Virus record (IMG/VR): IMGVR_UViG_3300008954_000001
Strand: one strand, 5' to 3'
DNA length: 64,000 bases
From: a virus
Lineage: Duplodnaviria > Caudoviricetes
Every line of letters starts with the position of its first letter. Position 1 is the stretch's first letter. Shown piece by piece: positions 1 through 64,000 of the stretch. The position numbers and the translations under genes were made by a program. Below the pieces are notes generated by a model. That model was given only the letters and a program-made list of their open reading frames with translations, made no database searches and had not been told where the DNA came from.

Positions 1-156
1 ACTACTGGGACAGTATCGAGGAGAACCACCCTGAAATCGGGATCGTTTTCCACCGTAAGCCTCTTTTCTGATTCGGGATAGCATCTGGATCAGATCGCTG
101 AGTAAGACTCGGAGTTGACCCCAACTTGGCAACAGAAGGGGATGTAGAATTAGGGG

Positions 157-183
157 GGGGGCTAATCTGAACCCTCGTCGGTA
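157..183 (+). promoter_or_regulatory. Class A repeated element GGGGG-CTAAT-N12-CGGTA (putative early/middle promoter), copy 1
   Basis: Exact motif and 12-nt spacer shared with copies at 507, 1399, 2336 and 17669. Confidence 0.6.
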
Positions 184-447
184 CTACAAGAGAATCGATA
201 TTTGAAAGTTTGTTTGTGGCACCTCCATGGCACCTTCCATGTGCCTGCAATAGCGAAGTCGTAAGCCTTGCCACTGCATCGAGCCTCCCTGAATAAGGGC
301 ACGGGCATTATTCGATGTGCATAGGGCCTCCACAATGGAACGGCAGGTAATCCCTGTCGTCAGACAAGCTGGTGGAAGCGAGTCTCATGTGGATACACAA
401 CTTTGGGTGAAAGAGTTAGGCGTGGCTCTTTATCCCAACCCCTCGAT

Positions 448-500
448 CCCCCCTCTCTGACCGTGATTCCGGCATGGTAAGAGAGGGGGGTTCTTTATTT
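448..500 (+). terminator. Rho-independent terminator
   Basis: CCCCCCTCTCT (448-458) pairs with AGAGAGGGGGG (480-490), the stem extends inward, and TTCTTTATTT follows. Confidence 0.65.
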
Positions 501-506
501 GGGGGA

Positions 507-533
507 GGGGGCTGATTAACCCCCTCATCGGTA
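507..533 (+). promoter_or_regulatory. Class A element, copy 2
   Basis: GGGGG-CTGAT-N12-CGGTA, directly after the terminator and upstream of ORF 696. Confidence 0.6.
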
Positions 534-593
534 ATCTAAGAGAACGGGACATAACTCCCAAAACTAAAGGAAAAAACACATGAACAGGATTTA

Positions 594-673
594 GGGAGCA
601 GGTGGGCTGCTTCCGGGTAAAAGCCAAGGTGCCTTCGGGTGCCGACCCCCAAGCCCTGAACGGTTCGCCGTTC
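594..673 (+). other. Structured 5' leader with three hairpins (two UUCG tetraloops)
   Basis: GGGAGCAG/CTGCTTCC (594-614), GGTGCC-TTCG-GGTGCC (628-643), GAACGG-TTCG-CCGTTC (658-673), upstream of the AAGGAGG RBS of ORF 696. Confidence 0.45.
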
Positions 674-695
674 TGGAAGTGATAAGGAGGACGCA

Positions 696-1025
696 ATGCG
701 TCGAGCAGCATTAGAGCGAGATCGCACTCTTCGAGAGTGGCGTAAACATAAGGCGATTCATATTCGTCATGCACAAGAGATGGGAGCATTTGCTCGTAAT
801 TGGGTTCCGGGAGTTTCTCCAGCGGATCTTGTTACTTGCCCTTGTGATCAGCAAGCGGGTCGTTTTCGTAAAGGTCAGCGTTGGCTTTCTAAAGGTGGTC
901 AGTATCATAATCCTCGTTCTTACGGTGAGCGCACTCGTCAAGAGGCTCGCTCAGATGCGGATTTTCGAGATCAGCTTCGTGAGTTAGCTTTTGACCCTGA
1001 CCCTTTTTCGGAGCTTTCAGTATGA
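696..1025 (+). CDS. Hypothetical basic protein (109 aa, CxC motif)
   Basis: ORF with strong AAGGAGG RBS. Confidence 0.7.
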   Translation: MRRAALERDRTLREWRKHKAIHIRHAQEMGAFARNWVPGVSPADLVTCPCDQQAGRFRKGQRWLSKGGQYHNPRSYGERTRQEARSDADFRDQLRELAFDPDPFSELSV

Positions 1026-1137
1026 CGGGTACTATGACGAAACGAGCGAAGGTTTTGAGAGACAAGATTCGGAGATTGGGCCGACAAAGCCTGACCCCTG
1101 AAGAACGCCAAGAGGCTGTTCAGATAGGACTAATTAG

Positions 1138-1407
1138 ATGACAGAGTGGTTTGACAGAGAGCCGGGAAGCCCCGTGGCACAAGGCAAAGATGACCCCACA
1201 ATGCTTTTAGTGGGCGGGAACAAGCCTGATTGGGTGCGTTTGCCTCGTGAGCTTGGAGGGGCCAAAGCGAAAGTTTTGGATATTCTTGCTGGTCCGTGTC
1301 CGAAATGCGATGGCGAGACCGTTAAACACTTTGTACTCGATCTCGATGTTGGGGTGGCCGAATGCCCCAAAGAAGGTTTTCTTTGGTATGCGACAAAGGG
1401 GGGCTAA
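1138..1407 (+). CDS. Hypothetical protein (89 aa, CPKC...C possible Zn ribbon)
   Basis: ORF in the local gene direction; protein-like composition. Confidence 0.65.
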   Translation: MTEWFDREPGSPVAQGKDDPTMLLVGGNKPDWVRLPRELGGAKAKVLDILAGPCPKCDGETVKHFVLDLDVGVAECPKEGFLWYATKGG

Positions 1408-1425
1408 TTTTTAGCCCTGTCGGTA
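1399..1425 (+). promoter_or_regulatory. Class A element, copy 3
   Basis: GGGGG-CTAAT-N12-CGGTA upstream of ORF 1447; includes a perfect GGGCTAA/TTAGCCC dyad (1401-1417). Confidence 0.6.
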
Positions 1426-1446
1426 GTCCAACCAAGAGGTGATAAA

Positions 1447-2349
1447 ATGACAGATACAGTTCGATATATTCTTGCTCCAAGTGCAGACCTTTCCAAGACG
1501 GTTGAGGCCGACATTACGGTTGAGGCCGAGTACGGTTCGTATGTTGCTCAAGGTCGTGTTTACACGGCAGCGCACCATCAGCCGGGAATGGAGCACCTTC
1601 CCGCACCGTGCAACGATCAGGAGATCCCTGCGTTGGATAGCGGTACGGTTCTGGTGAGCCATGTTGACCTTGATACCTTTGGTGGGTGTCTCCGAGCGTC
1701 AGGTGTGTTCGCTGGCTTGTTTGAGTCCAAGCACCAATCCTTTTGGGATCTGGCGCAGTTCGTGGACCTCAACGGCCCTCACAAGCTCTCCGAAAGTGGA
1801 GCGAGTGAAGAAGACCTGACTCGCTTGTACGCATTTTGGGCATGGAAGACGGCTCTCCCTCGGTTCAGCCGAGACGAGATCACGGATGTCACGGCCCATG
1901 TCATCGCCGCTGGTTCGGCGTTGGAGCACATTTTCGATGGTTCACAGACACACATTGACGCTGGTATCGCTATGCGAACGAGCGAAGCGGATCTGAACCG
2001 AGCAACCTTCGTTGGCACCTTCGCTGTAGAGGATGGCGGAACCATTTTGGTTCGTGCTACCAGCACCGAGAGGGGCTTTTGCAACCATTTGTACGCTGAC
2101 CCTACGGGCAAGGCTCATATGGCGGTAGCGGCTTGGAACAAGGACGATGGTGGTATCACGATCAGCCTTGCGGACGCTGTGGAAGGCGTGTCTTGCCGTC
2201 AGGTAATGCAGGATTTGTTTGGCCCCGAAGCGGGTGGTCACGATGGGATCGCAGGATCTCCCCGTGAGCAAGCGATGACGGAAGACCAGTTCTTTTCGAC
2301 CCAAATGGCTTTGAGCAAGGCTCTTAGCATGAAGGGGGGGCTACTTTAG
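1447..2349 (+). CDS. DHH-like phosphoesterase-fold protein (atypical motif order)
   Basis: AHH, SHVDLD and C-terminal GGHxxIAGS motifs resembling DHH/DHHA1; GAGGTG RBS. Confidence 0.45.
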   Translation: MTDTVRYILAPSADLSKTVEADITVEAEYGSYVAQGRVYTAAHHQPGMEHLPAPCNDQEIPALDSGTVLVSHVDLDTFGGCLRASGVFAGLFESKHQSFWDLAQFVDLNGPHKLSESGASEEDLTRLYAFWAWKTALPRFSRDEITDVTAHVIAAGSALEHIFDGSQTHIDAGIAMRTSEADLNRATFVGTFAVEDGGTILVRATSTERGFCNHLYADPTGKAHMAVAAWNKDDGGITISLADAVEGVSCRQVMQDLFGPEAGGHDGIAGSPREQAMTEDQFFSTQMALSKALSMKGGLL

Positions 2350-2362
2350 AACCCTGTCGGTA
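2336..2362 (+). promoter_or_regulatory. Class A element, copy 4
   Basis: GGGGG-CTACT-N12-CGGTA. Confidence 0.55.
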
Positions 2363-2413
2363 GATATGGTGTATGGGGAATGAGAGTTCCCGCTGTTCTT
2401 TTACAATCGAGTT

Positions 2414-2623
2414 TTGCTGATTCCGATGCTTGCATTGGATGAAGCGAATGACCCTTGCTGTCGGGTCATAAAACCTTCGTACCCTAAGCCGGGTCGTTGG
2501 CTCCTTCGGGAGATAGCCAGAACCCCGATTGGGAAAGTGGTCTTCGCAGGCCATGCCGCCCAATCTGTGAGGGGGGATGAGTTATGGGCTGTGGTAGGTC
2601 CGAGAGTCATCCAGTGGTTCTAA
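2414..2623 (+). CDS. Hypothetical protein (start uncertain)
   Basis: Short ORF downstream of a class A element. Confidence 0.35.
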   Translation: MLIPMLALDEANDPCCRVIKPSYPKPGRWLLREIARTPIGKVVFAGHAAQSVRGDELWAVVGPRVIQWF

Positions 2624-3138
2624 GCATGAGCCGATGTTCCACCATCGGAGTGCTGCGAAGGGCATCCTCGGACTTGCTGATTCACTGAGGAAACGGTTGC
2701 AGGGCAATCCAAAGACGAAAGTCTTGGGAAGGGGGTCGTTCCCCAGAATCGGACTGCCGAGTGCAGAAGCCTCTCTGGTTGTTGGAGCAATCTGACAATC
2801 GTCCCGAAAGGGGATAGCTGGCGATCTTCCCAAGAGGTCAAAGGTTGTCGTGTGGAGGAAGGGAGAAGTGTACAGCTTACCCTCCGAGACACAGAATGTA
2901 GGCGGCAGTATTGCTTGCTGTTCAGTGGTATGAAAGTGCCGAGAACAGGGAGGAACGCCGTGAACAGCTTTACTTTGCTGGTGTTCACACTCCTAACCCG
3001 GAAGGGGACAGGGCCAAAAGCCTTGGAGGTCACGGTTGGAGGCAAGCGCATGTGTGCTTGTTTGTCTCTTTTGGGCGGGTCATCCTTACAGGGTGGCCCG
3101 CCCTCCTTAATTTGTGGGGTACAGTAGTTGGAGGCAAC

Positions 3139-3420
3139 ATGAAGAATCCTAACCTCACAGAAACACAGCGAGAAATCGTCCGAGTGTGTGAAGATATCCA
3201 AGCGTTGCTTATCTCTAAGAACAAAAAGTACGGCAACTCTGCATTGGAACCTGTGCGGGTGTTCTCTAAATCCGATACCGCTGAACAGATTTGTGTTCGC
3301 ATTGACGATAAATTGTCTCGGATTTCCAAAGGGGCGGGTCTTCTTGCAACCGATGAAGATGTAATCAACGATTTGATCGGTTACCTCGTGTTACTAAAGA
3401 TCGCTATAAGTACGAAATAA
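3139..3420 (+). CDS. Nucleotide-modification-associated domain 1 / DUF1599-like helical protein
   Basis: KNKKYGNSAL...VRIDDKLSRI...DLIGYLVLL pattern; GGAGG RBS before ATG 3139 (ORF track extends to 2911). Confidence 0.65.
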   Translation: MKNPNLTETQREIVRVCEDIQALLISKNKKYGNSALEPVRVFSKSDTAEQICVRIDDKLSRISKGAGLLATDEDVINDLIGYLVLLKIAISTK

Positions 3421-3492
3421 GGTAACTGACAGGCCGAAACTCTCGTTTTCACGGCTATCGCTTAGGCTAACTGTGAGCCTAAGAGAATACAC

Positions 3493-3804
3493 GTGAGAGA
3501 CTTCAACCGACGAAAACTAAATCTTCGCAGAATACTCGCAACCGAGTTGTTGCAACGTGGAGTACCACCCGAAGAAGTTGCTCGGTTATGTAGGCCCACC
3601 GCCACAGAGATTCACAATCTCGACAAAGAAATCCATCGAGAGATGCAAGCCGATCAAATCGATGCGATTGATGCGGAATTTTGGGACGTGATCCACGATG
3701 AGGTGGAAGAGCCTAACCCGCTACTTTTCGAGCCTGTCGTCATGTTCATGCTCTTTGTTTTGCTCTTGGCTTTCACTTTGGGCGTATTCCTCGGCGGCCA
3801 CTGA
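3493..3804 (+). CDS. Hypothetical protein with C-terminal transmembrane helix
   Basis: ORF with hydrophobic C-terminus VVMFMLFVLLLAFTLGVFLGG. Confidence 0.6.
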   Translation: MRDFNRRKLNLRRILATELLQRGVPPEEVARLCRPTATEIHNLDKEIHREMQADQIDAIDAEFWDVIHDEVEEPNPLLFEPVVMFMLFVLLLAFTLGVFLGGH

Positions 3805-4074
3805 TTTATCAAAATAGAGAATTTTCTATCAGAACATAAAATATCTTATACCCCCCAACTAACAGTTGGGCCGGGATCAAAGGGGCTGATCTCACTTCCC
3901 CCCTTGTTTCGGGACATCCAAGATATAAACTTTCTGTAATTCAGTTCTTGAAACCCTTATCTAAACCAATACTGAAGCTATCACTTCCAGTAGTTACGTG
4001 GGCCGTTCAGCCCAACGACAGTATGCGATAGACACACACATGAGCAGACATAGTTTACAAAAACGGAATCTGTT

Positions 4075-4461
4075 GTGTCGAAGGATAAGCAATTACAACC
4101 GCTAAACTTTAGCGATTACATAGAGAAACGAGAAAAGTCTCGTGGTATCGAGGTGTACCGAAAGCAGCAAAGGCTGTGGGATCACCCCGAAACTCTCGAT
4201 GCAGAAATCATAGAGCTTGTTGCGGCGAAGGAAGCCAAGCAAGCGGAACCTTCGGTAGTGAACACCCAAAACATTCAGACCCAAAACATTCACTACCACC
4301 ACTACCACGACCCCGAACGGCCAAGGGCCATACGGACCCCTGAGCCTCAAAAGAAACCCAATCAAATCTCCGAAGGGGATGCCCTACTCTGGTTCTTCTC
4401 TCTCGTAGGGTCTGTTTTCCTTCTTGGGTTGCTTTTATCGGCACTCTTTTCGGGGAATTGA
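4075..4461 (+). CDS. Hypothetical protein with His-rich patch and C-terminal TM helix
   Basis: TQNIQTQNIHYHHYHD; hydrophobic C-terminus. Confidence 0.6.
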   Translation: MSKDKQLQPLNFSDYIEKREKSRGIEVYRKQQRLWDHPETLDAEIIELVAAKEAKQAEPSVVNTQNIQTQNIHYHHYHDPERPRAIRTPEPQKKPNQISEGDALLWFFSLVGSVFLLGLLLSALFSGN

Positions 4462-4810
4462 TTTGGAAAGGCGTATCAGCATAGCCCTAACGCTGCTGTT
4501 CGCTCTGAACGTCACAGATGCTTTACTTACAATTGTTTGGGTACGCCTTGGGTTAGCCAATGAAGCAAATCCTCTTATGGCTGTTTTGGTAACAGACCAC
4601 ACCGTACTTTTCGTATTGGCTAAAGTGTTCTTGGTGTTGGCCGGGTGCTTCCTTTTATGGCGTTTCCGAATACAACCTCTTGCACGACACCTACTGGCAG
4701 TCTGTGTGCTGGCTTATGCGCTTGTAGTAGCGATACACACCCATATGATCCTTCAACTGGATCAAGTCCCACTCCAAGAAATCCAACGCTGTATAGAAGC
4801 GGCCTACTGA
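4424..4810 (+). CDS. DUF5658-like multi-pass membrane protein (start uncertain)
   Basis: LNVTDALLT...EANPLM motif and several TM helices. Confidence 0.6.
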   Translation: MGCFYRHSFRGIDLERRISIALTLLFALNVTDALLTIVWVRLGLANEANPLMAVLVTDHTVLFVLAKVFLVLAGCFLLWRFRIQPLARHLLAVCVLAYALVVAIHTHMILQLDQVPLQEIQRCIEAAY

Positions 4811-7800
4811 ATAGTGGCCACGTCTTCGGGGGAGCACTCGACTTCATGGGGGTGCTCGGTTTGTGGGTGAGCAACAAAGGTAACGCCCATCTTCTCCACA
4901 AAACTTTGGAAGATGCTCATATGTTGGTCTTCCCAAACATGAACAACATCAAAGCCATGTTTGACATGGAGTTGGTGGATGACCTTCTTCTTATAGCTTG
5001 AAGTGTCGCCCCCTTTATTGAGGTACACCTCATCGAAGTTGAGTCCCGCACTCTTCAAGAGTTCTGGCACACGCCAACGGAACCTCCCGTCCATCCTACC
5101 CGTACAACAGATGGCCCAAACATTTGGGTTCCCTATGCTTCGTTTAGCTTCCGCTACGGTTTTACCATCCCACCATTCCTTACCTGGAGCGAGAGGAACA
5201 CACGGAGGACTTAGAGATAATTGGTTTCCCCACCACCCCTTTTGATCCCACCACGAAGGTTTATGTGGGGATCGAAACAACGTCCCATCGAAATCAAACA
5301 AGTGTAGTTCTTTTCGGCCACTGGCCCTTAGACGGCGGTTTACCACCTGTTCAACCATGCCGGGATCAAGAACCTCTCCTTGCCTCCTCGCCAGAAAACC
5401 CACCTGGCCTCTCAAAACCGGACCATTGATCTTTGTGTATCCTCGACCAAGTAATTTGTTGCTGTAGGCAGGGGAAACACCGTTCACCGCAACCGTAATA
5501 TGGGCGACACCCTTGTCTTGTCTTTGAATCCCTCGTGGTTGCACAACAACCGCTTGCCCGTGCTCGTCTGCGCCGTACCCAACCACTTTGAGTGCAATAC
5601 TGGCCCCGACAGGGAGATCCATGATTTCTTTATCGGTAGGCCCAAACTTGATGGTCATGTGGTGCGCTTTCACAGTTGGGTGAAGCGGCCCCACATTCTT
5701 TGTCCACCATCGCAGCAGTGCTTGAGAGTCAGACAAGAACACACCTGAGTACACAGCCTGACCAGCAGTTCTGCTAACGGCGAAGTTTTCGTATTCCCCT
5801 TTGATTACTTTCTCGAACCATTCCTTGTGCTCTTTAGGTAGGGTCTTGGTGGCTCGCATAGAAGCGGCTTCGCAGAGGTGCTCTTCGGCATCGGAAGCTG
5901 CGTAAATGGACGGAAACTTGAGTTTGTTCTCCGACTTCTTAAACCAGCCGAAGAGCGTCATTCGTTCTACTGTGCCTATCTCTTTCTTTGTGGCGATATC
6001 TACAAGATGGGCGGCTCCCCCATTACTCCCGTACTCGCTAACCATGACCTCTTTATTGTTGACCTGCATAGGCAACACTTCGCCCACTTCGGGCAACTTG
6101 GTTTCCACCCTCTTTGTGCTCAAGTCGGAATGGTATTGCCGCCACCTTTGCCAAATCGCCTTATCGAGAAACTTGTTCTTATAGCGATGGGTTAGTTCGT
6201 GGATCAGGTTTTGAACAGCACTGACTTCGGAGATGCCTTTACCACTGACCCGAAAGTAAACGGCATCTTTGGAAGGCATGTACCAAGCAGCCCAATTTGG
6301 TCTGCCGATCTTTCCAACGATGTACACATCCCCATAAAGGGTACGAGCAAACCTCGGCAACCCTGTTCCTCGCTTCGATTTTCGGACAGCCTTTTCAAGA
6401 ATCTGAGAGATCCGTGCTCTTTCCGCTTCGTCAGCACCAACCGTGTCGTGAACTGTGAATGGCCCAACTGTCCAAATGCCCCCACCTTCGCTGGATCTGT
6501 CTTTCCATTTGATACTATCAATCAGGAGGGGCCAACGCTTTTTGTTCGTCCGATACCACTTGTCATAACCTTGCCTTGGTCCTTTCCCCCTGCCGTACCG
6601 CACGGAAAAAAGCCTCGCAAGCATCTCAACACCTTTAGCCCTCCTTGCGGGGATCGCCTTCTTATCGATGACATGCTCAAGCCATTTCCGCCCGATTGCG
6701 TAAAACCTTTGCCACGCCATCCACAGTTCTGCCGTATTGCCCAACCCATGAGCTTCGTTGTAGTCGATGCGACTTTCAAACTCGTAGTAGGTCATCACAA
6801 GGGCCTCGGCCACCAGTGAAGGCGTAGCTTTTTTATCCCACTTCTCCATAACGGTGCCGTCATGGATGTAGGAGTCCTCCATCTTAGGGACAAGGTACTG
6901 TGAGCGTAGCGTTGAGGACTCGTGGCCTACGACTTCTGCGGTCGCTTCAAGGGCTTTCGTGAACTCGGCTTTGAGGATTTCGTCTTTCTCTTTTCGGTCA
7001 GTGGGGAGGGTCTTGCCCTTCTTACGCTGTTCTTTGAGTTGCCTGACCATCTCATCGTTGGCTCGGAATCCACGAATGTCTTTAGCGGTGATGTCGTACT
7101 TCTTTAGGTACTTGTTCACATCCTCTGCTTTGACAATACAATCGTCGCCTTCACACAGGACGGTATCTGTACCCGACTTGCCTTTGAGGGCTTTCTTCAA
7201 CGCTGAAACTGTTGCGTGGTCCGCAACAGTCTTCTTTTGGTCTACGCCTGACTTGCCTGTGTAAGTGAGGGTGGCTTTGCTGCCTGTGATTTTTACATGC
7301 TTGGCTTGAAGCGTGGTGACCCCGAAATGGCCTCGGTCTTTTACGGATTGGTCGTTGCCTACTCGCTCACAGGTTTCGTCCATCAGGGCGACTGCAAGGG
7401 CTGTCAAACGGACTTCGGGATCATCGGATTTGAGATCAGACTTGTACTGTTTCCGCAGGTCCAGGATGTTGCCTTTAAGTTTTTGAATCCGCTTCGCTTT
7501 TTCACGGTTGCGGTGGTCCACCTGTCCTTTGGAATACTCGTAGACGGTGGTCTTCCCAGACCCGTCAGCTTTATCCACCTGTTTCTTCTTCTTGAACTTG
7601 GCGGCTACTCGGCTGGCGGCTGCGTGAAACGTAGGCTGATAGTCAACTCTGGGCCATTTCACGAGGTTCAGGTCTTGATTGACCAACTCAAACTCATCTC
7701 CGACCTTGGGCTTAGGGTAAGACCAATACTGCTGTGCCATGAGTCCGGGGTGTCTCCCGATAGGCTCCAAGTCCTTCGGGTGGATACGCCTGATTTTGAA

Positions 7801-7932
7801 GACCACTTTATCAACGTAGTCGGGATCGGTGGGGTGTGTCTCGATCCTCAAAAGAGCAAGCTCGGAACCTTTCAAGGTCTTGAGGATCTGCCCCTTCCTG
7901 AAACCAGGGTTCGCATCGTATCGGGTGCTCAT
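4804..7932 (-). CDS. Multidomain protein: DNA topoisomerase IB + zincin-like HExxH domain + 2H phosphoesterase + HAD phosphatase
   Basis: TopIB pentad R190 (CERVGN), K227 (GKSG), R287 (DIR), H337, Y346; HELTH (578-582) with downstream YAASDAEEHLCE; 2H motifs HHMT and HITV; HAD motif FDFDGTLF followed by CCTGR. Confidence 0.8.
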   Translation of the reverse strand: MSTRYDANPGFRKGQILKTLKGSELALLRIETHPTDPDYVDKVVFKIRRIHPKDLEPIGRHPGLMAQQYWSYPKPKVGDEFELVNQDLNLVKWPRVDYQPTFHAAASRVAAKFKKKKQVDKADGSGKTTVYEYSKGQVDHRNREKAKRIQKLKGNILDLRKQYKSDLKSDDPEVRLTALAVALMDETCERVGNDQSVKDRGHFGVTTLQAKHVKITGSKATLTYTGKSGVDQKKTVADHATVSALKKALKGKSGTDTVLCEGDDCIVKAEDVNKYLKKYDITAKDIRGFRANDEMVRQLKEQRKKGKTLPTDRKEKDEILKAEFTKALEATAEVVGHESSTLRSQYLVPKMEDSYIHDGTVMEKWDKKATPSLVAEALVMTYYEFESRIDYNEAHGLGNTAELWMAWQRFYAIGRKWLEHVIDKKAIPARRAKGVEMLARLFSVRYGRGKGPRQGYDKWYRTNKKRWPLLIDSIKWKDRSSEGGGIWTVGPFTVHDTVGADEAERARISQILEKAVRKSKRGTGLPRFARTLYGDVYIVGKIGRPNWAAWYMPSKDAVYFRVSGKGISEVSAVQNLIHELTHRYKNKFLDKAIWQRWRQYHSDLSTKRVETKLPEVGEVLPMQVNNKEVMVSEYGSNGGAAHLVDIATKKEIGTVERMTLFGWFKKSENKLKFPSIYAASDAEEHLCEAASMRATKTLPKEHKEWFEKVIKGEYENFAVSRTAGQAVYSGVFLSDSQALLRWWTKNVGPLHPTVKAHHMTIKFGPTDKEIMDLPVGASIALKVVGYGADEHGQAVVVQPRGIQRQDKGVAHITVAVNGVSPAYSNKLLGRGYTKINGPVLRGQVGFLARRQGEVLDPGMVEQVVNRRLRASGRKELHLFDFDGTLFRSPHKPSWWDQKGWWGNQLSLSPPCVPLAPGKEWWDGKTVAEAKRSIGNPNVWAICCTGRMDGRFRWRVPELLKSAGLNFDEVYLNKGGDTSSYKKKVIHQLHVKHGFDVVHVWEDQHMSIFQSFVEKMGVTFVAHPQTEHPHEVECSPEDVATIQ

Positions 7933-8186
7933 TCTTGCTCCTCATGCCGAAACCAGACTCGGAACAGTTGAATGGCTTTCGTCTGCTTGCGCCCTTTGGG
8001 AATAGGGTCTACCAAGACAAGGGGGTTCCCTTTGGGGTCTTTGTCGAACCCAACAATCACACCAGCCTTGTTCTTGTATTTGCCGTACCACACCTGATCT
8101 CCCTCATTCAGCGTAAGCGTGAGGGCTTCTTTCTTCCGTGCGTACTTAGCAGCTACTCTGGCAGCCCAAGGGTTCTCTTTCATCAC
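7929..8186 (-). CDS. Small KOW/SH3-like basic protein with N-terminal RVAAKY tag
   Basis: LNEGDQVWYGKYKNKAGVIVG KOW-like strand pattern; coupled to both neighbours. Confidence 0.55.
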   Translation of the reverse strand: MMKENPWAARVAAKYARKKEALTLTLNEGDQVWYGKYKNKAGVIVGFDKDPKGNPLVLVDPIPKGRKQTKAIQLFRVWFRHEEQE

Positions 8187-10678
8187 ACGCCCTCGTGTTC
8201 GAGGATGGACTTGATTTCTTCTTGGGTCAGCCCCTTATCGAATTTTGCGTGGGCATACTCAACGATCTTGCCGACAAACTGTTCATAAAGTTCGTCGCTC
8301 TTGCCCTCTTTAGCGAGGCGGATCATGTCCTTGTCTTCAAGGATGGTATCGATTTCGGTAGAAGCAATCGTAGATACGGCGTTGACCATCCATTCCACAG
8401 CACTTCCAATACCCCCAAGAGCACCCGTCCCGTAGTTCCCCACAGCTTCAGCCATCGACCCACCCGCAAGCGTAGCTACATCCTGAGCGCCTTCAGCGTG
8501 GAGAAGCATCTTATCCCCTACCGCCGTGTACGCACCGATGCCGATATGGAGCGTAAGGGAGTTCAGAAAGGCTTTACCACCCACGGCGGCAAAGCCACCC
8601 GCAGTTGAAATGCCTCCGGTGGCAATACCGACACCTGTCGCTACTGCTATACCTCCCGCATAGATAGCGGAGCCGTATAGAACATCCCTCTCGCTGGCCT
8701 CTCCTTCACTACATTCAGTTTTGGAGCCTTCCGCATCACACCCCTTGGGCCATTTCTTCTTCTCGCTTGAAGGCACCCGCCCCTCTTTGATGCAATCCAT
8801 CAGAATCGTGGGTGTGTTGATAGCAACATTCCGAACTTCTCGAACGGTCGAGCCAGCCAGCTTTTTAACGATGTTTACAGGATTTGCGTGTTCCAGAATC
8901 TTCTTAGCAAGGCTTTTTGATTTCTTCTCGTCTGTGATCTGCGAAACGGCTTCTTGACCTTCCTTGGTCTGAATAGCTTTCGCTGTGGAGGCTGGCAGCT
9001 TCGTACCCTCAGGCACCCCCGCCGCTGACAAATGGGCTTTAGAAGGTGCGCTACCACCCCCAGAACCACCCCCGCTTTGGCTCTTTACCTTATGGTCACG
9101 CTCTTTGGCATTCGGGTGATCTCGCAGATGTTTCTTCATCGCCTCTTCGGTGGCGTGTTCCATCGCATAGCGATGAGCGACCTTTTGAGCCGAAAGTTTG
9201 AGTAAATAGCGTTCGGTTACTCGGTCTTGGCTGGTCTTGATCCCAGCTTCGGCAAGCTCATCTTCCAGTTCGTCGAGGATATCTTGCAAGGAAGTGGCTC
9301 CTGTGGGGGAACTTGACCCAACCTTCCCCATAGCTTTGTTCATAAATAGTTCCGGGTCGAAAGACAATGTGGGCCTCCCTTGCAATACAGCCCTTTCAAG
9401 AGAATCCTCTACTGAAGCTGTTGATAGGAAACGTAAAATAATCTCAGGATTGATATACGACTTACGAGTAGTATTCGCAGAGTCGTGAGACAAAGCGGCT
9501 TGCGCCACATCAATAGCCCTATTCAAAGTCTCCACAATCGCTTCCACCACCCTCTGTTTCAGGTCGGTTTTCGCTCCTGTGGAAAAGGCTTTAATCCGAT
9601 CAAACAAGGCGGCTTGTTCGTCTCGAAGCGCATCTAAAACAGCTTCCGTAGCCCGTAACTTCCTAAAGTCTGTGGGGGAAACGTCTTTGAACCGCTCTCG
9701 AAAGTAGCGTTGAAGGTCAGAGTAGGTGACTCGTTGGCCCTTGCTGGTAACGAAGATGAACTTACCGCCCTTAGCCTTGTCGGTTTGGGCTTTCAGGATC
9801 TTGATGATTTCAGCGTCCGTAAGGGAAGCGAAGTTATGGCCCCCCTTCTTGCCCAAGAATTCCAGTTCGGCAAAGTTGTCTCGGATGAATCTAACGTGCG
9901 ATGGGCCAAGCGTAATGGCCCCAAACGTCTCGATCTCAACCTTTTCTCCGTTCACCGTCTTAATGGCGGCATTTCCCTCTTTACCGGGTCGGATGCCTGT
10001 CTCCATCATGATCGCAGTAATCAGGGCGGAGAGCTTGATGACCTCATCCCCTGACTTTAGATCCCGCTTCACCTGCTTGGCGATCTGGTTGTAATCCCGA
10101 ATCAGGTTGTGCATTTTGTCGATCTTCTTCCCAAGCGTCAGGTGTTCGTTCTCGAACCGATCTGTGATCCCTTGAACTTGCCCGTTCTCATCGACATCTA
10201 CGACGATGTTATCGGGCAAGAAATCTCGAAGCTCGGTGGGAAGCACTTCCCGCATAGGGCCTTGGGCTTCGGCCATTGTGATCGCTTGAAAGCCCTTAAA
10301 GGCTTGTTTGTGGACTTCTACCAGAGCATCCCGAATAGTTTTACCTTTTGTAAGAACATCACGGGCTTGGTAGAGGATGGCTGACCGCCATGAGTAGGCT
10401 TTGGGGTGGTCGGCTTCCTTGCCGATATAGGTGTCTAAGTATTCGAGAAAGATGGGGTTATTCTTCACCAACTTGACGAAAGCTCTGGCCCTGCGAGAGA
10501 TCGACCCCTTATCCCGACCAGGGTGCTCCACTTTTGCGGAATCCGCATAGGGCTGGAGGGTTTTCAGGAGTTTCTTGAACTCCACCCCCGCCTTGCGGAC
10601 ATGCTTCTCCTGATCTTTTTTGTCTCGTTTGTACTGCCGAGACTCGTTAGTCGGTACTCTTGCCATTCGCTCTCTCAC
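8183..10678 (-). CDS. Second DNA topoisomerase IB fused to a Gly/Ala-rich hydrophobic C-terminal region
   Basis: Pentad R230 (GIRPG), K277 (GKKG), R339 (DFRK), H398, Y408 (SYINP). Confidence 0.75.
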   Translation of the reverse strand: MRERMARVPTNESRQYKRDKKDQEKHVRKAGVEFKKLLKTLQPYADSAKVEHPGRDKGSISRRARAFVKLVKNNPIFLEYLDTYIGKEADHPKAYSWRSAILYQARDVLTKGKTIRDALVEVHKQAFKGFQAITMAEAQGPMREVLPTELRDFLPDNIVVDVDENGQVQGITDRFENEHLTLGKKIDKMHNLIRDYNQIAKQVKRDLKSGDEVIKLSALITAIMMETGIRPGKEGNAAIKTVNGEKVEIETFGAITLGPSHVRFIRDNFAELEFLGKKGGHNFASLTDAEIIKILKAQTDKAKGGKFIFVTSKGQRVTYSDLQRYFRERFKDVSPTDFRKLRATEAVLDALRDEQAALFDRIKAFSTGAKTDLKQRVVEAIVETLNRAIDVAQAALSHDSANTTRKSYINPEIILRFLSTASVEDSLERAVLQGRPTLSFDPELFMNKAMGKVGSSSPTGATSLQDILDELEDELAEAGIKTSQDRVTERYLLKLSAQKVAHRYAMEHATEEAMKKHLRDHPNAKERDHKVKSQSGGGSGGGSAPSKAHLSAAGVPEGTKLPASTAKAIQTKEGQEAVSQITDEKKSKSLAKKILEHANPVNIVKKLAGSTVREVRNVAINTPTILMDCIKEGRVPSSEKKKWPKGCDAEGSKTECSEGEASERDVLYGSAIYAGGIAVATGVGIATGGISTAGGFAAVGGKAFLNSLTLHIGIGAYTAVGDKMLLHAEGAQDVATLAGGSMAEAVGNYGTGALGGIGSAVEWMVNAVSTIASTEIDTILEDKDMIRLAKEGKSDELYEQFVGKIVEYAHAKFDKGLTQEEIKSILEHEGV

Positions 10679-10803
10679 CGCTTACCCCAATAAAGGCACA
10701 CTACTCATAGAGTAGGATAAGAAATTTACCGAGATCCCATCCAACGGACTGTACCGATGAAGCGGGTATTGTGACCGTCTTACTTGGGATTGAGGAATAC
10801 ACC

Positions 10804-11004
10804 ATGATTTACTTAGTGCTCTACACAATGGCTGTTATTTGGGTCGTTGCGGGGCTTCTCTACGCTGACAATTACTTAGTACATAGCAAGACCGAAGTGG
10901 TTTTTGCCCCTCTTTTACTGGTCTTCACCACCTTCCAATTCATTTTGGAGCGTGGATACCGTCTTTATCAACGGGGAACACGATCTTATCTATTCAGCAG
11001 GTAG
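10804..11004 (+). CDS. Small membrane protein
   Basis: GAGGA RBS before ATG 10804; two hydrophobic segments. Confidence 0.55.
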   Translation: MIYLVLYTMAVIWVVAGLLYADNYLVHSKTEVVFAPLLLVFTTFQFILERGYRLYQRGTRSYLFSR

Positions 11005-11006
11005 CC

Positions 11007-11021
11007 GTTGGTTGCCCTATT
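11007..11021 (+). promoter_or_regulatory. Class B element GTT-GGTTG-CCCTATT (putative late promoter)
   Basis: Matches G[AGT]T-N5-CYYTAT consensus; upstream of ORF 11060. Confidence 0.45.
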
Positions 11022-11059
11022 GATCCACTAAAGCAACGGCTGCGGATCAAGGAGGCCCT

Positions 11060-11548
11060 ATGAGCTATTTAATGAACAAAAAGACCCGGTTTCGGCTTGG
11101 GGAGCTTGAAGATGCGGTAGAAGAACTCGCCTTCACACATACAATTTCGGCAGATCACGGGAGCAATCCCGACCAAATCGTGGTGTTTTCCTATAACGCT
11201 TCGGAGTTTCTTGGGGGGACAATGATTGTCTACCTCCGAGATGATGCCACGCCACCCAATACTGGCGTAGCTGAATACCTGTTCGTCAACGATCTTGCCT
11301 CCACACCCAATGCCGAAGCCAGCATAACAAAGGTCGATAAGCGGCATGTTAACGGAACCGCAGACCGAGGCACCACAGATCAACCTCTTAGTAATAACGC
11401 CGAAGCCCACATCGTAGATGGGGTCGTCAATCTGACGGTCGAACCTTCTAATATAGGTGCTCTCACCGCAGGTACGGTGCTGACAGGGGTTGCTTTAGTT
11501 ACCCCCATCCCGAACCTGTGGGAAATGGGCGGAGACCCTGGTGAGTGA
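11060..11548 (+). CDS. Hypothetical beta-rich acidic protein, possibly virion-associated
   Basis: AGGAGG RBS; class B element upstream. Confidence 0.6.
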   Translation: MSYLMNKKTRFRLGELEDAVEELAFTHTISADHGSNPDQIVVFSYNASEFLGGTMIVYLRDDATPPNTGVAEYLFVNDLASTPNAEASITKVDKRHVNGTADRGTTDQPLSNNAEAHIVDGVVNLTVEPSNIGALTAGTVLTGVALVTPIPNLWEMGGDPGE

Positions 11549-11550
11549 CC

Positions 11551-11793
11551 CTACTTGAACACTCGGTCTTTAGCTGTCTCGAACAACTGTGGAAGAAAGC
11601 TCTTTTTGAGGCGTAGAAGTCTCTCGAACTTCACCTTCTTACGAGCATCCACATAGAGTTGTGTAGGCTTCTTAATCTCGCCCTCAATAAGCTGATCCGA
11701 GAAATCATAGAACTTGGTACGCTCAGGGGGCTTCGCATAAGCATTGGTGTGGAAAAAGCTCAGAGCCAAGACCATCAGTAAACCCCTAATCAT
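11551..11793 (-). CDS. CglF/GltF-like small secreted protein (myxobacterial gliding-motility family)
   Basis: Signal peptide followed by YDFSDQLIEGEIKKP...YVDARKKVKFERLLRLKKSFLPQL, matching my recollection of the CglF DF-x-D-x-I-E-G-E-x-x-K-P...F-x-x-L-(I/L) signature. Confidence 0.55.
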   Translation of the reverse strand: MIRGLLMVLALSFFHTNAYAKPPERTKFYDFSDQLIEGEIKKPTQLYVDARKKVKFERLLRLKKSFLPQLFETAKDRVFK

Positions 11794-11962
11794 CGTCTGG
11801 CTCCTCTACCCAAGAGGAAAAGCTCAAACCAAGACCACAACATGCCATGCTGATTAGACCTAAAAGCATTAAGTCCGTATTCCCCATGGCGGTCGCTAAC
11901 CCAAACAGGGCTAAGTTCATGCCCAAAGCACCAACCACAAGATCCCTGAACAAGCGTCTCAT
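11786..11962 (-). CDS. Small two-helix membrane protein (58 aa; not in ORF track)
   Basis: Manual translation MRRLFRDLVVGALGMNLALFGLATAMGNTDLMLLGLISMACCGLGLSFSSWVEEPDDD; fills the gap between coupled neighbours. Confidence 0.55.
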   Translation of the reverse strand: MRRLFRDLVVGALGMNLALFGLATAMGNTDLMLLGLISMACCGLGLSFSSWVEEPDDD

Positions 11963-11965
11963 GGC

Positions 11966-12301
11966 TCAACCCTCTTTGTTCATGGCTTCCATCAACTTGA
12001 TAGCCATGAGCCACTGAAGCATCTTTTGAAGGTCCATTTCAGGGGACTCTTCAGTAGGCGTAGCGGCTTGGGTTCTAAGAGAGCACCAATCTTGGGTGGA
12101 CATTTGCGGGCCGTAAGCACCGCTTGAAAAATCGGCGGCCCCCATTTCGGCGGCCTTCGTGTCCCCACCCGAAGATGACGACCCCGTGTTTACAGCAGGG
12201 GTAGCTTCCGCACCCCCAACAGCGGCGGCTCCTGAACCAGCACTAACTGATCCGCCAGCGTTAGCTGCGCCTCCCGCTCCTCCAACTCCTCCAACATTCA
12301 T
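11966..12301 (-). CDS. Gly/Ala-rich low-complexity protein with amphipathic C-terminal helix
   Basis: ORF with AGAAGG RBS; C-terminus MDLQKMLQWLMAIKLMEAM. Confidence 0.55.
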   Translation of the reverse strand: MNVGGVGGAGGAANAGGSVSAGSGAAAVGGAEATPAVNTGSSSSGGDTKAAEMGAADFSSGAYGPQMSTQDWCSLRTQAATPTEESPEMDLQKMLQWLMAIKLMEAMNKEG

Positions 12302-12310
12302 AACCTTCTC

Positions 12311-12505
12311 TCACTTTGGTTTGTTCCATGGCTTTTTGCCCCAAGCGATGAGAAGTGCTTTACAAAGAGTCAAAACGATTCGATTGTGGTTGTGGAAGAT
12401 ATTCAACTGCTGTCTACCCGACAGCGACAACCATTCTCTTACTTGTTCTTCCGAAAGAGTTTCTGGGTCCCAGTTTGGTTCTTCAGATTTCTTTCGATAG
12501 GACAC
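12311..12505 (-). CDS. Hypothetical protein (likely GTG start at 12505; ORF track extends to 12598)
   Basis: AAGGTGAGG RBS before GTG. Confidence 0.45.
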   Translation of the reverse strand: MSYRKKSEEPNWDPETLSEEQVREWLSLSGRQQLNIFHNHNRIVLTLCKALLIAWGKKPWNKPK

Positions 12506-14763
12506 GACCTCACCTTTGGAAAACCCACATCGTTGGGATGAATACATTGTTGTGTAGGTAGGTGCAGCCACATTTCTTGTGTTTGGTGTGTACCGCACTG
12601 CGTTGGTTTATGTTTCAGTTTTGAGAGAGATTGAAACTGAAACACTCCAAAAGCAGCGGGAGAGAACCGCATAGTTCTATGAATAGGTAACAATAGGGGA
12701 TCAATCGAATAACTGTCCCATAACCAAGCCCCTTGCTGGGCATCTTCGCCACCACAAGCGGTTTCTTCAAGGATATCCATAAGGTTGTCGAACATCACTT
12801 GTGGGTTCGCAGTAAGCTGAAACCAAGACCCGCCAACGGAAACAGGCTCCCACCCAAGAGGGCCAATTTGCCCCCCACCACCCGATTTGCTGAAAGTGTA
12901 GATGGATAAATCATCCGCAGCGGCGGCCCACTCTTGGATAAGGGGTTGTGTTGTCATGGGGTTAAGAAAACTTTGGCCGTGTTCATCAGAGAAGATAATT
13001 ACGACGTGGTGAACATCCTCTCGCCAATTGATATGCCAGTTATCAATGCTGGGATCAGACCCCACTCCGAAGCCCCCCCAATTCAGTGGGGGTAGTGCGG
13101 GCACATCTCCAGGCTCAACCAGATTTCTAATGCTCAAAAGCAAAGCATCGTAAAGCATCTCGCTGCTCGTGGGTTCATCATCTACCGTCGCCAAATGCCC
13201 CAAGAACTGATTGAAGGGAACGAGATTGGTAGCCAAATGAAGAGTGTCATCGAAGTTTTGATCGATTGGCCCAACCACCAAACCCCATTGGACAACTTCT
13301 TGATCCGCATAATGGGTTGAAAACATACCCATCGCTTGCTGAACAGCATTGATTGTAGAGGACATGGAGCCAGAGGTGTCCACGATGAAGAGGACATCGG
13401 TGTCTTCTAAGACATTTTCAATGACTCCATCACAGTTGTCATCCTGACCTGTGCATAAGTCTTCTTCCAGCGGCGTAACTTCTCCCAGACACATGTCTTC
13501 AACGAAAAACTCGTCTACAAAGTTGCCCCACTGACCACTTACGCACAACATATCCCCAGGAGCGCAAACCCCAACATTCACGGTTCCTTCTGGCCCTGTG
13601 TAGCATTGGGCCATCAAATCCTCATCGATCAGTTCGTCGCAATCGTCATCAAAGTTGTTGCAAATCTCCTCCACAGGAGTCCCGCCTGTTGGGTCACACA
13701 CTTCGTTTGGTTCGGGCAACCAATGGCACATAGCAAAACATTGTGTCATTTGAGTTGTTACACAGTTTTCATCGGCGCACTCGCAGGACTTGAACCCTTG
13801 TCCACAAAGGAGCGGGTCTTCCATGCACGGGATCAAGAACCCGATCATTTCGGGCGGGCAAGCACAATCCAGCCCATCATCGATCAGCCCATTACAGTCG
13901 TCATCTAATCCGTTGCACTCTTCGGGCATCGGGGGCTGTGCGGTGCATCCTGTCCAAGCTCCCTCAATGCAAAATTCAACCCCTTGCTCACAGTCGGTTT
14001 CACACCCTTGAAGCAACTCTTCGTCTGTCAATGCGTCACAGTCGTTATCGAGGCCGTCACAAACCTCTGGGACGGGTAGAGGGGCATCGCAAAGGACTAA
14101 CTCGCCTTCGATGCAAAGAGCGTTTCCTGGCCCACACTCGGACTCACAGGGGTACTCCCCTTCGTCCACGACTCCATCGCAATCGTTATCTATCGCATCA
14201 CAGATTTCGACCTCACACGGAACACAAGGGCCAGCCATGATCTGCCCCTTCTCGCAGGTGAAGTCTTGAAGTCCTGTATATTCCTCCCCGTTCTCATCTA
14301 TGTCCGTGCAAGGGACATCTTCATTGACGATGATATCTGGGTTGGTGGGATCACACTCAAGCCAATTTTCACACTCTCCCATACTGACCACTTGCCATTG
14401 GCAGTCGGGGTCGTTGGCGAAAGCGGGGGTACAAGGCTCTCCGTTGGCATCGCAGACATCTAAAACCAAGGCTTGCATATAGAGGGCGGGATCGTCTCCG
14501 GGAGGGTGGCCGTCAGGGGTGCAAAAGAACATTTGGGTTTTCCAGCACTGCTGCTGGTATTCATATTCTTCCCCACAATGACAAGGTACGCCGCAGCATC
14601 CCGAATCCGCTTCCTCATCGGGGGTATCCGCATCTATGAAGGGAATGTCGGCATCTGAAGGGGTGGATATTCCCCGTTCAGGCACATCGGCTTCGTTCCC
14701 GCTTCTGTTTTCCGTACACCCGAAAACGGCCAATACCGCCAACAACCACAATGTTTTCTTCAC
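12439..14763 (-). CDS. Lipoprotein with Cys/Asp-rich CDxxDNDCDG repeats and a vWA domain
   Basis: Lipobox-like AVFGC; repeated CDAIDNDCDG/CDGLDNDCD/CNGLDDDCNG/CNNFDDDCD; vWA strand DVLFIVDTSGSMS with intact MIDAS DxSxS. Confidence 0.75.
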   Translation of the reverse strand: MKKTLWLLAVLAVFGCTENRSGNEADVPERGISTPSDADIPFIDADTPDEEADSGCCGVPCHCGEEYEYQQQCWKTQMFFCTPDGHPPGDDPALYMQALVLDVCDANGEPCTPAFANDPDCQWQVVSMGECENWLECDPTNPDIIVNEDVPCTDIDENGEEYTGLQDFTCEKGQIMAGPCVPCEVEICDAIDNDCDGVVDEGEYPCESECGPGNALCIEGELVLCDAPLPVPEVCDGLDNDCDALTDEELLQGCETDCEQGVEFCIEGAWTGCTAQPPMPEECNGLDDDCNGLIDDGLDCACPPEMIGFLIPCMEDPLLCGQGFKSCECADENCVTTQMTQCFAMCHWLPEPNEVCDPTGGTPVEEICNNFDDDCDELIDEDLMAQCYTGPEGTVNVGVCAPGDMLCVSGQWGNFVDEFFVEDMCLGEVTPLEEDLCTGQDDNCDGVIENVLEDTDVLFIVDTSGSMSSTINAVQQAMGMFSTHYADQEVVQWGLVVGPIDQNFDDTLHLATNLVPFNQFLGHLATVDDEPTSSEMLYDALLLSIRNLVEPGDVPALPPLNWGGFGVGSDPSIDNWHINWREDVHHVVIIFSDEHGQSFLNPMTTQPLIQEWAAAADDLSIYTFSKSGGGGQIGPLGWEPVSVGGSWFQLTANPQVMFDNLMDILEETACGGEDAQQGAWLWDSYSIDPLLLPIHRTMRFSPAAFGVFQFQSLSKLKHKPTQCGTHQTQEMWLHLPTQQCIHPNDVGFPKVRSCPIERNLKNQTGTQKLFRKNK

Positions 14764-14766
14764 AGC

Positions 14767-15078
14767 TTACCCCTTCTTCTTTGCTCCCTTACCCGAAGAT
14801 TTTTTCTGAAAGCCCGACACAAAAACTTGATGTAGCAACACCCCAAAGGTCTGGATGGTCTTGTGCTCCATCTCGGCTTCCGCAAAGTGATTGAGGGCTT
14901 CAATCACCTCATGCCAAAAAGTTTCCCAAGCAAGGGAATCGGAGAGGCTTTTGTCCAAGTAGATCGACATCTTGTCCAGATCCCACATTCCGTAGGCTTC
15001 GGAATGTTCTACAAGGTCTTGTTTCATAACGACCTTTATTTCATGGCCGCCAATTTGAATTTTGCTTGGGATTTCCAT
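14767..15078 (-). CDS. Small phage protein with HExxE (zincin-like) motif
   Basis: ETFWHEVIEAL; YGMWDLDKMSIYL. Confidence 0.55.
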   Translation of the reverse strand: MEIPSKIQIGGHEIKVVMKQDLVEHSEAYGMWDLDKMSIYLDKSLSDSLAWETFWHEVIEALNHFAEAEMEHKTIQTFGVLLHQVFVSGFQKKSSGKGAKKKG

Positions 15079-15080
15079 CT

Positions 15081-15890
15081 CTAATCTGCCTCTTTCTCCT
15101 TTGTAGGAGGACTTTTCATGGCCTTATCTTTGACAGATTCCATGACTGTCCGAATTCCTGCATAGGGGGGAGAAAAAGCGATATTCTCAAATCCGACCAG
15201 AGTGCCACTGGTGACTCCCACTAATTCACCGTTCTCATTAACGATGGGGGAACCAGAGCTACCGCTTTTTGTTGGGATTGTGTAAACGTCGTATGGGATC
15301 GGCACACCGCCCAAATCTGGGTTTGGTGGGGGGTATTCCGAAGTCGTTCCAGCACTCAAACCTTCCAGTATGGGCAGAAGGTCGGAGCCGAAGGTTCCTA
15401 AAGGAGCGGCCATGGCAAAGACTCTTTCGCCTCGCTTAGTGGGCCGTGGTGCCATTTCAAGGATGGCGGGAGGTCGCATACCTCTGATCTTTAGTACGCA
15501 AAGATCCAAACTCGGATAAATGTCTTCAACAGCCGCTTCGTAAGCGACACCGCCAAGAATCATTACTCGAACATAGGAACTGGTTTCGGGTTCAAAGAGT
15601 TCCCCATCAGGCCCTTGTAAGATAACTTTGTTCGGGGCACAGACATGGCCCGCCGTGATCCCCCATGAATCAAAACCATTTGTGGCGGCTATAAAACCAG
15701 AGCCAGAGAAGGAAGCCCGCCCAAGCTCCATGCACTGATCTCCCACACACGTAGAGAATACGACTCTCTTGATTACAAAGAGAAAGCTGTTGTGGGCGAA
15801 CTGAGAGGGGTTCATCCGAGCGGTGCGAGCACAGGATGTGGTTAAAATAAGCAGTAGCATGGTGCTGATTATTACAATTTGCCGTTTCAT
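15081..15890 (-). CDS. Trypsin-like (S1) serine protease, probable lipoprotein
   Basis: TAGHVC, DLC and GSSGSP catalytic motifs; LTTSC lipobox; ATG 15890 overlaps the upstream stop (ATGA). Confidence 0.8.
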   Translation of the reverse strand: MKRQIVIISTMLLLILTTSCARTARMNPSQFAHNSFLFVIKRVVFSTCVGDQCMELGRASFSGSGFIAATNGFDSWGITAGHVCAPNKVILQGPDGELFEPETSSYVRVMILGGVAYEAAVEDIYPSLDLCVLKIRGMRPPAILEMAPRPTKRGERVFAMAAPLGTFGSDLLPILEGLSAGTTSEYPPPNPDLGGVPIPYDVYTIPTKSGSSGSPIVNENGELVGVTSGTLVGFENIAFSPPYAGIRTVMESVKDKAMKSPPTKEKEAD

Positions 15891-17488
15891 TCTTCCCTCA
15901 CAGGGCAAAACATGGTCCCGATAGGACCGTCTTCGAGATCCACTAAAACACCCATCAAACCAGCTTCACTGGTGACGTAGCCTTTGCCCGAATGCCATGC
16001 GTCTGGCGAAGCAAGGGAGGGCAATAGATAGTGTCTAATGCCGCCGATTTCTTGGATGCGTTGATGATGTAGGTGGCCGCCAAAAGCGACGTGGTGCCGA
16101 GCTTTGCCCCAATCGGCCCGCCGTTCTTTTGCCATAATAGGCCCCAGGTCTTTGACCTTGGCCGTATCGCCATGTGTAAAACAAGCTAAGGTAGTGCCAA
16201 TAGACTGATACACACGCATCTGGTGGTTGCGAACCACCTCTACTCGATTGCTGCCCTCATATGCAGCGTGGAGATAAAGTAGGAGTGCGTGAGAGTTAGC
16301 CCGGTCATGGTTACCGGACATGAGCACAACTTTCACGGGAGCAACCTGTGAAAGAATATCGATATGCTCTCGTTGAAGTTCACAACCCGTCAAAAGAATC
16401 TCCAAAGCGGAGCCTTCCGAATCTTGGGGGGTGCCTTTCGTAGTCGCTTTCTCTGGCCCGATCCCATCAATGTGAAAGAAATCTGACCCTACGGCGACCG
16501 TAATACCTTGTGGTTGACCGGGTAATCGAGAGATCAAGTCTTCCGTACTTTGCATCAATCGTTTTCGGGCAATGGTTCGATTGTAATCGTGACCACTCTC
16601 TCCCGCCCATGAGTACATGCCCCAATGAAAATCTGTGGCTGAAGTGACTAACCAGTAAGGCTTATCCGCCCGATGGAGCTTCAACTTCGGGACCGTGTAC
16701 TCGGTGTGGAAATCTCCAACCCAACCTCGAATACGATTGAGAACTGTGGCCTCAAAATCCCACCAGCTTCGAGCGGCGGAGGCAGTCTCTCTGGCACCAA
16801 GCTCTTCCGTCTTGGTCGCCAAGGCTCCAAACTTTAGAGCTAAAGCGTCTTGCGCCAGTTCATCAACACCACGCTTTGCTACCTCTTCGGCTGAAAAGGG
16901 GGCTGAATCATGTGTGATCCCATGTGACTTAAGGTAGCCGACAACCCAGTTTCGAGGGAGGCCCGTGCGACGAGAGATCCCGTTCAGCGAAACAGGTTGT
17001 CCATCCCAATTTGAATACCAACGAAGAATAGAGCGATGGGCTTCACCAGATGTGGTTACCCATCCCTTTGCCTGTTGGATATATGTTTTGTAGGAGTCGC
17101 CCGCTTCGTCAAAGACATAGAGATTGTGCTCTACATCTATTGGCTCAAAGGCAAGGTCATCCGAGTTAGAGGCTTCTACCTCTAAGTCATCCTCTTCTAA
17201 TGTGTTATCGGACGAGGCTTGTAGGGCCTCGAAAAACCGGATCGTTGTTAAACGGTTCGGTTTGGTTGTTGGAGGGTTTGTATTTGGACCGCCCTCCTGC
17301 TTCACTCGTTTGATGCACAGGTCAACGTCCCATCGTTTCGGTTCGCTGCCCTCGGTCAGGGCCACTAACTGTATTAGGCCAGTACGACCTAATGGTACAG
17401 TGGCAACCTGATCTCCGTACTTCTCCCAGAGTAGGTCGGATCTTTCGCTCAAAGTAAAACCCCCATCCCGTAGCTTCGGGGTAGCCAA
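15887..17488 (-). CDS. Calcineurin-like metallophosphoesterase with N-terminal extension/HTH
   Basis: TDFHWG, GSDFFH, GNHD, HGD and GHLH motifs; TTG start uncertain. Confidence 0.75.
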   Translation of the reverse strand: MATPKLRDGGFTLSERSDLLWEKYGDQVATVPLGRTGLIQLVALTEGSEPKRWDVDLCIKRVKQEGGPNTNPPTTKPNRLTTIRFFEALQASSDNTLEEDDLEVEASNSDDLAFEPIDVEHNLYVFDEAGDSYKTYIQQAKGWVTTSGEAHRSILRWYSNWDGQPVSLNGISRRTGLPRNWVVGYLKSHGITHDSAPFSAEEVAKRGVDELAQDALALKFGALATKTEELGARETASAARSWWDFEATVLNRIRGWVGDFHTEYTVPKLKLHRADKPYWLVTSATDFHWGMYSWAGESGHDYNRTIARKRLMQSTEDLISRLPGQPQGITVAVGSDFFHIDGIGPEKATTKGTPQDSEGSALEILLTGCELQREHIDILSQVAPVKVVLMSGNHDRANSHALLLYLHAAYEGSNRVEVVRNHQMRVYQSIGTTLACFTHGDTAKVKDLGPIMAKERRADWGKARHHVAFGGHLHHQRIQEIGGIRHYLLPSLASPDAWHSGKGYVTSEAGLMGVLVDLEDGPIGTMFCPVREE

Positions 17489-17516
17489 ACTTGGTTATTC
17501 TCTGTGCTTGCTTTAG

Positions 17517-17572
17517 TTTGGCCGCCCAAAAAGGGGGGAGATGTTCATTTGGCCGCCCAAGGGGGGGAGATG
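17517..17572 (+). repeat. Imperfect tandem repeat TTTGGCCGCCCAA(A)nG6-7AGATG x2
   Basis: Copies at 17517-17543 and 17548-17572. Confidence 0.6.
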
Positions 17573-17602
17573 ACATGAAGCCACCGTTCATACACAGGGG
17601 AG

Positions 17603-17617
17603 CATAAAGGCCCTATC
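17603..17617 (-). promoter_or_regulatory. Class B element GAT-AGGGC-CTTTATG
   Basis: Consensus match; heads the minus-strand 17488-11551 gene run. Confidence 0.5.
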
Positions 17618-17668
17618 GAAACGAGGGTGGGGGCAGTACCCCCCAATCAACCCCCCTAAAGACTATCG

Positions 17669-17695
17669 GGGGGCTGATTTGTTATCGAAACGGTA
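17669..17695 (+). promoter_or_regulatory. Class A element, copy 5
   Basis: GGGGG-CTGAT-N12-CGGTA followed by AACT; divergent from the class B element at 17603. Confidence 0.6.
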
Positions 17696-17759
17696 AACTG
17701 GATAGTCCTCGAATTTGAGGATGGATAGCTCTTTGAAAAGGAGAAAAGGAGAAGATGGA

Positions 17760-18104
17760 ATGGAAAATAACCAGCAATTTTGGGAACTTTGGGGCAACTC
17801 AGAGGGCCAACGCTACTACAACTGCTCGAAATACAAGCGGATAGAAGGCTATACAGGAAACTCTTTGCATCGGTTTATTTTTGAGGATGAGGAAGGCATG
17901 AGGCTAAACGCTTGCTTTGAAGCGTATAAAACAAGCACTTCAGATGCTCCCATTATGGGGCTACGAATGCTTTCTCTAATCCGAGAAGATACGGGTGAGG
18001 CCGTAAAGGTTGCCCCCACTTTGCAACAGTCCTTGTTTGGATTGGCTTTGGCCGCTGTTGCAGAACAGGACAAAGAGATTTTGGAAAACCTACCTGCTTG
18101 GTGA
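17760..18104 (+). CDS. Hypothetical protein
   Basis: AGGAG RBS before in-frame ATG 17760. Confidence 0.65.
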   Translation: MENNQQFWELWGNSEGQRYYNCSKYKRIEGYTGNSLHRFIFEDEEGMRLNACFEAYKTSTSDAPIMGLRMLSLIREDTGEAVKVAPTLQQSLFGLALAAVAEQDKEILENLPAW

Positions 18105-18118
18105 CGGTATGATTCCCT

Positions 18119-18775
18119 ATGCGGGGACGACTTATCACAGTCTGTGGTTTGATTGGGTCTGGCAAATCCACTTTCACAAGGGATTTGGCGGATATACTCA
18201 AAGCTGTCCCATTAAGCGAACCTGCTGGTGATGAGCGCAACCCCTACCTTCCGCTGTTCTATGCGGATCGAAGGCGTTGGGCCTTCACCATGCAGACGCA
18301 CCTTCTCCAGCAACGGAGTGAAGTCCACTGTCGGGCGTTCGAGGAAATCGAACGAGGGCGAGATGTGGTGATGGACTCCTCAGTGTGGCAAGACATGGCC
18401 TACGCTGACATGCTGCACCGCATGGGGCATCTGAATAAGTATGAGTACGACACCTACCGAGCTTTGGCACGGATGGTAGGTCGAGAAGCTATGCCGCCCG
18501 ATGTTTGTGTTTTTCTCGAAGTGTCTGTCGAAGAGTGTTTCCAGCGAATCCAAACCCGAATGGGTGAGCAGGTTGAACGAACCTGTGAGGGCGGTATCGA
18601 CCTCAATTACCTTAGGCACCTAAAAGATGCCATTGGCCACAACATCAGCAAATTAGAGAACCGAGTTATGTTCCCTTGGGGTGACTATCTACCCTGCAAA
18701 GAGGAGCGAATGAGCCGTATCTCAAATCTTATGGTTCTCATTGAGGATGTCTGTCCTACCGTTTGCTTGCATTGA
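18119..18775 (+). CDS. Deoxynucleoside kinase (dNK family)
   Basis: P-loop GLIGSGKST, LSEP, WAFTMQTHLL, PDVCVFLEVS...QRIQTR. Confidence 0.85.
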   Translation: MRGRLITVCGLIGSGKSTFTRDLADILKAVPLSEPAGDERNPYLPLFYADRRRWAFTMQTHLLQQRSEVHCRAFEEIERGRDVVMDSSVWQDMAYADMLHRMGHLNKYEYDTYRALARMVGREAMPPDVCVFLEVSVEECFQRIQTRMGEQVERTCEGGIDLNYLRHLKDAIGHNISKLENRVMFPWGDYLPCKEERMSRISNLMVLIEDVCPTVCLH

Positions 18776-18984
18776 GGGGCAGTTTTTAACGGGGGTTTTA
18801 TTCGGGTTTGATTTTGATCGAACCACAAAAACTCAGAATAACTTTTAGACTTAAAGTTCCAAAGCTGGGATCAAATAACGGGCCGCACCCCCCGAAGTAG
18901 CGGTTAGAGCAAGGCTTTAGCTCGATCCCGCTTGGGATCAATTCCCCTCATTTTTGCACCTTCGCAGATTTTGCCCCTAAACCC

Positions 18985-19018
18985 TTTATGGGGGGTTGCG
19001 GCAGAAACCCCCCATAAA
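18985..19018. repeat. Perfect 13-bp inverted repeat
   Basis: TTTATGGGGGGTT-8 nt-AACCCCCCATAAA between convergent genes. Confidence 0.7.
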
Positions 19019-19066
19019 CAAAACAAAAGACCCCCGGCCCACTTATAGTAGGAAGGAGGTCTTTTT
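19017..19066 (-). terminator. Probable Rho-independent terminator for ORF 19086-20048
   Basis: On minus strand GACCTCC...GGGGGTC stem followed by TTTTGTTTTGTTT. Confidence 0.5.
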
Positions 19067-19085
19067 AGTTGTTGTGTTTAGGAAC

Positions 19086-20048
19086 TTACTTGTCGTCTTT
19101 TTCTTCGGGCGGGTCGTTGGAGAGAAGCACTTTGACTTCATCCTTCAACGCACTGTCCCAACCACCAGGACGACTGTTCATCTGACCCACATACAAGAGC
19201 TTCCCCTTGGTGGGGTTGATTGAAGTTGGTCGAGAACGCTGGTCACTTGAAAGCTGAAAGTAGAGTTCGCCTTTTTGACTGTAAGCGAAACGAGTCAAGC
19301 GACCTGTGTAATAGATGGCCTCTCGGTCCTCGCCCTTGGAGATACCTCGTTTGATGTACTGAGCAAAAGATTGCTGATCAGACATGCTCGGTGGATTAGA
19401 CCCACCTCGGAGATAGACACACTCAAGCACAAGACCGCTACGCTCCGAGCCAGAGGCCCCGATGCGAGCCATAGGAGTATGGCGATACATACCAGTAGAC
19501 TTACCTGTCTTCGTACCCTCAATCCGAACGGGAGAGCCAATCTTTGACCCGCTGGACTTATGGATTTGAACAAGGCAGCCGTCGCTTTCGACCTTGGTGA
19601 CTACGCCGTACTCTTCATGGTCGGCATAGTTGAACCTGTCGCAGATGTCTTGGTTAGCTTCTTCAGCACACTTGTACTTGTCGAACTTGACCATTTCACC
19701 AGCCCTGATCGGGCCTCGCTTACCCCCACCACTACCCTTGGGCTTAGGCTGGAGTGGAGCTTTACCGGAAAGCCGCTCAATAATCTGTTCGGTCTTACGC
19801 TCATCATACTTCTTGTTACGATCAACGACCCAAGCAACAAAGCGAGCCGTCTTTTCGTTGAAAGCGACCTTATCACCCTGCTCCCCACCAAACATGGCGG
19901 TCAGGATCTTCTCGGCTTGAATATCGTCGATATCCACATCAGCCAGATTGTTACTGGTAACAAGCGGGATAATGGTGTCCCGAATATCAGGGTTCTCATA
20001 GGCAAGACGAACAAGGTCTGCCCGCAATTCTTTTTCCGATTGGCTCAT
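19086..20048 (-). CDS. Hypothetical basic protein with N-terminal LRADLVRLAYENP motif; possible virion internal protein
   Basis: Long ORF; class B element upstream. Confidence 0.7.
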   Translation of the reverse strand: MSQSEKELRADLVRLAYENPDIRDTIIPLVTSNNLADVDIDDIQAEKILTAMFGGEQGDKVAFNEKTARFVAWVVDRNKKYDERKTEQIIERLSGKAPLQPKPKGSGGGKRGPIRAGEMVKFDKYKCAEEANQDICDRFNYADHEEYGVVTKVESDGCLVQIHKSSGSKIGSPVRIEGTKTGKSTGMYRHTPMARIGASGSERSGLVLECVYLRGGSNPPSMSDQQSFAQYIKRGISKGEDREAIYYTGRLTRFAYSQKGELYFQLSSDQRSRPTSINPTKGKLLYVGQMNSRPGGWDSALKDEVKVLLSNDPPEEKDDK

Positions 20049-20101
20049 TGGTTCACTCCTTGTGCGCTCGGCTCTGAACGTGTCGTTCGTATGGTGGAAG
20101 A

Positions 20102-20116
20102 TATAAAGCCCCTATC
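20102..20116 (-). promoter_or_regulatory. Class B element GAT-AGGGG-CTTTATA
   Basis: Consensus match upstream of ORF start 20048. Confidence 0.5.
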
Positions 20117-20348
20117 GAACGGGGTGGATGTCCCATGGGTAGAACCAACATAGTTCGTCTTCCAAATCCACCACGATCCGATTGTCTGAGCGATATACAT
20201 TTCCAACAGTGTCCTTTACGGTTCCTACTTTACCCGCATACTCCCCATTGATGACCCTAATGGTGTCCCCAATGAAGATTGTGTGAGATCGAGTGCCATG
20301 GAAACGAGCAAGACCAAACTTGGTATGTATAACCTCATCATCGGCCAT
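20112..20348 (-). CDS. KOW-motif small protein
   Basis: GDTIRVINGEYAGKVGTV. Confidence 0.65.
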   Translation of the reverse strand: MADDEVIHTKFGLARFHGTRSHTIFIGDTIRVINGEYAGKVGTVKDTVGNVYRSDNRIVVDLEDELCWFYPWDIHPVR

Positions 20349-20372
20349 TTACTCGCCCCTAAAACACTCCTT

Positions 20373-21077
20373 TTAGCTGCTGACTCCCTTAGAGCCGCCG
20401 CCGACAGTATTTCCGCTTGCAAGAGGAGGATGACCACTGTTGTTAGACCCCCGCCGAGTACCATCGCTGACATCCGAACCAAGAGCCGAAGCCGCATTGT
20501 TAGTCTGAAGCGGGGCTGAACGAACCGCCTGCTTGCCTGCCAGCCGTGATGCTGGAGGGGCGGGGTGGTGTTCTGTACCGTCTCGGAAAGCGGGAGTTGT
20601 GGGAAGGGTGCCTGTACTGGAAATCAGTTGATTCAAGGCACCGCCCATATCGGCGGTAGTTGAGCCGTAGTACCACAGCTTACGAGCCGTAAGCTCATCC
20701 ACAACCAAAGTCGTGTAGATGGACGACACATACCCTCCAACCTCACCTTCACCAGCGGTGATGGCAGCGGTGAACTGTGTGACAGCGGAGTCGCCCGCTT
20801 CAATGTCTTCCAGAAGCACATCGTCGATGTAGAAGTAGAGGCCCGTGGCAGTCATTGTGCCCATTGTGCCTTCACCGTCAGTATCGGTGTGCTCACCATC
20901 CACAGCGTCATCACTGATAAGCAGTGCTTCAGTTACGGAATCGCCAGAATGGTCAAAAGTGTAAGTGTATCCAGCCTTCAGATTGAAATCTGGGGCGGCA
21001 ACCGCATCCAGATCACCGTCCTGTAGGGTGAATTCGGGGGTGCCGTCGATTTCTACGACATAAGTTTTCGTACCCAT
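20373..21077 (-). CDS. Acidic beta-sandwich protein, probably virion-associated
   Basis: GYTYTFDHS and LWYYGSTTADMGG resemble a cupredoxin-like module of phage tail/baseplate proteins; AAGGAG RBS; class B element upstream. Confidence 0.55.
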   Translation of the reverse strand: MGTKTYVVEIDGTPEFTLQDGDLDAVAAPDFNLKAGYTYTFDHSGDSVTEALLISDDAVDGEHTDTDGEGTMGTMTATGLYFYIDDVLLEDIEAGDSAVTQFTAAITAGEGEVGGYVSSIYTTLVVDELTARKLWYYGSTTADMGGALNQLISSTGTLPTTPAFRDGTEHHPAPPASRLAGKQAVRSAPLQTNNAASALGSDVSDGTRRGSNNSGHPPLASGNTVGGGSKGVSS

Positions 21078-21136
21078 GGGAAAAGTCTCCTTGTTGGTTC
21101 AGTTACAGCCAAGGGTGGCTGCTAATAGTGAGAGGC

Positions 21137-21151
21137 AATAAAGAATCCACC
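21137..21151 (-). promoter_or_regulatory. Class B element GGT-GGATT-CTTTATT
   Basis: Consensus match in intergenic DNA upstream of 21077. Confidence 0.5.
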
Positions 21152-21347
21152 GAGATATGTCAGGTCAGGGCGAAACATTGGCGATGGCTACGGTCGAATT
21201 GGAACTCCGTTGCCCCTAAGAACGGGGTTTTTGTATGGATACGGAAAGTTTCGCCGTGGTCGATAAAACAGTAAACTTCAACCCCTAATGGGAGAGGGCC
21301 AATCGCAATAATGGTTCGCAAGACCTTCCCAGTCAGGTTTGTAAGCG

Positions 21348-22289
21348 TTAATGCCATCTTCGCCCTCGATATCGAGAGGCGACTTTGCGGGCGGTGTGTT
21401 TGAGGACTACGTTGGAAGCCCACATTCCGTAATCATCACGGGGGCCGTACTTGGCCTCATAGGGAATGTCATAGTCGGGGTCTTCATCTGGCGGCTCATA
21501 TCCTGGCTGATTCATTTCCCAAACATTCTCAAGATTCCGCCCTAAAAGAGCGAATGACCCATCCGAGTGTTCTTGGTGTATTTCCTCCAACTCGTCCATC
21601 TGCTTGTCCGTGTAGTCACGTCGTCGCACTTCGAGCCGATCCGCCATAGCGTTGTAGTCGGGCTTGGAGGGTTGTTTTTGAGGCCGCTCAGAGATGTTGT
21701 ACTTGCGGAACATCTTCTCTGCGAAAGCGATTTGCTTATCTGATGGCTGGCGAGTCTTAGCCCGTTTACCCACATCTTCGGCAAACCTCTGCACATAACT
21801 ATCGTTTGCGGCCTTCGCTGCGAGCCATAATTGACGGAGCCTTTCAAGAAACGTCTCATCTGAGGAATAACTTGAACCCGAACCGCCCGATTCCTGTTGT
21901 TTCGGCTCGGCTTCCTCACCACGCCCGATTCGGTCATAGAAATCAGGGTACTTTTGGTACACGCCTTCCCAATGCCGAACGCCAGCGAGCCAAGTCTTTT
22001 TCCAACCCTTTGTTCGCATAAAGGATTTGCGATCCTTTGCCTTCGCATTGAGAACCCGTCCCGTGATGCGACTGACAAGCGTGAGCTTCATGGAGGCTTT
22101 ACCAAGCCCTCGAACTTGGGAAGTCGCTCCAATAGAGGAGGAGAGCTTGATGGCCACGGAGTCACTGAGATGAATCAGATAGATCCCCGCAAACTTTTGA
22201 TCCCGTGACCAGTTCCTACCGAAGTTGCGGCGAAGCCACTCTTCTAACTCTTCACGAGAAATCTGAACATATCGATCACCAGCAGCCAT
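21348..22289 (-). CDS. Hypothetical protein with C-terminal KVASRY tag
   Basis: Long ORF coupled to the UvrD gene. Confidence 0.7.
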   Translation of the reverse strand: MAAGDRYVQISREELEEWLRRNFGRNWSRDQKFAGIYLIHLSDSVAIKLSSSIGATSQVRGLGKASMKLTLVSRITGRVLNAKAKDRKSFMRTKGWKKTWLAGVRHWEGVYQKYPDFYDRIGRGEEAEPKQQESGGSGSSYSSDETFLERLRQLWLAAKAANDSYVQRFAEDVGKRAKTRQPSDKQIAFAEKMFRKYNISERPQKQPSKPDYNAMADRLEVRRRDYTDKQMDELEEIHQEHSDGSFALLGRNLENVWEMNQPGYEPPDEDPDYDIPYEAKYGPRDDYGMWASNVVLKHTARKVASRYRGRRWH

Positions 22290-25200
22290 TATCTCACTCC
22301 AAGCTGTGGAATGAACTCACCGTAAGATTGGCTCAACTCGTATTCCCGCCACTCTTTTTCAGTAAGATTCTCGTTCTCATTCGAGGTGCGGATCAACTTC
22401 CACAACTCTCGCTCTCGTGTAGAGGCGGTACGGGCTTGGTCTGCATCCTCTTGCCAATCCTCTCGGCTTTCGTTGGGGATACAGCCCTCACTTACGAACT
22501 GTGATGGGCCAGCGGGCTTTCCAATATGGTTGACGGCTGGACAAAGTACCGTAACCGAGTCTCGACCACGGGTTAGAGCGACATAGGCCAAGCGACGTTC
22601 GCTTGCCATAGCGTCTTCATCCCCCATGGAGCGATTATGGGGGAACACCCCCGCAGCCATGGGAACCCACATATGTCGGGCTTCCAGCCCTTTCCATCCG
22701 TGGCAAGTATCAATCGTTACGGCGGGCTTATCAGCCTCATCGTCGTCGGGATCGTCTTTGAAGGTCTTGCCCTTACTGGCATCTTGAAGCTCTTGGATAT
22801 AGCCCAAAGCTGGTCCCATATCCTCGTATTCTTCGAGGAGGCCCATAAGCGGGGCAATCGGGGCCAAGGCAAGATTCTTAATGTCTTGTTCTGATACACC
22901 TGCTTCACCAGATTCTTCGTGAAGCATGTCCATCGCTTCGCCCGAACCCTTGGTTTTAGAAATCAAGGACTCCACAATGCTTTCGGCGGGCTTCCCTCGG
23001 AAACCTACGCCCTTGATGGACAAGATTTGCTCCAAAACCTCTTTTGGAGATCCCTCAAAGGATTGCACCTGAACCAAAGTGTCTACATAGGTTTTGACGT
23101 TCTTGTTGCGCCACTCGGAACGACCTTCGTAGATTTGGTTCCAACCGCCGTTTTTCAACCATTCAAGGTAGTTCATCCCACGAGCCTTCTTTTGAACCTC
23201 GCTATTGAACTTCTTATCCAAGTAGAACTTGGGGGTTTGGTAGGCTTTGAGCACAACGTCGTTGATTACTTTCTTGTCTGAAAGGTCGGCCCCAGCGAGC
23301 GTTAGCCACCCTGTTAGGGCTTTCGTGGTGGGGTCGGCAAAGAAGTTCATCTTGGAACGGAAAGGAATCCGTCGCTTGATCAACTCAAGCCCAAACGCTA
23401 ACGCCTCGGCGTTCGTTCGTACCGCCACCCCGAAACTTGGAGTATTTGGTTCGGACCAACCCTCGTTATCGATATGGGCTTGGATATCATCAGCACATCG
23501 GGAAGCGGCCTCTCCGTGATCCCCCACATTCACATATTCGATTACGCCCTCACCCCGTTTGGGGTCGGTGGAGCAAACCATCGGAATCTGTTTTTCGTTG
23601 TGGGAGATGAGCTTATTCGCCGCATCTACAATCGCTTTTCCTGAACGGAAGTTGGATGAGATCAGCTTGGTATCAAACGAGCCGCCCCGCATATCTGATT
23701 TCTCGGAATACTCATCTGGGGTTGCACCACGGAACTCATAGATCGCCTGCTTGTCGTCCCCAATAAAGGTAAACGTGTTGGCCGTCATAGAGCCGTCAGC
23801 TTTGTACTCTTGGGTAGCGGGATCAATCGCCCCCGCAATCAAACCAAATAGAAGATGTTGCAGCTTGTTGAGATCCTGAGCCTCATCCACCAAGACCCAC
23901 TTGTACTGAGCTTGAACCGTTGCCAAAGCCTTCGGATTTTCGATGAGTGCCTTGATGCACTCCAACTGCATGTCTGTGAAGTCTACTTTCCCTACGGCAT
24001 CGGGTTCATTGTCCTTGAGCCACATATATGCGCCGTAACAAGCAGCCATAACACTCTTGTCTTTTGCCCACGCCTCGGAAGGGGTCATTAAGTCTGAGCG
24101 ATAGTTACCAACCGCTAAGGCAACACGGCGAGCACCAATGGCTCGACCTTCCTCGTCTAAAAACTTACCGCCAATATTGAACCATTCGTTTGCTGGCTCT
24201 TTCCAATAATTGCCACCTTTGCGCTTGTTGTAGGCGGCAACCTTATAGTTAGGGTCTAATCGCCCACGGGTCAGGCTTCGCTTGTAGCGATCCTTGGAGA
24301 CCATCTTATTGATTAGGGCTTTTTCGGCGGGGCTAAGGCCCTCAACCGTAAGGGAGTCCAACCGACTTACTAATGGCGACAGGGCTTTCTCTTCGGAGTG
24401 CGCCCAACCATAGCCTTTATTGGCACCCCAAGCGGCTAACCCATAGAGTTGATCTACAACCTTACGGAGCACGGCATCTTCTTCGGAAGATGCGCCAGCG
24501 TCAGCCCCTTCGTCAGCATCCGAGATACTTACATTTCGATTCTGTGTTCCCAGCAGCCCTTCAAACATTCCTACGGGATCGGGTGGGGCCGGAGCGTTGT
24601 AGCTCGACATCTCCACCTGCTTCATAGCCATTTTGATGAGGTAGCTGCCTTCTAAGACCTGTGCTCGCTTGAACTTGGGTTTGATCTTCTTCAGGAGAGA
24701 GAACCCGATGCTGTGTGTGGTTCCGAAACCATCGTCACCACCATCTAAAATGGCGGCCCCACCGTACTTCAAAACCCTCTCTTTGAGTTCAGCAGCACTC
24801 TTTTTCGAGAACGAGGTAGCGATAACCTGTGAGGACTTACCGCCCTCTCGGTTGATAATGTCGATGACCTTGCCAGCAAGAACACGGGTCTTTCCCGATC
24901 CCGCTCCCGCAGCGATAAGGGACTTGCCCGTAACCATCATCGCATCTTCTTGTTCCTCGGTCATCATAAGCTGCTTGCCAATGTCCGTGGCGTGGCTCTG
25001 GTTCTCATAAATAATGGAACTGGCGGCACCTAAAGCGGCTTGCTCGTCATCAGACGATTGAGCCACTTTGACCAAAGTATCCATTTTGGTCGAGCGTTCG
25101 GCCTGAAGATTTCTGGATTCGTCTGACCCGCCGGGGAGAACTTTCAGTTTGCGATCAAGATCCTTGATCTCATTGGCGATGTTTTGAACTTCGCCAATGT

Positions 25201-25768
25201 CAGCAACCCGTTCTTCAGACGTGCCTCCAACACCCATGATATCGGCGGCCTTCTTGATCCACGCACGAGTAACCCGAAGCCCACCAATCGGGGGTAGGCC
25301 AGCGAGTTCTAAAATGGCTTCAGTCGGAGCACTTCCTTGAAGGTTGCCGATCCTTCGAGCGAGGGTGTTGGGCTTACCTGAACCAAAAAGCTCAACACGC
25401 AAATCCTGTCGGATCGACGCAAACTTGAACGCCATTTTGATAAATCTCGCTTGGCGCACAGCTTTCGATTCGGGGCTTCCCCCTTGGCGAGCACGAGTCA
25501 GCGGGGCTTTTAGGCGGCTCCCCCCTGGCTTGGTTTCGCAAATCGCTAAATGATCCACGGCCAAAAGAATCTCTTTTTTGAACCGCCGAATCAGTCGAAT
25601 AGCCTCTTGCCTAACTGGTCCAACCCCTTTGGGAGCCTCATCTTCATGAGAGGCTAACCACTCCAAAAAAGCGGATACGGCGACCATGTAGGCACACAAG
25701 TTGACTACTCGGCCCACATCCAAGGCTTTTGACTCTTTCTCGGCTTTGTCTTTCTTTGGCATACCCAT
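22289..25768 (-). CDS. uvrD: UvrD/Rep/PcrA-like SF1 helicase with N-terminal extension and internal insertion
   Basis: AGAGSGKT Walker A, TSFSKKSAAELKER, LVDEAQDL, GDDKQAIYEFRGA, NFRS, TCHGWKGLE, ERRLAYVALTRGR. Confidence 0.9.
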   Translation of the reverse strand: MGMPKKDKAEKESKALDVGRVVNLCAYMVAVSAFLEWLASHEDEAPKGVGPVRQEAIRLIRRFKKEILLAVDHLAICETKPGGSRLKAPLTRARQGGSPESKAVRQARFIKMAFKFASIRQDLRVELFGSGKPNTLARRIGNLQGSAPTEAILELAGLPPIGGLRVTRAWIKKAADIMGVGGTSEERVADIGEVQNIANEIKDLDRKLKVLPGGSDESRNLQAERSTKMDTLVKVAQSSDDEQAALGAASSIIYENQSHATDIGKQLMMTEEQEDAMMVTGKSLIAAGAGSGKTRVLAGKVIDIINREGGKSSQVIATSFSKKSAAELKERVLKYGGAAILDGGDDGFGTTHSIGFSLLKKIKPKFKRAQVLEGSYLIKMAMKQVEMSSYNAPAPPDPVGMFEGLLGTQNRNVSISDADEGADAGASSEEDAVLRKVVDQLYGLAAWGANKGYGWAHSEEKALSPLVSRLDSLTVEGLSPAEKALINKMVSKDRYKRSLTRGRLDPNYKVAAYNKRKGGNYWKEPANEWFNIGGKFLDEEGRAIGARRVALAVGNYRSDLMTPSEAWAKDKSVMAACYGAYMWLKDNEPDAVGKVDFTDMQLECIKALIENPKALATVQAQYKWVLVDEAQDLNKLQHLLFGLIAGAIDPATQEYKADGSMTANTFTFIGDDKQAIYEFRGATPDEYSEKSDMRGGSFDTKLISSNFRSGKAIVDAANKLISHNEKQIPMVCSTDPKRGEGVIEYVNVGDHGEAASRCADDIQAHIDNEGWSEPNTPSFGVAVRTNAEALAFGLELIKRRIPFRSKMNFFADPTTKALTGWLTLAGADLSDKKVINDVVLKAYQTPKFYLDKKFNSEVQKKARGMNYLEWLKNGGWNQIYEGRSEWRNKNVKTYVDTLVQVQSFEGSPKEVLEQILSIKGVGFRGKPAESIVESLISKTKGSGEAMDMLHEESGEAGVSEQDIKNLALAPIAPLMGLLEEYEDMGPALGYIQELQDASKGKTFKDDPDDDEADKPAVTIDTCHGWKGLEARHMWVPMAAGVFPHNRSMGDEDAMASERRLAYVALTRGRDSVTVLCPAVNHIGKPAGPSQFVSEGCIPNESREDWQEDADQARTASTRERELWKLIRTSNENENLTEKEWREYELSQSYGEFIPQLGVR

Positions 25769-25831
25769 TACTCCCGCCTAAAGGGGTTTCGATAGATCAC
25801 GACTATAGGGGGGAAAATGAGCCGTGGGGGA

Positions 25832-26458
25832 CTACGTCATCTTGGACTCGTCTATGATTACGCCGTCCTCTTTCGCTTTATCCACCGCTTTTTGAACTTG
25901 CTTTGCGGTGTCCTCTCGATTGGCCGCTTCCGCCTTACGGAGTTCTGTAAGAGCCAGCCGATCTTCAGAACCCATGCGAGTATTCCCAAGAAGGGTTAGC
26001 TCATGGGTGTCTTTGTCTACAAAGCGACTGGTCAAACCGATAGCCGAAGGCATGATCGCCTTGACGATTTTTGGGTCCATCGCCATCACTGCGATATCCC
26101 AAACCATGTCTAAATAGACCCCCGCAGCTACTTGTATCGGCTTGCCCCCATACATAGTGGTCTGTTTTTCCTTGAACAAAAGGATGCCTGAGCGTGTCCA
26201 CAACTCAAGATCAAACCAATGAACGGGAGTGGGGGCAGCGGGCTTGACGAAATCCATTCGCCACATCAGGGAAATCCGCAGATCCCCATAGATCACTCGT
26301 GGGTTGTCTACTCGACCCCACCCCTTGATATTAACAACCAACTCTTGTGCGTGTACCAAACGAGAAAAGGCTTCCTGTTCAGTTTCGGACATAGGGGTGT
26401 AGTTGCTATGCCGATTACCCCCGCCCCACCTATTCGTGCCTTTGTCTTTTTTACCCAT
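25832..26458 (-). CDS. Hypothetical protein (likely start ATG 26458; ORF track 26524)
   Basis: GAGG RBS; short overlap with the upstream stop. Confidence 0.65.
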   Translation of the reverse strand: MGKKDKGTNRWGGGNRHSNYTPMSETEQEAFSRLVHAQELVVNIKGWGRVDNPRVIYGDLRISLMWRMDFVKPAAPTPVHWFDLELWTRSGILLFKEKQTTMYGGKPIQVAAGVYLDMVWDIAVMAMDPKIVKAIMPSAIGLTSRFVDKDTHELTLLGNTRMGSEDRLALTELRKAEAANREDTAKQVQKAVDKAKEDGVIIDESKMT

Positions 26459-26882
26459 CTCGAACCTCACTTGATACCGTGACATAGCAGGCACGGAGGG
26501 GTTTTTGGGCTTGTGATGCCACATAAAAAGAGACCAGCCTATCCTTTAGGGGGAGCCGACCGTCTAATACTTCTGAACGATGGAGGTAATAACGCTCTCC
26601 CTCGTTGTCTTCAGCAAAGCCAAAACCCTTTTGTTCCGAAAACCACGAAACAAACCCGTGGATCGGCAAAGGGGAAGTAATACGTTCGCATTGACTCACC
26701 TTTTCGTCGATACACGTGACCTCCACCTCCTCCCCTACAATGGGGGGGACTGGGCTTTCTCCGACATAAGAGCCGGGGTCAAACGCAGATAGGTGGAAGA
26801 AGAGGCGTTCTTTGGAGCCATCGAGAGGGGAGAGAAACCCATACAGTTCTTTTGGGATGTACTTCTCCACAACCATCCGCAT
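26451..26882 (-). CDS. Tandem cold-shock-domain (OB-fold) protein
   Basis: Two RNP1/RNP2 sets: YGFL...LFFHLSAF and KGFGFA...YYLHRSEV. Confidence 0.75.
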   Translation of the reverse strand: MRMVVEKYIPKELYGFLSPLDGSKERLFFHLSAFDPGSYVGESPVPPIVGEEVEVTCIDEKVSQCERITSPLPIHGFVSWFSEQKGFGFAEDNEGERYYLHRSEVLDGRLPLKDRLVSFYVASQAQKPLRACYVTVSSEVRDG

Positions 26883-26883
26883 A

Positions 26884-27381
26884 CTAACCCTGAATTGAAT
26901 CTAAAATCTTCTGCTTCCCCCACCAACCCTTTACTTCCACCCCAAGAGAAACCGCAGCGGCGGTGAGTTCTTTCTTGGTGTTATCCAAAGAGAGGGTAGA
27001 CAAAGTTTCTTCGGTCGCAGAGGTATTGATCCCAAGATTTTCCGTAGGGGCGGCAGTTTCCGAGGTTTCTGTGGAAACGGTTTCGACGCTCAGATCACCA
27101 TTATTGTTAGAAGTCTCGGTTGAATGGTTATCCGTGTCAGAAACACTTTCCGTTGAAGTCGCCTCTGTGAAATCTTTGATCTCAAAGGCAACATTCTCAA
27201 CGATTTCTGCATCCACCGTAGACAATTCAACGGCAGTCACGCCCGCTGTGGCTGTCTTTACAGGCTTGGCTCGCACCACCCCTTTGAAAACCTTGCGCTT
27301 AACAGCATGATTAGTGTTGTGCCGAATTGACGAATCGACAATCGGCTTTGGGCCAGACATTTCTCGACGGGTCTTTTTCAT
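26884..27381 (-). CDS. Thr/Ser/Glu-rich low-complexity protein with small C-terminal helical (Rho-N/HeH-like) domain
   Basis: TKKELTAAAVSLGVEV...KQKILDSI C-terminus. Confidence 0.55.
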   Translation of the reverse strand: MKKTRREMSGPKPIVDSSIRHNTNHAVKRKVFKGVVRAKPVKTATAGVTAVELSTVDAEIVENVAFEIKDFTEATSTESVSDTDNHSTETSNNNGDLSVETVSTETSETAAPTENLGINTSATEETLSTLSLDNTKKELTAAAVSLGVEVKGWWGKQKILDSIQG

Positions 27382-27391
27382 GGTTATTCTC

Positions 27392-27790
27392 CTACTTCAA
27401 ACCTTGTGTAATCATACCCTTAGCGACAGAGACCAAAACCCCGCCAAACATATCTCCAACGATAGCCATAAAGTCTTTGAACTTAGACTTCTTCTCCGCC
27501 TCTACTTGATGGCAGTGTTCCATAACATCCGCTTGGAGACGTAAAGACAGCTTGGCGAACTCTGTGTTGTCGATAGGCTTACCTTCGATCAAGCCCCAAA
27601 CCAGTTCTTCGGCCTTTTTAATGCCAGCAACACCATAGTTATCAATGGTTTCGCCCAATACACCCAAGATAGTCGCTTGCCAATCTTCTTTGACTTCAAC
27701 CTTCGACATGGCTTTCGTGATCTCGTCCACAGCCTTTTGAGCACCGACAGAAACGATTTCACCTATATCTTCTTTTTTTGAGTCAGACAT
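27392..27790 (-). CDS. Hypothetical helical protein
   Basis: ORF coupled to 27790; GGAG RBS. Confidence 0.65.
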   Translation of the reverse strand: MSDSKKEDIGEIVSVGAQKAVDEITKAMSKVEVKEDWQATILGVLGETIDNYGVAGIKKAEELVWGLIEGKPIDNTEFAKLSLRLQADVMEHCHQVEAEKKSKFKDFMAIVGDMFGGVLVSVAKGMITQGLK

Positions 27791-28152
27791 TAGTCGCTCC
27801 CTTCAGCAAATCGGTCACACATCTCTTCCAAAGATGGGATCTTGGGTGCCTCGCCCTCAGGTTTCGGCTCACCTTTATTCAGATGCCGCCGCCATTGCAT
27901 GTGTCGCTCCCAACGAGCGGAGTGGACAGCCAGAACTTCAGCGGCTGAAGCGCAAAGCTCTGTGGTCCATTGTCGGTTTTCATCGCAAGCACAGTGGTTT
28001 TCTACCATGAGAGTAGTAACTCTCTGGTATTCCATCACAAAGGTATTCACGAAAATGTCTTCTTTATCGACTGTATCGGTCAATCGAACGCTTCGGGTAG
28101 CACAACTCGAAGCCATTACTGCGAGCAGAACTACGGCAAATAGTTTCTTCAT
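27790..28152 (-). CDS. Lipoprotein (MKKLFAVVLLAVMASSC)
   Basis: Signal peptide II/lipobox; GGAG RBS before ATG 28152. Confidence 0.65.
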   Translation of the reverse strand: MKKLFAVVLLAVMASSCATRSVRLTDTVDKEDIFVNTFVMEYQRVTTLMVENHCACDENRQWTTELCASAAEVLAVHSARWERHMQWRRHLNKGEPKPEGEAPKIPSLEEMCDRFAEGSD

Positions 28153-28220
28153 CGAAAATTCTCCCAAGGGCGATTGTTAAGGCACGTTACCCTTTAGGTC
28201 ACAATACCCCGTTAGTGATT

Positions 28221-28577
28221 TCACTTAATTGATTTGGACTCAATTTTCGCCAGTCTTACCGTTCTATCCACCCAAGACTGAGTGATCAGATAGACGCATT
28301 GAACTACGGTGCTGGCAAGAACCGTAACTAACATAAGGTCTTGTCCCACATAGCCATGGGACCAAGTGAAGATCATAAAGGCGAGCAAGCCTTTCCAAAG
28401 AAGATCCGACAAAAAATAGCTCAGGAACTTCTTTGACCGAAAAATAGACCTCTCATATTCCAGATAAGTAGGGGTAGGGGCTGGAACAGCGAGAGTTCGG
28501 GATTCTTTTGTAGGGGGTGAGGCGGTAGCAGCTTCGCTTTTGAACTGCCCTTTTTCTTTTTGTGTACCCTCTTTCAT
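28221..28577 (-). CDS. Two-TM membrane protein, holin-like
   Basis: Two hydrophobic helices and a basic C-terminus. Confidence 0.5.
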   Translation of the reverse strand: MKEGTQKEKGQFKSEAATASPPTKESRTLAVPAPTPTYLEYERSIFRSKKFLSYFLSDLLWKGLLAFMIFTWSHGYVGQDLMLVTVLASTVVQCVYLITQSWVDRTVRLAKIESKSIK

Positions 28578-28897
28578 GATTCCTCCCTTTGCTTTTTCAG
28601 CTTCCTCAATCTGGGGGTCATCGGAACACGGATACCTGAAGTGTTGACTTTACGTTGAGTGTAGTCCGTGACCTCTTGGGGATCGATGAACTGTTTCGCC
28701 TTCACCATGGGGTTCTTGGCGATCAGATCATCCAGATATGTTTGTCGATCCTCGGATAGGAGATGGAAAATCTCGTCGTACCCCGTTCTGGCATCCTTGT
28801 TCATAAGGATGAATTCCAGCACGTAAATGTCAGGCAGTGTCTCTAACAGACAATCCTTGCCGTCCATCCAGAAATTGTCAGGGGGGAAATCACTCAT
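28574..28897 (-). CDS. Hypothetical protein
   Basis: ORF with GGAGG-type RBS, coupled to 28577. Confidence 0.6.
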   Translation of the reverse strand: MSDFPPDNFWMDGKDCLLETLPDIYVLEFILMNKDARTGYDEIFHLLSEDRQTYLDDLIAKNPMVKAKQFIDPQEVTDYTQRKVNTSGIRVPMTPRLRKLKKQREES

Positions 28898-29006
28898 CCT
28901 TGGGCCTCCACCATCGGGAACTCTATAGGAGTTGAACCGTGACCAAAAACCAGTGGTCTCAGTAAAGAGGTAGAGTGCTCATGGACACAGCGAGGATGGT
29001 TTTCAC

Positions 29007-30605
29007 ATGGAATTGGAAGAGAGGGTTGAGAAGCTACGACAAATCCGTTTACGGAAGGATTTGAAGCTACGGAAGTCCAAGTACCTGAACGAGACTTTTC
29101 TGGACTACGGCGGCGATCCACACCCTCTGTCGCTACGGTACTACCAAGTTCAAGGGGTGCTGCACCTGTTGACCGTAAGTCGCTTCATCCTTGGGGATGG
29201 TACGGGATTAGGTAAAACCCTCCAAGCCATCGCAGCCCTCTGCTACATTTGGGACAAGAACCCTGATGTAAAGGTTTTAGTTCTCACGAATAAGAGTGCG
29301 GTTCCTCAATGGATTGGGGAGTTCGAGAAGTTCTCAACGGGTGTCCGTACTATCATGTGCAAAGGCACCCCCGCCCAACGCCAGAAAGCCTACAACGCTT
29401 TCGACGCAAGTACGGGTCCGACCGTCTTGGTGATGGGGTATCGGTCAGCCGTTCGGGATTTCCAACACCTCCAAAACGTCGAATGGGGCTGTGTCATCTA
29501 TGATGAGGCCAGTGCCTTTAAGAACCCTAAAACCCAAATCCATCAGGTATGTCGGCACCTTGCGGGCAATTCAGAGCGAACTTGGGGCCTAACCGCCACC
29601 TTGATCAAGAACCGCCTTGAAGAAGGGTGGGGGATCTATCAAGTCATCTGTCCGGGCCTGTTCCATTCGTCCAGAAACCGATTTCTCAACGAGTTTTGTG
29701 TCACCCGTATGCAACGAATTGGGGGTCGGAGACAGATCCCTATTGTGGTGGGCCACCGAAAGGATCAGATTGAGCGGTTCAAAGAGCTTATTGAGCCTTA
29801 CTTCATTGGACGACCGAAGCATGAGGTTGCTTCAGAACTGCCGCCCCTAACCTCCCGCATCGTCAAATTCGGCATGACCACAGCACAGGCTGTCCTCTAC
29901 CAAGAAGCCTTGGCTGGTTTGTTAGAGGTGCGAGATAAGGAAACGGGGGAGATGGAGGAAAAAGAGGTTTCCCAACTCACAGCGATTGTCTACTGCCAAC
30001 AGATTGTGAACCACCCTGAGTTGATCGGACATGAGGGAGACTCCTCCAAGCTCGATCAGCTACTTGATTTGGTTGTGGATGGGGATTTGGGAGAGGAAAA
30101 TGTCATTGTTTTCAGCCGCTTTCGGTCGATGATCGATATCATCATGGCGGAACTAAAGAAAAAGGGTGTTGGGGCGGTTCGTATCACTGGTTCGGAGGAT
30201 GAGGACCAAAGGCGGGAAGCGCAACTTGCGTTCCAGAACCCGAAGTCCGACACTCGGATTGTCTGTATTACTACGGCAGCGACTGAAGCTATCAACCTTC
30301 AGGCGGCCAGAGCGGTCGTGTTTTACGACACTCCTTGGAGTGCGGGAGACTACTTGCAAGCCTTGGGGCGTATGATTCGGATCGGCTCAGAGCACGATTC
30401 CGTGTACGCCTTCCATCTTGTATGTGAGGATTCTGTCGATGAGAGGATTCAAGAAGTGCGGCGAAATAAGATGAAATTGATTGAGTCCGTGATTGGAAAG
30501 CGGCTTAAGGGAGCCTCCGATGATTTCGAGGTATCCGCCAGTAACGAGATAGGGGATCTTTTTGCCGCCCTACAGCAAGACGCAAGGAACTTCCATGTCG
30601 GGTAG
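29007..30605 (+). CDS. SNF2-family (SF2) helicase/ATPase
   Basis: LGDGTGLGKT, IYDEAS, GLTAT, NVIVFSRF, EAINLQAA, WSAGDYLQALGRMIRIG. Confidence 0.9.
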   Translation: MELEERVEKLRQIRLRKDLKLRKSKYLNETFLDYGGDPHPLSLRYYQVQGVLHLLTVSRFILGDGTGLGKTLQAIAALCYIWDKNPDVKVLVLTNKSAVPQWIGEFEKFSTGVRTIMCKGTPAQRQKAYNAFDASTGPTVLVMGYRSAVRDFQHLQNVEWGCVIYDEASAFKNPKTQIHQVCRHLAGNSERTWGLTATLIKNRLEEGWGIYQVICPGLFHSSRNRFLNEFCVTRMQRIGGRRQIPIVVGHRKDQIERFKELIEPYFIGRPKHEVASELPPLTSRIVKFGMTTAQAVLYQEALAGLLEVRDKETGEMEEKEVSQLTAIVYCQQIVNHPELIGHEGDSSKLDQLLDLVVDGDLGEENVIVFSRFRSMIDIIMAELKKKGVGAVRITGSEDEDQRREAQLAFQNPKSDTRIVCITTAATEAINLQAARAVVFYDTPWSAGDYLQALGRMIRIGSEHDSVYAFHLVCEDSVDERIQEVRRNKMKLIESVIGKRLKGASDDFEVSASNEIGDLFAALQQDARNFHVG

Positions 30606-31392
30606 TGGGACCATCTACATGAGCGGGCAATCGGATTGCTCAAGGTGCCATGGTAGGGGTGTGGTGGCTATCGACACTTTCAGTGTGGTTCCTTGTGAAT
30701 GTACGGTGCTCCGCAGCCTTGTTCGGAATGTGGATCGAGGCTGGAAGGGGCTGATGGCCGCACCTAACCTCGAAGGTGGGTCTGTTTTATTGGAGCAAGC
30801 ACAAGACCAAGAGAACTGCTGGATTACTTCAGATCGCCCGACTTTACGGGTACATGCAAAGCACACCGCTTTGCGGATGGGTCCGAAATGGAAGTTCAAT
30901 GTTGTTACCGACGCTGAATTGATTACCGCATGGCTGGCAACCGCAGGTTTGGCTGGTATGAAGATGCTTGATCCTGATATCATGCTGGAAGCGGCTCCCG
31001 TATCCCTCCGTAAACTGACTCTGATTGATATGGTTGAGCCTCCCGACACCCTCATTGTGATTTTGGGGGTAAAAGCGGCACGAAACGTAGCGATGCCTGA
31101 AGTGTTGATGGAAACCATCTCCCTGCGGAAAGCGGCGGGTAAGCCGTTATGGTTGATTGACCAGCCTCAAAAACCCTTCCGTGAAGGCCATCGTGCTTGG
31201 TCACAAGAAGTCCGAGATGCCTTATCAGGGTTTCGAGTGGTACGGCTCGACTCTTTGGCTCAAGGGCAAATGGCTTCTTTAGACTCGTTATTGGAACAGC
31301 CTAAAACTAAAACAACAAGTAGTCGTCGTACCAGAAGTCTATCGGGGGGATCAGGTGGTACTCGAACCCTCAAGAATGGGGGCGATGAATGA
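30562..31392 (+). CDS. DnaC/DnaI-like helicase-loader-type protein with N-terminal Zn finger (degenerate ATPase; start uncertain)
   Basis: CSRCHGRG...CEC; AAA+-like strands (LIVILGVK, LWLID); position directly before the helicase; no canonical Walker A. Confidence 0.45.
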   Translation: MPPYSKTQGTSMSGSGTIYMSGQSDCSRCHGRGVVAIDTFSVVPCECTVLRSLVRNVDRGWKGLMAAPNLEGGSVLLEQAQDQENCWITSDRPTLRVHAKHTALRMGPKWKFNVVTDAELITAWLATAGLAGMKMLDPDIMLEAAPVSLRKLTLIDMVEPPDTLIVILGVKAARNVAMPEVLMETISLRKAAGKPLWLIDQPQKPFREGHRAWSQEVRDALSGFRVVRLDSLAQGQMASLDSLLEQPKTKTTSSRRTRSLSGGSGGTRTLKNGGDE

Positions 31393-32972
31393 AATACTTG
31401 ATCCGATCATCAATCGTAGTCGATCCGGCGCAAGACAGACCAGCGGAAGCCTTTAAGAACTGTCTTAAACTTGAAGAGTCTGGGGTTGCTTGCGATATCC
31501 CCGAAGAACAAAAGATTTGGGATTTTGTTCGAGACTTCTCTCGTAACCACGGCCATGCCCCCAAAGTCCAAACTGTCCGAGAACACTTCTTAGGGCAGCG
31601 GGACGAGGATACGATCAACCGTTTAGAGCATTTGGTAACGGTCACTCCAATCTATCGGGGAGACTTTGAGCGGCATACCGTACAAATCGCAGAACAACGA
31701 TCTGTTCTTGGGCTGACTAACCTGTGTAAGCAGGTCGCCCGCATCGCTAACGATGGTATGGAGATCAAGGACGGGAAAAAGCAATTCCGACTCCAAGGCT
31801 CCAAAGATGCCATCCGATTTCTTGTGGACAAGTCGCATGACTATGTGACTCCCGTCTTTGGCTCCCGTCTTTCAGGGGAAGTGACACGAGACGGGGAAGC
31901 TGTTCTCGCTGAATACTCACGAGTAGAAAGCGATCCTTATGCGGGGATTGGTGCCATGACAGGCATCCAGCAAATGGATCAAGCTGTTCAAGGTGCTCAA
32001 AAAGGAGAGTTGTGGACACATGCCGCATACACGGGGGGTCTAAAATCCACCCTTATGCTCAACTGGGCTTACAACCAAGCAGTGATCTACGGGGGTAGCT
32101 CCTTGATCTTCTCCTTGGAGATGCCCTACGCCCAATGCCGTCGCATCCTGTACGCCATGCACAGCCTAAACCCTGCTTTACGAGACAAGCGTATCGAATT
32201 GGGGATTGAAGCCAGCGATGGTCCTAACAGAGGTTTGAATTACGCCGACATCAAGCACGGCAAGCTGTCCCCAAACGGCAAGAAGTATTACTTCGATCAT
32301 GTCACCCCACACTTCGCTGATGGCCCAACGGTCGCCCTACCAACCGGAGAACCTATTGGTCACGGAAAGATCAATATCGAAGTGGCCGATCCCGACAAAT
32401 CGGATTTTACGGTAGCTGACCTACGCTCGAAAGCTGAACTGATCTACGCAGAGAACCCCTTTAGCGTGATCTTTGTAGACCACGCTGGCCTTATGGCCCC
32501 TCGGTATCGGAACAGTTCGCAAACTGAACGGACCAATGAGGTCATGCGGGATCTCAAACGACTTGCGATGAGTTTCAACCGTGGACAAGGGATCGCTGTT
32601 GTCGCCTTGTTTCAGATCAACCGCCAAGGTTTCAAGGAAGCCTGTAAGCGCAAAGAGAAGGGGTTGCCTCCTCTCTACACTCTTGCGGATCTTGCTTATG
32701 CTAACGAAGCTGAAAAGTCCTCGGATGTTGTCACCGCTTCATTCATTGACGCAGAGCTTCGGAATCAAGGGCAAGTGCTCTTCCAATGTCTCAAAACAAG
32801 AGACATGGAACCTTTCGACCCATTTTATTCGAGGGTAGAGTGGCCTTGTCGGAGAATCTTACATTGTGACGATATCCCCGACTTTGGTGTGGATGGTCGA
32901 GAAAGGATTGCCCAACAAGCAGAAGCCCTTTCCGATCAACAAGCCCTCATCGATCAAATGTTAGACCTTTAA
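31389..32972 (+). CDS. dnaB: DnaB-like SF4 replicative helicase
   Basis: GELWTHAAYTGGLKST (Walker A variant), FSLEM, IFVDH, LFQINR, EAEKSSDVV. Confidence 0.8.
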   Translation: MKYLIRSSIVVDPAQDRPAEAFKNCLKLEESGVACDIPEEQKIWDFVRDFSRNHGHAPKVQTVREHFLGQRDEDTINRLEHLVTVTPIYRGDFERHTVQIAEQRSVLGLTNLCKQVARIANDGMEIKDGKKQFRLQGSKDAIRFLVDKSHDYVTPVFGSRLSGEVTRDGEAVLAEYSRVESDPYAGIGAMTGIQQMDQAVQGAQKGELWTHAAYTGGLKSTLMLNWAYNQAVIYGGSSLIFSLEMPYAQCRRILYAMHSLNPALRDKRIELGIEASDGPNRGLNYADIKHGKLSPNGKKYYFDHVTPHFADGPTVALPTGEPIGHGKINIEVADPDKSDFTVADLRSKAELIYAENPFSVIFVDHAGLMAPRYRNSSQTERTNEVMRDLKRLAMSFNRGQGIAVVALFQINRQGFKEACKRKEKGLPPLYTLADLAYANEAEKSSDVVTASFIDAELRNQGQVLFQCLKTRDMEPFDPFYSRVEWPCRRILHCDDIPDFGVDGRERIAQQAEALSDQQALIDQMLDL

Positions 32973-32983
32973 GGCGGTGACAC

Positions 32984-33286
32984 ATGGATAGCGTAGAAAT
33001 TGGAACGGCAAATAAGAACCCTACAGTAAACATTGAACAACTTACCGAAGAGTTCGACACCCTAACATTCCTTGAACCCCGTGCCGATTTCGACCCCTGC
33101 ATTATCGGAGTGGTTCAACGAAACAACCAAGAACCTTCTTTGTGTTACGCCTATGAAAAGGTCATCCACGCTTTGAAAAGCATGGGCGGGATATCTGATG
33201 AAGAAGCTGAAGAGCACTTCTCCTTCAACATCATCGGAGCCTATGTGGGTAAGACCACCCCCTGCTTTCTATTTTCGGGGCAATAA
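32984..33286 (+). CDS. Conserved phage hypothetical protein
   Basis: DFDPCIIG...YAYEKVI...EAEEHFSFNIIGAYVG pattern common in phages (recalled, not searched). Confidence 0.65.
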   Translation: MDSVEIGTANKNPTVNIEQLTEEFDTLTFLEPRADFDPCIIGVVQRNNQEPSLCYAYEKVIHALKSMGGISDEEAEEHFSFNIIGAYVGKTTPCFLFSGQ

Positions 33287-33541
33287 ATGAGTAAGGCGGC
33301 TGAAACCTTTATCGACCAATTCACCCGCAAATTACTTGTCGATTGGGCGCACCATCAAATCACTGGTGGGGAAATAGGCAGTCCGCCCCCGTTAGAGGTG
33401 TGTGGCCCTCGCCAGTGCGCCTATGGCTACAAACCATACATCGAACACGCCATATCCAAAGGCTGGTTGTCGAAGGATGGGCAACGAGTTTTAGCAAGGG
33501 GTTTCTCTGTGGCTACTTCCGCTATCAAGCGAGGTAACTGA
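33287..33541 (+). CDS. Hypothetical protein
   Basis: Coupled ORF in the replication operon. Confidence 0.6.
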   Translation: MSKAAETFIDQFTRKLLVDWAHHQITGGEIGSPPPLEVCGPRQCAYGYKPYIEHAISKGWLSKDGQRVLARGFSVATSAIKRGN

Positions 33542-34122
33542 TGGGGAGAGCAAAAAAGAGGGCTGACCGAATTCGTGAAGAAGTGCCTCTGGATGCCGTT
33601 CTTGCTCGGTACGGCTACGATGTCATCGAGAAAAGCGACCGAGAGCAACAGTTCTCATGTGACCTTCATGGCGATGGATCAGACAATAAACCTTCGGCCC
33701 GATACTATCCCGACAGTTCGTCTTGGTATTGCTTCGCTTGCTCAAAGAGTCGGGATGCGATCTCGACAGTCATGTCTAAAGAAGGGAAGTCTTTCTCGGA
33801 AGCCTGTACCTCTTTAGAGAAAGACTACGGCCTCCCCGCCTTGCCTTGGGAAGAGGAAGATCGGCCACAACGGATCGACAGTGAGATCACTGTCTCCATG
33901 CCCCGCACCGCACAAGAGATCAGCGGGCACGTACTCAAAACCCTCAAAGCATTTTCAATCGGCAAAGATATTCCTCTCAATTCTCTCCTTCAATTGTGGG
34001 AAGCCCACGACAAGTTGGTTTTCCTTCATCAAGAAGGGCATTTGACGGAGGATCAAATCAAAGAAGGGATGGCTCGGATCGCTAAAACCGCCATGCGGGT
34101 AGCACGAGAGCAGACCCTATAA
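33541..34122 (+). CDS. Stand-alone CHC2 zinc-finger (DnaG primase Zn-binding domain) protein
   Basis: FSCDLHG...KPSA...WYCFAC...DAISTV; no TOPRIM domain. Confidence 0.8.
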   Translation: MGRAKKRADRIREEVPLDAVLARYGYDVIEKSDREQQFSCDLHGDGSDNKPSARYYPDSSSWYCFACSKSRDAISTVMSKEGKSFSEACTSLEKDYGLPALPWEEEDRPQRIDSEITVSMPRTAQEISGHVLKTLKAFSIGKDIPLNSLLQLWEAHDKLVFLHQEGHLTEDQIKEGMARIAKTAMRVAREQTL

Positions 34123-34131
34123 GGAGCAACA

Positions 34132-34176
34132 ATGAAGACAGTTACCCCACTTTCAGACAATAAATGCGGCAACTAA
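34132..34176 (+). pseudogene. 14-codon relic resembling the start of an array module (MKTVT...)
   Basis: AAGGAG RBS; ATGAAGACAGTTAC resembles module 4 start ATGAAGACGATTAC; its stop abuts module 1 ATG. Confidence 0.35.
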
Positions 34177-34764
34177 ATGAAGGTTGTCCATCTGGCCCGA
34201 AAACCCTTCAAAGGGACCGTAGCCCTCAATGTCCTTACCCATGGGGCGGGAGGGTTGAATATCAACGCTTCTCGTATCCGAGACGGGTCTGAAACTAATG
34301 AGGCCCCCCCTGAGTACATCCCCAACTATGAAAACGAAGTGTTCGGTAGTGGGATGGGTGGTGGAGCTTGGGCAAATACAAGCGGGCGGTGGCCAGCCAA
34401 CCTGATCTTTCAGCATCTTGAAGGCTGTGTTTGCAAAGGAACTAAAAAGGTAAAAGGGATCGCTGGTGGCTCTCATTCAGGGGTTGAGCACACTCATGCG
34501 GTTGGGGCAAAGCTCAAACGGCACGGGATTACTCGCCATAACGATTCTGACGGAAACGAAACCGTAGCCAATTGGGTCTGTGTAGAGGGTTGTCCAATAC
34601 CTGTCTTAGACAACCAAAGTGGGATCGTGCCTACGGGATCGTGGAACCGACAAAAAGACGGGGCGCACCCTTTCGGAAATGCCGCTGGAAGCGAATACAA
34701 TAACTGGAAGGTTGTAGATGAGCCTGAAGGTGGGGCCTCTCGCTTCTTTAAGGCGGTGAAATGA
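34177..34764 (+). CDS. Array module 1: stand-alone methyltransferase-insert-like protein (ARKP...GRWP...HxxxC...CxxxCP...GGASRFFK)
   Basis: Conserved blocks shared with five neighbours; no DPPY or FxGxG motifs. Confidence 0.75.
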   Translation: MKVVHLARKPFKGTVALNVLTHGAGGLNINASRIRDGSETNEAPPEYIPNYENEVFGSGMGGGAWANTSGRWPANLIFQHLEGCVCKGTKKVKGIAGGSHSGVEHTHAVGAKLKRHGITRHNDSDGNETVANWVCVEGCPIPVLDNQSGIVPTGSWNRQKDGAHPFGNAAGSEYNNWKVVDEPEGGASRFFKAVK

Positions 34765-35435
34765 AAGTTATCACTCTTGCTCGCAAGCCTTTTAGTGGAA
34801 CGGTTGCTCACAATATGCTTACGCATGGGTGTGGTGGACTCAACATAAACAAGTGTCGAGTAGGGGCTTCGGAGAGCGACGATTACGGACGCAGCGTAAC
34901 GAATAGTGATGGCACCATAAACGCCCATGGGGGTTTCAGTGGGAAAGCCTTCAAAATCAATGAAAGAGATGAGGAATACGCCAGCAACTACGCCCATACT
35001 TCAGGTCGATGGCCCTCTAATCTGATCTTTCAACACTGTGAAGATTGTCGGTGTGAAGGAATCAAGAAAGTAAAAGGGATTGCCGGAGGCTCAGAGCGAG
35101 TCTCATCTCCCCGATGGCGGCCATGTCCCAACTTCCGGTCCCATTCAGGGGTGGCGCAAACACATGAGGTTGGCGCAAAGCTCAAACGCCACCGTATCGC
35201 TCGCCACAATGATCCCGAAGGCAACGAAACGGTTGCTGATTGGGTCTGTGTTGAGGATTGCCCCATCAAGACTTTAGACGAACAGAGCATCGCTGGCGGT
35301 ATGCACAGTGCGGGGTCTTCTCGAAAGGCTTCACGTTCTGCTGGAAAGACAGGCATGTTTCCGATGGACGGGGACGGTCACCGTTTCGGAGATACTGGGG
35401 GTGCCTCAAGGTTCTTCAAACAGGTGAAGCCGTGA
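34761..35435 (+). CDS. Array module 2
   Basis: Same blocks; ATGA overlap with module 1. Confidence 0.75.
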   Translation: MKVITLARKPFSGTVAHNMLTHGCGGLNINKCRVGASESDDYGRSVTNSDGTINAHGGFSGKAFKINERDEEYASNYAHTSGRWPSNLIFQHCEDCRCEGIKKVKGIAGGSERVSSPRWRPCPNFRSHSGVAQTHEVGAKLKRHRIARHNDPEGNETVADWVCVEDCPIKTLDEQSIAGGMHSAGSSRKASRSAGKTGMFPMDGDGHRFGDTGGASRFFKQVKP

Positions 35436-36082
35436 AAGTTATTACTCTGGCTCGAAAGCCCCTTCAGGAAAGCACCATCACTTCCAATGTCCTGACACAC
35501 GGAGCGGGGGGCCTAAACATCGGTGCATGTCGGCTTTCTACTTCAGATAGCCTCAACGGTGGGGCTTACGCTGTGAACCCAACCCATCGGGCGGGTCAGG
35601 ATATGTGGACCCGTGATCGTAAAGGTGACACCAACTGTTTCAAACGGGGTGGGGCGGGCCATTACGAGCAACCTACGGGCCGCTGGCCAGCTAATCTGAT
35701 CTTTCAACACTTCGCTGAATGTAGATGCGAGGGGGTCAAGAAGGTAAAAAGCCACCCGCACTTAGGGCAAAAGAATCCAGAACTCACCAAGCAGTACAAA
35801 GGCGGTGTTTTCGGGGGCGGCGGGATAACCCCCGCTGGAGGTTATGCAGATGTTGATGGCAATGAAACTATAGCAAATTGGGTTTGTGCGGCTGGTTGTC
35901 CAATACCTGCTTTAGACAACCAAAGCGGTGTCTCGATTTCTTCGGGAGGTCGAATCGGCAACGCTCAAGGGATTTATACTAATCAAGGTCGAACAGGGTG
36001 GGGTACGGGCCATGAGGCTGGCGATCCCGGTTTCGGAGATGAGGGCGGGGCATCACGTTACTTCAAGGCAGTAAAGCCATGA
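35432..36082 (+). CDS. Array module 3 (GTG start; ORF track 35258)
   Basis: Same blocks; GTGA overlap. Confidence 0.75.
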   Translation: MKVITLARKPLQESTITSNVLTHGAGGLNIGACRLSTSDSLNGGAYAVNPTHRAGQDMWTRDRKGDTNCFKRGGAGHYEQPTGRWPANLIFQHFAECRCEGVKKVKSHPHLGQKNPELTKQYKGGVFGGGGITPAGGYADVDGNETIANWVCAAGCPIPALDNQSGVSISSGGRIGNAQGIYTNQGRTGWGTGHEAGDPGFGDEGGASRYFKAVKP

Positions 36083-36723
36083 AGACGATTACTCTTGCTC
36101 GAAAACCGTTTGATGGGACCGTAGCCCACAACATGCTTACGCATGGGTGTGGGGGTTTGAATATCAATACTTGTCGGATCACCTTAGAACCCAACAGTCG
36201 GTTGACCAAAGGCGGCTCATACTCAGGAAACCGTACAGGGAGTAACGCTTCCTCTATGTTCAACGGAGGAAACGGGAAGGTGGAATACACCCCACCCCCC
36301 GGAAGATGGCCCGCTAACTTAATCCTCCAACACCTTGAAGGGTGTAGGCGGGATGGGGTTAAGAAAGTCAAACCTTCCAATGGGTCAGGAAGAGCGGGTG
36401 CGGGGGCATCTGGATTCCAAACTTCCTACGTGGGGGGAGATTCTAAGGCAACAGGATTTACGGGCGGTTCTGTGGAAGAGGATGGCAAAGAAACCGTAGC
36501 CAATTGGATCTGTGAAGACGGCTGTCCCGTAAAAGCCTTGGATGAGCAAAGCGGGGTTTCTAAGTCTTCGGGAGGGCGTACCGCTAATATCTCCACCACC
36601 TCTACTATTTATGGAGGGGGCAAAGGATTAGGGCAAGACTTGACCGCTGATTCAGTGCGTGGAGATCCGGGTTTCGGAGACACGGGTGGGGCTTCCCGCT
36701 TCTACAAGCAGGTGGTCCGATGA
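36079..36723 (+). CDS. Array module 4
   Basis: Same blocks; ATGA overlap. Confidence 0.75.
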   Translation: MKTITLARKPFDGTVAHNMLTHGCGGLNINTCRITLEPNSRLTKGGSYSGNRTGSNASSMFNGGNGKVEYTPPPGRWPANLILQHLEGCRRDGVKKVKPSNGSGRAGAGASGFQTSYVGGDSKATGFTGGSVEEDGKETVANWICEDGCPVKALDEQSGVSKSSGGRTANISTTSTIYGGGKGLGQDLTADSVRGDPGFGDTGGASRFYKQVVR

Positions 36724-37334
36724 AAGTAATCACACTGGCTCGGAAACCATTTGAAGGCACGGTCGCCAATAATGTTCTTACACGGGGTTGTGGTGGGATC
36801 AATATCGATGGTGCTCGCATCGCCGCCCCAAATGAAACGATTACGACCCACACGAAATCTAACGAAGCCGCCAAAGGTAAAGGCATCTTTGGAGCTTATG
36901 GTGGGTTCAAGACTCACCAGACTCCGGGTCAAAAGCTCGGACGGTTCCCCTCGAACACCATCTTTCAGCATCGCCCTGAATGTGTCTGTTTAGGCGCACA
37001 GAGGGTCGCTGGCCGAAGCTCTTGTAAAACCTCAAGTCTTGGGCAGGGGCGTAATGTCCCCGTCACCAGTGGTATCTACGGAGCCAAAAACAGCTTTATT
37101 GGTGTGGCCCATGTGGATGCCGATGGCACAGAAATCATCAATGCGTGGGAATGTGTAGATGGTTGTCCTGTGAAAGCGTTGGACGATCAAAGTGGTGTTC
37201 TCACCAGTGGGAAGATGGCCCAAGAGGTGAAGGGCAACCAGTTCAATGTCTACGGTAAAATGTACGACCGCTATGTCGAAACCCATGGGGATTCAGGTGG
37301 AGCCTCCCGCTTCTTTAAGCAGGTGAAACCATGA
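36720..37334 (+). CDS. Array module 5
   Basis: Same blocks (GRFP variant); ATGA overlap. Confidence 0.75.
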   Translation: MKVITLARKPFEGTVANNVLTRGCGGINIDGARIAAPNETITTHTKSNEAAKGKGIFGAYGGFKTHQTPGQKLGRFPSNTIFQHRPECVCLGAQRVAGRSSCKTSSLGQGRNVPVTSGIYGAKNSFIGVAHVDADGTEIINAWECVDGCPVKALDDQSGVLTSGKMAQEVKGNQFNVYGKMYDRYVETHGDSGGASRFFKQVKP

Positions 37335-37966
37335 AGGTGCTCACGTTGGCTCGCAAACCCTTCAAGGGGACCGTAGCCCACAATATGCTTACGCATGGTT
37401 GTGGTGGGATCAACATAAAGGCATCAAGAGTGGGTTCTGAACAGGTTTCGACCCACAGCCGTGGATCAAATCAAGCATTCCCCAAACGGCCAACTGAAAC
37501 CACTGTGGAGGAGTCGGGGCGTAAAGCCCGTCAAGACATATTGGATCACGCTCCCCGAACGGGAAGATGGCCCACCAACCTCATACTAAGTCATCTCGAC
37601 GGGTGTAGAATCGAAGGCACTCGCAAGGTCAAATGCAGCAATCCCACAAGGGCTGACGGGACCATCCGAACAGGTGACAATGAGATATACGGGAAAAGAG
37701 ACGACGTTCCCTTGTCGAACACCAACTACGCAGACGAGAGCGGTATGGAAGAGACTCCTAACTGGGTTTGTGTTGAAGGTTGCCCTGTAAAAGCCTTGGA
37801 CGAACAGAGTGGGGTTTCGCAAAGCCCGTCTACATACACCCGTTCCGTCGCCTCTGGCAATTTAATGGTGTGGGGGGAAGGAGTGGGAGATAAGGCTGGA
37901 GTGGAGTCTCTTAACTATGGTGACAGCGGAGGGGCTTCCCGTTTTTTCAAACAGGTGAAGCCGTGA
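37331..37966 (+). CDS. Array module 6
   Basis: Same blocks; ATGA overlap. Confidence 0.75.
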   Translation: MKVLTLARKPFKGTVAHNMLTHGCGGINIKASRVGSEQVSTHSRGSNQAFPKRPTETTVEESGRKARQDILDHAPRTGRWPTNLILSHLDGCRIEGTRKVKCSNPTRADGTIRTGDNEIYGKRDDVPLSNTNYADESGMEETPNWVCVEGCPVKALDEQSGVSQSPSTYTRSVASGNLMVWGEGVGDKAGVESLNYGDSGGASRFFKQVKP

Positions 37967-38400
37967 GGGGGTTGGTTAGGTATCAACTCAAAGACCCGAC
38001 ATGGGGGGAGTTCACAGTTTTTAGACCGATCCCAAAAGACGGGGATCTTTGGGGCTGTCTCACCTCCCTAAAAGGCACCGAATGGGAGAAAATGATCCCC
38101 GTTGTTTCGGGGGAAAACCTATCCCATGCCCTACACGGGTATATCGCCCCCCTGCTGAAAGAAATCGGGCCAGAGCCACGGTTGTTGGCGAAGCAGGTAG
38201 GCCAGAAACAAGGCCGCTGTGCGCTCTATAAAACCTGTGTGGCCGCCGAACCCAGTTGCCTTCCCGCTGGACCCCCACCTGATTGTTATGAAGCCCCTAT
38301 GGAAGATTATGGAGCTTCTTTTGCCGCCACAACCGTTGTTTTGTGCTGGAAAACAGGGGGTTGGGTGGTTGTCGTGGGGGAGGGTGAATTTTCGATTTGA
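37963..38400 (+). CDS. Hypothetical Cys-containing protein
   Basis: GTGA-coupled to module 6; C-x4-C-x6-C-x7-C cluster. Confidence 0.65.
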   Translation: MRGLVRYQLKDPTWGEFTVFRPIPKDGDLWGCLTSLKGTEWEKMIPVVSGENLSHALHGYIAPLLKEIGPEPRLLAKQVGQKQGRCALYKTCVAAEPSCLPAGPPPDCYEAPMEDYGASFAATTVVLCWKTGGWVVVVGEGEFSI

Positions 38401-38427
38401 GGGGGCCGTTTGCCTTCCATTTCAGTA
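38401..38427 (+). promoter_or_regulatory. Degenerate class A element GGGGG-CCGTT-N12-CAGTA
   Basis: Same spacing as the five class A copies; followed by CAAT; upstream of the polymerase gene. Confidence 0.35.
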
Positions 38428-38461
38428 CAATTTGTAGAGAAAGCGAGGAGTAGAAGTAAAA

Positions 38462-41161
38462 ATGTCCTTTTTCGAGCAGTTATATGACTCTGTAAGGCCA
38501 GAAATTGAGCAACATCCGTGGATGACACAATGCACAATGACTCTGGTAACCACTGAAGCACAGCTAAAGGCGTGTGTGGATCAGTGTATTGCGGCGGGGT
38601 TGTACGCCTTGGATTTGGAGACCACGGGGCTGGATAGCCGAGTTTTTGACGGGGAAACCCGTGCGAAGATCGTAGGTTTTTGTCTCTCTCCTGATGAAAA
38701 TACGGGGTTTTATATCCCTGTACGACACCACAAGGGGGTCAATATCCCTTGGACGGTAGCCCACCGTGAGATGTCCCGATTGGGGGCTTCTGATGCCGTC
38801 GCCATTTTCCACAACGCTAAGTTTGACCAAGAGTTTTTGGAGTTCACTGGACTCGGATCGATTGGTGATTGGGATGACCCAAAGCGGTGGCACGATACGT
38901 TAATCATGGCGTATATCCGAAACCAGAAGGCCCGCCAAAAGGGGCTGAAGTTTCTGAGTAAGTCAGAGCTTGATTGTGAAATGATTGAGTTGCCTGACCT
39001 ATTTGGACCTGCCCATAAAGGCGACTTGGACTTTTCCTTGCTCGATTCGGCATGGGAACCCTGTCTTTGGTATGCCGCAGCCGACGCTATTTGCACCTTT
39101 AGGCTATTCAAGCACCTTGCTAAAGAGCTTGAAAGGCCGATTGAGGGCATTGCCCCCCTTTCGGGCATCTACACCATCGAAAAACTGGCTTTGACTGCGA
39201 CACGGTGGATGGAGCGGTGCCGCATCCAAATCGACCAAAGCAAAGCAAAGGAACTGATTCGTATCGGCCAAAAAGAGTGGTGGGAGTCTGTTTCCGATGT
39301 GTACAACTCAGCCCAAGACACTTTGGGGCGGGATGTGCGTCCTGCATGGGTCAAGTTGTTAGCTGGCGACCTTAAAAGTGGCCTGTCTTTTGACCCCGAC
39401 GAAGTAAGCCCTTCTTATATGGATCGGGTAAAGGAAGCTCGAAGCCATGCGAGGCGTATGAAGATGGATGCCGATGGTGTTGTCACAAAAGAAGTGACCT
39501 CATTGACATCAGATAAGAGCGAATCGGTGAACTTCCCTTTAGTGTACGACATTCTATCGGGGGATCAGCTTGGTAAGCTCTTTCGTGAACTGAAGGTTCC
39601 AGGGCTTCGGGCTACCGAAAAGTCAGGCCAAGTGAAGACCAGCAAAGATGAATTGGATCGAGTTGTTGAAGAGGCTGGCGAACGGTTCCCCTATATGGCG
39701 AAGATCAAGCGGTTCCGAGAGGTATCGAAGGCTCTATCGACCTATTTGATTTCCATGGTCGAGGACGCTGCTCCAGATGGATCGCTGAAAGCTAATTTCA
39801 ATGGTTTGCGTACAGACACGGGTCGCTTTTCGGCCCCTGTATCCAAACGCCCTAAAGTAGATGGTGGTTGTCGTGTGCCTTGGCAGGGGATGCCTTCGGG
39901 CTACGACCCCAACCGCCCCGAATGTTTGAAACGCTTGCGTGAATGTATTGTTGGGCGAGGCAATCGAGTTTTGATTGCCATCGACTACGCAGGGGTTGAG
40001 CTTCGTATCGCAACGAATCTTTCACTCGAACCCAAGTGGGCGAACGAGTATTTCCGTTGCGCCGATTGTGAGAAGAAGTTCGATAAAGGGGATGGAAAAG
40101 TCACCCCCTCTGCACCACCCCCGTTCTGTCCGAAATGTGGTTCAGATAAGATTGGGGATCTCCATAGCTTGACCACCATTATGTTGTATGGCGATGCCAT
40201 CAGGAAAGACAAGAAGGCATTCAAAGCCAAGCGACAGATTGGGAAGCAAACCAACTTCCTACTCTGTTACGGCGGTGGGCCTAATGCCCTTGTGCAACAG
40301 ATTGGTTTGGATCGGAGTGAGGCCGAACGGGTCAAGAGCACCTTCGACAAGCAATACCCCGCCTTGCGGAATTGGTGGGACCGCCAACACCGTTTTGGTC
40401 GCAAGTATGCGTTTGTATGCACGGCGTTCGGTCGTCGCTGTCCTGTACCTGACATCAACATGCCGAGATACGACAAGAAAACGGGTCGGCGTAACGGTTC
40501 TTTCATTTCCAAAGCTGAACGAAATGCGGTGAACGCTCCAGTACAAGGGACGTCTGCCGATATAACTAAGATGGCTATGGGCCTAATCTACCGCCACGCC
40601 AAAAAGAACGGCTGGTTGGATCGTATGGGAATGGTAATCACGATGCACGACGAACTTGTTTTCGATGTAGAGCCTTCGTTGGTGAAGGAATTCCTCGATG
40701 TCGTGCCTCGGATCATGTCCTCTAATAAGATGGTTCGTAGCCGAAAGTGGCCTATCCCCCTTACCGTAGACATTGAGATGGGTAAGGATTGGACGGTCCC
40801 TTACAATATTACCGAAATCCAAGAAACGAAAAAGGTTCCCGATGGGTTGAGGGATCTTCTTGGTGATTATGTGGATGACCTTATTGCGGACACCCCCACA
40901 GTTGAGGCACCTACCGATGCCCCACCTAAAACGAACGGGAAGTTCCAATATGAAATTAGTGGTCCACTTACAGTTCAGTTAGCGATCCGATTGGCGAAAG
41001 CCATTGAAGCTGCCCGTTCCCCTACGGGGAAGATTCTGAGTTTAGGAGGACCACACGGGGCAGTAGTAGCTAAACGTGCCTTTCAAGGCCGTCCCCCCCG
41101 TATTAATACGGAGGTTTTTATGAGTCTCGTTGGAGATTCAAAAGGAGAATATGATGAGTAG
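38462..41161 (+). CDS. polA: Family A DNA polymerase with 3'-5' exonuclease
   Basis: Exo ALDLETTG, FHNAKFD, YAAADA; TDTGRFS; motif A IDYAGVELR; motif B RQIGKQTNFLLCYG; motif C MHDELV. Confidence 0.92.
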   Translation: MSFFEQLYDSVRPEIEQHPWMTQCTMTLVTTEAQLKACVDQCIAAGLYALDLETTGLDSRVFDGETRAKIVGFCLSPDENTGFYIPVRHHKGVNIPWTVAHREMSRLGASDAVAIFHNAKFDQEFLEFTGLGSIGDWDDPKRWHDTLIMAYIRNQKARQKGLKFLSKSELDCEMIELPDLFGPAHKGDLDFSLLDSAWEPCLWYAAADAICTFRLFKHLAKELERPIEGIAPLSGIYTIEKLALTATRWMERCRIQIDQSKAKELIRIGQKEWWESVSDVYNSAQDTLGRDVRPAWVKLLAGDLKSGLSFDPDEVSPSYMDRVKEARSHARRMKMDADGVVTKEVTSLTSDKSESVNFPLVYDILSGDQLGKLFRELKVPGLRATEKSGQVKTSKDELDRVVEEAGERFPYMAKIKRFREVSKALSTYLISMVEDAAPDGSLKANFNGLRTDTGRFSAPVSKRPKVDGGCRVPWQGMPSGYDPNRPECLKRLRECIVGRGNRVLIAIDYAGVELRIATNLSLEPKWANEYFRCADCEKKFDKGDGKVTPSAPPPFCPKCGSDKIGDLHSLTTIMLYGDAIRKDKKAFKAKRQIGKQTNFLLCYGGGPNALVQQIGLDRSEAERVKSTFDKQYPALRNWWDRQHRFGRKYAFVCTAFGRRCPVPDINMPRYDKKTGRRNGSFISKAERNAVNAPVQGTSADITKMAMGLIYRHAKKNGWLDRMGMVITMHDELVFDVEPSLVKEFLDVVPRIMSSNKMVRSRKWPIPLTVDIEMGKDWTVPYNITEIQETKKVPDGLRDLLGDYVDDLIADTPTVEAPTDAPPKTNGKFQYEISGPLTVQLAIRLAKAIEAARSPTGKILSLGGPHGAVVAKRAFQGRPPRINTEVFMSLVGDSKGEYDE

Positions 41162-41486
41162 TACAGAAAACAATCCAGAAAACATTGAGGAAATCCTCAA
41201 ACTATGGGCACCGACCGTGATCAACATGGTTGAGCGGCAAGCTCGTACAGACTTTCTGCTAACTCTGCTCGAAGAACACGGGTTCTTTCCAAAAGGCTTC
41301 AATGAACTGGGAGATATTATCTTGGATAAGCTCCGCACACATGGCGATATTGAAGCAGTCCGAGAGGAAGCCCTGAAAACAAAGGTAATCCCTTGGGATT
41401 ATGCTCAAAAAGTCGGAAGGCTTAAAACTAAGATGCACAAGACCGATGCGGGTATCGCCAGCATCGCCCGACGACTCCTTCTATAA
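41130..41486 (+). CDS. Hypothetical protein (start probably about 41151-41154)
   Basis: AAGGAG RBS near 41142. Confidence 0.6.
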   Translation: MEIQKENMMSSTENNPENIEEILKLWAPTVINMVERQARTDFLLTLLEEHGFFPKGFNELGDIILDKLRTHGDIEAVREEALKTKVIPWDYAQKVGRLKTKMHKTDAGIASIARRLLL

Positions 41487-41530
41487 AACCTCCTTGGTAG
41501 GCATGGGTATTATGAACCCAAGGAGTTTCG

Positions 41531-42286
41531 ATGAAGAAGGACTTGTTCAATGAGTGCTTTGATGAACGCTTGCCCCCGGCTGCGTTCAAACAAGTCTTTT
41601 GCGGCCATTGTCGGAACCCAACCTGCTCTTTAGCAGGTTGGGCCGCTGACCAATTTGGTGCTCGAAACGCTATCCAAGAAGAGCGTCTCTACAACCCAAA
41701 TGTCGCCCACCCTGACGACCCTCGATATGGTCGCCTAAAAGAACAGGACTTCCCTTCTCTCTTCCATAAAGCAGTCCGTTTAGAAATAGCGGATCGTAGA
41801 GGGGATTGGAGCCTTCCTGAGTCTAATGTGGTTCTGGCTCCAATTGATCCCGAACCAGCCTCTTCAGAATCACAAGACTTAGTGAAGGAAGCTGTTCTTT
41901 CCCTAAAGAGGGAAAACAACCCTGAAACGATTTCTGATGAGGTTATAGATCGGGGTTCCTCGGATACGCCTGAGAGCGAACTCCGGGATCAAGAGGATCA
42001 AGATCAGGTCACCCCCCCTGAAATTCCCCCCGAACAGCCAGAGCAAAATCTGGCATCGAAAACAGAAAAAACCGAAAAAAGTTTGGAGGCTTCTGCGAAA
42101 GCCTCCGTTGAACGCCACCAACACCCGAATCAAAAAAATACGGATTTTGAAGAAGGTTTGATGTTGGAGGGGGCTTCGGAATTTCCTTCTGACGAAAAAA
42201 CTAAGCAGCAACGAGTTCAGGACTCTTGGAAGCCCTCCAAAGTGATCGAACCTGGCTCCACCGTGAATATGGGAAAAAAGAAATGA
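41531..42286 (+). CDS. Hypothetical protein with N-terminal CxxC-x4-C and acidic low-complexity C-half
   Basis: FCGHCRNPTC; AAGGAG RBS. Confidence 0.7.
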   Translation: MKKDLFNECFDERLPPAAFKQVFCGHCRNPTCSLAGWAADQFGARNAIQEERLYNPNVAHPDDPRYGRLKEQDFPSLFHKAVRLEIADRRGDWSLPESNVVLAPIDPEPASSESQDLVKEAVLSLKRENNPETISDEVIDRGSSDTPESELRDQEDQDQVTPPEIPPEQPEQNLASKTEKTEKSLEASAKASVERHQHPNQKNTDFEEGLMLEGASEFPSDEKTKQQRVQDSWKPSKVIEPGSTVNMGKKK

Positions 42287-43290
42287 GCAAAGCCGAAGAA
42301 GATAAATTAGAAGAACGCTTGGGCGAGATCGCCCGCAAACTTTACGAAGACTCTCCCGAACTCCAAGAAATCATCGATAAGGTGAACAGTGGGGAGTTGG
42401 ACGAGTCCGAGGCTATGGCTCAAATGATGCGGTCTGTGTCTGAAAACGCCGAATTGGAAACCAGCCTCACTACGTTTGCGAAAGAGGAAATGGCAAACAT
42501 TGAAAGCGACCTAAAGGCCCAAAACCCCGCTCTCTTTCAGGCGGCCTCTGGACTTCCAAAGCTCGACCCTATGTTTGAAGCCCGCCTTTATGAGCGTATT
42601 CAATTCGATGAGGACGCTCCTGAGTTACGGGTCGGCCCCCTCCCCCCAGGAGTGAAGCCCGCCGTTCCCGTTCTAAATGCTTCTCCGAACCCTGTGGCCC
42701 TTGGCGCAGCCTTGAAGAACGCTTCAACCGAAATGGATGCAGAAATCGCTGCCCTCCTCGAAACCGGGGGGCAACGAGAAACCGCCCTCACCAAAACAGG
42801 ACACTCCAACCTTCCCCAACCCACGGGGTATCAGCCAGGGGCTTTGCCTACTTTGGTGAATGTTGCCGTACCCTCTGGAGCCGCTTTAGCCTTATTCACC
42901 GTGCCAGAAAACCAAGAGTTGGCTTGGTCCGCCGCTGTGACCACTCAAGGGCGGCGTAGTGCTTCAATGACTATCCAACGCCTAATCACGGAGCATTTAG
43001 GTCGAGTTGGCTTTGATGTGAAAAGCCGTAACATGGTGAAATCAACCGAAGGTATCCTCGCAAAAGCTACATGGACCTTCTCTATTGCGGGGTCGGGTGC
43101 TGAATCCACCCAAAGCAACTTCAGCCCCGTGTCTAATGCCGCCGCAGCGATTGCTAACGAAATCGCCAATAACTTCACGGGTTCAGACGGTATGGTGGAT
43201 ATATCTACCCCATTATGGTTCGAGATAACCACTGTCGATCTTATTGATGAGCGACAGGTTGGATGGGCCGCACTTGTACGGAGTCGATGA
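42283..43290 (+). CDS. Hypothetical protein
   Basis: ATGA-coupled start at 42283. Confidence 0.7.
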   Translation: MSKAEEDKLEERLGEIARKLYEDSPELQEIIDKVNSGELDESEAMAQMMRSVSENAELETSLTTFAKEEMANIESDLKAQNPALFQAASGLPKLDPMFEARLYERIQFDEDAPELRVGPLPPGVKPAVPVLNASPNPVALGAALKNASTEMDAEIAALLETGGQRETALTKTGHSNLPQPTGYQPGALPTLVNVAVPSGAALALFTVPENQELAWSAAVTTQGRRSASMTIQRLITEHLGRVGFDVKSRNMVKSTEGILAKATWTFSIAGSGAESTQSNFSPVSNAAAAIANEIANNFTGSDGMVDISTPLWFEITTVDLIDERQVGWAALVRSR

Positions 43291-43610
43291 TGGCTAAAGG
43301 AACCCCAAGCGAAATCGCCGCAGCTTGTTGCGAGCTTCAAGATGCCAGAATGCGATCTGCCCAAGACGGCTATTGGAGGGTTGTTTTGACCCCCAACAAT
43401 ACAATTGGAAAGATTCTAAAGAAGACTCTTTCTGCTTGTGGAGGTGGCTCAGGCCGAACGGAAACTTTCACCAATCGAGGAAAAGTATCCGTCACCTCAG
43501 ACCCAATACCTTTTGGCGACCCTGACGCAATCCTTATCCGTGTAGGTTGGTGGGGAAACCCCCCTTATGAAGCAGCCGAAACATGGCAAACTCACTGTAA
43601 AGGCACCTGA
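43287..43610 (+). CDS. Hypothetical protein
   Basis: ATGA-coupled start at 43287. Confidence 0.6.
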   Translation: MMAKGTPSEIAAACCELQDARMRSAQDGYWRVVLTPNNTIGKILKKTLSACGGGSGRTETFTNRGKVSVTSDPIPFGDPDAILIRVGWWGNPPYEAAETWQTHCKGT

Positions 43611-43612
43611 AA

Positions 43613-44038
43613 ATGGCTGATAGGTTGTGGACCGTTTTGATTAAAGGCGGAGCGGAGGTATCATTTAAGGGGCAAGGGTCAATCCAACACCATGACGGAA
43701 CTCGCAGTATCTGGAAAATTCGAGGTACGAGAGCCGCCGTTGATGAAGTTTTGGCTACGGCTCAAAGTATCGGGTGTTTTGTGGAAGTGTTTGAAGGCAG
43801 TCAAACTGAAGAACAACAAGCTATTCGGAACAATCTGTTAGGGGTTCAACGAGAAGGCTTTGTGTTCCAGACCGAGAAATGCCCCGAATGTTATTGGTTC
43901 GATCCCCTTACCAAAAACAACTGTGGGCATACCGATTGGCCACTCGAAACCATAGCCGCTTCACGCCAATTCCATGAGAAGGCCCGGTTGGACCAAAGCT
44001 CGTGTCCTCTCAATGGTTCGCCTATTGAGCAGGTATAG
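43613..44038 (+). CDS. Hypothetical protein with Cys cluster (CPEC...C...C)
   Basis: Contiguous ORF. Confidence 0.6.
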   Translation: MADRLWTVLIKGGAEVSFKGQGSIQHHDGTRSIWKIRGTRAAVDEVLATAQSIGCFVEVFEGSQTEEQQAIRNNLLGVQREGFVFQTEKCPECYWFDPLTKNNCGHTDWPLETIAASRQFHEKARLDQSSCPLNGSPIEQV

Positions 44039-44061
44039 CGACAGCCTGAGGGAGAATTCCT

Positions 44062-44400
44062 ATGAATAAGACCTTACTTTTGATGGCCCTTTTAGGGTTC
44101 GGCACCCCCGCATTAGCGGAAGATGCTGTGCCTAAGAATGAGGCCCTGCACCCCACTACGGAAGGGACAGCGGTCGTGTACCCTGTGTTCTACGCTGTGG
44201 AATTTTCCGTTGATGGGTACTCGGTTGTGCATCCCAAAAAAGTTGACGGATCGTACACAACTCCCGTGAAGCCTAAAGCTGCACCCCTTCCCCACTCAAA
44301 AGAAGTGCTAAATGTGCTTCCTATCCAAATCTCGCCCAAAATCTTTCTGAGCAGACTTACAAAAGTCATTGATGATCAGCTTGATACACCTAAGCCCTGA
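44062..44400 (+). CDS. Secreted hypothetical protein
   Basis: Signal peptide MNKTLLLMALLGFGTPALA; GAGGGAG RBS. Confidence 0.6.
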   Translation: MNKTLLLMALLGFGTPALAEDAVPKNEALHPTTEGTAVVYPVFYAVEFSVDGYSVVHPKKVDGSYTTPVKPKAAPLPHSKEVLNVLPIQISPKIFLSRLTKVIDDQLDTPKP

Positions 44401-44442
44401 CCTTTCCCCTACGATCTTTCGTATAAGAGGGGGAGGGCAGAA

Positions 44443-45105
44443 ATGGCCAGAAAGAGAAAAGACCAACGCTTCGTTGTAGATGACGCTGTAGAGCAACAGG
44501 TCTTCTCTCTCTTGGGCGATCAAAGTAAGCAAGCCCAAACCCTTATCGAGCTTCGGGAAGCCCTTACAACGCAAGTGGAGCGGGTTTCTGAGGCTTTAGA
44601 AGCTATCTCTACCGACCTCTTGGCCCAAACCGTTGCCCTTGGCACAGGGAGGCGGGGGGAAGCTCGCTTTGAAGTCGATCCAGATGGGAAATTGGTTCTG
44701 GTTGTATCCTATGGTGGGGAAGCTCTCGATCCACTAAATCGAGGGGACTTGAAGCCAGCTTGGATCAAACGAAATGATCGAAAGCCTCGCCAAAGCGTAG
44801 AACCCCCCAAAGCCGTAGAACCCCCCAAAAAGAAGAAGGGGTTCATCAAGACCGCACCCGCCATCTCCAAACCCACTCCTGTCACTCCTGTCACTTCAAA
44901 TATGGATGACTTAGATGATCTCTTGGTGGGTTTTGGAGAGGACGAACTCACCGAAACGGTAAGTGCGGAAGTACCTGAAGCCTACACGCCCCCTGCCCGA
45001 TCTCGCCTACGGCGGATACCAGGGCAAAAGGTAACGAAGTCAAAAGGTAACGGAAAAGGGTCTCTTTCGAGTTTATTGTCTTTAGACAAAGAAAACGAGG
45101 ACTGA
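44443..45105 (+). CDS. Hypothetical protein with coiled-coil N-part and Pro/Lys-rich tail
   Basis: GGAGG RBS; xVEPPK and PVT repeats. Confidence 0.65.
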   Translation: MARKRKDQRFVVDDAVEQQVFSLLGDQSKQAQTLIELREALTTQVERVSEALEAISTDLLAQTVALGTGRRGEARFEVDPDGKLVLVVSYGGEALDPLNRGDLKPAWIKRNDRKPRQSVEPPKAVEPPKKKKGFIKTAPAISKPTPVTPVTSNMDDLDDLLVGFGEDELTETVSAEVPEAYTPPARSRLRRIPGQKVTKSKGNGKGSLSSLLSLDKENED

Positions 45106-45153
45106 CCCTTACGGGGCAATCCTCGTTTCATAAGCTCTTTTGAGAAGCGTCTG

Positions 45154-45711
45154 TTAGCCAGCGAAAGTAAGCTGAAGCGTACAACCCTGACCACCACCGT
45201 TGTCCGACCATGTGCAAGTAAGCACATCATCAGCAGACAGGTCGGCGGCTTCGTCTTCGAGAGTCAGTTCGCCCAAGCCAGTGACAGCAGCACCGTCAGC
45301 AGCCGTGACCATATCGTCTCCATCGGAGTTCTGAATGGTCATCGTAGCACCAGCATCGGAAGCACCAGAGGTGACAATGCTTGCACCAACGAGCTTGCCC
45401 AACGCTCCAATCGCAACGACATCCGCATCAGCCAAGACCACTGAAAGGGTCTGACCAACGGAATCGCCACGCTCGAAGGTAGCGGAAGCGAAACCAGCAG
45501 AAATCGCAGAGCGAATCACGCCAGACTCGAAGCTACGAGCAACGTCAGCGGTGTAAACAAGGTCGCTGGTTCCACTTTCGGGAACATACACGGCACCAGC
45601 CTTGCTGTTCTCGTGAATGGGGCCATCGGTGGCATCATTTACATCAGAAATAAGAAGGGAACCGTCGCTTGCGCCAAGGTGGGTTACCCGAATGAACAAT
45701 CCTTCAGCCAT
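45154..45711 (-). CDS. Acidic Ala/Gly-rich probable virion protein, paralog B
   Basis: Starts MAEGLFIRV; shares DVARSFESG with the upstream paralog. Confidence 0.65.
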   Translation of the reverse strand: MAEGLFIRVTHLGASDGSLLISDVNDATDGPIHENSKAGAVYVPESGTSDLVYTADVARSFESGVIRSAISAGFASATFERGDSVGQTLSVVLADADVVAIGALGKLVGASIVTSGASDAGATMTIQNSDGDDMVTAADGAAVTGLGELTLEDEAADLSADDVLTCTWSDNGGGQGCTLQLTFAG

Positions 45712-45735
45712 GATATTTCTCCTTAGATAGACTGT

Positions 45736-46314
45736 TTAGGCATCCGCACCAGCGAATGTGAGTTGAACCGTCGCCCGTTGAATGGCGGCGGCGGAAACAA
45801 GAGTGATAGTAAGAACTTCGTCGGCGGCTACATCAGCGGCTTCGTCGGCCAGCGTCAAGTCTGACAGGCCGTCGAGGGCTGCGACATCGGCGGCCACATT
45901 TCCATCCAACACTCCACCAGCCGAGGCACCTTCGACGTTGATGGTTGCGGGATCGTTAAGTGCGCCAGAAGAGATGATTTTCACGCTTACGATTTTGCCG
46001 AGAGCGGCGGCTACTTGAGCCGTTCCGTGGGCTACGACAACTGCGATAGTCTCGCCAGCCGAATCGCCTCGCAAGAACTCTGCCGTAAGCGTACCTGCGT
46101 CAATCATTCCTCGAAGGCATCCGCTTTCAAAGCTGCGAGCAACATCGCCTGAATAAGCAACATCCACTGAACCGCCACCCGGAACATAAAGAGCACCGGA
46201 TCGAGTCAACCCGTGTTGGGGACCGTCCGTTGCATCGTAACAATCGTCAAGCAAAACGGAGGGAGTGGTACTCGCCGCTGCGTTGCTGACTCTGATAAAT
46301 AATCCTTCAGCCAT
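45736..46314 (-). CDS. Acidic Ala/Gly-rich probable virion protein, paralog A
   Basis: Starts MAEGLFIRV; class B element upstream. Confidence 0.65.
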   Translation of the reverse strand: MAEGLFIRVSNAAASTTPSVLLDDCYDATDGPQHGLTRSGALYVPGGGSVDVAYSGDVARSFESGCLRGMIDAGTLTAEFLRGDSAGETIAVVVAHGTAQVAAALGKIVSVKIISSGALNDPATINVEGASAGGVLDGNVAADVAALDGLSDLTLADEAADVAADEVLTITLVSAAAIQRATVQLTFAGADA

Positions 46315-46390
46315 TTTTCCTATCTCCTAATCGAGAGGTTCAGTTTCAATTTACCCCCGACAGGAGGTGCCTCATTCTACTTGTGGGGAC

Positions 46391-46405
46391 TATAAAGGCT
46401 CTAAC
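46391..46405 (-). promoter_or_regulatory. Class B element GTT-AGAGC-CTTTATA
   Basis: Intergenic consensus match upstream of 46314. Confidence 0.5.
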
Positions 46406-46466
46406 GGGAGCAAAGGACATAAATCCCCTCCAATCTTCCACCCTTCTACAAATATAGAGGGGGTAT

Positions 46467-47492
46467 CTAAACGAAAACGCCATTGAATTGCTGAGTGCAT
46501 CGCACGAAAGTCGTGCATTTGCTCAACTGTTTGAGCGTGGGGGCACCTACATAGGTACAGGTAGAACGGACTCCGCCGAGAATGTTTTTTATAGTGTCAT
46601 CTACGGACCCTCGAAAAGGAACCTCAACGAGCCGCCCCTCTGAGGATCGGTAGTCAGCTATCCCTCCATGGTGTTTGTCCATGGCGGCATCTGAACTCAT
46701 ACCGTAGAACTGAACATTGGATTCACCGTTCTTCTCAACCACGGTGCCGCCCCCTTCTGTGTGGCCAGCAAACATGCCACCGAGCATGACGAAATCAGCC
46801 CCCGCAGCGAAGGCTTTGGCTACATCTCCTGGGCAGGTACACCCGCCATCGGCAATAACGTGGCCCCCAAGCCCGTGAGCGGCATCCGCACACTCGATCA
46901 CGGCACTAAGCTGTGGATACCCCACCCCCGTCTGAATACGGGTTGTACAGACCGATCCTGGGCCAATACCGACCTTTACGATGTCGGCCCCGCTCATAAT
47001 CAGTTCTTGGGTCATGTCGGCTGTTACGACATTTCCAGCAATAATAGTGACATGGGGACATTTCTCTCGAACCTGTCGCACGAAATCAACGAAATGTTCG
47101 GAATACCCGTTCGCAATATCGATACAGACAAACCGAAGGCATTGTCGGGTAAGGAGCTTTTCAGTCTTTTCCCAGTCAGCCCTTCCTGTTCCTGTACTGA
47201 TGGCGATCCTGTCGGGATCAACCATCTCCGCATAAAGATCCCAATCCCGATGACCGTAATGCTTCGCTATACAGGTGAACAGGCCCCGTTCCGCTAAGGC
47301 GTGGTGCATGTTGAATGTACCCACCCCATCCATATTGGCGGCCATGATCGGGATACCGCTCCATGATTTCTGGCTGTGCTTAAATGTGTAGGTCCGAAAT
47401 AGATCCACCTCTTTTCGAGAGCGAAGAGTGCTCCGCTTAGGGCGGATCAGGACATCTTTGTAGTCGAGCTTGAGGTCGCTTTCGATTCGCAT
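46467..47492 (-). CDS. guaC: GMP reductase
   Basis: [81 protein letters not shown]; likely ATG at 47492. Confidence 0.95.
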
Positions 47493-47530
47493 AGGCCATC
47501 TCTTGGCAAGGCTAATCAAACTCTACCCAC

Positions 47531-47561
47531 AAAAAAGCCACCCTCGGAAGGATGGCTTTTT
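47531..47561 (-). terminator. Rho-independent terminator (possibly bidirectional)
   Basis: Minus strand GCCATCCT-TCCG-AGGGTGGC followed by T6. Confidence 0.7.
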
Positions 47562-47584
47562 CAGGGTCGGGTATTTAGAGCAGA

Positions 47585-48211
47585 TTAAGCAGCCGCTTCG
47601 TCTGCTGTGGTGTCTTTCTTCTTCAAGACATGCTTGAACATCGATTCCCACAATGCGATTGCACTCGCACCTGACAGGAAGGCGGTGTACAGGGCTTCGC
47701 CCCAATGCACTGAGCCAAAAGCGAGGGAAGTTCCAAGAGAACTCACACAAGCCAAGCCCATCGTAACCCAAGGCACGGCGTTCTTAGGTAGAAATCCAAG
47801 AAGAGAGAAGGTCTTCGATCCAAAAGAGATGTTGAAGCGGCCAACCCATACGAAAAGCATGATGATCAAGCCAGCCAGAACGCCTTTGCCTTCTGCCGAA
47901 CCCTTATGCTTCCCGTCTTGGACATGGTTGAAAATCTGTTGAACCAGATTGAACCCTTCAGCGATCTCAAATTCACCCTCCTTAGGGGCATCTGCTGTTG
48001 GAGCCGTAGTTCCCTCAACGACCGCCTTGACGACTTCTTCGGTGGCTTCCTTCGCCTCCTTTGCGTCTGCCTCTTCACCAGAGGCTTTATCGGCATCATT
48101 GGCCACATCCGTAAGGGAGGGGCGTTCGCCGGGTACTGGCTCTTGTGCCATTGTGGGATTTGCGAAACATGCGAGAGCTACCACCAAGGCAGCGTGTTTT
48201 AGGAATTTCAT
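47585..48211 (-). CDS. Signal peptide + acidic linker + multi-TM membrane protein (holin-like C-half)
   Basis: N-terminal signal peptide; three to four hydrophobic helices. Confidence 0.55.
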   Translation of the reverse strand: MKFLKHAALVVALACFANPTMAQEPVPGERPSLTDVANDADKASGEEADAKEAKEATEEVVKAVVEGTTAPTADAPKEGEFEIAEGFNLVQQIFNHVQDGKHKGSAEGKGVLAGLIIMLFVWVGRFNISFGSKTFSLLGFLPKNAVPWVTMGLACVSSLGTSLAFGSVHWGEALYTAFLSGASAIALWESMFKHVLKKKDTTADEAAA

Positions 48212-48213
48212 CG

Positions 48214-48471
48214 TTAGTCTCCTTTTCGAGTCTTATTCGTTCCAATTGCCCAAGGTGTAGCATCCTCAGGGATTGCACCCGGTAATACTACCCTTCCCTC
48301 AAGGGCATAATCCTTTCCGCCCGCAATTTCATCTAACCGCTTTTTTACGGCGGCTCGTTGCTGTTCGGAAAGAGCAGGGTTCAATAAGGCTCGCCTCAAT
48401 GACTTGCGCCACCTTTCTACGTGGGGAGACTTCTTTTTTGGGGAGATTTCTTTTGAGCTAATTCGGTGCAT
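48214..48471 (-). CDS. Small basic hypothetical protein
   Basis: Coupled to 48471; GAGG RBS. Confidence 0.55.
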   Translation of the reverse strand: MHRISSKEISPKKKSPHVERWRKSLRRALLNPALSEQQRAAVKKRLDEIAGGKDYALEGRVVLPGAIPEDATPWAIGTNKTRKGD

Positions 48472-51400
48472 TATTCGTCCTCTCCCGGATAAGCGAGTGG
48501 GGGCATATGCGGGTCAGGTAGATCCCGTCTACGAGCTTTGTGCATCGGACGACCGTCAATACGGTATCGATCTGCTGCCGCATACCCTTCACCGAACCCT
48601 GTGGGGGAAATCTCCCCGCTCAAAGTAATTCCCTCTTGTAAGGTCTTGCCGTTACTGAGGACTCCATAAGTAACAATGAGGAGTTGGATCTCATCTCCGT
48701 CAGAACGCTTTTTCCCCACATGGGCGTTGGAAAAGGCATGTTCGTAGAAGTTCCTGACCAATATGGCCTTACATGCGAGGGCACCGCCCTTCATCATGGG
48801 ATCAAGAGATTTTGGCATCGAATCAGCTACCCAATCGATTGGGCCTCCTGGCTGATCCCCCGATAAGTTGAATACCGCCCCGCCGCCTCGATGGAGACGG
48901 AACTTCTTAACACCCGTATCCTCTGTGAAACCTTGGTAAGGGGCGTATTTGTTGATTGCCCCATCACTCATTGCGATTAACTCACCCGGCGCACCGAAAA
49001 ATCGTGTGTACTCTTGTCCGTTTGCTGCCAAAGGCAAAACATTCTGAACAGGGCGGATCGCTGATGTGCTGGTACGGAAAGCCGTAGCATTGTCTCCCAG
49101 CGGGTTTTCGCAAATGAAATCGGAGTCTTGAAGTAGGATTCCCAACGGCAATCGCTCGGTCATACCCGTCAGTCGAAGTTGGCTTTCTCCCAACCCTGCA
49201 TTGACAGGAATATCCATACCGCCAGCGAAGTTCGCCGCCGTAATGTGCTTAGGGTACTGCGTATTGTCGGTCGGAACTCGAATCGAAATGATTTGGTGCG
49301 CCATCGGAGAGTCTACATCGTGTACCCAATCAGGCCCAAACCCAACCTCAACACGCATTTGATTACCGATAGCTCCCGACTGTAGGGCTTCCAAAGTAAG
49401 GACATGCGAACCGTCCCAAGAACGGTTCCTTCCTCGACCACTGGTATCTAATGCCGATTGAAGTTCGGGATGGTGGCTAATCAGCATCCAAATGCTTTCC
49501 AAGGTGTTGTTCCAATTCTGGAACTCCGTACCCGTAGAATGCACTTTGAATTCGTTTGGACCCCATGGGCCAGCTTCCCAGTCAGCCTTTCCTGTAAAGG
49601 TAACTCGGCCCCCGTCCAAACGAGTAATCGTAATTTGGAAATCATGGAGAGCGGCCAACTGTTCAGGACTAATCCCAAAACGAAGCTCCGCTTGCGCCCG
49701 TGAAGGGTTCGTAATCTGCCCTTCCGTGTAGGCCCGTGATTGTACGTGCCACCGCCGAAAATGAACCGTCGCTTGATCTTCCGTGGGAACACGGATTGAA
49801 GAACCCGATGTTGGCTCAACTACGCCCACATCAAGTGCGGTGCCAGGGTATAACTTCCCTGCGATCTTGCCCGTTCCCATTGTCGTATAGAAATCCAAGC
49901 TGGCAAGGACTTCAAACCCACGAGGGTTCGGACGCTGAACCAGCAGGTTTCCATCTTCATCGAACTGTTTGATCGATTTAGATAGTTGATGGGTCTTTAG
50001 GAGACTTAGGCTTCCATACCGCTGTTGGTAATCATGCCTGTCAATAGAGTCTCCCGAATGGGTCATAAAAGGATCACCTTGATAGGGTGTCCGTGAGTAT
50101 GCGTTGTAGCCCGCATCGTTCTTGTTGGGGGCCGCTGGAACAACCATTTCCACATCAGCAAACTCGGCCTCTCCGAGAGACGCAAGGTCTTGGGGAACGC
50201 CTGAGTGTTTACGAGCAAGCACATAGTTATTCTTGTTGATAAACCCACGAGCAAAGCCGAACACCACACATTCAACAACATAGTCGAAATCATCAAAAGA
50301 ATGGCCGTCCCAATTCTCTGACAAGGTATGGTCAATGGCCTCACTTGGAATAATGTAGGTGTGGTCGTCTTCGTTGCCTGTGATACTCCCACCGTAAGTA
50401 CAAGTTGTCTCATCGTACTCGTACCCACCACCCTGTCGGATAAAGAGAGTCTGCTTGTCGGCATCTGTCTTTAGCAGGTTGGTTGGGGGGTTCTTAATCG
50501 GATTGATCCGAGCCAAATCCCCCGTAGCGTCAAACCCACCAGGAACATCGTCCTGTTGGTGCGCCTCGAATTCTTGTCGTTCGTAAACACCATACAAGCG
50601 AGCGATCCCGTAGTTCGGAGGAAGTTCAATACCTCGCATCCCGTAGCCGAGATCCGAAGAAATCACTTCGGGGAGGTAAACTTTCCTCGCCCCAATCGTC
50701 GGAGAAGCCGTCTGAGCGATCTGATTGCGAACACCATAAATGGTGTCTGTCTGAAACAATATCGGGGTTACTTGCTCATCTGTTGTAGAACCCTCGTTGT
50801 CCTCTCCGCCGATAATTGCGAATACATCTTCCGTCTCATTGGTGGAGTCCACGAAGAGATGGTTGATCCCAGACATGAAGGGGTCGTTGTCACCCACTCG
50901 CACATGGTACGGAATGTCCTGCCGCCCAAACTTCGGCATAACCTCTGGCGGAAGGGCAAAGCCCAACACCATGTTGGAGGTCCAAATATGTGCGGGATCT
51001 CGCAAGCTGTCTTTTGACAGCCCATGTGAATAAGTCTTTTCACCAATCAAAGAAGGGTCGGCTTCAGTTTCGTGTGTCCGAAGCGTCATTGTACGCCGTT
51101 GGAAAGGCCGCCAAATAACTGTCTTTGATCCGTGATCTACGAAAAGCTCGCACTCACGGTCCTGCTCAGACCGAAGAACAACTCGGCCACCATAATGAGG
51201 GGCCTCTGGAGCATTCCAACCCAAAGCAGGCAAATGGTTCCAAAGCTGAACGTGTGTCGGGCGATAATGCCGTTCTGTTTCAGGGAAAGAGGTGGCTCCG
51301 TTCCACTCAACATCAATTTCATTGATGTCGTTCCGAAGATAACTGGTCCCACCGTCCACAACCGCTACCCGCTCAATCTGATCGGGAACCCGTGTTGAAC

Positions 51401-54179
51401 CGCCCCTGGAAGGGCTGTACATAACGGAGCTTGTTAGGATTATGTTGGACTGAACAGGCTGTACTGGGGCGTTGGAGGAGCCAACATTGTCTACATGCCA
51501 CGGTAAGTCTTGCCCAATCCTGCCCTCAATATCATTCAACACAACACAAGCGGCTGAAACATTGTCGGAGCCTGAACCATCTTCTACGTGTGTGAACTGA
51601 GTTCGGATTTCAGCGGAAACCTTAAATTCGGCATTGTCCTCAATCCAATGGAACCCCGGCCCGTCGATGCTCCAGTCCCAGTCAGCACTCAAAGGAACCA
51701 CCGCAACGGAAGTGCTGTTTGCACAATCGTAATCTGTATAGCCAGTGTCTTTCCCCGCACCAATAATCTTGAAGGCCCCGTTATTCTGAGAGCCGCCATT
51801 ACTAACGTCTCCCCAAAGGACCAAATAAAGCTCACTGCTTTGTCCCGTGGAGTCTTGTCCATCGGCGGTCAAGAGACCGTAAAGGGTGTGTTCTCCCCGT
51901 AGTAGTGGCTGACCCACCTTATGAGGGTCATTCTCAATGGCCCCTTCATCGTCTAATGAGTGAAACAAGCCCGCATCATCAAAATCGATCCCAAGGTCCA
52001 CTTGGTAGAATTGACGCTCTGAACCGTCGTCTGCGGGATTCCTGAAAACAAGGGATGAGACAAGGCCCTCGGCAGAAGCCCCCGGCCAAGCAACGCCACC
52101 AAGAACAATAAAGGGGGTTTCAAACTTATGGTTACGCCATGGGAAAAACGGTCCTGGATGAGAATCCAGAATGGTTTGGCCCGTTTCGGTCTCAACCGTG
52201 GTCAATTCTCCGGGAGCGGCGGGTAGATGGATAGATTCGTCTTGGAAACGGATTGTCCATGGATATTGGTTTCCGTTCATAGGGTCTACTTGTGGATACC
52301 CCGCCTTCCAAAACTCCCGTGGCGATACAAACCTAACGCCTCGAACTTTTCCATTTCGGAAAGTTTGTCGGACTCCGCTACTGCCGTCCTGTCCTCCAAG
52401 GTGGAGGAAAATGACGCTTCCGTTGTTCCATCCAAGCGTCCCTTCACCATGCGCTTGCTTATTCATAAAGCCGGTGGGTCGAAGTTTTGCCTCAATCTCC
52501 CAGTTCAAACCTTCATCAAAAGTTGTGGAGGTGAACTGGTCTCCGTTTGTGCCGCCAAGAGTCGGCTCGAAGTCCAAGATAGCTGTCAGATTAGATTGGA
52601 TGACAGCGGCATCTGACCAAGTGGTTCTGACCCCATCGGGACCGTCAATGATTTCTACGTGGTCAGGGAAGTTCTCGCCCACGGGTGGGTCAAGGGCCGT
52701 CATATAATCCACATGATGGATCGTAGGGCCTTGGCACTCGTTTTCGGCGGCTCCCGCTTTCCAAGTTGTCCGTAGATCCCCACGGGCGAGGGCTGCGACA
52801 TTGTGGATAAGTAGCCGTTCGTAGTCCCAATCCCCGAAATTGATCCCACGGCGGAGATCTAAAACATCTCGTTCGGTGACTTGATCCGCATACAAACCAT
52901 CGGGCCGTACCCCATGTAGTTTGATCTTGGTCCCAGCGGGCCATCTGCGGGCCATGGTTCCACCACGCCCTCGGCTCGTAATCGTGAGCTTACTATTGCT
53001 GGTATCTGCGTTCGTGTATTGGACGAATTCTCTGTCGTTCCCTTCTCCAAACACCAAGAAGCGAGATTGTGGGTCATCCGATCCCGCTATAAAGAATAGG
53101 TAAGGGTCATCTAAACCACTACCAAGCAAATCCTCCACATCGATTTCGGCAGGGATCTCGGTCCCATCTTCATCAACCGCCCCAATATCAGGCGTGATTT
53201 CTGCGTGTAGGGTGCATTGAGTTAGAGGTACAGACCCATCTGGCGGGTTGGGTAAATAAGCCGCACCAGGAGTTCGTTCGGGCGCACCATTTTGGTTCGG
53301 CTCCGACTCATCGGGCATGATCGCTTTGTAGGGGTTTCCGTTTCGCCTGAACACGGCGCAAATCGGAATAGCGTAAACATACCCATCAATGGCCCCCAAA
53401 CCGTTATCGGGGTCGCCATCGCCCGCCCGCCATAAAGAGGGGTCGCCCATTTCCATTCGCATGTTCGAGAAATGGTGAGCCGCAGGGCTGTCTACTGGAG
53501 CATCGGCGGCACCTTGCGCCAAAATGTTCGGATCTTCAAACCCATCTGGATAAGCATCTAAAGCCGTGCCAGAGCCGTGTCCGTGTCCGTGTCCGTGAAC
53601 TCTAATGCGATATTGAAGCTGAACTCGTTCGGTGGTCTCAATGCCGATTGAGGGGTCTTGTAGGTCATCCTCAATGTTCACGCCTTGATGTTGGGTGTTA
53701 CCCCACTTATAGATTTCAGCCGCATTTGGCTTATTTTCTTCGGAAGGGTTCGGGGCTACGAGGCACCGCCACACCTCCAAAAAGACAAAATCAATGCGGG
53801 AATCGGTATTTGGGGGCGGCCAAAGTCGAATAATATTCTCTAAGGACTCGGAATCTACTCCAGCAACAGGGATAACCATCCCATCTACAACCGCATACAT
53901 ATGCGGTGCGCTCTCATCCGCTACTGTCTGACCGAAATGAAAGTGGTTTGCCCACAGGGGGTTAAACTTGTAGTCATCTGCGGATCTGGTTGGGTCAAGA
54001 AAGAATCCCGAATGAGCTTGGGATCGCACGGTCTGGCGTAGGGCCTCGAACTCCACTTGGCTCATGAGGTTTAACTCACTGTCCAGCGGAGGCTTACCCG
54101 ACTGCCAGACAACGGCGGAAAACTGTCGGGCCAGTGCCGACAGGGTGCGTGTTACGCCATTTCCGAAGTCTTCAGCCAT
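48471..54179 (-). CDS. Very large (1902 aa) virion structural protein, baseplate/tail-associated
   Basis: N-terminal RQFSAVVWQSGKPPLDSELN and FVFLEVWR...DDL.DP.IG.ETTERVQLQYRIRV resemble baseplate/tail N-terminal domains; class B element upstream. Confidence 0.6.
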   Translation of the reverse strand: MAEDFGNGVTRTLSALARQFSAVVWQSGKPPLDSELNLMSQVEFEALRQTVRSQAHSGFFLDPTRSADDYKFNPLWANHFHFGQTVADESAPHMYAVVDGMVIPVAGVDSESLENIIRLWPPPNTDSRIDFVFLEVWRCLVAPNPSEENKPNAAEIYKWGNTQHQGVNIEDDLQDPSIGIETTERVQLQYRIRVHGHGHGHGSGTALDAYPDGFEDPNILAQGAADAPVDSPAAHHFSNMRMEMGDPSLWRAGDGDPDNGLGAIDGYVYAIPICAVFRRNGNPYKAIMPDESEPNQNGAPERTPGAAYLPNPPDGSVPLTQCTLHAEITPDIGAVDEDGTEIPAEIDVEDLLGSGLDDPYLFFIAGSDDPQSRFLVFGEGNDREFVQYTNADTSNSKLTITSRGRGGTMARRWPAGTKIKLHGVRPDGLYADQVTERDVLDLRRGINFGDWDYERLLIHNVAALARGDLRTTWKAGAAENECQGPTIHHVDYMTALDPPVGENFPDHVEIIDGPDGVRTTWSDAAVIQSNLTAILDFEPTLGGTNGDQFTSTTFDEGLNWEIEAKLRPTGFMNKQAHGEGTLGWNNGSVIFLHLGGQDGSSGVRQTFRNGKVRGVRFVSPREFWKAGYPQVDPMNGNQYPWTIRFQDESIHLPAAPGELTTVETETGQTILDSHPGPFFPWRNHKFETPFIVLGGVAWPGASAEGLVSSLVFRNPADDGSERQFYQVDLGIDFDDAGLFHSLDDEGAIENDPHKVGQPLLRGEHTLYGLLTADGQDSTGQSSELYLVLWGDVSNGGSQNNGAFKIIGAGKDTGYTDYDCANSTSVAVVPLSADWDWSIDGPGFHWIEDNAEFKVSAEIRTQFTHVEDGSGSDNVSAACVVLNDIEGRIGQDLPWHVDNVGSSNAPVQPVQSNIILTSSVMYSPSRGGSTRVPDQIERVAVVDGGTSYLRNDINEIDVEWNGATSFPETERHYRPTHVQLWNHLPALGWNAPEAPHYGGRVVLRSEQDRECELFVDHGSKTVIWRPFQRRTMTLRTHETEADPSLIGEKTYSHGLSKDSLRDPAHIWTSNMVLGFALPPEVMPKFGRQDIPYHVRVGDNDPFMSGINHLFVDSTNETEDVFAIIGGEDNEGSTTDEQVTPILFQTDTIYGVRNQIAQTASPTIGARKVYLPEVISSDLGYGMRGIELPPNYGIARLYGVYERQEFEAHQQDDVPGGFDATGDLARINPIKNPPTNLLKTDADKQTLFIRQGGGYEYDETTCTYGGSITGNEDDHTYIIPSEAIDHTLSENWDGHSFDDFDYVVECVVFGFARGFINKNNYVLARKHSGVPQDLASLGEAEFADVEMVVPAAPNKNDAGYNAYSRTPYQGDPFMTHSGDSIDRHDYQQRYGSLSLLKTHQLSKSIKQFDEDGNLLVQRPNPRGFEVLASLDFYTTMGTGKIAGKLYPGTALDVGVVEPTSGSSIRVPTEDQATVHFRRWHVQSRAYTEGQITNPSRAQAELRFGISPEQLAALHDFQITITRLDGGRVTFTGKADWEAGPWGPNEFKVHSTGTEFQNWNNTLESIWMLISHHPELQSALDTSGRGRNRSWDGSHVLTLEALQSGAIGNQMRVEVGFGPDWVHDVDSPMAHQIISIRVPTDNTQYPKHITAANFAGGMDIPVNAGLGESQLRLTGMTERLPLGILLQDSDFICENPLGDNATAFRTSTSAIRPVQNVLPLAANGQEYTRFFGAPGELIAMSDGAINKYAPYQGFTEDTGVKKFRLHRGGGAVFNLSGDQPGGPIDWVADSMPKSLDPMMKGGALACKAILVRNFYEHAFSNAHVGKKRSDGDEIQLLIVTYGVLSNGKTLQEGITLSGEISPTGFGEGYAAADRYRIDGRPMHKARRRDLPDPHMPPLAYPGEDE

Positions 54180-54247
54180 GTTTTATATCCCCGTCATTCT
54201 CTGTTCATACTCTACACACATGACGTGTGTACCTACACGGGCGGGAG

Positions 54248-54262
54248 TATAAGGGGACAACC
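54248..54262 (-). promoter_or_regulatory. Class B element GGT-TGTCC-CCTTATA
   Basis: Intergenic consensus match upstream of 54179. Confidence 0.5.
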
Positions 54263-54287
54263 GATTACGGCCATTCAACGGACACCG

Positions 54288-55076
54288 TTAGAACATGATT
54301 GCCCAACCGAGAATTCTATACTTCTGATCCGTGCGGTTGAGAAAGGCAAGACGTAGTTTAGAGGCGGGTTCACAAAAAGCGATGGGTTCAAGCCGATGTA
54401 CTTTGAAATAAGCGGCCCCATCATTCACCGATAGAAGGACATCCAAGCCGTCAGGTTCTTGCTCAATAAAATTGAATACTCGCAAAGCTGGCTCATTCGT
54501 GCCTGCTTGGAAACCAAAATCCGTCATAATATCTTCTGTGGTGTCGATAGTAGTGATCAACCACCACACCATGAACTCATCGGCCCCACAATCATCGACA
54601 AAAGGAGCAATATCCAAGGTGTCTGTGATGAGGAGGCCCGGACGAGGAGGGTCTACGGTGTTGTTTTGTGGGAGTACGAGCGTTGATCCCGCCGCATTAC
54701 CCTCTTGTGGGCCAGGAACACGGCCAAGCTGCGCTCTGGACTTGTGGGCCAGCATAGGAGGGCCAACCTCGGTCAAGCCCGCCCCTAAGTCATAGTCTTC
54801 CACATCTTCGGGAAGGATATTGGGGCTGTAAACAATGTTCCCGTACATAGGGTATTGAGCCAACAAGCCTTCAAAGGCTTGAAACACAAGAGATTCGGGA
54901 GCATACGGGTTGGCTAAATCATCTGAGATGACCTTCGCCCCCGGCTCAATGTCGAGATCAGATCCTTCTGGCACGGGCAGAAGGTATCGCCCATTCACAA
55001 GCATCTGCTCACCAAGTTCGGGGGATTTCCCAACTTCGATTAGCTTATTGTCTGTGTAATTGACGATAACTTTCAT
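54288..55076 (-). CDS. Hypothetical acidic protein, probably virion-associated
   Basis: Long ORF between giant structural genes. Confidence 0.65.
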   Translation of the reverse strand: MKVIVNYTDNKLIEVGKSPELGEQMLVNGRYLLPVPEGSDLDIEPGAKVISDDLANPYAPESLVFQAFEGLLAQYPMYGNIVYSPNILPEDVEDYDLGAGLTEVGPPMLAHKSRAQLGRVPGPQEGNAAGSTLVLPQNNTVDPPRPGLLITDTLDIAPFVDDCGADEFMVWWLITTIDTTEDIMTDFGFQAGTNEPALRVFNFIEQEPDGLDVLLSVNDGAAYFKVHRLEPIAFCEPASKLRLAFLNRTDQKYRILGWAIMF

Positions 55077-55501
55077 TTTGACCCCCCCGTAGCGTATCGA
55101 TAGGCCACCTCTCTGGCGAAATTATCGACATTTTCTCGATACAGGGAAATGGCCCCATCTCGTTCTTGGGCAACGAGCTTTTCAATCGCCCTTGGGTCAT
55201 TACTAAAGGCTCGACCTCTTCCAGAGGTGGCGACTTTTGTATCTGCGGTCCATTTGATCTCGCCTTCGGGGTCTACAAAGCCGAGAACGGTGTAAGAAAT
55301 CGCCCCTTCTTCGTAAGGCTCCTGAAAGCTCACTGAACAAAATCCAGACCCAACTCGGATGTGGGGCTTGCTGCGGTATTTACGCCCAAAATGCTTACCC
55401 CAATACTCACACTCAATCTTGAGAGCATTAACCGGGGCGGCCAACTTCCAACGAGAGGCTACTTTCCGAGCTTGATGTCTTTTCAATATTTTCGGGATCA
55501 T
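55073..55501 (-). CDS. Basic hypothetical protein with KVASRW and EVAYRY tags (likely ATG 55501)
   Basis: GAGGAAGG RBS; ORF track extends to 55528. Confidence 0.6.
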   Translation of the reverse strand: MIPKILKRHQARKVASRWKLAAPVNALKIECEYWGKHFGRKYRSKPHIRVGSGFCSVSFQEPYEEGAISYTVLGFVDPEGEIKWTADTKVATSGRGRAFSNDPRAIEKLVAQERDGAISLYRENVDNFAREVAYRYATGGSK

Positions 55502-55502
55502 T

Positions 55503-58500
55503 TTAGCCTTCCTCATCTCCAAGGACATTCACATCAGTTGTCCATGCTGTGCCATCAGCGGTTTCCACATCAAAACTCAACTTGATATTACCGACCCAAG
55601 CTCCCGCACCAAGGGTGCCTTGCAGATTTCCACCTAAAGAGTTGTTGTTCGACGCATTGCCGGGACCTACGGCTACTTCAAGGTAAACCCTTGCTCCCGG
55701 AGGTAGCATTGATCCCGATGCGGCGGGGATACCGTAGCGTTCAAGGATTAACTCAAGCCAGTTACCCACCCGCATTTGTCGAAGCATCTCTGAACTCTCG
55801 ATAGGAACCGCTTCAAGGGTTTCGAGTTGACGACCATACCTACCAACTCGGAGGCGAGGATCGTTGTAATCAAGTTTTGGATTACCGGGTTGCTCAGTTG
55901 CCTTTCTGGGATGAATAGGCAACCTTGCCAAGAGACCTGACCCAACCTCTCCCATTGGCTCATGGTAAAAATCACCAACGGGAGTAAGCGCAATCGTGAA
56001 CCCGTGTGGGCATGAGTAGCCCGCTTCCAGGTTAGACTCGGCATAACTACCTGCTTCCGCTGTCGGAGGCGGGGGCATCGTTCCTGAGTGGGCCACAGTA
56101 AGACCCGTAAGGGTCGCCGCTGACAAAGACTGTGGATAGAAACCGGAGAACGCTTTCCCGTGAGGAATCAAACCACTTGTAAAGGCAGACCGTAGTCCCC
56201 CACCCGTCCTTGACTGTCGTGGGAAAACAGATGCTTGTACCCGACTGTACTTCGCATGACTAAAGACACCATCCAATTCTGTGGCATCATCTTTCCAACG
56301 AGCGAAGTCCATCCCGCCCCAAAGTACGGGGTTATAGGAGTTCACAAACAGGCCCTTATTAGCGTCCTGCATGTGAGCGGGAATGGCGAGCCAAAGGTCG
56401 GGAATATCCCACGAATGTAAGTGACCACTCAATCCCATCGAACCTGACCCCGCAAGGGTATTAGGGTCAAAGTAACTGAGGTCGTCTGGTCTTTCTGAAG
56501 CTGTGCCGAACCCGTACTCATAGAAACCACCAGACCAATCGGGCGTAGGGTTCCTGACGGGAGCGTTAAACTCATAGCTCTTCCTTGCGACTATGCTTGG
56601 TTTCGGACCAACCGTCACAAAGCGTTCCATGGTGTTTGGCATCATGTCACCAGCTTCACGGTTGCAATACAAAGGTACTACAATCGTTCCGCCGGGGAAT
56701 CTTTGTTGATGTGGGTCGTGCCTTGTCAGGCTGTTTGAATTGTGGGTGGTCGAAGCTGTGGGAGCACGGCCACCAAACGGGAACCCGCTGTTTCCTGAGG
56801 ATTTCGCAAAGTCGCTGCCATCATTGGCATCCCAAACTCGTGCTTGCGATCCTGGGATCTCCAAAATCAAGTTGAAGGCCATATACTGAGGGTCTAAAAC
56901 ATCGGCCCCCATCGCAGTGTTGGTTTCTAACGATGGTAGATAGCCGGGGGTTTCCCAAGGACGACGATCTCCACCAAGACCCGATGTTGCCGCTGGGTCA
57001 TTACCCCATACTCCGAAGTTCACCCAAAGACGGTTGAGTCGAACGCCTCGTGGTGCTCGCCCCGGATGTGGGCTGTTCAACCCTGATCCTGGAGCAATCG
57101 CTTGCGTAAAGGCTTCCGTCAAATCCACCTTCAAGGTTGGGGGTGGGTGATCCGCACCCGGCCCATTGGAAGCCCAAGCGGGCTGGTATAACTGCCACCA
57201 CTCACCTGCGGGCGACCACATATAAGTAGAGTCAATCGGAGTTAGCCATTCGGGGTTCGGAGCGGACCAACCTCCAAGTCCAAGCAGCCCCTCCATAAAC
57301 ACCTCTAAAACCAGCTTCAGAATATCCATCAGCTTTTCAATGAAAGCGACGACCAACCAAACCAGTTCGTAGATGATGTTTTCCAATACCAAGAGCTTCG
57401 CATACGCAATTTCAATTGCTTGGTCGGCGGAGATTGTTGTGCTCTCGAAGGCGTTAAGCAAGAACTCAAGAGTGTTACCCCCGTGGATCACAGCAGCGGC
57501 TTCGGCGGCCACCTGAGCCGCTTTATTTGCAAGGTCATTACTGATATCCGTAGCCCATCTGCTCGCCACATCGAGCATTGACGAATAGCAATAATCATCC
57601 AAAGCTGGGGACTCGAATTGTCCCAACATCGCTGGAAATACAAAATCCCAATCGCCCAAGGCGTACATATCGGCACTATGGTCAATCCAATCTGTATGCT
57701 TGAACTTATTCTTTAAGCGATTGAAGTCATTCTCGGCCAAGGCTTGTGCGGTGGTTGCGTCTGCCAGTTGGTCATTAAGAAGAGTAATCTGATCGTTGAG
57801 GAGCGTAAGATGCTCCATGAGTTCGAGCTTTTCTTGCTCCTTCTCCATTTTGTCTGCAAGCATCATGTTACGCACATGGACATGCTTTTGCAGATCCTGT
57901 TGGTGAGCCTTTCGATCCTGTAACAGAGTCCACACAGTCATGTCGTTAGCGTAGTGGTCAGCTTCGTGGTCGCTGTTCCAATCGTAGTTCGTCTGAAGGT
58001 CATCCTCGATTGCTTGAATCATGGTTTCGAGATTATCGATAATGGTGTCTTCTGCGGCGATCAGAGTAGCGAGGTTAGCAAGAATCGTGTCGATAGCAGA
58101 GATCTGAGCCGTTACTGTACTTGCGTCGGCAGTTGTCGCCGTAAGCTCTGCGGTAATCTGGAAAACGAGCTTCGTCGCCGCAACCAAATCCTCATCCGCT
58201 TTCTTTAGATAAAGCTCAAGAGCATCTTTCTTGGTCTTAAGATAGTCGATCCAAGATAGGACTTCTTGTTTGTCGCCTTTTAGATCCTCTAATTCGGCCA
58301 CTAAAATGTGGTAGTTGGCACTGACGGGATCTGCCAGACAAGCCTTTAGTAGTTGATCTGCGACAATAAGGTTGAAGAATTCAGTCAGTAGTTGGAGAAG
58401 AGCGGCGGCCAAATCCATTAAGGCCGTCAGCATCGGGCCAACAATCATGGCTACAATGTCGCCTACGAGCTGAATCATTTCAGCGGCGAGGATGGCTCCC

Positions 58501-61500
58501 TCCGCAGCCACTTCAGCGAGAACATTGGCAATCGGCTTCATGTCGAAGTTGGCATTATTGATCTCAACTCGACTGTCGTAATACCCCCCTGTTGGAGATA
58601 TGTAGCCCTTACTTTGAGTAATGATCTTTTCCAGCACGTTCATGCTGTCGAATCGGGTCATGTCCGTCCGACTGACAAGCTGCCAAGGCTCCATGGCAAA
58701 CGAGGTTTCGGGGGCAGTGAGCGTTCCAGGCATCCCGATAGCGAGACCGGGGCCTACACCTTGCGGCCCTTGTACTGAACCAGTACTGAGTTCGGAGCGG
58801 CCACGACTCATGACAGTCGAGGATTTTGCGCTCGAAGGAGAGACCGTAATGATCTTTTCACGGGCGATTGGCTGGAGGGCGTAGCGAACTGGGAAATGCA
58901 CCCCGCCTGTTTCACCCAATACCGAAGGTTCGTCCGTATCAGGCCAGCTTCCATGCACTCCCAAGGGGGCATACATGATAGGCCGACTAAATCCCGTGTC
59001 GTCACCCTTTACGGTTGCGGCGAGATACCTGTTGTTACTGAATTCTGGGAAGAAGGTTTCGCAATCCCCACCAAGAAGCAATTTGGTCGTGGTAGGACAA
59101 CGATTGATTCGGAAGATATCTGTTCGGAGATCAAGTCGCCCTTTATTCTTTTGGACATCCAACGCTCGCTGATGGCCCGAAGTCCATGTCGAGTCGATCT
59201 GCATCTCGGTGGTTTGCCCTGCGATCCGTTGAGAATCAAGGATACTGCCGAAACGGTGAATGTGGGGCCGAGTGAGATGTACATAGGAACCCGCATTTTC
59301 TTCTGAAAGCGGGTGTGAAAATACCCAACGCAACCCTCGTGCGGCACTCTGTACGGGCATTAGCGGGAAAACAAGATCGGTGTCTTCAGTGGTGTTCGGG
59401 TTGTAGATACCCGCCGGGTCTTGGCTCAAGTACCCAATATACGGCATGGGGAGAGCATTGTTTCGATCTCCAACTGACCGATCCACACCACAAGAATGAC
59501 CAATATCTTTCGAGAACCCGACAACATGCGGCCCGTCATAAACATCATAAGAGATAGACTCTGGGGACGTGTACGGCAGATAAGGGGCTAAGGCTCCCGT
59601 GGGTACGCCCACTTGAGCCACATCCCTTCGTGTGCGCCAATGGACTTGGAAGCAAGCAGACCCGCCTACAACTCGGTCATAAACAGGGTAGGACTCGCTC
59701 AGTCCAATCGATTCCAGTGCCGCTAAGTCGTAGTGGGCCGATAGAACATCTCCCTTTACGTTCCACACTACGAACCCATTTCCAGCGTTGATGCCGGGGA
59801 ATACCGTTTCTAAAAAGAGCACCCCATTAGATTCGGACCTACCATTCAGGAAATTAGCCGCAAGCTCACTGGTGAGAGCTACGGGTGCCGCCGTTGGCCA
59901 ATCGGTGTTGTCACCACAGACACCAGCCAAGACCATATCTGCCTTGCTGATTGAAGTTGAAAACAGAAGGGGGTTCTGACCAAATCCGTCAAAAGCACCG
60001 CCATAGGGGGCTGGCTGGTTTACCTCTCCCGCTAAGTGGAAGTTTAGGTACAGGTTGTCATAAGACGGCAACAACCATTCTTGATCCCCGTGGACTACCG
60101 GGGTACTGCGCCGACACAAGCCAAAGTGACCCATTTGATCGCCACAGTTAGTGTGGCGATCTGAAATACTCGATACATACGGAGCACGAGGACGCAGCGG
60201 GAACCAACCCGTATGGTCATCAGAACGAGTTCCTTTAGGCTTCATAGACAACGGCACTCGTTGGGAGTCGTCGCAGTTGTACTTTCTGAGAAGGGCTACG
60301 GATTTTACCTTTGCGGTATGTTCGGGGTGGACATAAAGACCACGACCATCTCGCAAATCTGCTCGGTCAACTACCTGCCAATCCTCAACCACATCGATGA
60401 TTGTGTACCAACCAGTGTGTGCATAGGTGTGGGTGCCGCAAACATACAACATGCGACCCACATCGCCTTCCCCTGTTTCGGGGGAGGGGGCAACAAACCT
60501 GTGGTTCAAGTCGTAAAAGACAGCATCCCCTTGAAGTGCCGTTTTTACCCAATAATCTCCAGTTCGACCTGTCTCAAATCGCCAATAAGCAGGCTCGGAC
60601 AACCCTCCTGAAACACCTCTTGGCCCCAACACTGGAACAAACTCAACATTAGGGGTGATCCTCATGTTGTGGCCAGAAAGAGGTCGTCGGACGAATCGCC
60701 TGTCTACTCGATCCCCAAAACCGTTCGCAAGACCCTTCTCGGAGAAAGGCTCTCGATCCACATCGGGATCGAAGTTCTCAGAAATATCGTAGACCACTTC
60801 AGGTGCGGCATACCGTATAAAGGGCGTTAGGGGATCAATCGGATTGAAGTATGGGACTTTCCGAACACTCTGAGCAACCAAAGAGCCGTTCGTCGGTGAA
60901 CGAACACCGTCTCCCAAGATACCTAAACTGGTACTTGCGTTTTTCAAGTTCTGGAAGCGGCCTGTCGCACCCACAGTGTAGAAGGTGCCGTTTGTGGTGT
61001 CTTCTACCACCATCCCATCCAGCAACCGCATCTGCACTAATGCGGTATCCTTATTGAAAAAACCGGGATCTTCACGACTAATCGCATGTCGGTAGGCTTG
61101 TGAGATCGCTCCAGGTTGACCGAAGTGTGTGTAGTGACCTCGGTCGAAAATACTAAGACACGGGGCGTTGGTGTTCGCCGGGTTGGAAAACTGACCCGCC
61201 CCGAATACGGAATCCGCTTGGAAAACCGCCGAAGCATTGAACCCGAAGGGGGAGATATCCAAGCGAGCGTTCGGGAGAGTGGCGGATGGTGGTAGACCGC
61301 CTACACCGTCTTCAACATAGATCGAACTGATTGTTGCGTTGACAAACTCATAAAGAGGAATGTCAGTCGGGGTGATACCGCCGCCAGATGCGTGTTTCGT
61401 GGGGTCTCCCATAAGGTTCTGGTTGGCTCGGAATTCACCTCTACCTGTTGGGCCTTGTGGGAGAAGTAAAACTTCTCCTTGGACAGGAATCCCCATCCCG

Positions 61501-64000
61501 GCGATGCCAGAACGATTGTGACTCCCTACACGAGATTTGCGATACGGGTTCATCCCCGTTGCATCGAGAGATCGGAAGGCCCTTTCGTAAACTGCCGTAC
61601 CTGGGGTACGGAAGACCAGACCAGAGCTAATATGGGGGAACAGCGTATCGCTGATCCCTAAGCCCAAGCTCTTTTGGATCGCACGAGACTTAAATTCTCG
61701 TGAACCACTGTAATTTCCGTGGATAACACTTATCCCTGCCGTACTGCCCGACGCTGCTGTGTAAACAGTCAGCATATCAAGGGCCATGTTGCCGCTTACT
61801 GCGGGGCCAGAGTACACTTGTGAAGCGGCTTCGGCGGCCAGCATGTTTGCAGCCAAACCTTGAGCCGCCCAAGGGCTTTCAAAAACAATGCGACCTTGAG
61901 GATTAGCCACAGACAGTTCCCCATGGAACTCTGCGGTATTGAAGGTAGAGGGTAGCTCCACTCCAACATCAGCGGGTTTCAAGCCATTGTAGAAAGGCCA
62001 TGCCCCTCGTCCCCAAACCGTCATTTGGCCGATGCTTTCGACCTGTCGGGATCGGGGCGTTGCTCGGAAAGCGGTTGCTTGAACTAAGCCCAAACCACCA
62101 TCCATAATAACGCCGGGACCAAGCCGTCTTGGGTATCCAAGATGGTTGACCCGCCCTGTTTCGGGGTCTACTACAAACTCGCCTTTAGCGTTGTCGCTTG
62201 CAGCCCCATCCAGCAGTCCAGCGGAATCCGCCAGCACCACCATCCTTGCAGAAAAGGGAACTGTTTGAACATTGTATTCTTCATCTTCGCCCATAAACGC
62301 TGCATCGTTTACCGCAAAGAAAGCTCGACTGAAGTGCTGTCCGAAACGCCCAACTTGGTCGTGAACCCCTAAAAGCTCACAGCCAGTTTGCTCGAACAAC
62401 GGTGCATTACCGGAGTCCGCCGCATAACCTTCAGTATTATGGGAAGCGGGGTGTTGATAGCTCGCAAGGAGTGGGATCAATTCAGCCGATAGGGAGGACT
62501 TTCCAGCCACAAGCTGCGGATCAAGCGTCAGGCCCCGCAAAGACATCGGAGCACCTGTTGGAGACCCACCGGGGTCTACGACATCCGCTGTCATAATCGC
62601 ATGAGCACCTAAACGGTCTCGGAAAACGCCCCAAAATAGTCCGTCGCCCGCCAGTTGCCAATCATCTCCGATTGGTGACGGTGTTACCGGAGCGAAGGAA
62701 CTGAGTTTAGCGGGCTTGAAATCATCAAGATTCTTTCTCTTAAAGCCCTCAATCCGAATCAAAAGGGTTGCCACCACTTGTGATTCACGCTGACGACCGG
62801 GGCTTAAAGCGTCATCCCGTCCAGAAGGCCGACCTAAAGGCTGGTGCATGTTGGGGGCATCTGAAAGCGGTCGAGTATTCGTAAGCACCGGAGCGGATAC
62901 AATACGGAATAAGCCTGTGGACCATTTCTCAGAATTAGTTCCAAAACTGGGCGGGGAAATCTTCGTGTTTGAAGTAATCGGCTCATCCGACAACCGTAGA
63001 TAAGAACCAACCAAAGAAGGCATCAAAATCGGCGGCTGAGAGGCCAATCCCATTTGGCCTACATGATAACCAAGCTGACCCGTACTTAAAGCGGCGTGGC
63101 CTGCGGCGGAAATGCCCGTAACAGGGTCGCCCAACCAATCCGCAACCCAATCCCCGCCCGCTGCCCCTCGTAAGGCCAATAGGTCTGCGCCTGTCAAAGC
63201 GATTTGAATCGTAGTTTCCTGAATCACCACCCCATCAGGAGCTAATGTCGTTAGCTTACTTGGAAGGTGACCTGCGGAAACATCGAATCGCCCCGAAATT
63301 TCTCCGCCGCTTCGAGGAAATGCTGTCGCATACCGAGAGCGAAGGGGGCGAACATTTCGCAACCAGAGGTGAGCATCACCACTGATTCGGATACCACCAA
63401 CACCACCAACACGAGGAGCCTCATTAGAAATTCCGTGGGTGCTGGCTACCGCTGTGTTCTTTCGTTTACGGTCGGTCCAATAACCTTGAGTGTCTAAGCC
63501 GCCATCACTGGAAAGTACGGAGGCTGTCGTTTTGAAAGAGGCTTTCGCCATCCCACCCAAAGTGGTTGTGAAGGCACCAGCTTCTAAGTACACCGAGGAC
63601 TGACTAAAATCTTGTGGTGCAAGAGAGTCCGGGCGGTAGCCGTGAATAACATTGTGAAGGGCAAGGCCCGTAGGTTCTAATGCCCCCATTGAAGAGAACA
63701 AGGAAACCCTGCCCGCCCCAACCAATACGGAAGAAGGAGTGGTGGATGTCCCACCAGATAGCCCCTGATCTTTGACAGAAACATCCATGTTCCTGTTGTG
63801 GACCAGATGGGCTACGGCGGCATGTGTGCCGCCCAAGGGAGAAGGAACAATAGAAACACTTGTTGTCAGCGTCCCCCACAAAGACCCGAAGGAAGATAAG
63901 GGGAGAACTTGATCAGGACTCGTAATCGCTGTGGGGTCGAACCCCGCCGTGACACCAGCACCCCTTACAAGAGAAGTGCTGTTACGAGGACCAGCTAAAA
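55503..64000 (-). CDS. Giant virion-type protein (>2830 aa), 5'-truncated by the window edge; contains a long helical insert
   Basis: The frame has no stop between 63881 and 64000, so the true start lies outside the window; Gly/Pro/aromatic beta-rich composition. Confidence 0.75.
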   Translation of the reverse strand, partial: LAGPRNSTSLVRGAGVTAGFDPTAITSPDQVLPLSSFGSLWGTLTTSVSIVPSPLGGTHAAVAHLVHNRNMDVSVKDQGLSGGTSTTPSSVLVGAGRVSLFSSMGALEPTGLALHNVIHGYRPDSLAPQDFSQSSVYLEAGAFTTTLGGMAKASFKTTASVLSSDGGLDTQGYWTDRKRKNTAVASTHGISNEAPRVGGVGGIRISGDAHLWLRNVRPLRSRYATAFPRSGGEISGRFDVSAGHLPSKLTTLAPDGVVIQETTIQIALTGADLLALRGAAGGDWVADWLGDPVTGISAAGHAALSTGQLGYHVGQMGLASQPPILMPSLVGSYLRLSDEPITSNTKISPPSFGTNSEKWSTGLFRIVSAPVLTNTRPLSDAPNMHQPLGRPSGRDDALSPGRQRESQVVATLLIRIEGFKRKNLDDFKPAKLSSFAPVTPSPIGDDWQLAGDGLFWGVFRDRLGAHAIMTADVVDPGGSPTGAPMSLRGLTLDPQLVAGKSSLSAELIPLLASYQHPASHNTEGYAADSGNAPLFEQTGCELLGVHDQVGRFGQHFSRAFFAVNDAAFMGEDEEYNVQTVPFSARMVVLADSAGLLDGAASDNAKGEFVVDPETGRVNHLGYPRRLGPGVIMDGGLGLVQATAFRATPRSRQVESIGQMTVWGRGAWPFYNGLKPADVGVELPSTFNTAEFHGELSVANPQGRIVFESPWAAQGLAANMLAAEAASQVYSGPAVSGNMALDMLTVYTAASGSTAGISVIHGNYSGSREFKSRAIQKSLGLGISDTLFPHISSGLVFRTPGTAVYERAFRSLDATGMNPYRKSRVGSHNRSGIAGMGIPVQGEVLLLPQGPTGRGEFRANQNLMGDPTKHASGGGITPTDIPLYEFVNATISSIYVEDGVGGLPPSATLPNARLDISPFGFNASAVFQADSVFGAGQFSNPANTNAPCLSIFDRGHYTHFGQPGAISQAYRHAISREDPGFFNKDTALVQMRLLDGMVVEDTTNGTFYTVGATGRFQNLKNASTSLGILGDGVRSPTNGSLVAQSVRKVPYFNPIDPLTPFIRYAAPEVVYDISENFDPDVDREPFSEKGLANGFGDRVDRRFVRRPLSGHNMRITPNVEFVPVLGPRGVSGGLSEPAYWRFETGRTGDYWVKTALQGDAVFYDLNHRFVAPSPETGEGDVGRMLYVCGTHTYAHTGWYTIIDVVEDWQVVDRADLRDGRGLYVHPEHTAKVKSVALLRKYNCDDSQRVPLSMKPKGTRSDDHTGWFPLRPRAPYVSSISDRHTNCGDQMGHFGLCRRSTPVVHGDQEWLLPSYDNLYLNFHLAGEVNQPAPYGGAFDGFGQNPLLFSTSISKADMVLAGVCGDNTDWPTAAPVALTSELAANFLNGRSESNGVLFLETVFPGINAGNGFVVWNVKGDVLSAHYDLAALESIGLSESYPVYDRVVGGSACFQVHWRTRRDVAQVGVPTGALAPYLPYTSPESISYDVYDGPHVVGFSKDIGHSCGVDRSVGDRNNALPMPYIGYLSQDPAGIYNPNTTEDTDLVFPLMPVQSAARGLRWVFSHPLSEENAGSYVHLTRPHIHRFGSILDSQRIAGQTTEMQIDSTWTSGHQRALDVQKNKGRLDLRTDIFRINRCPTTTKLLLGGDCETFFPEFSNNRYLAATVKGDDTGFSRPIMYAPLGVHGSWPDTDEPSVLGETGGVHFPVRYALQPIAREKIITVSPSSAKSSTVMSRGRSELSTGSVQGPQGVGPGLAIGMPGTLTAPETSFAMEPWQLVSRTDMTRFDSMNVLEKIITQSKGYISPTGGYYDSRVEINNANFDMKPIANVLAEVAAEGAILAAEMIQLVGDIVAMIVGPMLTALMDLAAALLQLLTEFFNLIVADQLLKACLADPVSANYHILVAELEDLKGDKQEVLSWIDYLKTKKDALELYLKKADEDLVAATKLVFQITAELTATTADASTVTAQISAIDTILANLATLIAAEDTIIDNLETMIQAIEDDLQTNYDWNSDHEADHYANDMTVWTLLQDRKAHQQDLQKHVHVRNMMLADKMEKEQEKLELMEHLTLLNDQITLLNDQLADATTAQALAENDFNRLKNKFKHTDWIDHSADMYALGDWDFVFPAMLGQFESPALDDYCYSSMLDVASRWATDISNDLANKAAQVAAEAAAVIHGGNTLEFLLNAFESTTISADQAIEIAYAKLLVLENIIYELVWLVVAFIEKLMDILKLVLEVFMEGLLGLGGWSAPNPEWLTPIDSTYMWSPAGEWWQLYQPAWASNGPGADHPPPTLKVDLTEAFTQAIAPGSGLNSPHPGRAPRGVRLNRLWVNFGVWGNDPAATSGLGGDRRPWETPGYLPSLETNTAMGADVLDPQYMAFNLILEIPGSQARVWDANDGSDFAKSSGNSGFPFGGRAPTASTTHNSNSLTRHDPHQQRFPGGTIVVPLYCNREAGDMMPNTMERFVTVGPKPSIVARKSYEFNAPVRNPTPDWSGGFYEYGFGTASERPDDLSYFDPNTLAGSGSMGLSGHLHSWDIPDLWLAIPAHMQDANKGLFVNSYNPVLWGGMDFARWKDDATELDGVFSHAKYSRVQASVFPRQSRTGGGLRSAFTSGLIPHGKAFSGFYPQSLSAATLTGLTVAHSGTMPPPPTAEAGSYAESNLEAGYSCPHGFTIALTPVGDFYHEPMGEVGSGLLARLPIHPRKATEQPGNPKLDYNDPRLRVGRYGRQLETLEAVPIESSEMLRQMRVGNWLELILERYGIPAASGSMLPPGARVYLEVAVGPGNASNNNSLGGNLQGTLGAGAWVGNIKLSFDVETADGTAWTTDVNVLGDEEG

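What the first reader, a model, noticed from the sequence alone, without database searches (positions are those of the whole stretch)
34177..37966. Six tandem stand-alone 'methyltransferase-insert' modules with a new HxxxC/CxxxC site inside the replication operon
Seen: six paralogs (195-224 aa) share four constant blocks: MKxxxLARKP...NxLTxGxGG(L/I)NI; GR(W/F)PxNxIxxHxxxCxxxGxxxV; ExxxxWxCxxxCP(I/V)xxLDxQS; GGASR(F/Y)(F/Y)KxV. Three hypervariable Gly/aromatic-rich loops separate them. H-x3-C and C-x3-C are invariant in all six. None has DPPY or FxGxG, and no methyltransferase core is in the window. Established: in a widespread phage family of beta-class N4/N6 DNA methyltransferases, the segment ARKP...GxGxxNID...GRWPAN...AARFF lies between motif VIII and motif X/I, the target-recognition region, and beta-class enzymes act as dimers. 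Inference: a bank of interchangeable, probably Zn-binding specificity subunits. They could complement a split methyltransferase core in trans (multispecific anti-restriction), act as decoys for host RM enzymes, or serve as catalysis-free DNA-binding proteins. This is the best candidate for an undescribed system here.
Basis: partly seen in the sequence, partly recalled or inferred. Interest (0 to 1): 0.9.

Follow-up and report, generated by a model that had tools for sequence, protein, structure and literature searches.

The report
Stand-alone methyltransferase specificity subunits, six in tandem
A roughly 323-kb marine phage carries six separate genes that each encode only the DNA-reading part of a DNA methyltransferase, while the catalytic and cofactor-binding parts lie about 214 kb away, which points to an undescribed multi-subunit methylase that can swap its sequence specificity.

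Summary
Six translationally coupled genes (195-224 aa; the third starts at GTG 35432) share the four stated blocks and an invariant H-x3-C ... W-x-C-x3-CP site. They sit between the DnaG-like and PolA genes.

Each module ("T") is the whole target-recognition segment of a beta-class N6A/N4C DNA methyltransferase, and nothing more. Intact phage and bacterial enzymes carry the same segment, Cys/His site included, between DPPY and FxGSG. So the site is a feature of this recognition domain, not of the stand-alone form.

In huge-phage contigs the enzyme is routinely cut into three kinds of gene:
- N-only, which carries DPPY.
- T-only.
- C-only, which has a pseudo-N half lacking DPPY plus the SAM-binding motif.

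Of 45 T-only loci, 34 have both N and C within 10 kb.

The 152-kb record holding the window has no core. A 244-kb contig of the same phage (99.97% identical) starts in the array and carries MT-A70, a T-C fusion and three N genes about 214 kb downstream.

Modelling docks module 4 on a relative's N and C (ipSAE 0.90, best control 0.43).

The best reading is exchangeable specificity subunits of a split methyltransferase. No paper describing this was found. The scan flagged similar arrays in other genomes.

The parts
34177..34764 (+). T1, stand-alone recognition module, 195 aa
   Evidence: ORF and alignment; PHROG 3008 E 5.8e-8; sister of T2 in the tree (100/87)
34761..35435 (+). T2, 224 aa, ATGA overlap with T1
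   Evidence: The best match in relative G002 is a T gene of its C-N-T-T cluster (51%)
35432..36082 (+). T3, 216 aa, GTG start in a GTGA overlap
   Evidence: Start mapped; alignment; nearest in G002 is a cluster T (41%)
36079..36723 (+). T4, 214 aa
   Evidence: PHROG 3008 E 4e-14. Groups with T genes that lie next to N and C genes in L010 and L026 (92-94 support). Docks on L010 N and C in the model
36720..37334 (+). T5, 204 aa
   Evidence: Groups with the T domain of a T-C fusion in L041 (90/82)
37331..37966 (+). T6, 211 aa (= P0045)
   Evidence: Found unchanged on contigs of 281,784 and 244,087 bp and in Logan runs
37963..38400 (+). 145-aa ORF coupled to T6 by the same GTGA junction; function unknown
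   Evidence: No Pfam, PHROG or NCBIfam hit. Its 40%-identical homologue directly follows the T-T genes of the C-N-T-T cluster of G002
31389..32972 (+). DnaB-like helicase (context, same operon)
   Evidence: PF03796 on the identical gene in L005. The same DnaB - T - DnaG - PolA order occurs in L014 and L061, and by matching gene sizes in L035
33541..34122 (+). DnaG-type CHC2 zinc-ribbon protein (context), 55 nt upstream of T1
   Evidence: PF01807 E 3.5e-8
38462..41161 (+). Family A DNA polymerase (context), downstream of the array
   Evidence: PF00476/PF01612 on the identical gene; 53% identical to LR745208.1

Best explanation
The six genes encode exchangeable sequence-specificity subunits of a multi-piece beta-class (N6-adenine or N4-cytosine) DNA methyltransferase. 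Each T protein is the complete recognition segment of that enzyme. It consists of an N-terminal connector strand (MKxITLARKP), a small helical part (GxGGLNI), GRWPAN, a probable Zn-binding subdomain (H-x3-C ... W-x-C-x3-CP, LDxQS), three hypervariable loops, and a C-terminal connector (GGASRFFK). The catalytic DPPY half (N-only proteins) and the SAM-binding half are encoded separately. The SAM-binding half is either a C-only protein or a T-C fusion, and both contain a pseudo-N domain without DPPY. In this phage those core genes lie about 214 kb from the array. The inferred mechanism is as follows. The two conserved connector ends of a T subunit dock onto the core by strand addition to the pseudo-N sheet of the C protein, with contacts to the tail of the N protein. 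The variable loops read DNA. Six different T subunits, made together with the replisome, would let one core methylate several motifs on newly made phage DNA and so protect it from host restriction. What is shown: the homology, the split gene architecture and its spread, the presence of the core in the same genome, and purifying selection. What is inferred: assembly, Zn binding, DNA reading by the loops, stoichiometry, and the anti-restriction role.
For: (1) T equals the recognition segment. PHROG 3008 hits all six. tblastn aligns the 515-aa LR745208.1 enzyme with the six genes only, over residues 187/204 to 354-428. In intact enzymes the same H...C and W.C...CP motifs lie between DPPY and FxGSG.
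(2) The split architecture is systematic. Of 77 IMG/VR loci, 45 have T-only genes. Thirty-four of those have both N-only and C/TC genes within 10 kb, and 52 junctions are 4-nt overlaps. L004 reads T-N-T-N-N-C.
(3) The pieces keep their motifs. In N-only genes D29 and P31 of DPPY are invariant, and P30 and Y32 are at 90% or more. C-only genes keep HPTVKP and DPFxGSG invariant but have no DPPY. N and C profiles hit CcrM, M.RsrI, M1.HpyAVI and M.MboIIA.
(4) The same phage has a core. JGI contig Ga0105019_1000018 (244,087 bp) begins in the array (window 34450-47836 at 99.96-99.98% identity). At about 217-220.5 kb it carries MT-A70, a 385-aa T-C fusion with DPFMGSGSTG, an intact DPPY N-only gene and two further N genes.
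(5) Remote T genes are normal. G002, G004 and G005 each hold a solitary T gene 36-135 kb from their N/C cluster.
(6) The six T are not a separate functional clade. They interleave with N/C-adjacent and fused T domains. T2-T4 plus the 145-aa ORF are homologous to the T-T-ORF part of the G002 C-N-T-T cluster.
(7) Selection. All six are intact. Synonymous sites are saturated (pS 0.68-0.84) while pN is 0.28-0.44, giving dN/dS of 0.17-0.30 where it could be computed. The most conserved blocks are the two connector ends, which have no obvious role unless a core is bound.
(8) Docking model. T4 with N and C of relative G002 scores ipSAE 0.90, best of 3 controls 0.43. That mark was reached by 58 of 80 solved complexes and 2 of 110 mismatched pairs. 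The runs agree in at least 59% of contacts and the partner's pLDDT is at least 56.
(9) Beta-class enzymes divide recognition and catalysis between two subunits (PMC7544214).
Against: No experiment shows binding, Zn, DNA recognition or methylation. The docking pass may reflect likeness to solved beta-class enzymes. It used my own alignments and N and C from another phage, so its calibration holds only roughly. In this phage the C part is fused to its own short T domain, so the site where T4 docks in the model may already be filled in cis. How six further T subunits would join is therefore unclear. DPPY (N-only) and the SAM motif (C) lie on different chains, and the C chain has its own pseudo-N half, so it is not explained how one active site forms. 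The array lies in the replisome operon, about 214 kb from the core. Two of the three N genes of this phage are interrupted right after DPPYG. The T model is of low confidence (pLDDT 62).
Confidence: 0.68

Rival explanations
1. The T proteins are core-independent, sequence-specific DNA-binding proteins. They would be recognition domains recruited to serve the replisome or to regulate phage genes, with no methylation involved.
For: They sit inside the DnaB-DnaG-PolA operon. A single T gene holds the same place in L014 and L061, and by matching gene sizes in L035. The core is about 214 kb away. All six are net basic, +3 to +9.
Against: The replisome-linked T genes do not form their own clade. They interleave with T domains that are fused or adjacent to N and C. 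The best-conserved parts are the connector ends that join T to the core in intact enzymes. Every genome that could be checked also has N and C.
Confidence: 0.13
2. The T proteins are decoys or regulators. They would titrate host restriction-modification proteins, or compete with the fused short T domain and so damp or retarget the phage's own methylase without adding new specificities.
For: The phage's C protein already has a fused short T. Free T subunits that use the same docking surface could compete with it.
Against: Hypervariable loops kept under long-term selection in six old paralogues fit six targets better than one competitor. Relatives encode C-only proteins with no fused T, which need a T in trans. 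No likeness to known anti-restriction mimics was seen.
Confidence: 0.08
3. The array is a store of silent cassettes that recombine into an expressed methyltransferase gene to switch specificity, as in Type I hsdS shufflons or the domain movement described in Helicobacter.
For: Copies share conserved 5' and 3' ends and variable middles. Movement of recognition domains between methyltransferase genes is documented in Helicobacter (PMC3983042).
Against: Each copy has its own start codon, an SD-like AGGTG upstream and a coupled stop-start overlap. The longest exact DNA match between any two copies is 21 nt, and DNA identity in the conserved blocks is only 60-80%. The array is identical to the window in the two contigs compared base by base, L005 and L006, and in a third, L178, the first 8.8 kb, which includes T2-T6, differs by only 2 bases. 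No recombinase was seen among the neighbouring genes that were annotated.
Confidence: 0.04
4. The genes are decaying remnants of methyltransferase genes that lost their cores.
For: No core lies beside the array, and the homologous T-T-ORF block in G002 is preceded by C and N genes that are missing here.
Against: There are six intact frames with invariant motifs and saturated dS but restrained dN. The architecture is shared by hundreds of stand-alone homologues.
Confidence: 0.03

Closest known systems
Beta-class N6A/N4C DNA methyltransferases (Pfam PF01555; CcrM 6PBD, M.BceJIV 8URK, M.RsrI, M1.HpyAVI, M.MboIIA, EcoP15I Mod)
   Same: The T modules are homologous to the segment between motif VIII and motif X of intact members. 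The N and C pieces match the solved enzymes by sequence and fold. These enzymes work as dimers that divide recognition and catalysis between subunits (PMC7544214).
   Different: The modules lack DPPY, FxGxG and any PF01555 score, so they are not methyltransferases themselves. The enzyme is cut into three (or more) separately encoded pieces, with several alternative T and N genes. This recognition domain with its Cys/His site has no solved counterpart.
Multispecific cytosine-C5 methyltransferases of Bacillus phages (SPR, phi3T, rho11s; Trautner and co-workers, cited in PMC7544214)
   Same: A phage enzyme carries several alternative recognition modules side by side to methylate several motifs and evade restriction. 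Relatives of the present family also fuse 2-5 T units in one chain.
   Different: Those are C5 enzymes with all modules in one polypeptide. Here the chemistry is amino-methylation and the modules are separate proteins.
Separate specificity subunits of Type I (HsdS), M.AhdI-type and Type IIB (BcgI B) systems
   Same: DNA recognition sits on its own polypeptide that assembles with methylase subunits, and the genes are often translationally coupled (PMC3510504, PMC3592466).
   Different: No sequence relation was found (no Pfam hit). Those partner with gamma-class M subunits and carry two recognition domains with coiled-coil spacers. Here there is one domain per protein, six genes in a row, a beta-class core, and no nuclease gene among the neighbours that were annotated.
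Two-piece phage methylases in PHROGs (phrog_3008 = T+C part, phrog_6025 = N part)
   Same: Database families already show the cut between N and T. phrog_3008 starts at the ARKP strand; the modules match its positions 2-84 and C-only proteins match positions 143-213.
   Different: Those are annotated only as 'DNA methyltransferase' in PHROGs. They do not include a free-standing T, arrays of T, or the Zn-type subdomain.

Membership tests
Beta-class N6A/N4C DNA methyltransferase (PF01555) | Catalytic motif IV (D/N/S)PP(Y/F/W) | tested here: not met
   Regex on all six: absent
Beta-class N6A/N4C DNA methyltransferase (PF01555) | SAM-binding motif I FxGxG after HPTxKP | tested here: not met
   Absent. 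The one FGGGG in T3 lies in a Gly loop. No C-HMM hit in the record
Beta-class N6A/N4C DNA methyltransferase (PF01555) | Pfam model above its gathering score | tested here: not met
   No PF01555 hit for any module or anywhere in the 152.5-kb record
Beta-class N6A/N4C DNA methyltransferase (PF01555) | Homology to the variable segment between motif VIII and motif X (recognition region) | tested here: met
Stand-alone T subunit of split beta-class methylases (family proposed here) | About 190-230 aa; begins at the (M)xxITLARKP strand and ends just after GGASRFFK; GRWPAN; H-x3-C and W-x-C-x3-CP; LDxQS | tested here: met
   All six. The same features hold in 142 stand-alone homologues with H, C, C, C invariant. 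178 of 255 retrieved proteins are T-only
Stand-alone T subunit of split beta-class methylases (family proposed here) | N-only (DPPY) and C-type (SAM motif) genes in the same genome | tested here: met
   Contig Ga0105019_1000018 holds both the array and the core cluster
Stand-alone T subunit of split beta-class methylases (family proposed here) | Physical assembly with the core and motif-specific methylation | not testable with these tools
   Only a model exists: ipSAE 0.90 against best control 0.43, a mark reached by 58 of 80 solved complexes and 2 of 110 mismatched pairs
Zinc-binding domain | Four ligands placed to bind one Zn ion | not testable with these tools
   One His and three Cys are invariant.
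Type I HsdS / Type IIB specificity subunits | Methylase_S (PF01420) recognition domains with conserved spacer helices | tested here: not met
   Pfam scan at E<=1 gave no such hit
Multispecific C5 methyltransferases (SPR type) | C5 core motifs (PF00145) flanking tandem recognition modules in one chain | tested here: not met
   No PF00145 hit in the modules. The modules are separate genes

The most novel reading that the evidence does not exclude
Huge marine phages build a combinatorial DNA amino-methyltransferase from freely exchangeable parts. These are several catalytic N pieces (some cut again right after DPPYG), one SAM-binding scaffold with a dead pseudo-N half, and a bank of Zn-type reader subunits. 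This phage would then write six or more methylation motifs from one core. That would make it the first Type II-like amino-methylase with separately encoded, swappable specificity subunits, and a natural kit for programmable methylation.
Probability: 0.5. Interest if true: 0.82.

Novelty: new variant of a known kind. Interest (0 to 1): 0.72.

Why it matters
Sequence specificity of Type II-like and orphan amino-methyltransferases is thought to be built into the enzyme chain. Separate specificity subunits are known only for Type I, Type IIB and similar systems with unrelated recognition domains.

A beta-class enzyme that takes its recognition domain from a bank of free subunits would be a new route to multispecific anti-restriction in phages. 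It would also make the idea of 'division of labour' between beta-class subunits directly testable, because nature has already separated the parts. In addition it could supply small (about 200 aa) modules for retargeting DNA methylation.

The family is large: 14,682 cluster representatives for T, and 3,534 C-type proteins at E<=1e-10. Among 50,697 phage records the full module was found only in one uncultured phage.

Tried and rejected
Core in the own record. PF01555, tblastn with four intact enzymes and with N and C pieces, and custom HMMs with filters off found nothing. A weak tblastn hit (E 0.003) of a C protein's N-terminal part to window 32984-33286 was not pursued as meaningful.

Reaching the longer contigs of the same phage:
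- The genome search by locus failed.
- An exact 50-mer scan of viral contigs returned nothing, probably because near-identical records are withheld.
- A C-profile search listed no protein on those contigs among its best 120.
- A scan of metagenome contigs with P0466 gave no 100% hit, for which the same withholding is possible.
- The link was finally made through a single-sequence C search and look-ups of P0466, P0045 and the neighbouring Cpn60 gene.

Structure. The AlphaFold2 model of T4 has pLDDT 62, and Foldseek against the PDB found no match. The T profile has no PDB sequence hit at E<=1. The full-length model matches only the beta-class core, and its T region is poorly modelled.

Expression. 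No RNA holder is listed among the sequencing runs.

Literature. Six full-text searches found no description of a free-standing recognition subunit or of a three-piece beta-class methylase.

Rejected readings. The decay and cassette-shuffling readings were rejected (see rivals). A reading as recent tandem duplication was rejected because the six copies are not monophyletic and their synonymous sites are saturated.
Full report
OBSERVATION

The window holds six same-strand genes at 34177-37966. They encode 195, 224, 216, 214, 204 and 211 residues. The third starts at GTG 35432. Every junction is a 4-nt ATGA or GTGA overlap, and the conserved C-terminal codons (KQVKP) form an SD-like AGGTG a few bases before the next start.

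The protein alignment confirms the four constant blocks and the invariant H-x3-C and C-x3-C. Three gap-rich variable stretches separate the blocks. No copy has DPPY. The only F.G.G match is FGGGG in a Gly-rich loop of T3. Pfam finds no methyltransferase domain.

The array lies in one plus-strand run with no plus-strand terminator-like site before 40483. The gene order is:
- DnaB-like helicase
- two small ORFs
- DnaG-type zinc ribbon
- T1-T6
- a 145-aa ORF
- family A DNA polymerase

The window is part of a 152.5-kb IMG/VR virus record rated 36% complete. The DNA comes from marine metagenomes.

WHAT THE MODULES ARE

PHROG 3008 ('DNA methyltransferase') matches the first 80-120 residues of all six modules.

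tblastn against 50,697 phage records finds the first third of the module inside hundreds of annotated methyltransferases. The whole module is found in only one record, the 485-kb uncultured phage LR745208.1. There a 515-aa enzyme contains the entire module, including SHNEDC and CTPDCP, ahead of HPTVK and DPFLGSGTTG. Searched against the window's own genome, that enzyme aligns only through its residues 187/204 to 354-428, and only with the six genes.

Bacterial genomes carry the same domain almost always inside one N-T-C protein, with DPPY ahead of it and FxGSG behind it. So each module is the complete target-recognition segment of a beta-class enzyme and nothing else. The Cys/His site is a property of this recognition domain in general.

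The domain has no solved counterpart:
- The T profile has no PDB sequence hit.
- The T model is of low confidence and finds no fold match.
- A full-length model matches CcrM, M.BceJIV, M.RsrI and other beta-class cores only outside the T region.

THE FAMILY AND ITS SPLIT ARCHITECTURE

A profile of the six finds 14,682 cluster representatives at E<=1e-3. Of the 255 proteins retrieved, 178 are T-only proteins of about 200-225 aa. Others carry two to five T units in one chain, as in N-T-T-C or T-T-T-C.

I classified ORFs with N, T and C profiles in 77 IMG/VR loci:
- 45 loci have T-only genes.
- 34 of those have both an N-only gene and a C or T-C gene within 10 kb.
- 6 have one of the two, and 5 have neither.
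- 26 loci have only the fused enzyme.

The orders seen include N-T-C, T-N-C, T-N-T-C, C-N-T-T and N-T-T-N-T-T-C. Fifty-two junctions are 4-nt overlaps.

N-only proteins (about 190 aa) run from the N terminus through DPPYG to ...ALKPAWEPVCIGVKK. In them D29 and P31 are invariant, and P30 and Y32 are kept in at least 90%.

C-only proteins (about 230-280 aa) keep HPTVKP and DPFxGSG. They also contain a copy of the N half in which DPPY is replaced by GEPT-like residues. The N and C profiles hit CcrM, M.RsrI, M1.HpyAVI and M.MboIIA.

The connector strands are present twice: once at the end of N and the start of T, and again at the end of T and inside C.

The closest relative of the array (66% identity, an 8.3-kb contig) has at least five complete T-sized genes, with a truncated ORF at the contig edge that may be a sixth. 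A 294-aa PF01555 protein follows them. In GTDB genomes the split form is rare and sits on contigs that look viral.

IS THERE A CORE IN THIS PHAGE?

None is present in the 152.5-kb record. T6 (P0045) occurs unchanged on contigs of 281,784 bp and 244,087 bp, with a longest contig of 323,540 bp on record.

The JGI contig Ga0105019_1000018 starts inside the array and matches window 34450-47836 at 99.96-99.98%. A search with the C protein of a relative turned up P0466, which occurs in the same Logan run as T6. A look-up of the neighbouring Cpn60 gene placed that locus on the same JGI contig at 200,398-221,984, on the opposite strand.

The cluster there reads as follows:
- Amidase_2
- an MT-A70 protein (197 aa, DPPW), coupled to the next gene
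- a 385-aa T-C fusion: a short T without the Cys/His subdomain, then pseudo-N, HPTVKP and DPFMGSGSTG
- a 69-aa zinc ribbon
- a 32-aa ORF ending in DPPYG followed by a 163-aa N remainder
- an intact 285-aa N-only gene with DPPY
- a second 32-aa ORF ending in DPPYG followed by a 193-aa N remainder

The core is therefore about 214 kb from the array in the same genome.

Remote T genes are usual. Records G002, G004 and G005 each have a solitary T gene 36-135 kb from their N/C cluster. In G002, G005 and L035 that solitary T sits between DnaB and DnaG/PolA, as in this window; the neighbours were checked by Pfam in G005 (L014) and G002 (L061), and only by gene size in L035.

ORIGIN OF THE ARRAY

The six copies are old. 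Synonymous sites are saturated (pS 0.68-0.84) while pN is 0.28-0.44, and dN/dS is 0.17-0.30 where it can be computed. The array is identical to the window in the two other assemblies compared base by base, L005 and L006, and L178 differs by 2 bases over the first 8.8 kb. The longest exact DNA match between copies is 21 nt.

In a tree of 77 T domains the six are not one clade:
- T4 groups with T genes that lie next to N and C in L010 and L026.
- T5 groups with the T of a T-C fusion.
- T1 and T2 are sisters.

Gene-by-gene comparison with G002 adds detail. T2-T4, the 145-aa ORF and the genes after PolA correspond to the T-T-ORF-X-Y-Z part of the G002 C-N-T-T cluster. T1, T5 and T6 are nearest to the replisome T of G002. 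So the array joins modules of two origins, and the C and N genes did not come along.

MECHANISM

A model of T4 with the N and C proteins of G002 scores ipSAE 0.90 against a best control of 0.43. That mark was reached by 58 of 80 solved complexes and 2 of 110 mismatched pairs. The runs agree in at least 59% of contacts, and the partner's pLDDT is at least 56.

In the model, the first strand of T (residues 1-12) and GRWPANLIL (76-84) pack against two strands of the pseudo-N half of C (residues 64-74 and 92-105). T also touches the C-terminal tail of N (175-192).

This pass may owe much to likeness with solved beta-class enzymes. It used my own alignments and proteins from another phage. It supports binding but does not show it. 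It does fit the published view that beta-class enzymes split recognition and catalysis between two subunits (PMC7544214).

Two points remain unexplained. First, it is unclear how DPPY on N and the SAM pocket on C form one active site when C has its own pseudo-N half. Second, it is unclear where free T subunits dock in this phage, whose C already carries a short T.

COMPARISON AND NOVELTY

The parts belong to a known enzyme class. The idea of several recognition modules is known from the C5 enzymes of Bacillus phages, and separate specificity subunits are known from Type I and IIB systems. PHROGs already hold two-piece forms: phrog_3008 for the T+C part and phrog_6025 for the N part.

What I could not find described in six full-text searches is any of the following:
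- a free-standing recognition subunit for a beta-class enzyme
- arrays of such subunits
- the three-or-more-piece layout
- the Cys/His subdomain

Other first readers of this scan noted similar arrays in other genomes. Those notes are unchecked and were not used as evidence.

VERDICT

This is a new variant of a known kind. Interest is 0.72 and confidence in the mechanism is 0.68.

Noticed in passing
L209:3431-3529 and L209:4886-4984 (same phage, contig Ga0105019_1000018); also L007, L008, L009, L039, L041, L183, L190: Short ORFs of 31-43 codons end with a stop directly after the catalytic DPPYG. The rest of the N half (starting MGKxWD) follows in the -1 frame. Eleven cases were found (ten distinct; one is a second copy from the same phage), on eight other contigs besides this phage's. 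This looks like either a conserved further split giving a 32-aa catalytic peptide, or a programmed -1 frameshift at GGC-TGA.
   Followed up: partly
L209:1478-2071 (same phage, outside the window): A 197-aa MT-A70 family protein (DPPW) is translationally coupled to the T-C fusion, in the position where N-only genes usually sit. It may be a second methylase or the catalytic partner of the T-C protein.
   Followed up: no
window 37963-38400: A 145-aa ORF with no family hit starts at the same GTGA junction that links the T genes. Its 40%-identical homologue follows the T-T genes of the C-N-T-T cluster in relative G002, so it travels with T genes.
   Followed up: partly
L004:13053-13796, L010:8572-9390 and 3,534 relatives: C-only proteins are complete beta-class folds without a recognition domain. 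Motif IV is replaced by GEPT-like residues while the SAM motif is invariant. This is a large family of probably catalytically dead, SAM-binding scaffolds, reminiscent of METTL14 beside METTL3.
   Followed up: partly
P0121, P0122, P0123, P0186 (metagenomic proteins): Single chains of 900-1160 aa carry three to five T units or partial T units (profile positions about 76-209, the Cys/His subdomain plus tail) in a row. These are fused counterparts of the gene array.
   Followed up: partly
window about 43277-43298 against L178:8849-8958: The otherwise 99.97%-identical JGI contig differs from the window by an insertion of about 130 nt at this point.
   Followed up: no
window 32984-33286: A 100-aa ORF between DnaB and the DnaG-like gene matches phrog_13182 (unknown function, E 1.6e-17). 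It also gave a weak tblastn hit (E 0.003) to the N-terminal part of a C-only protein.
   Followed up: no
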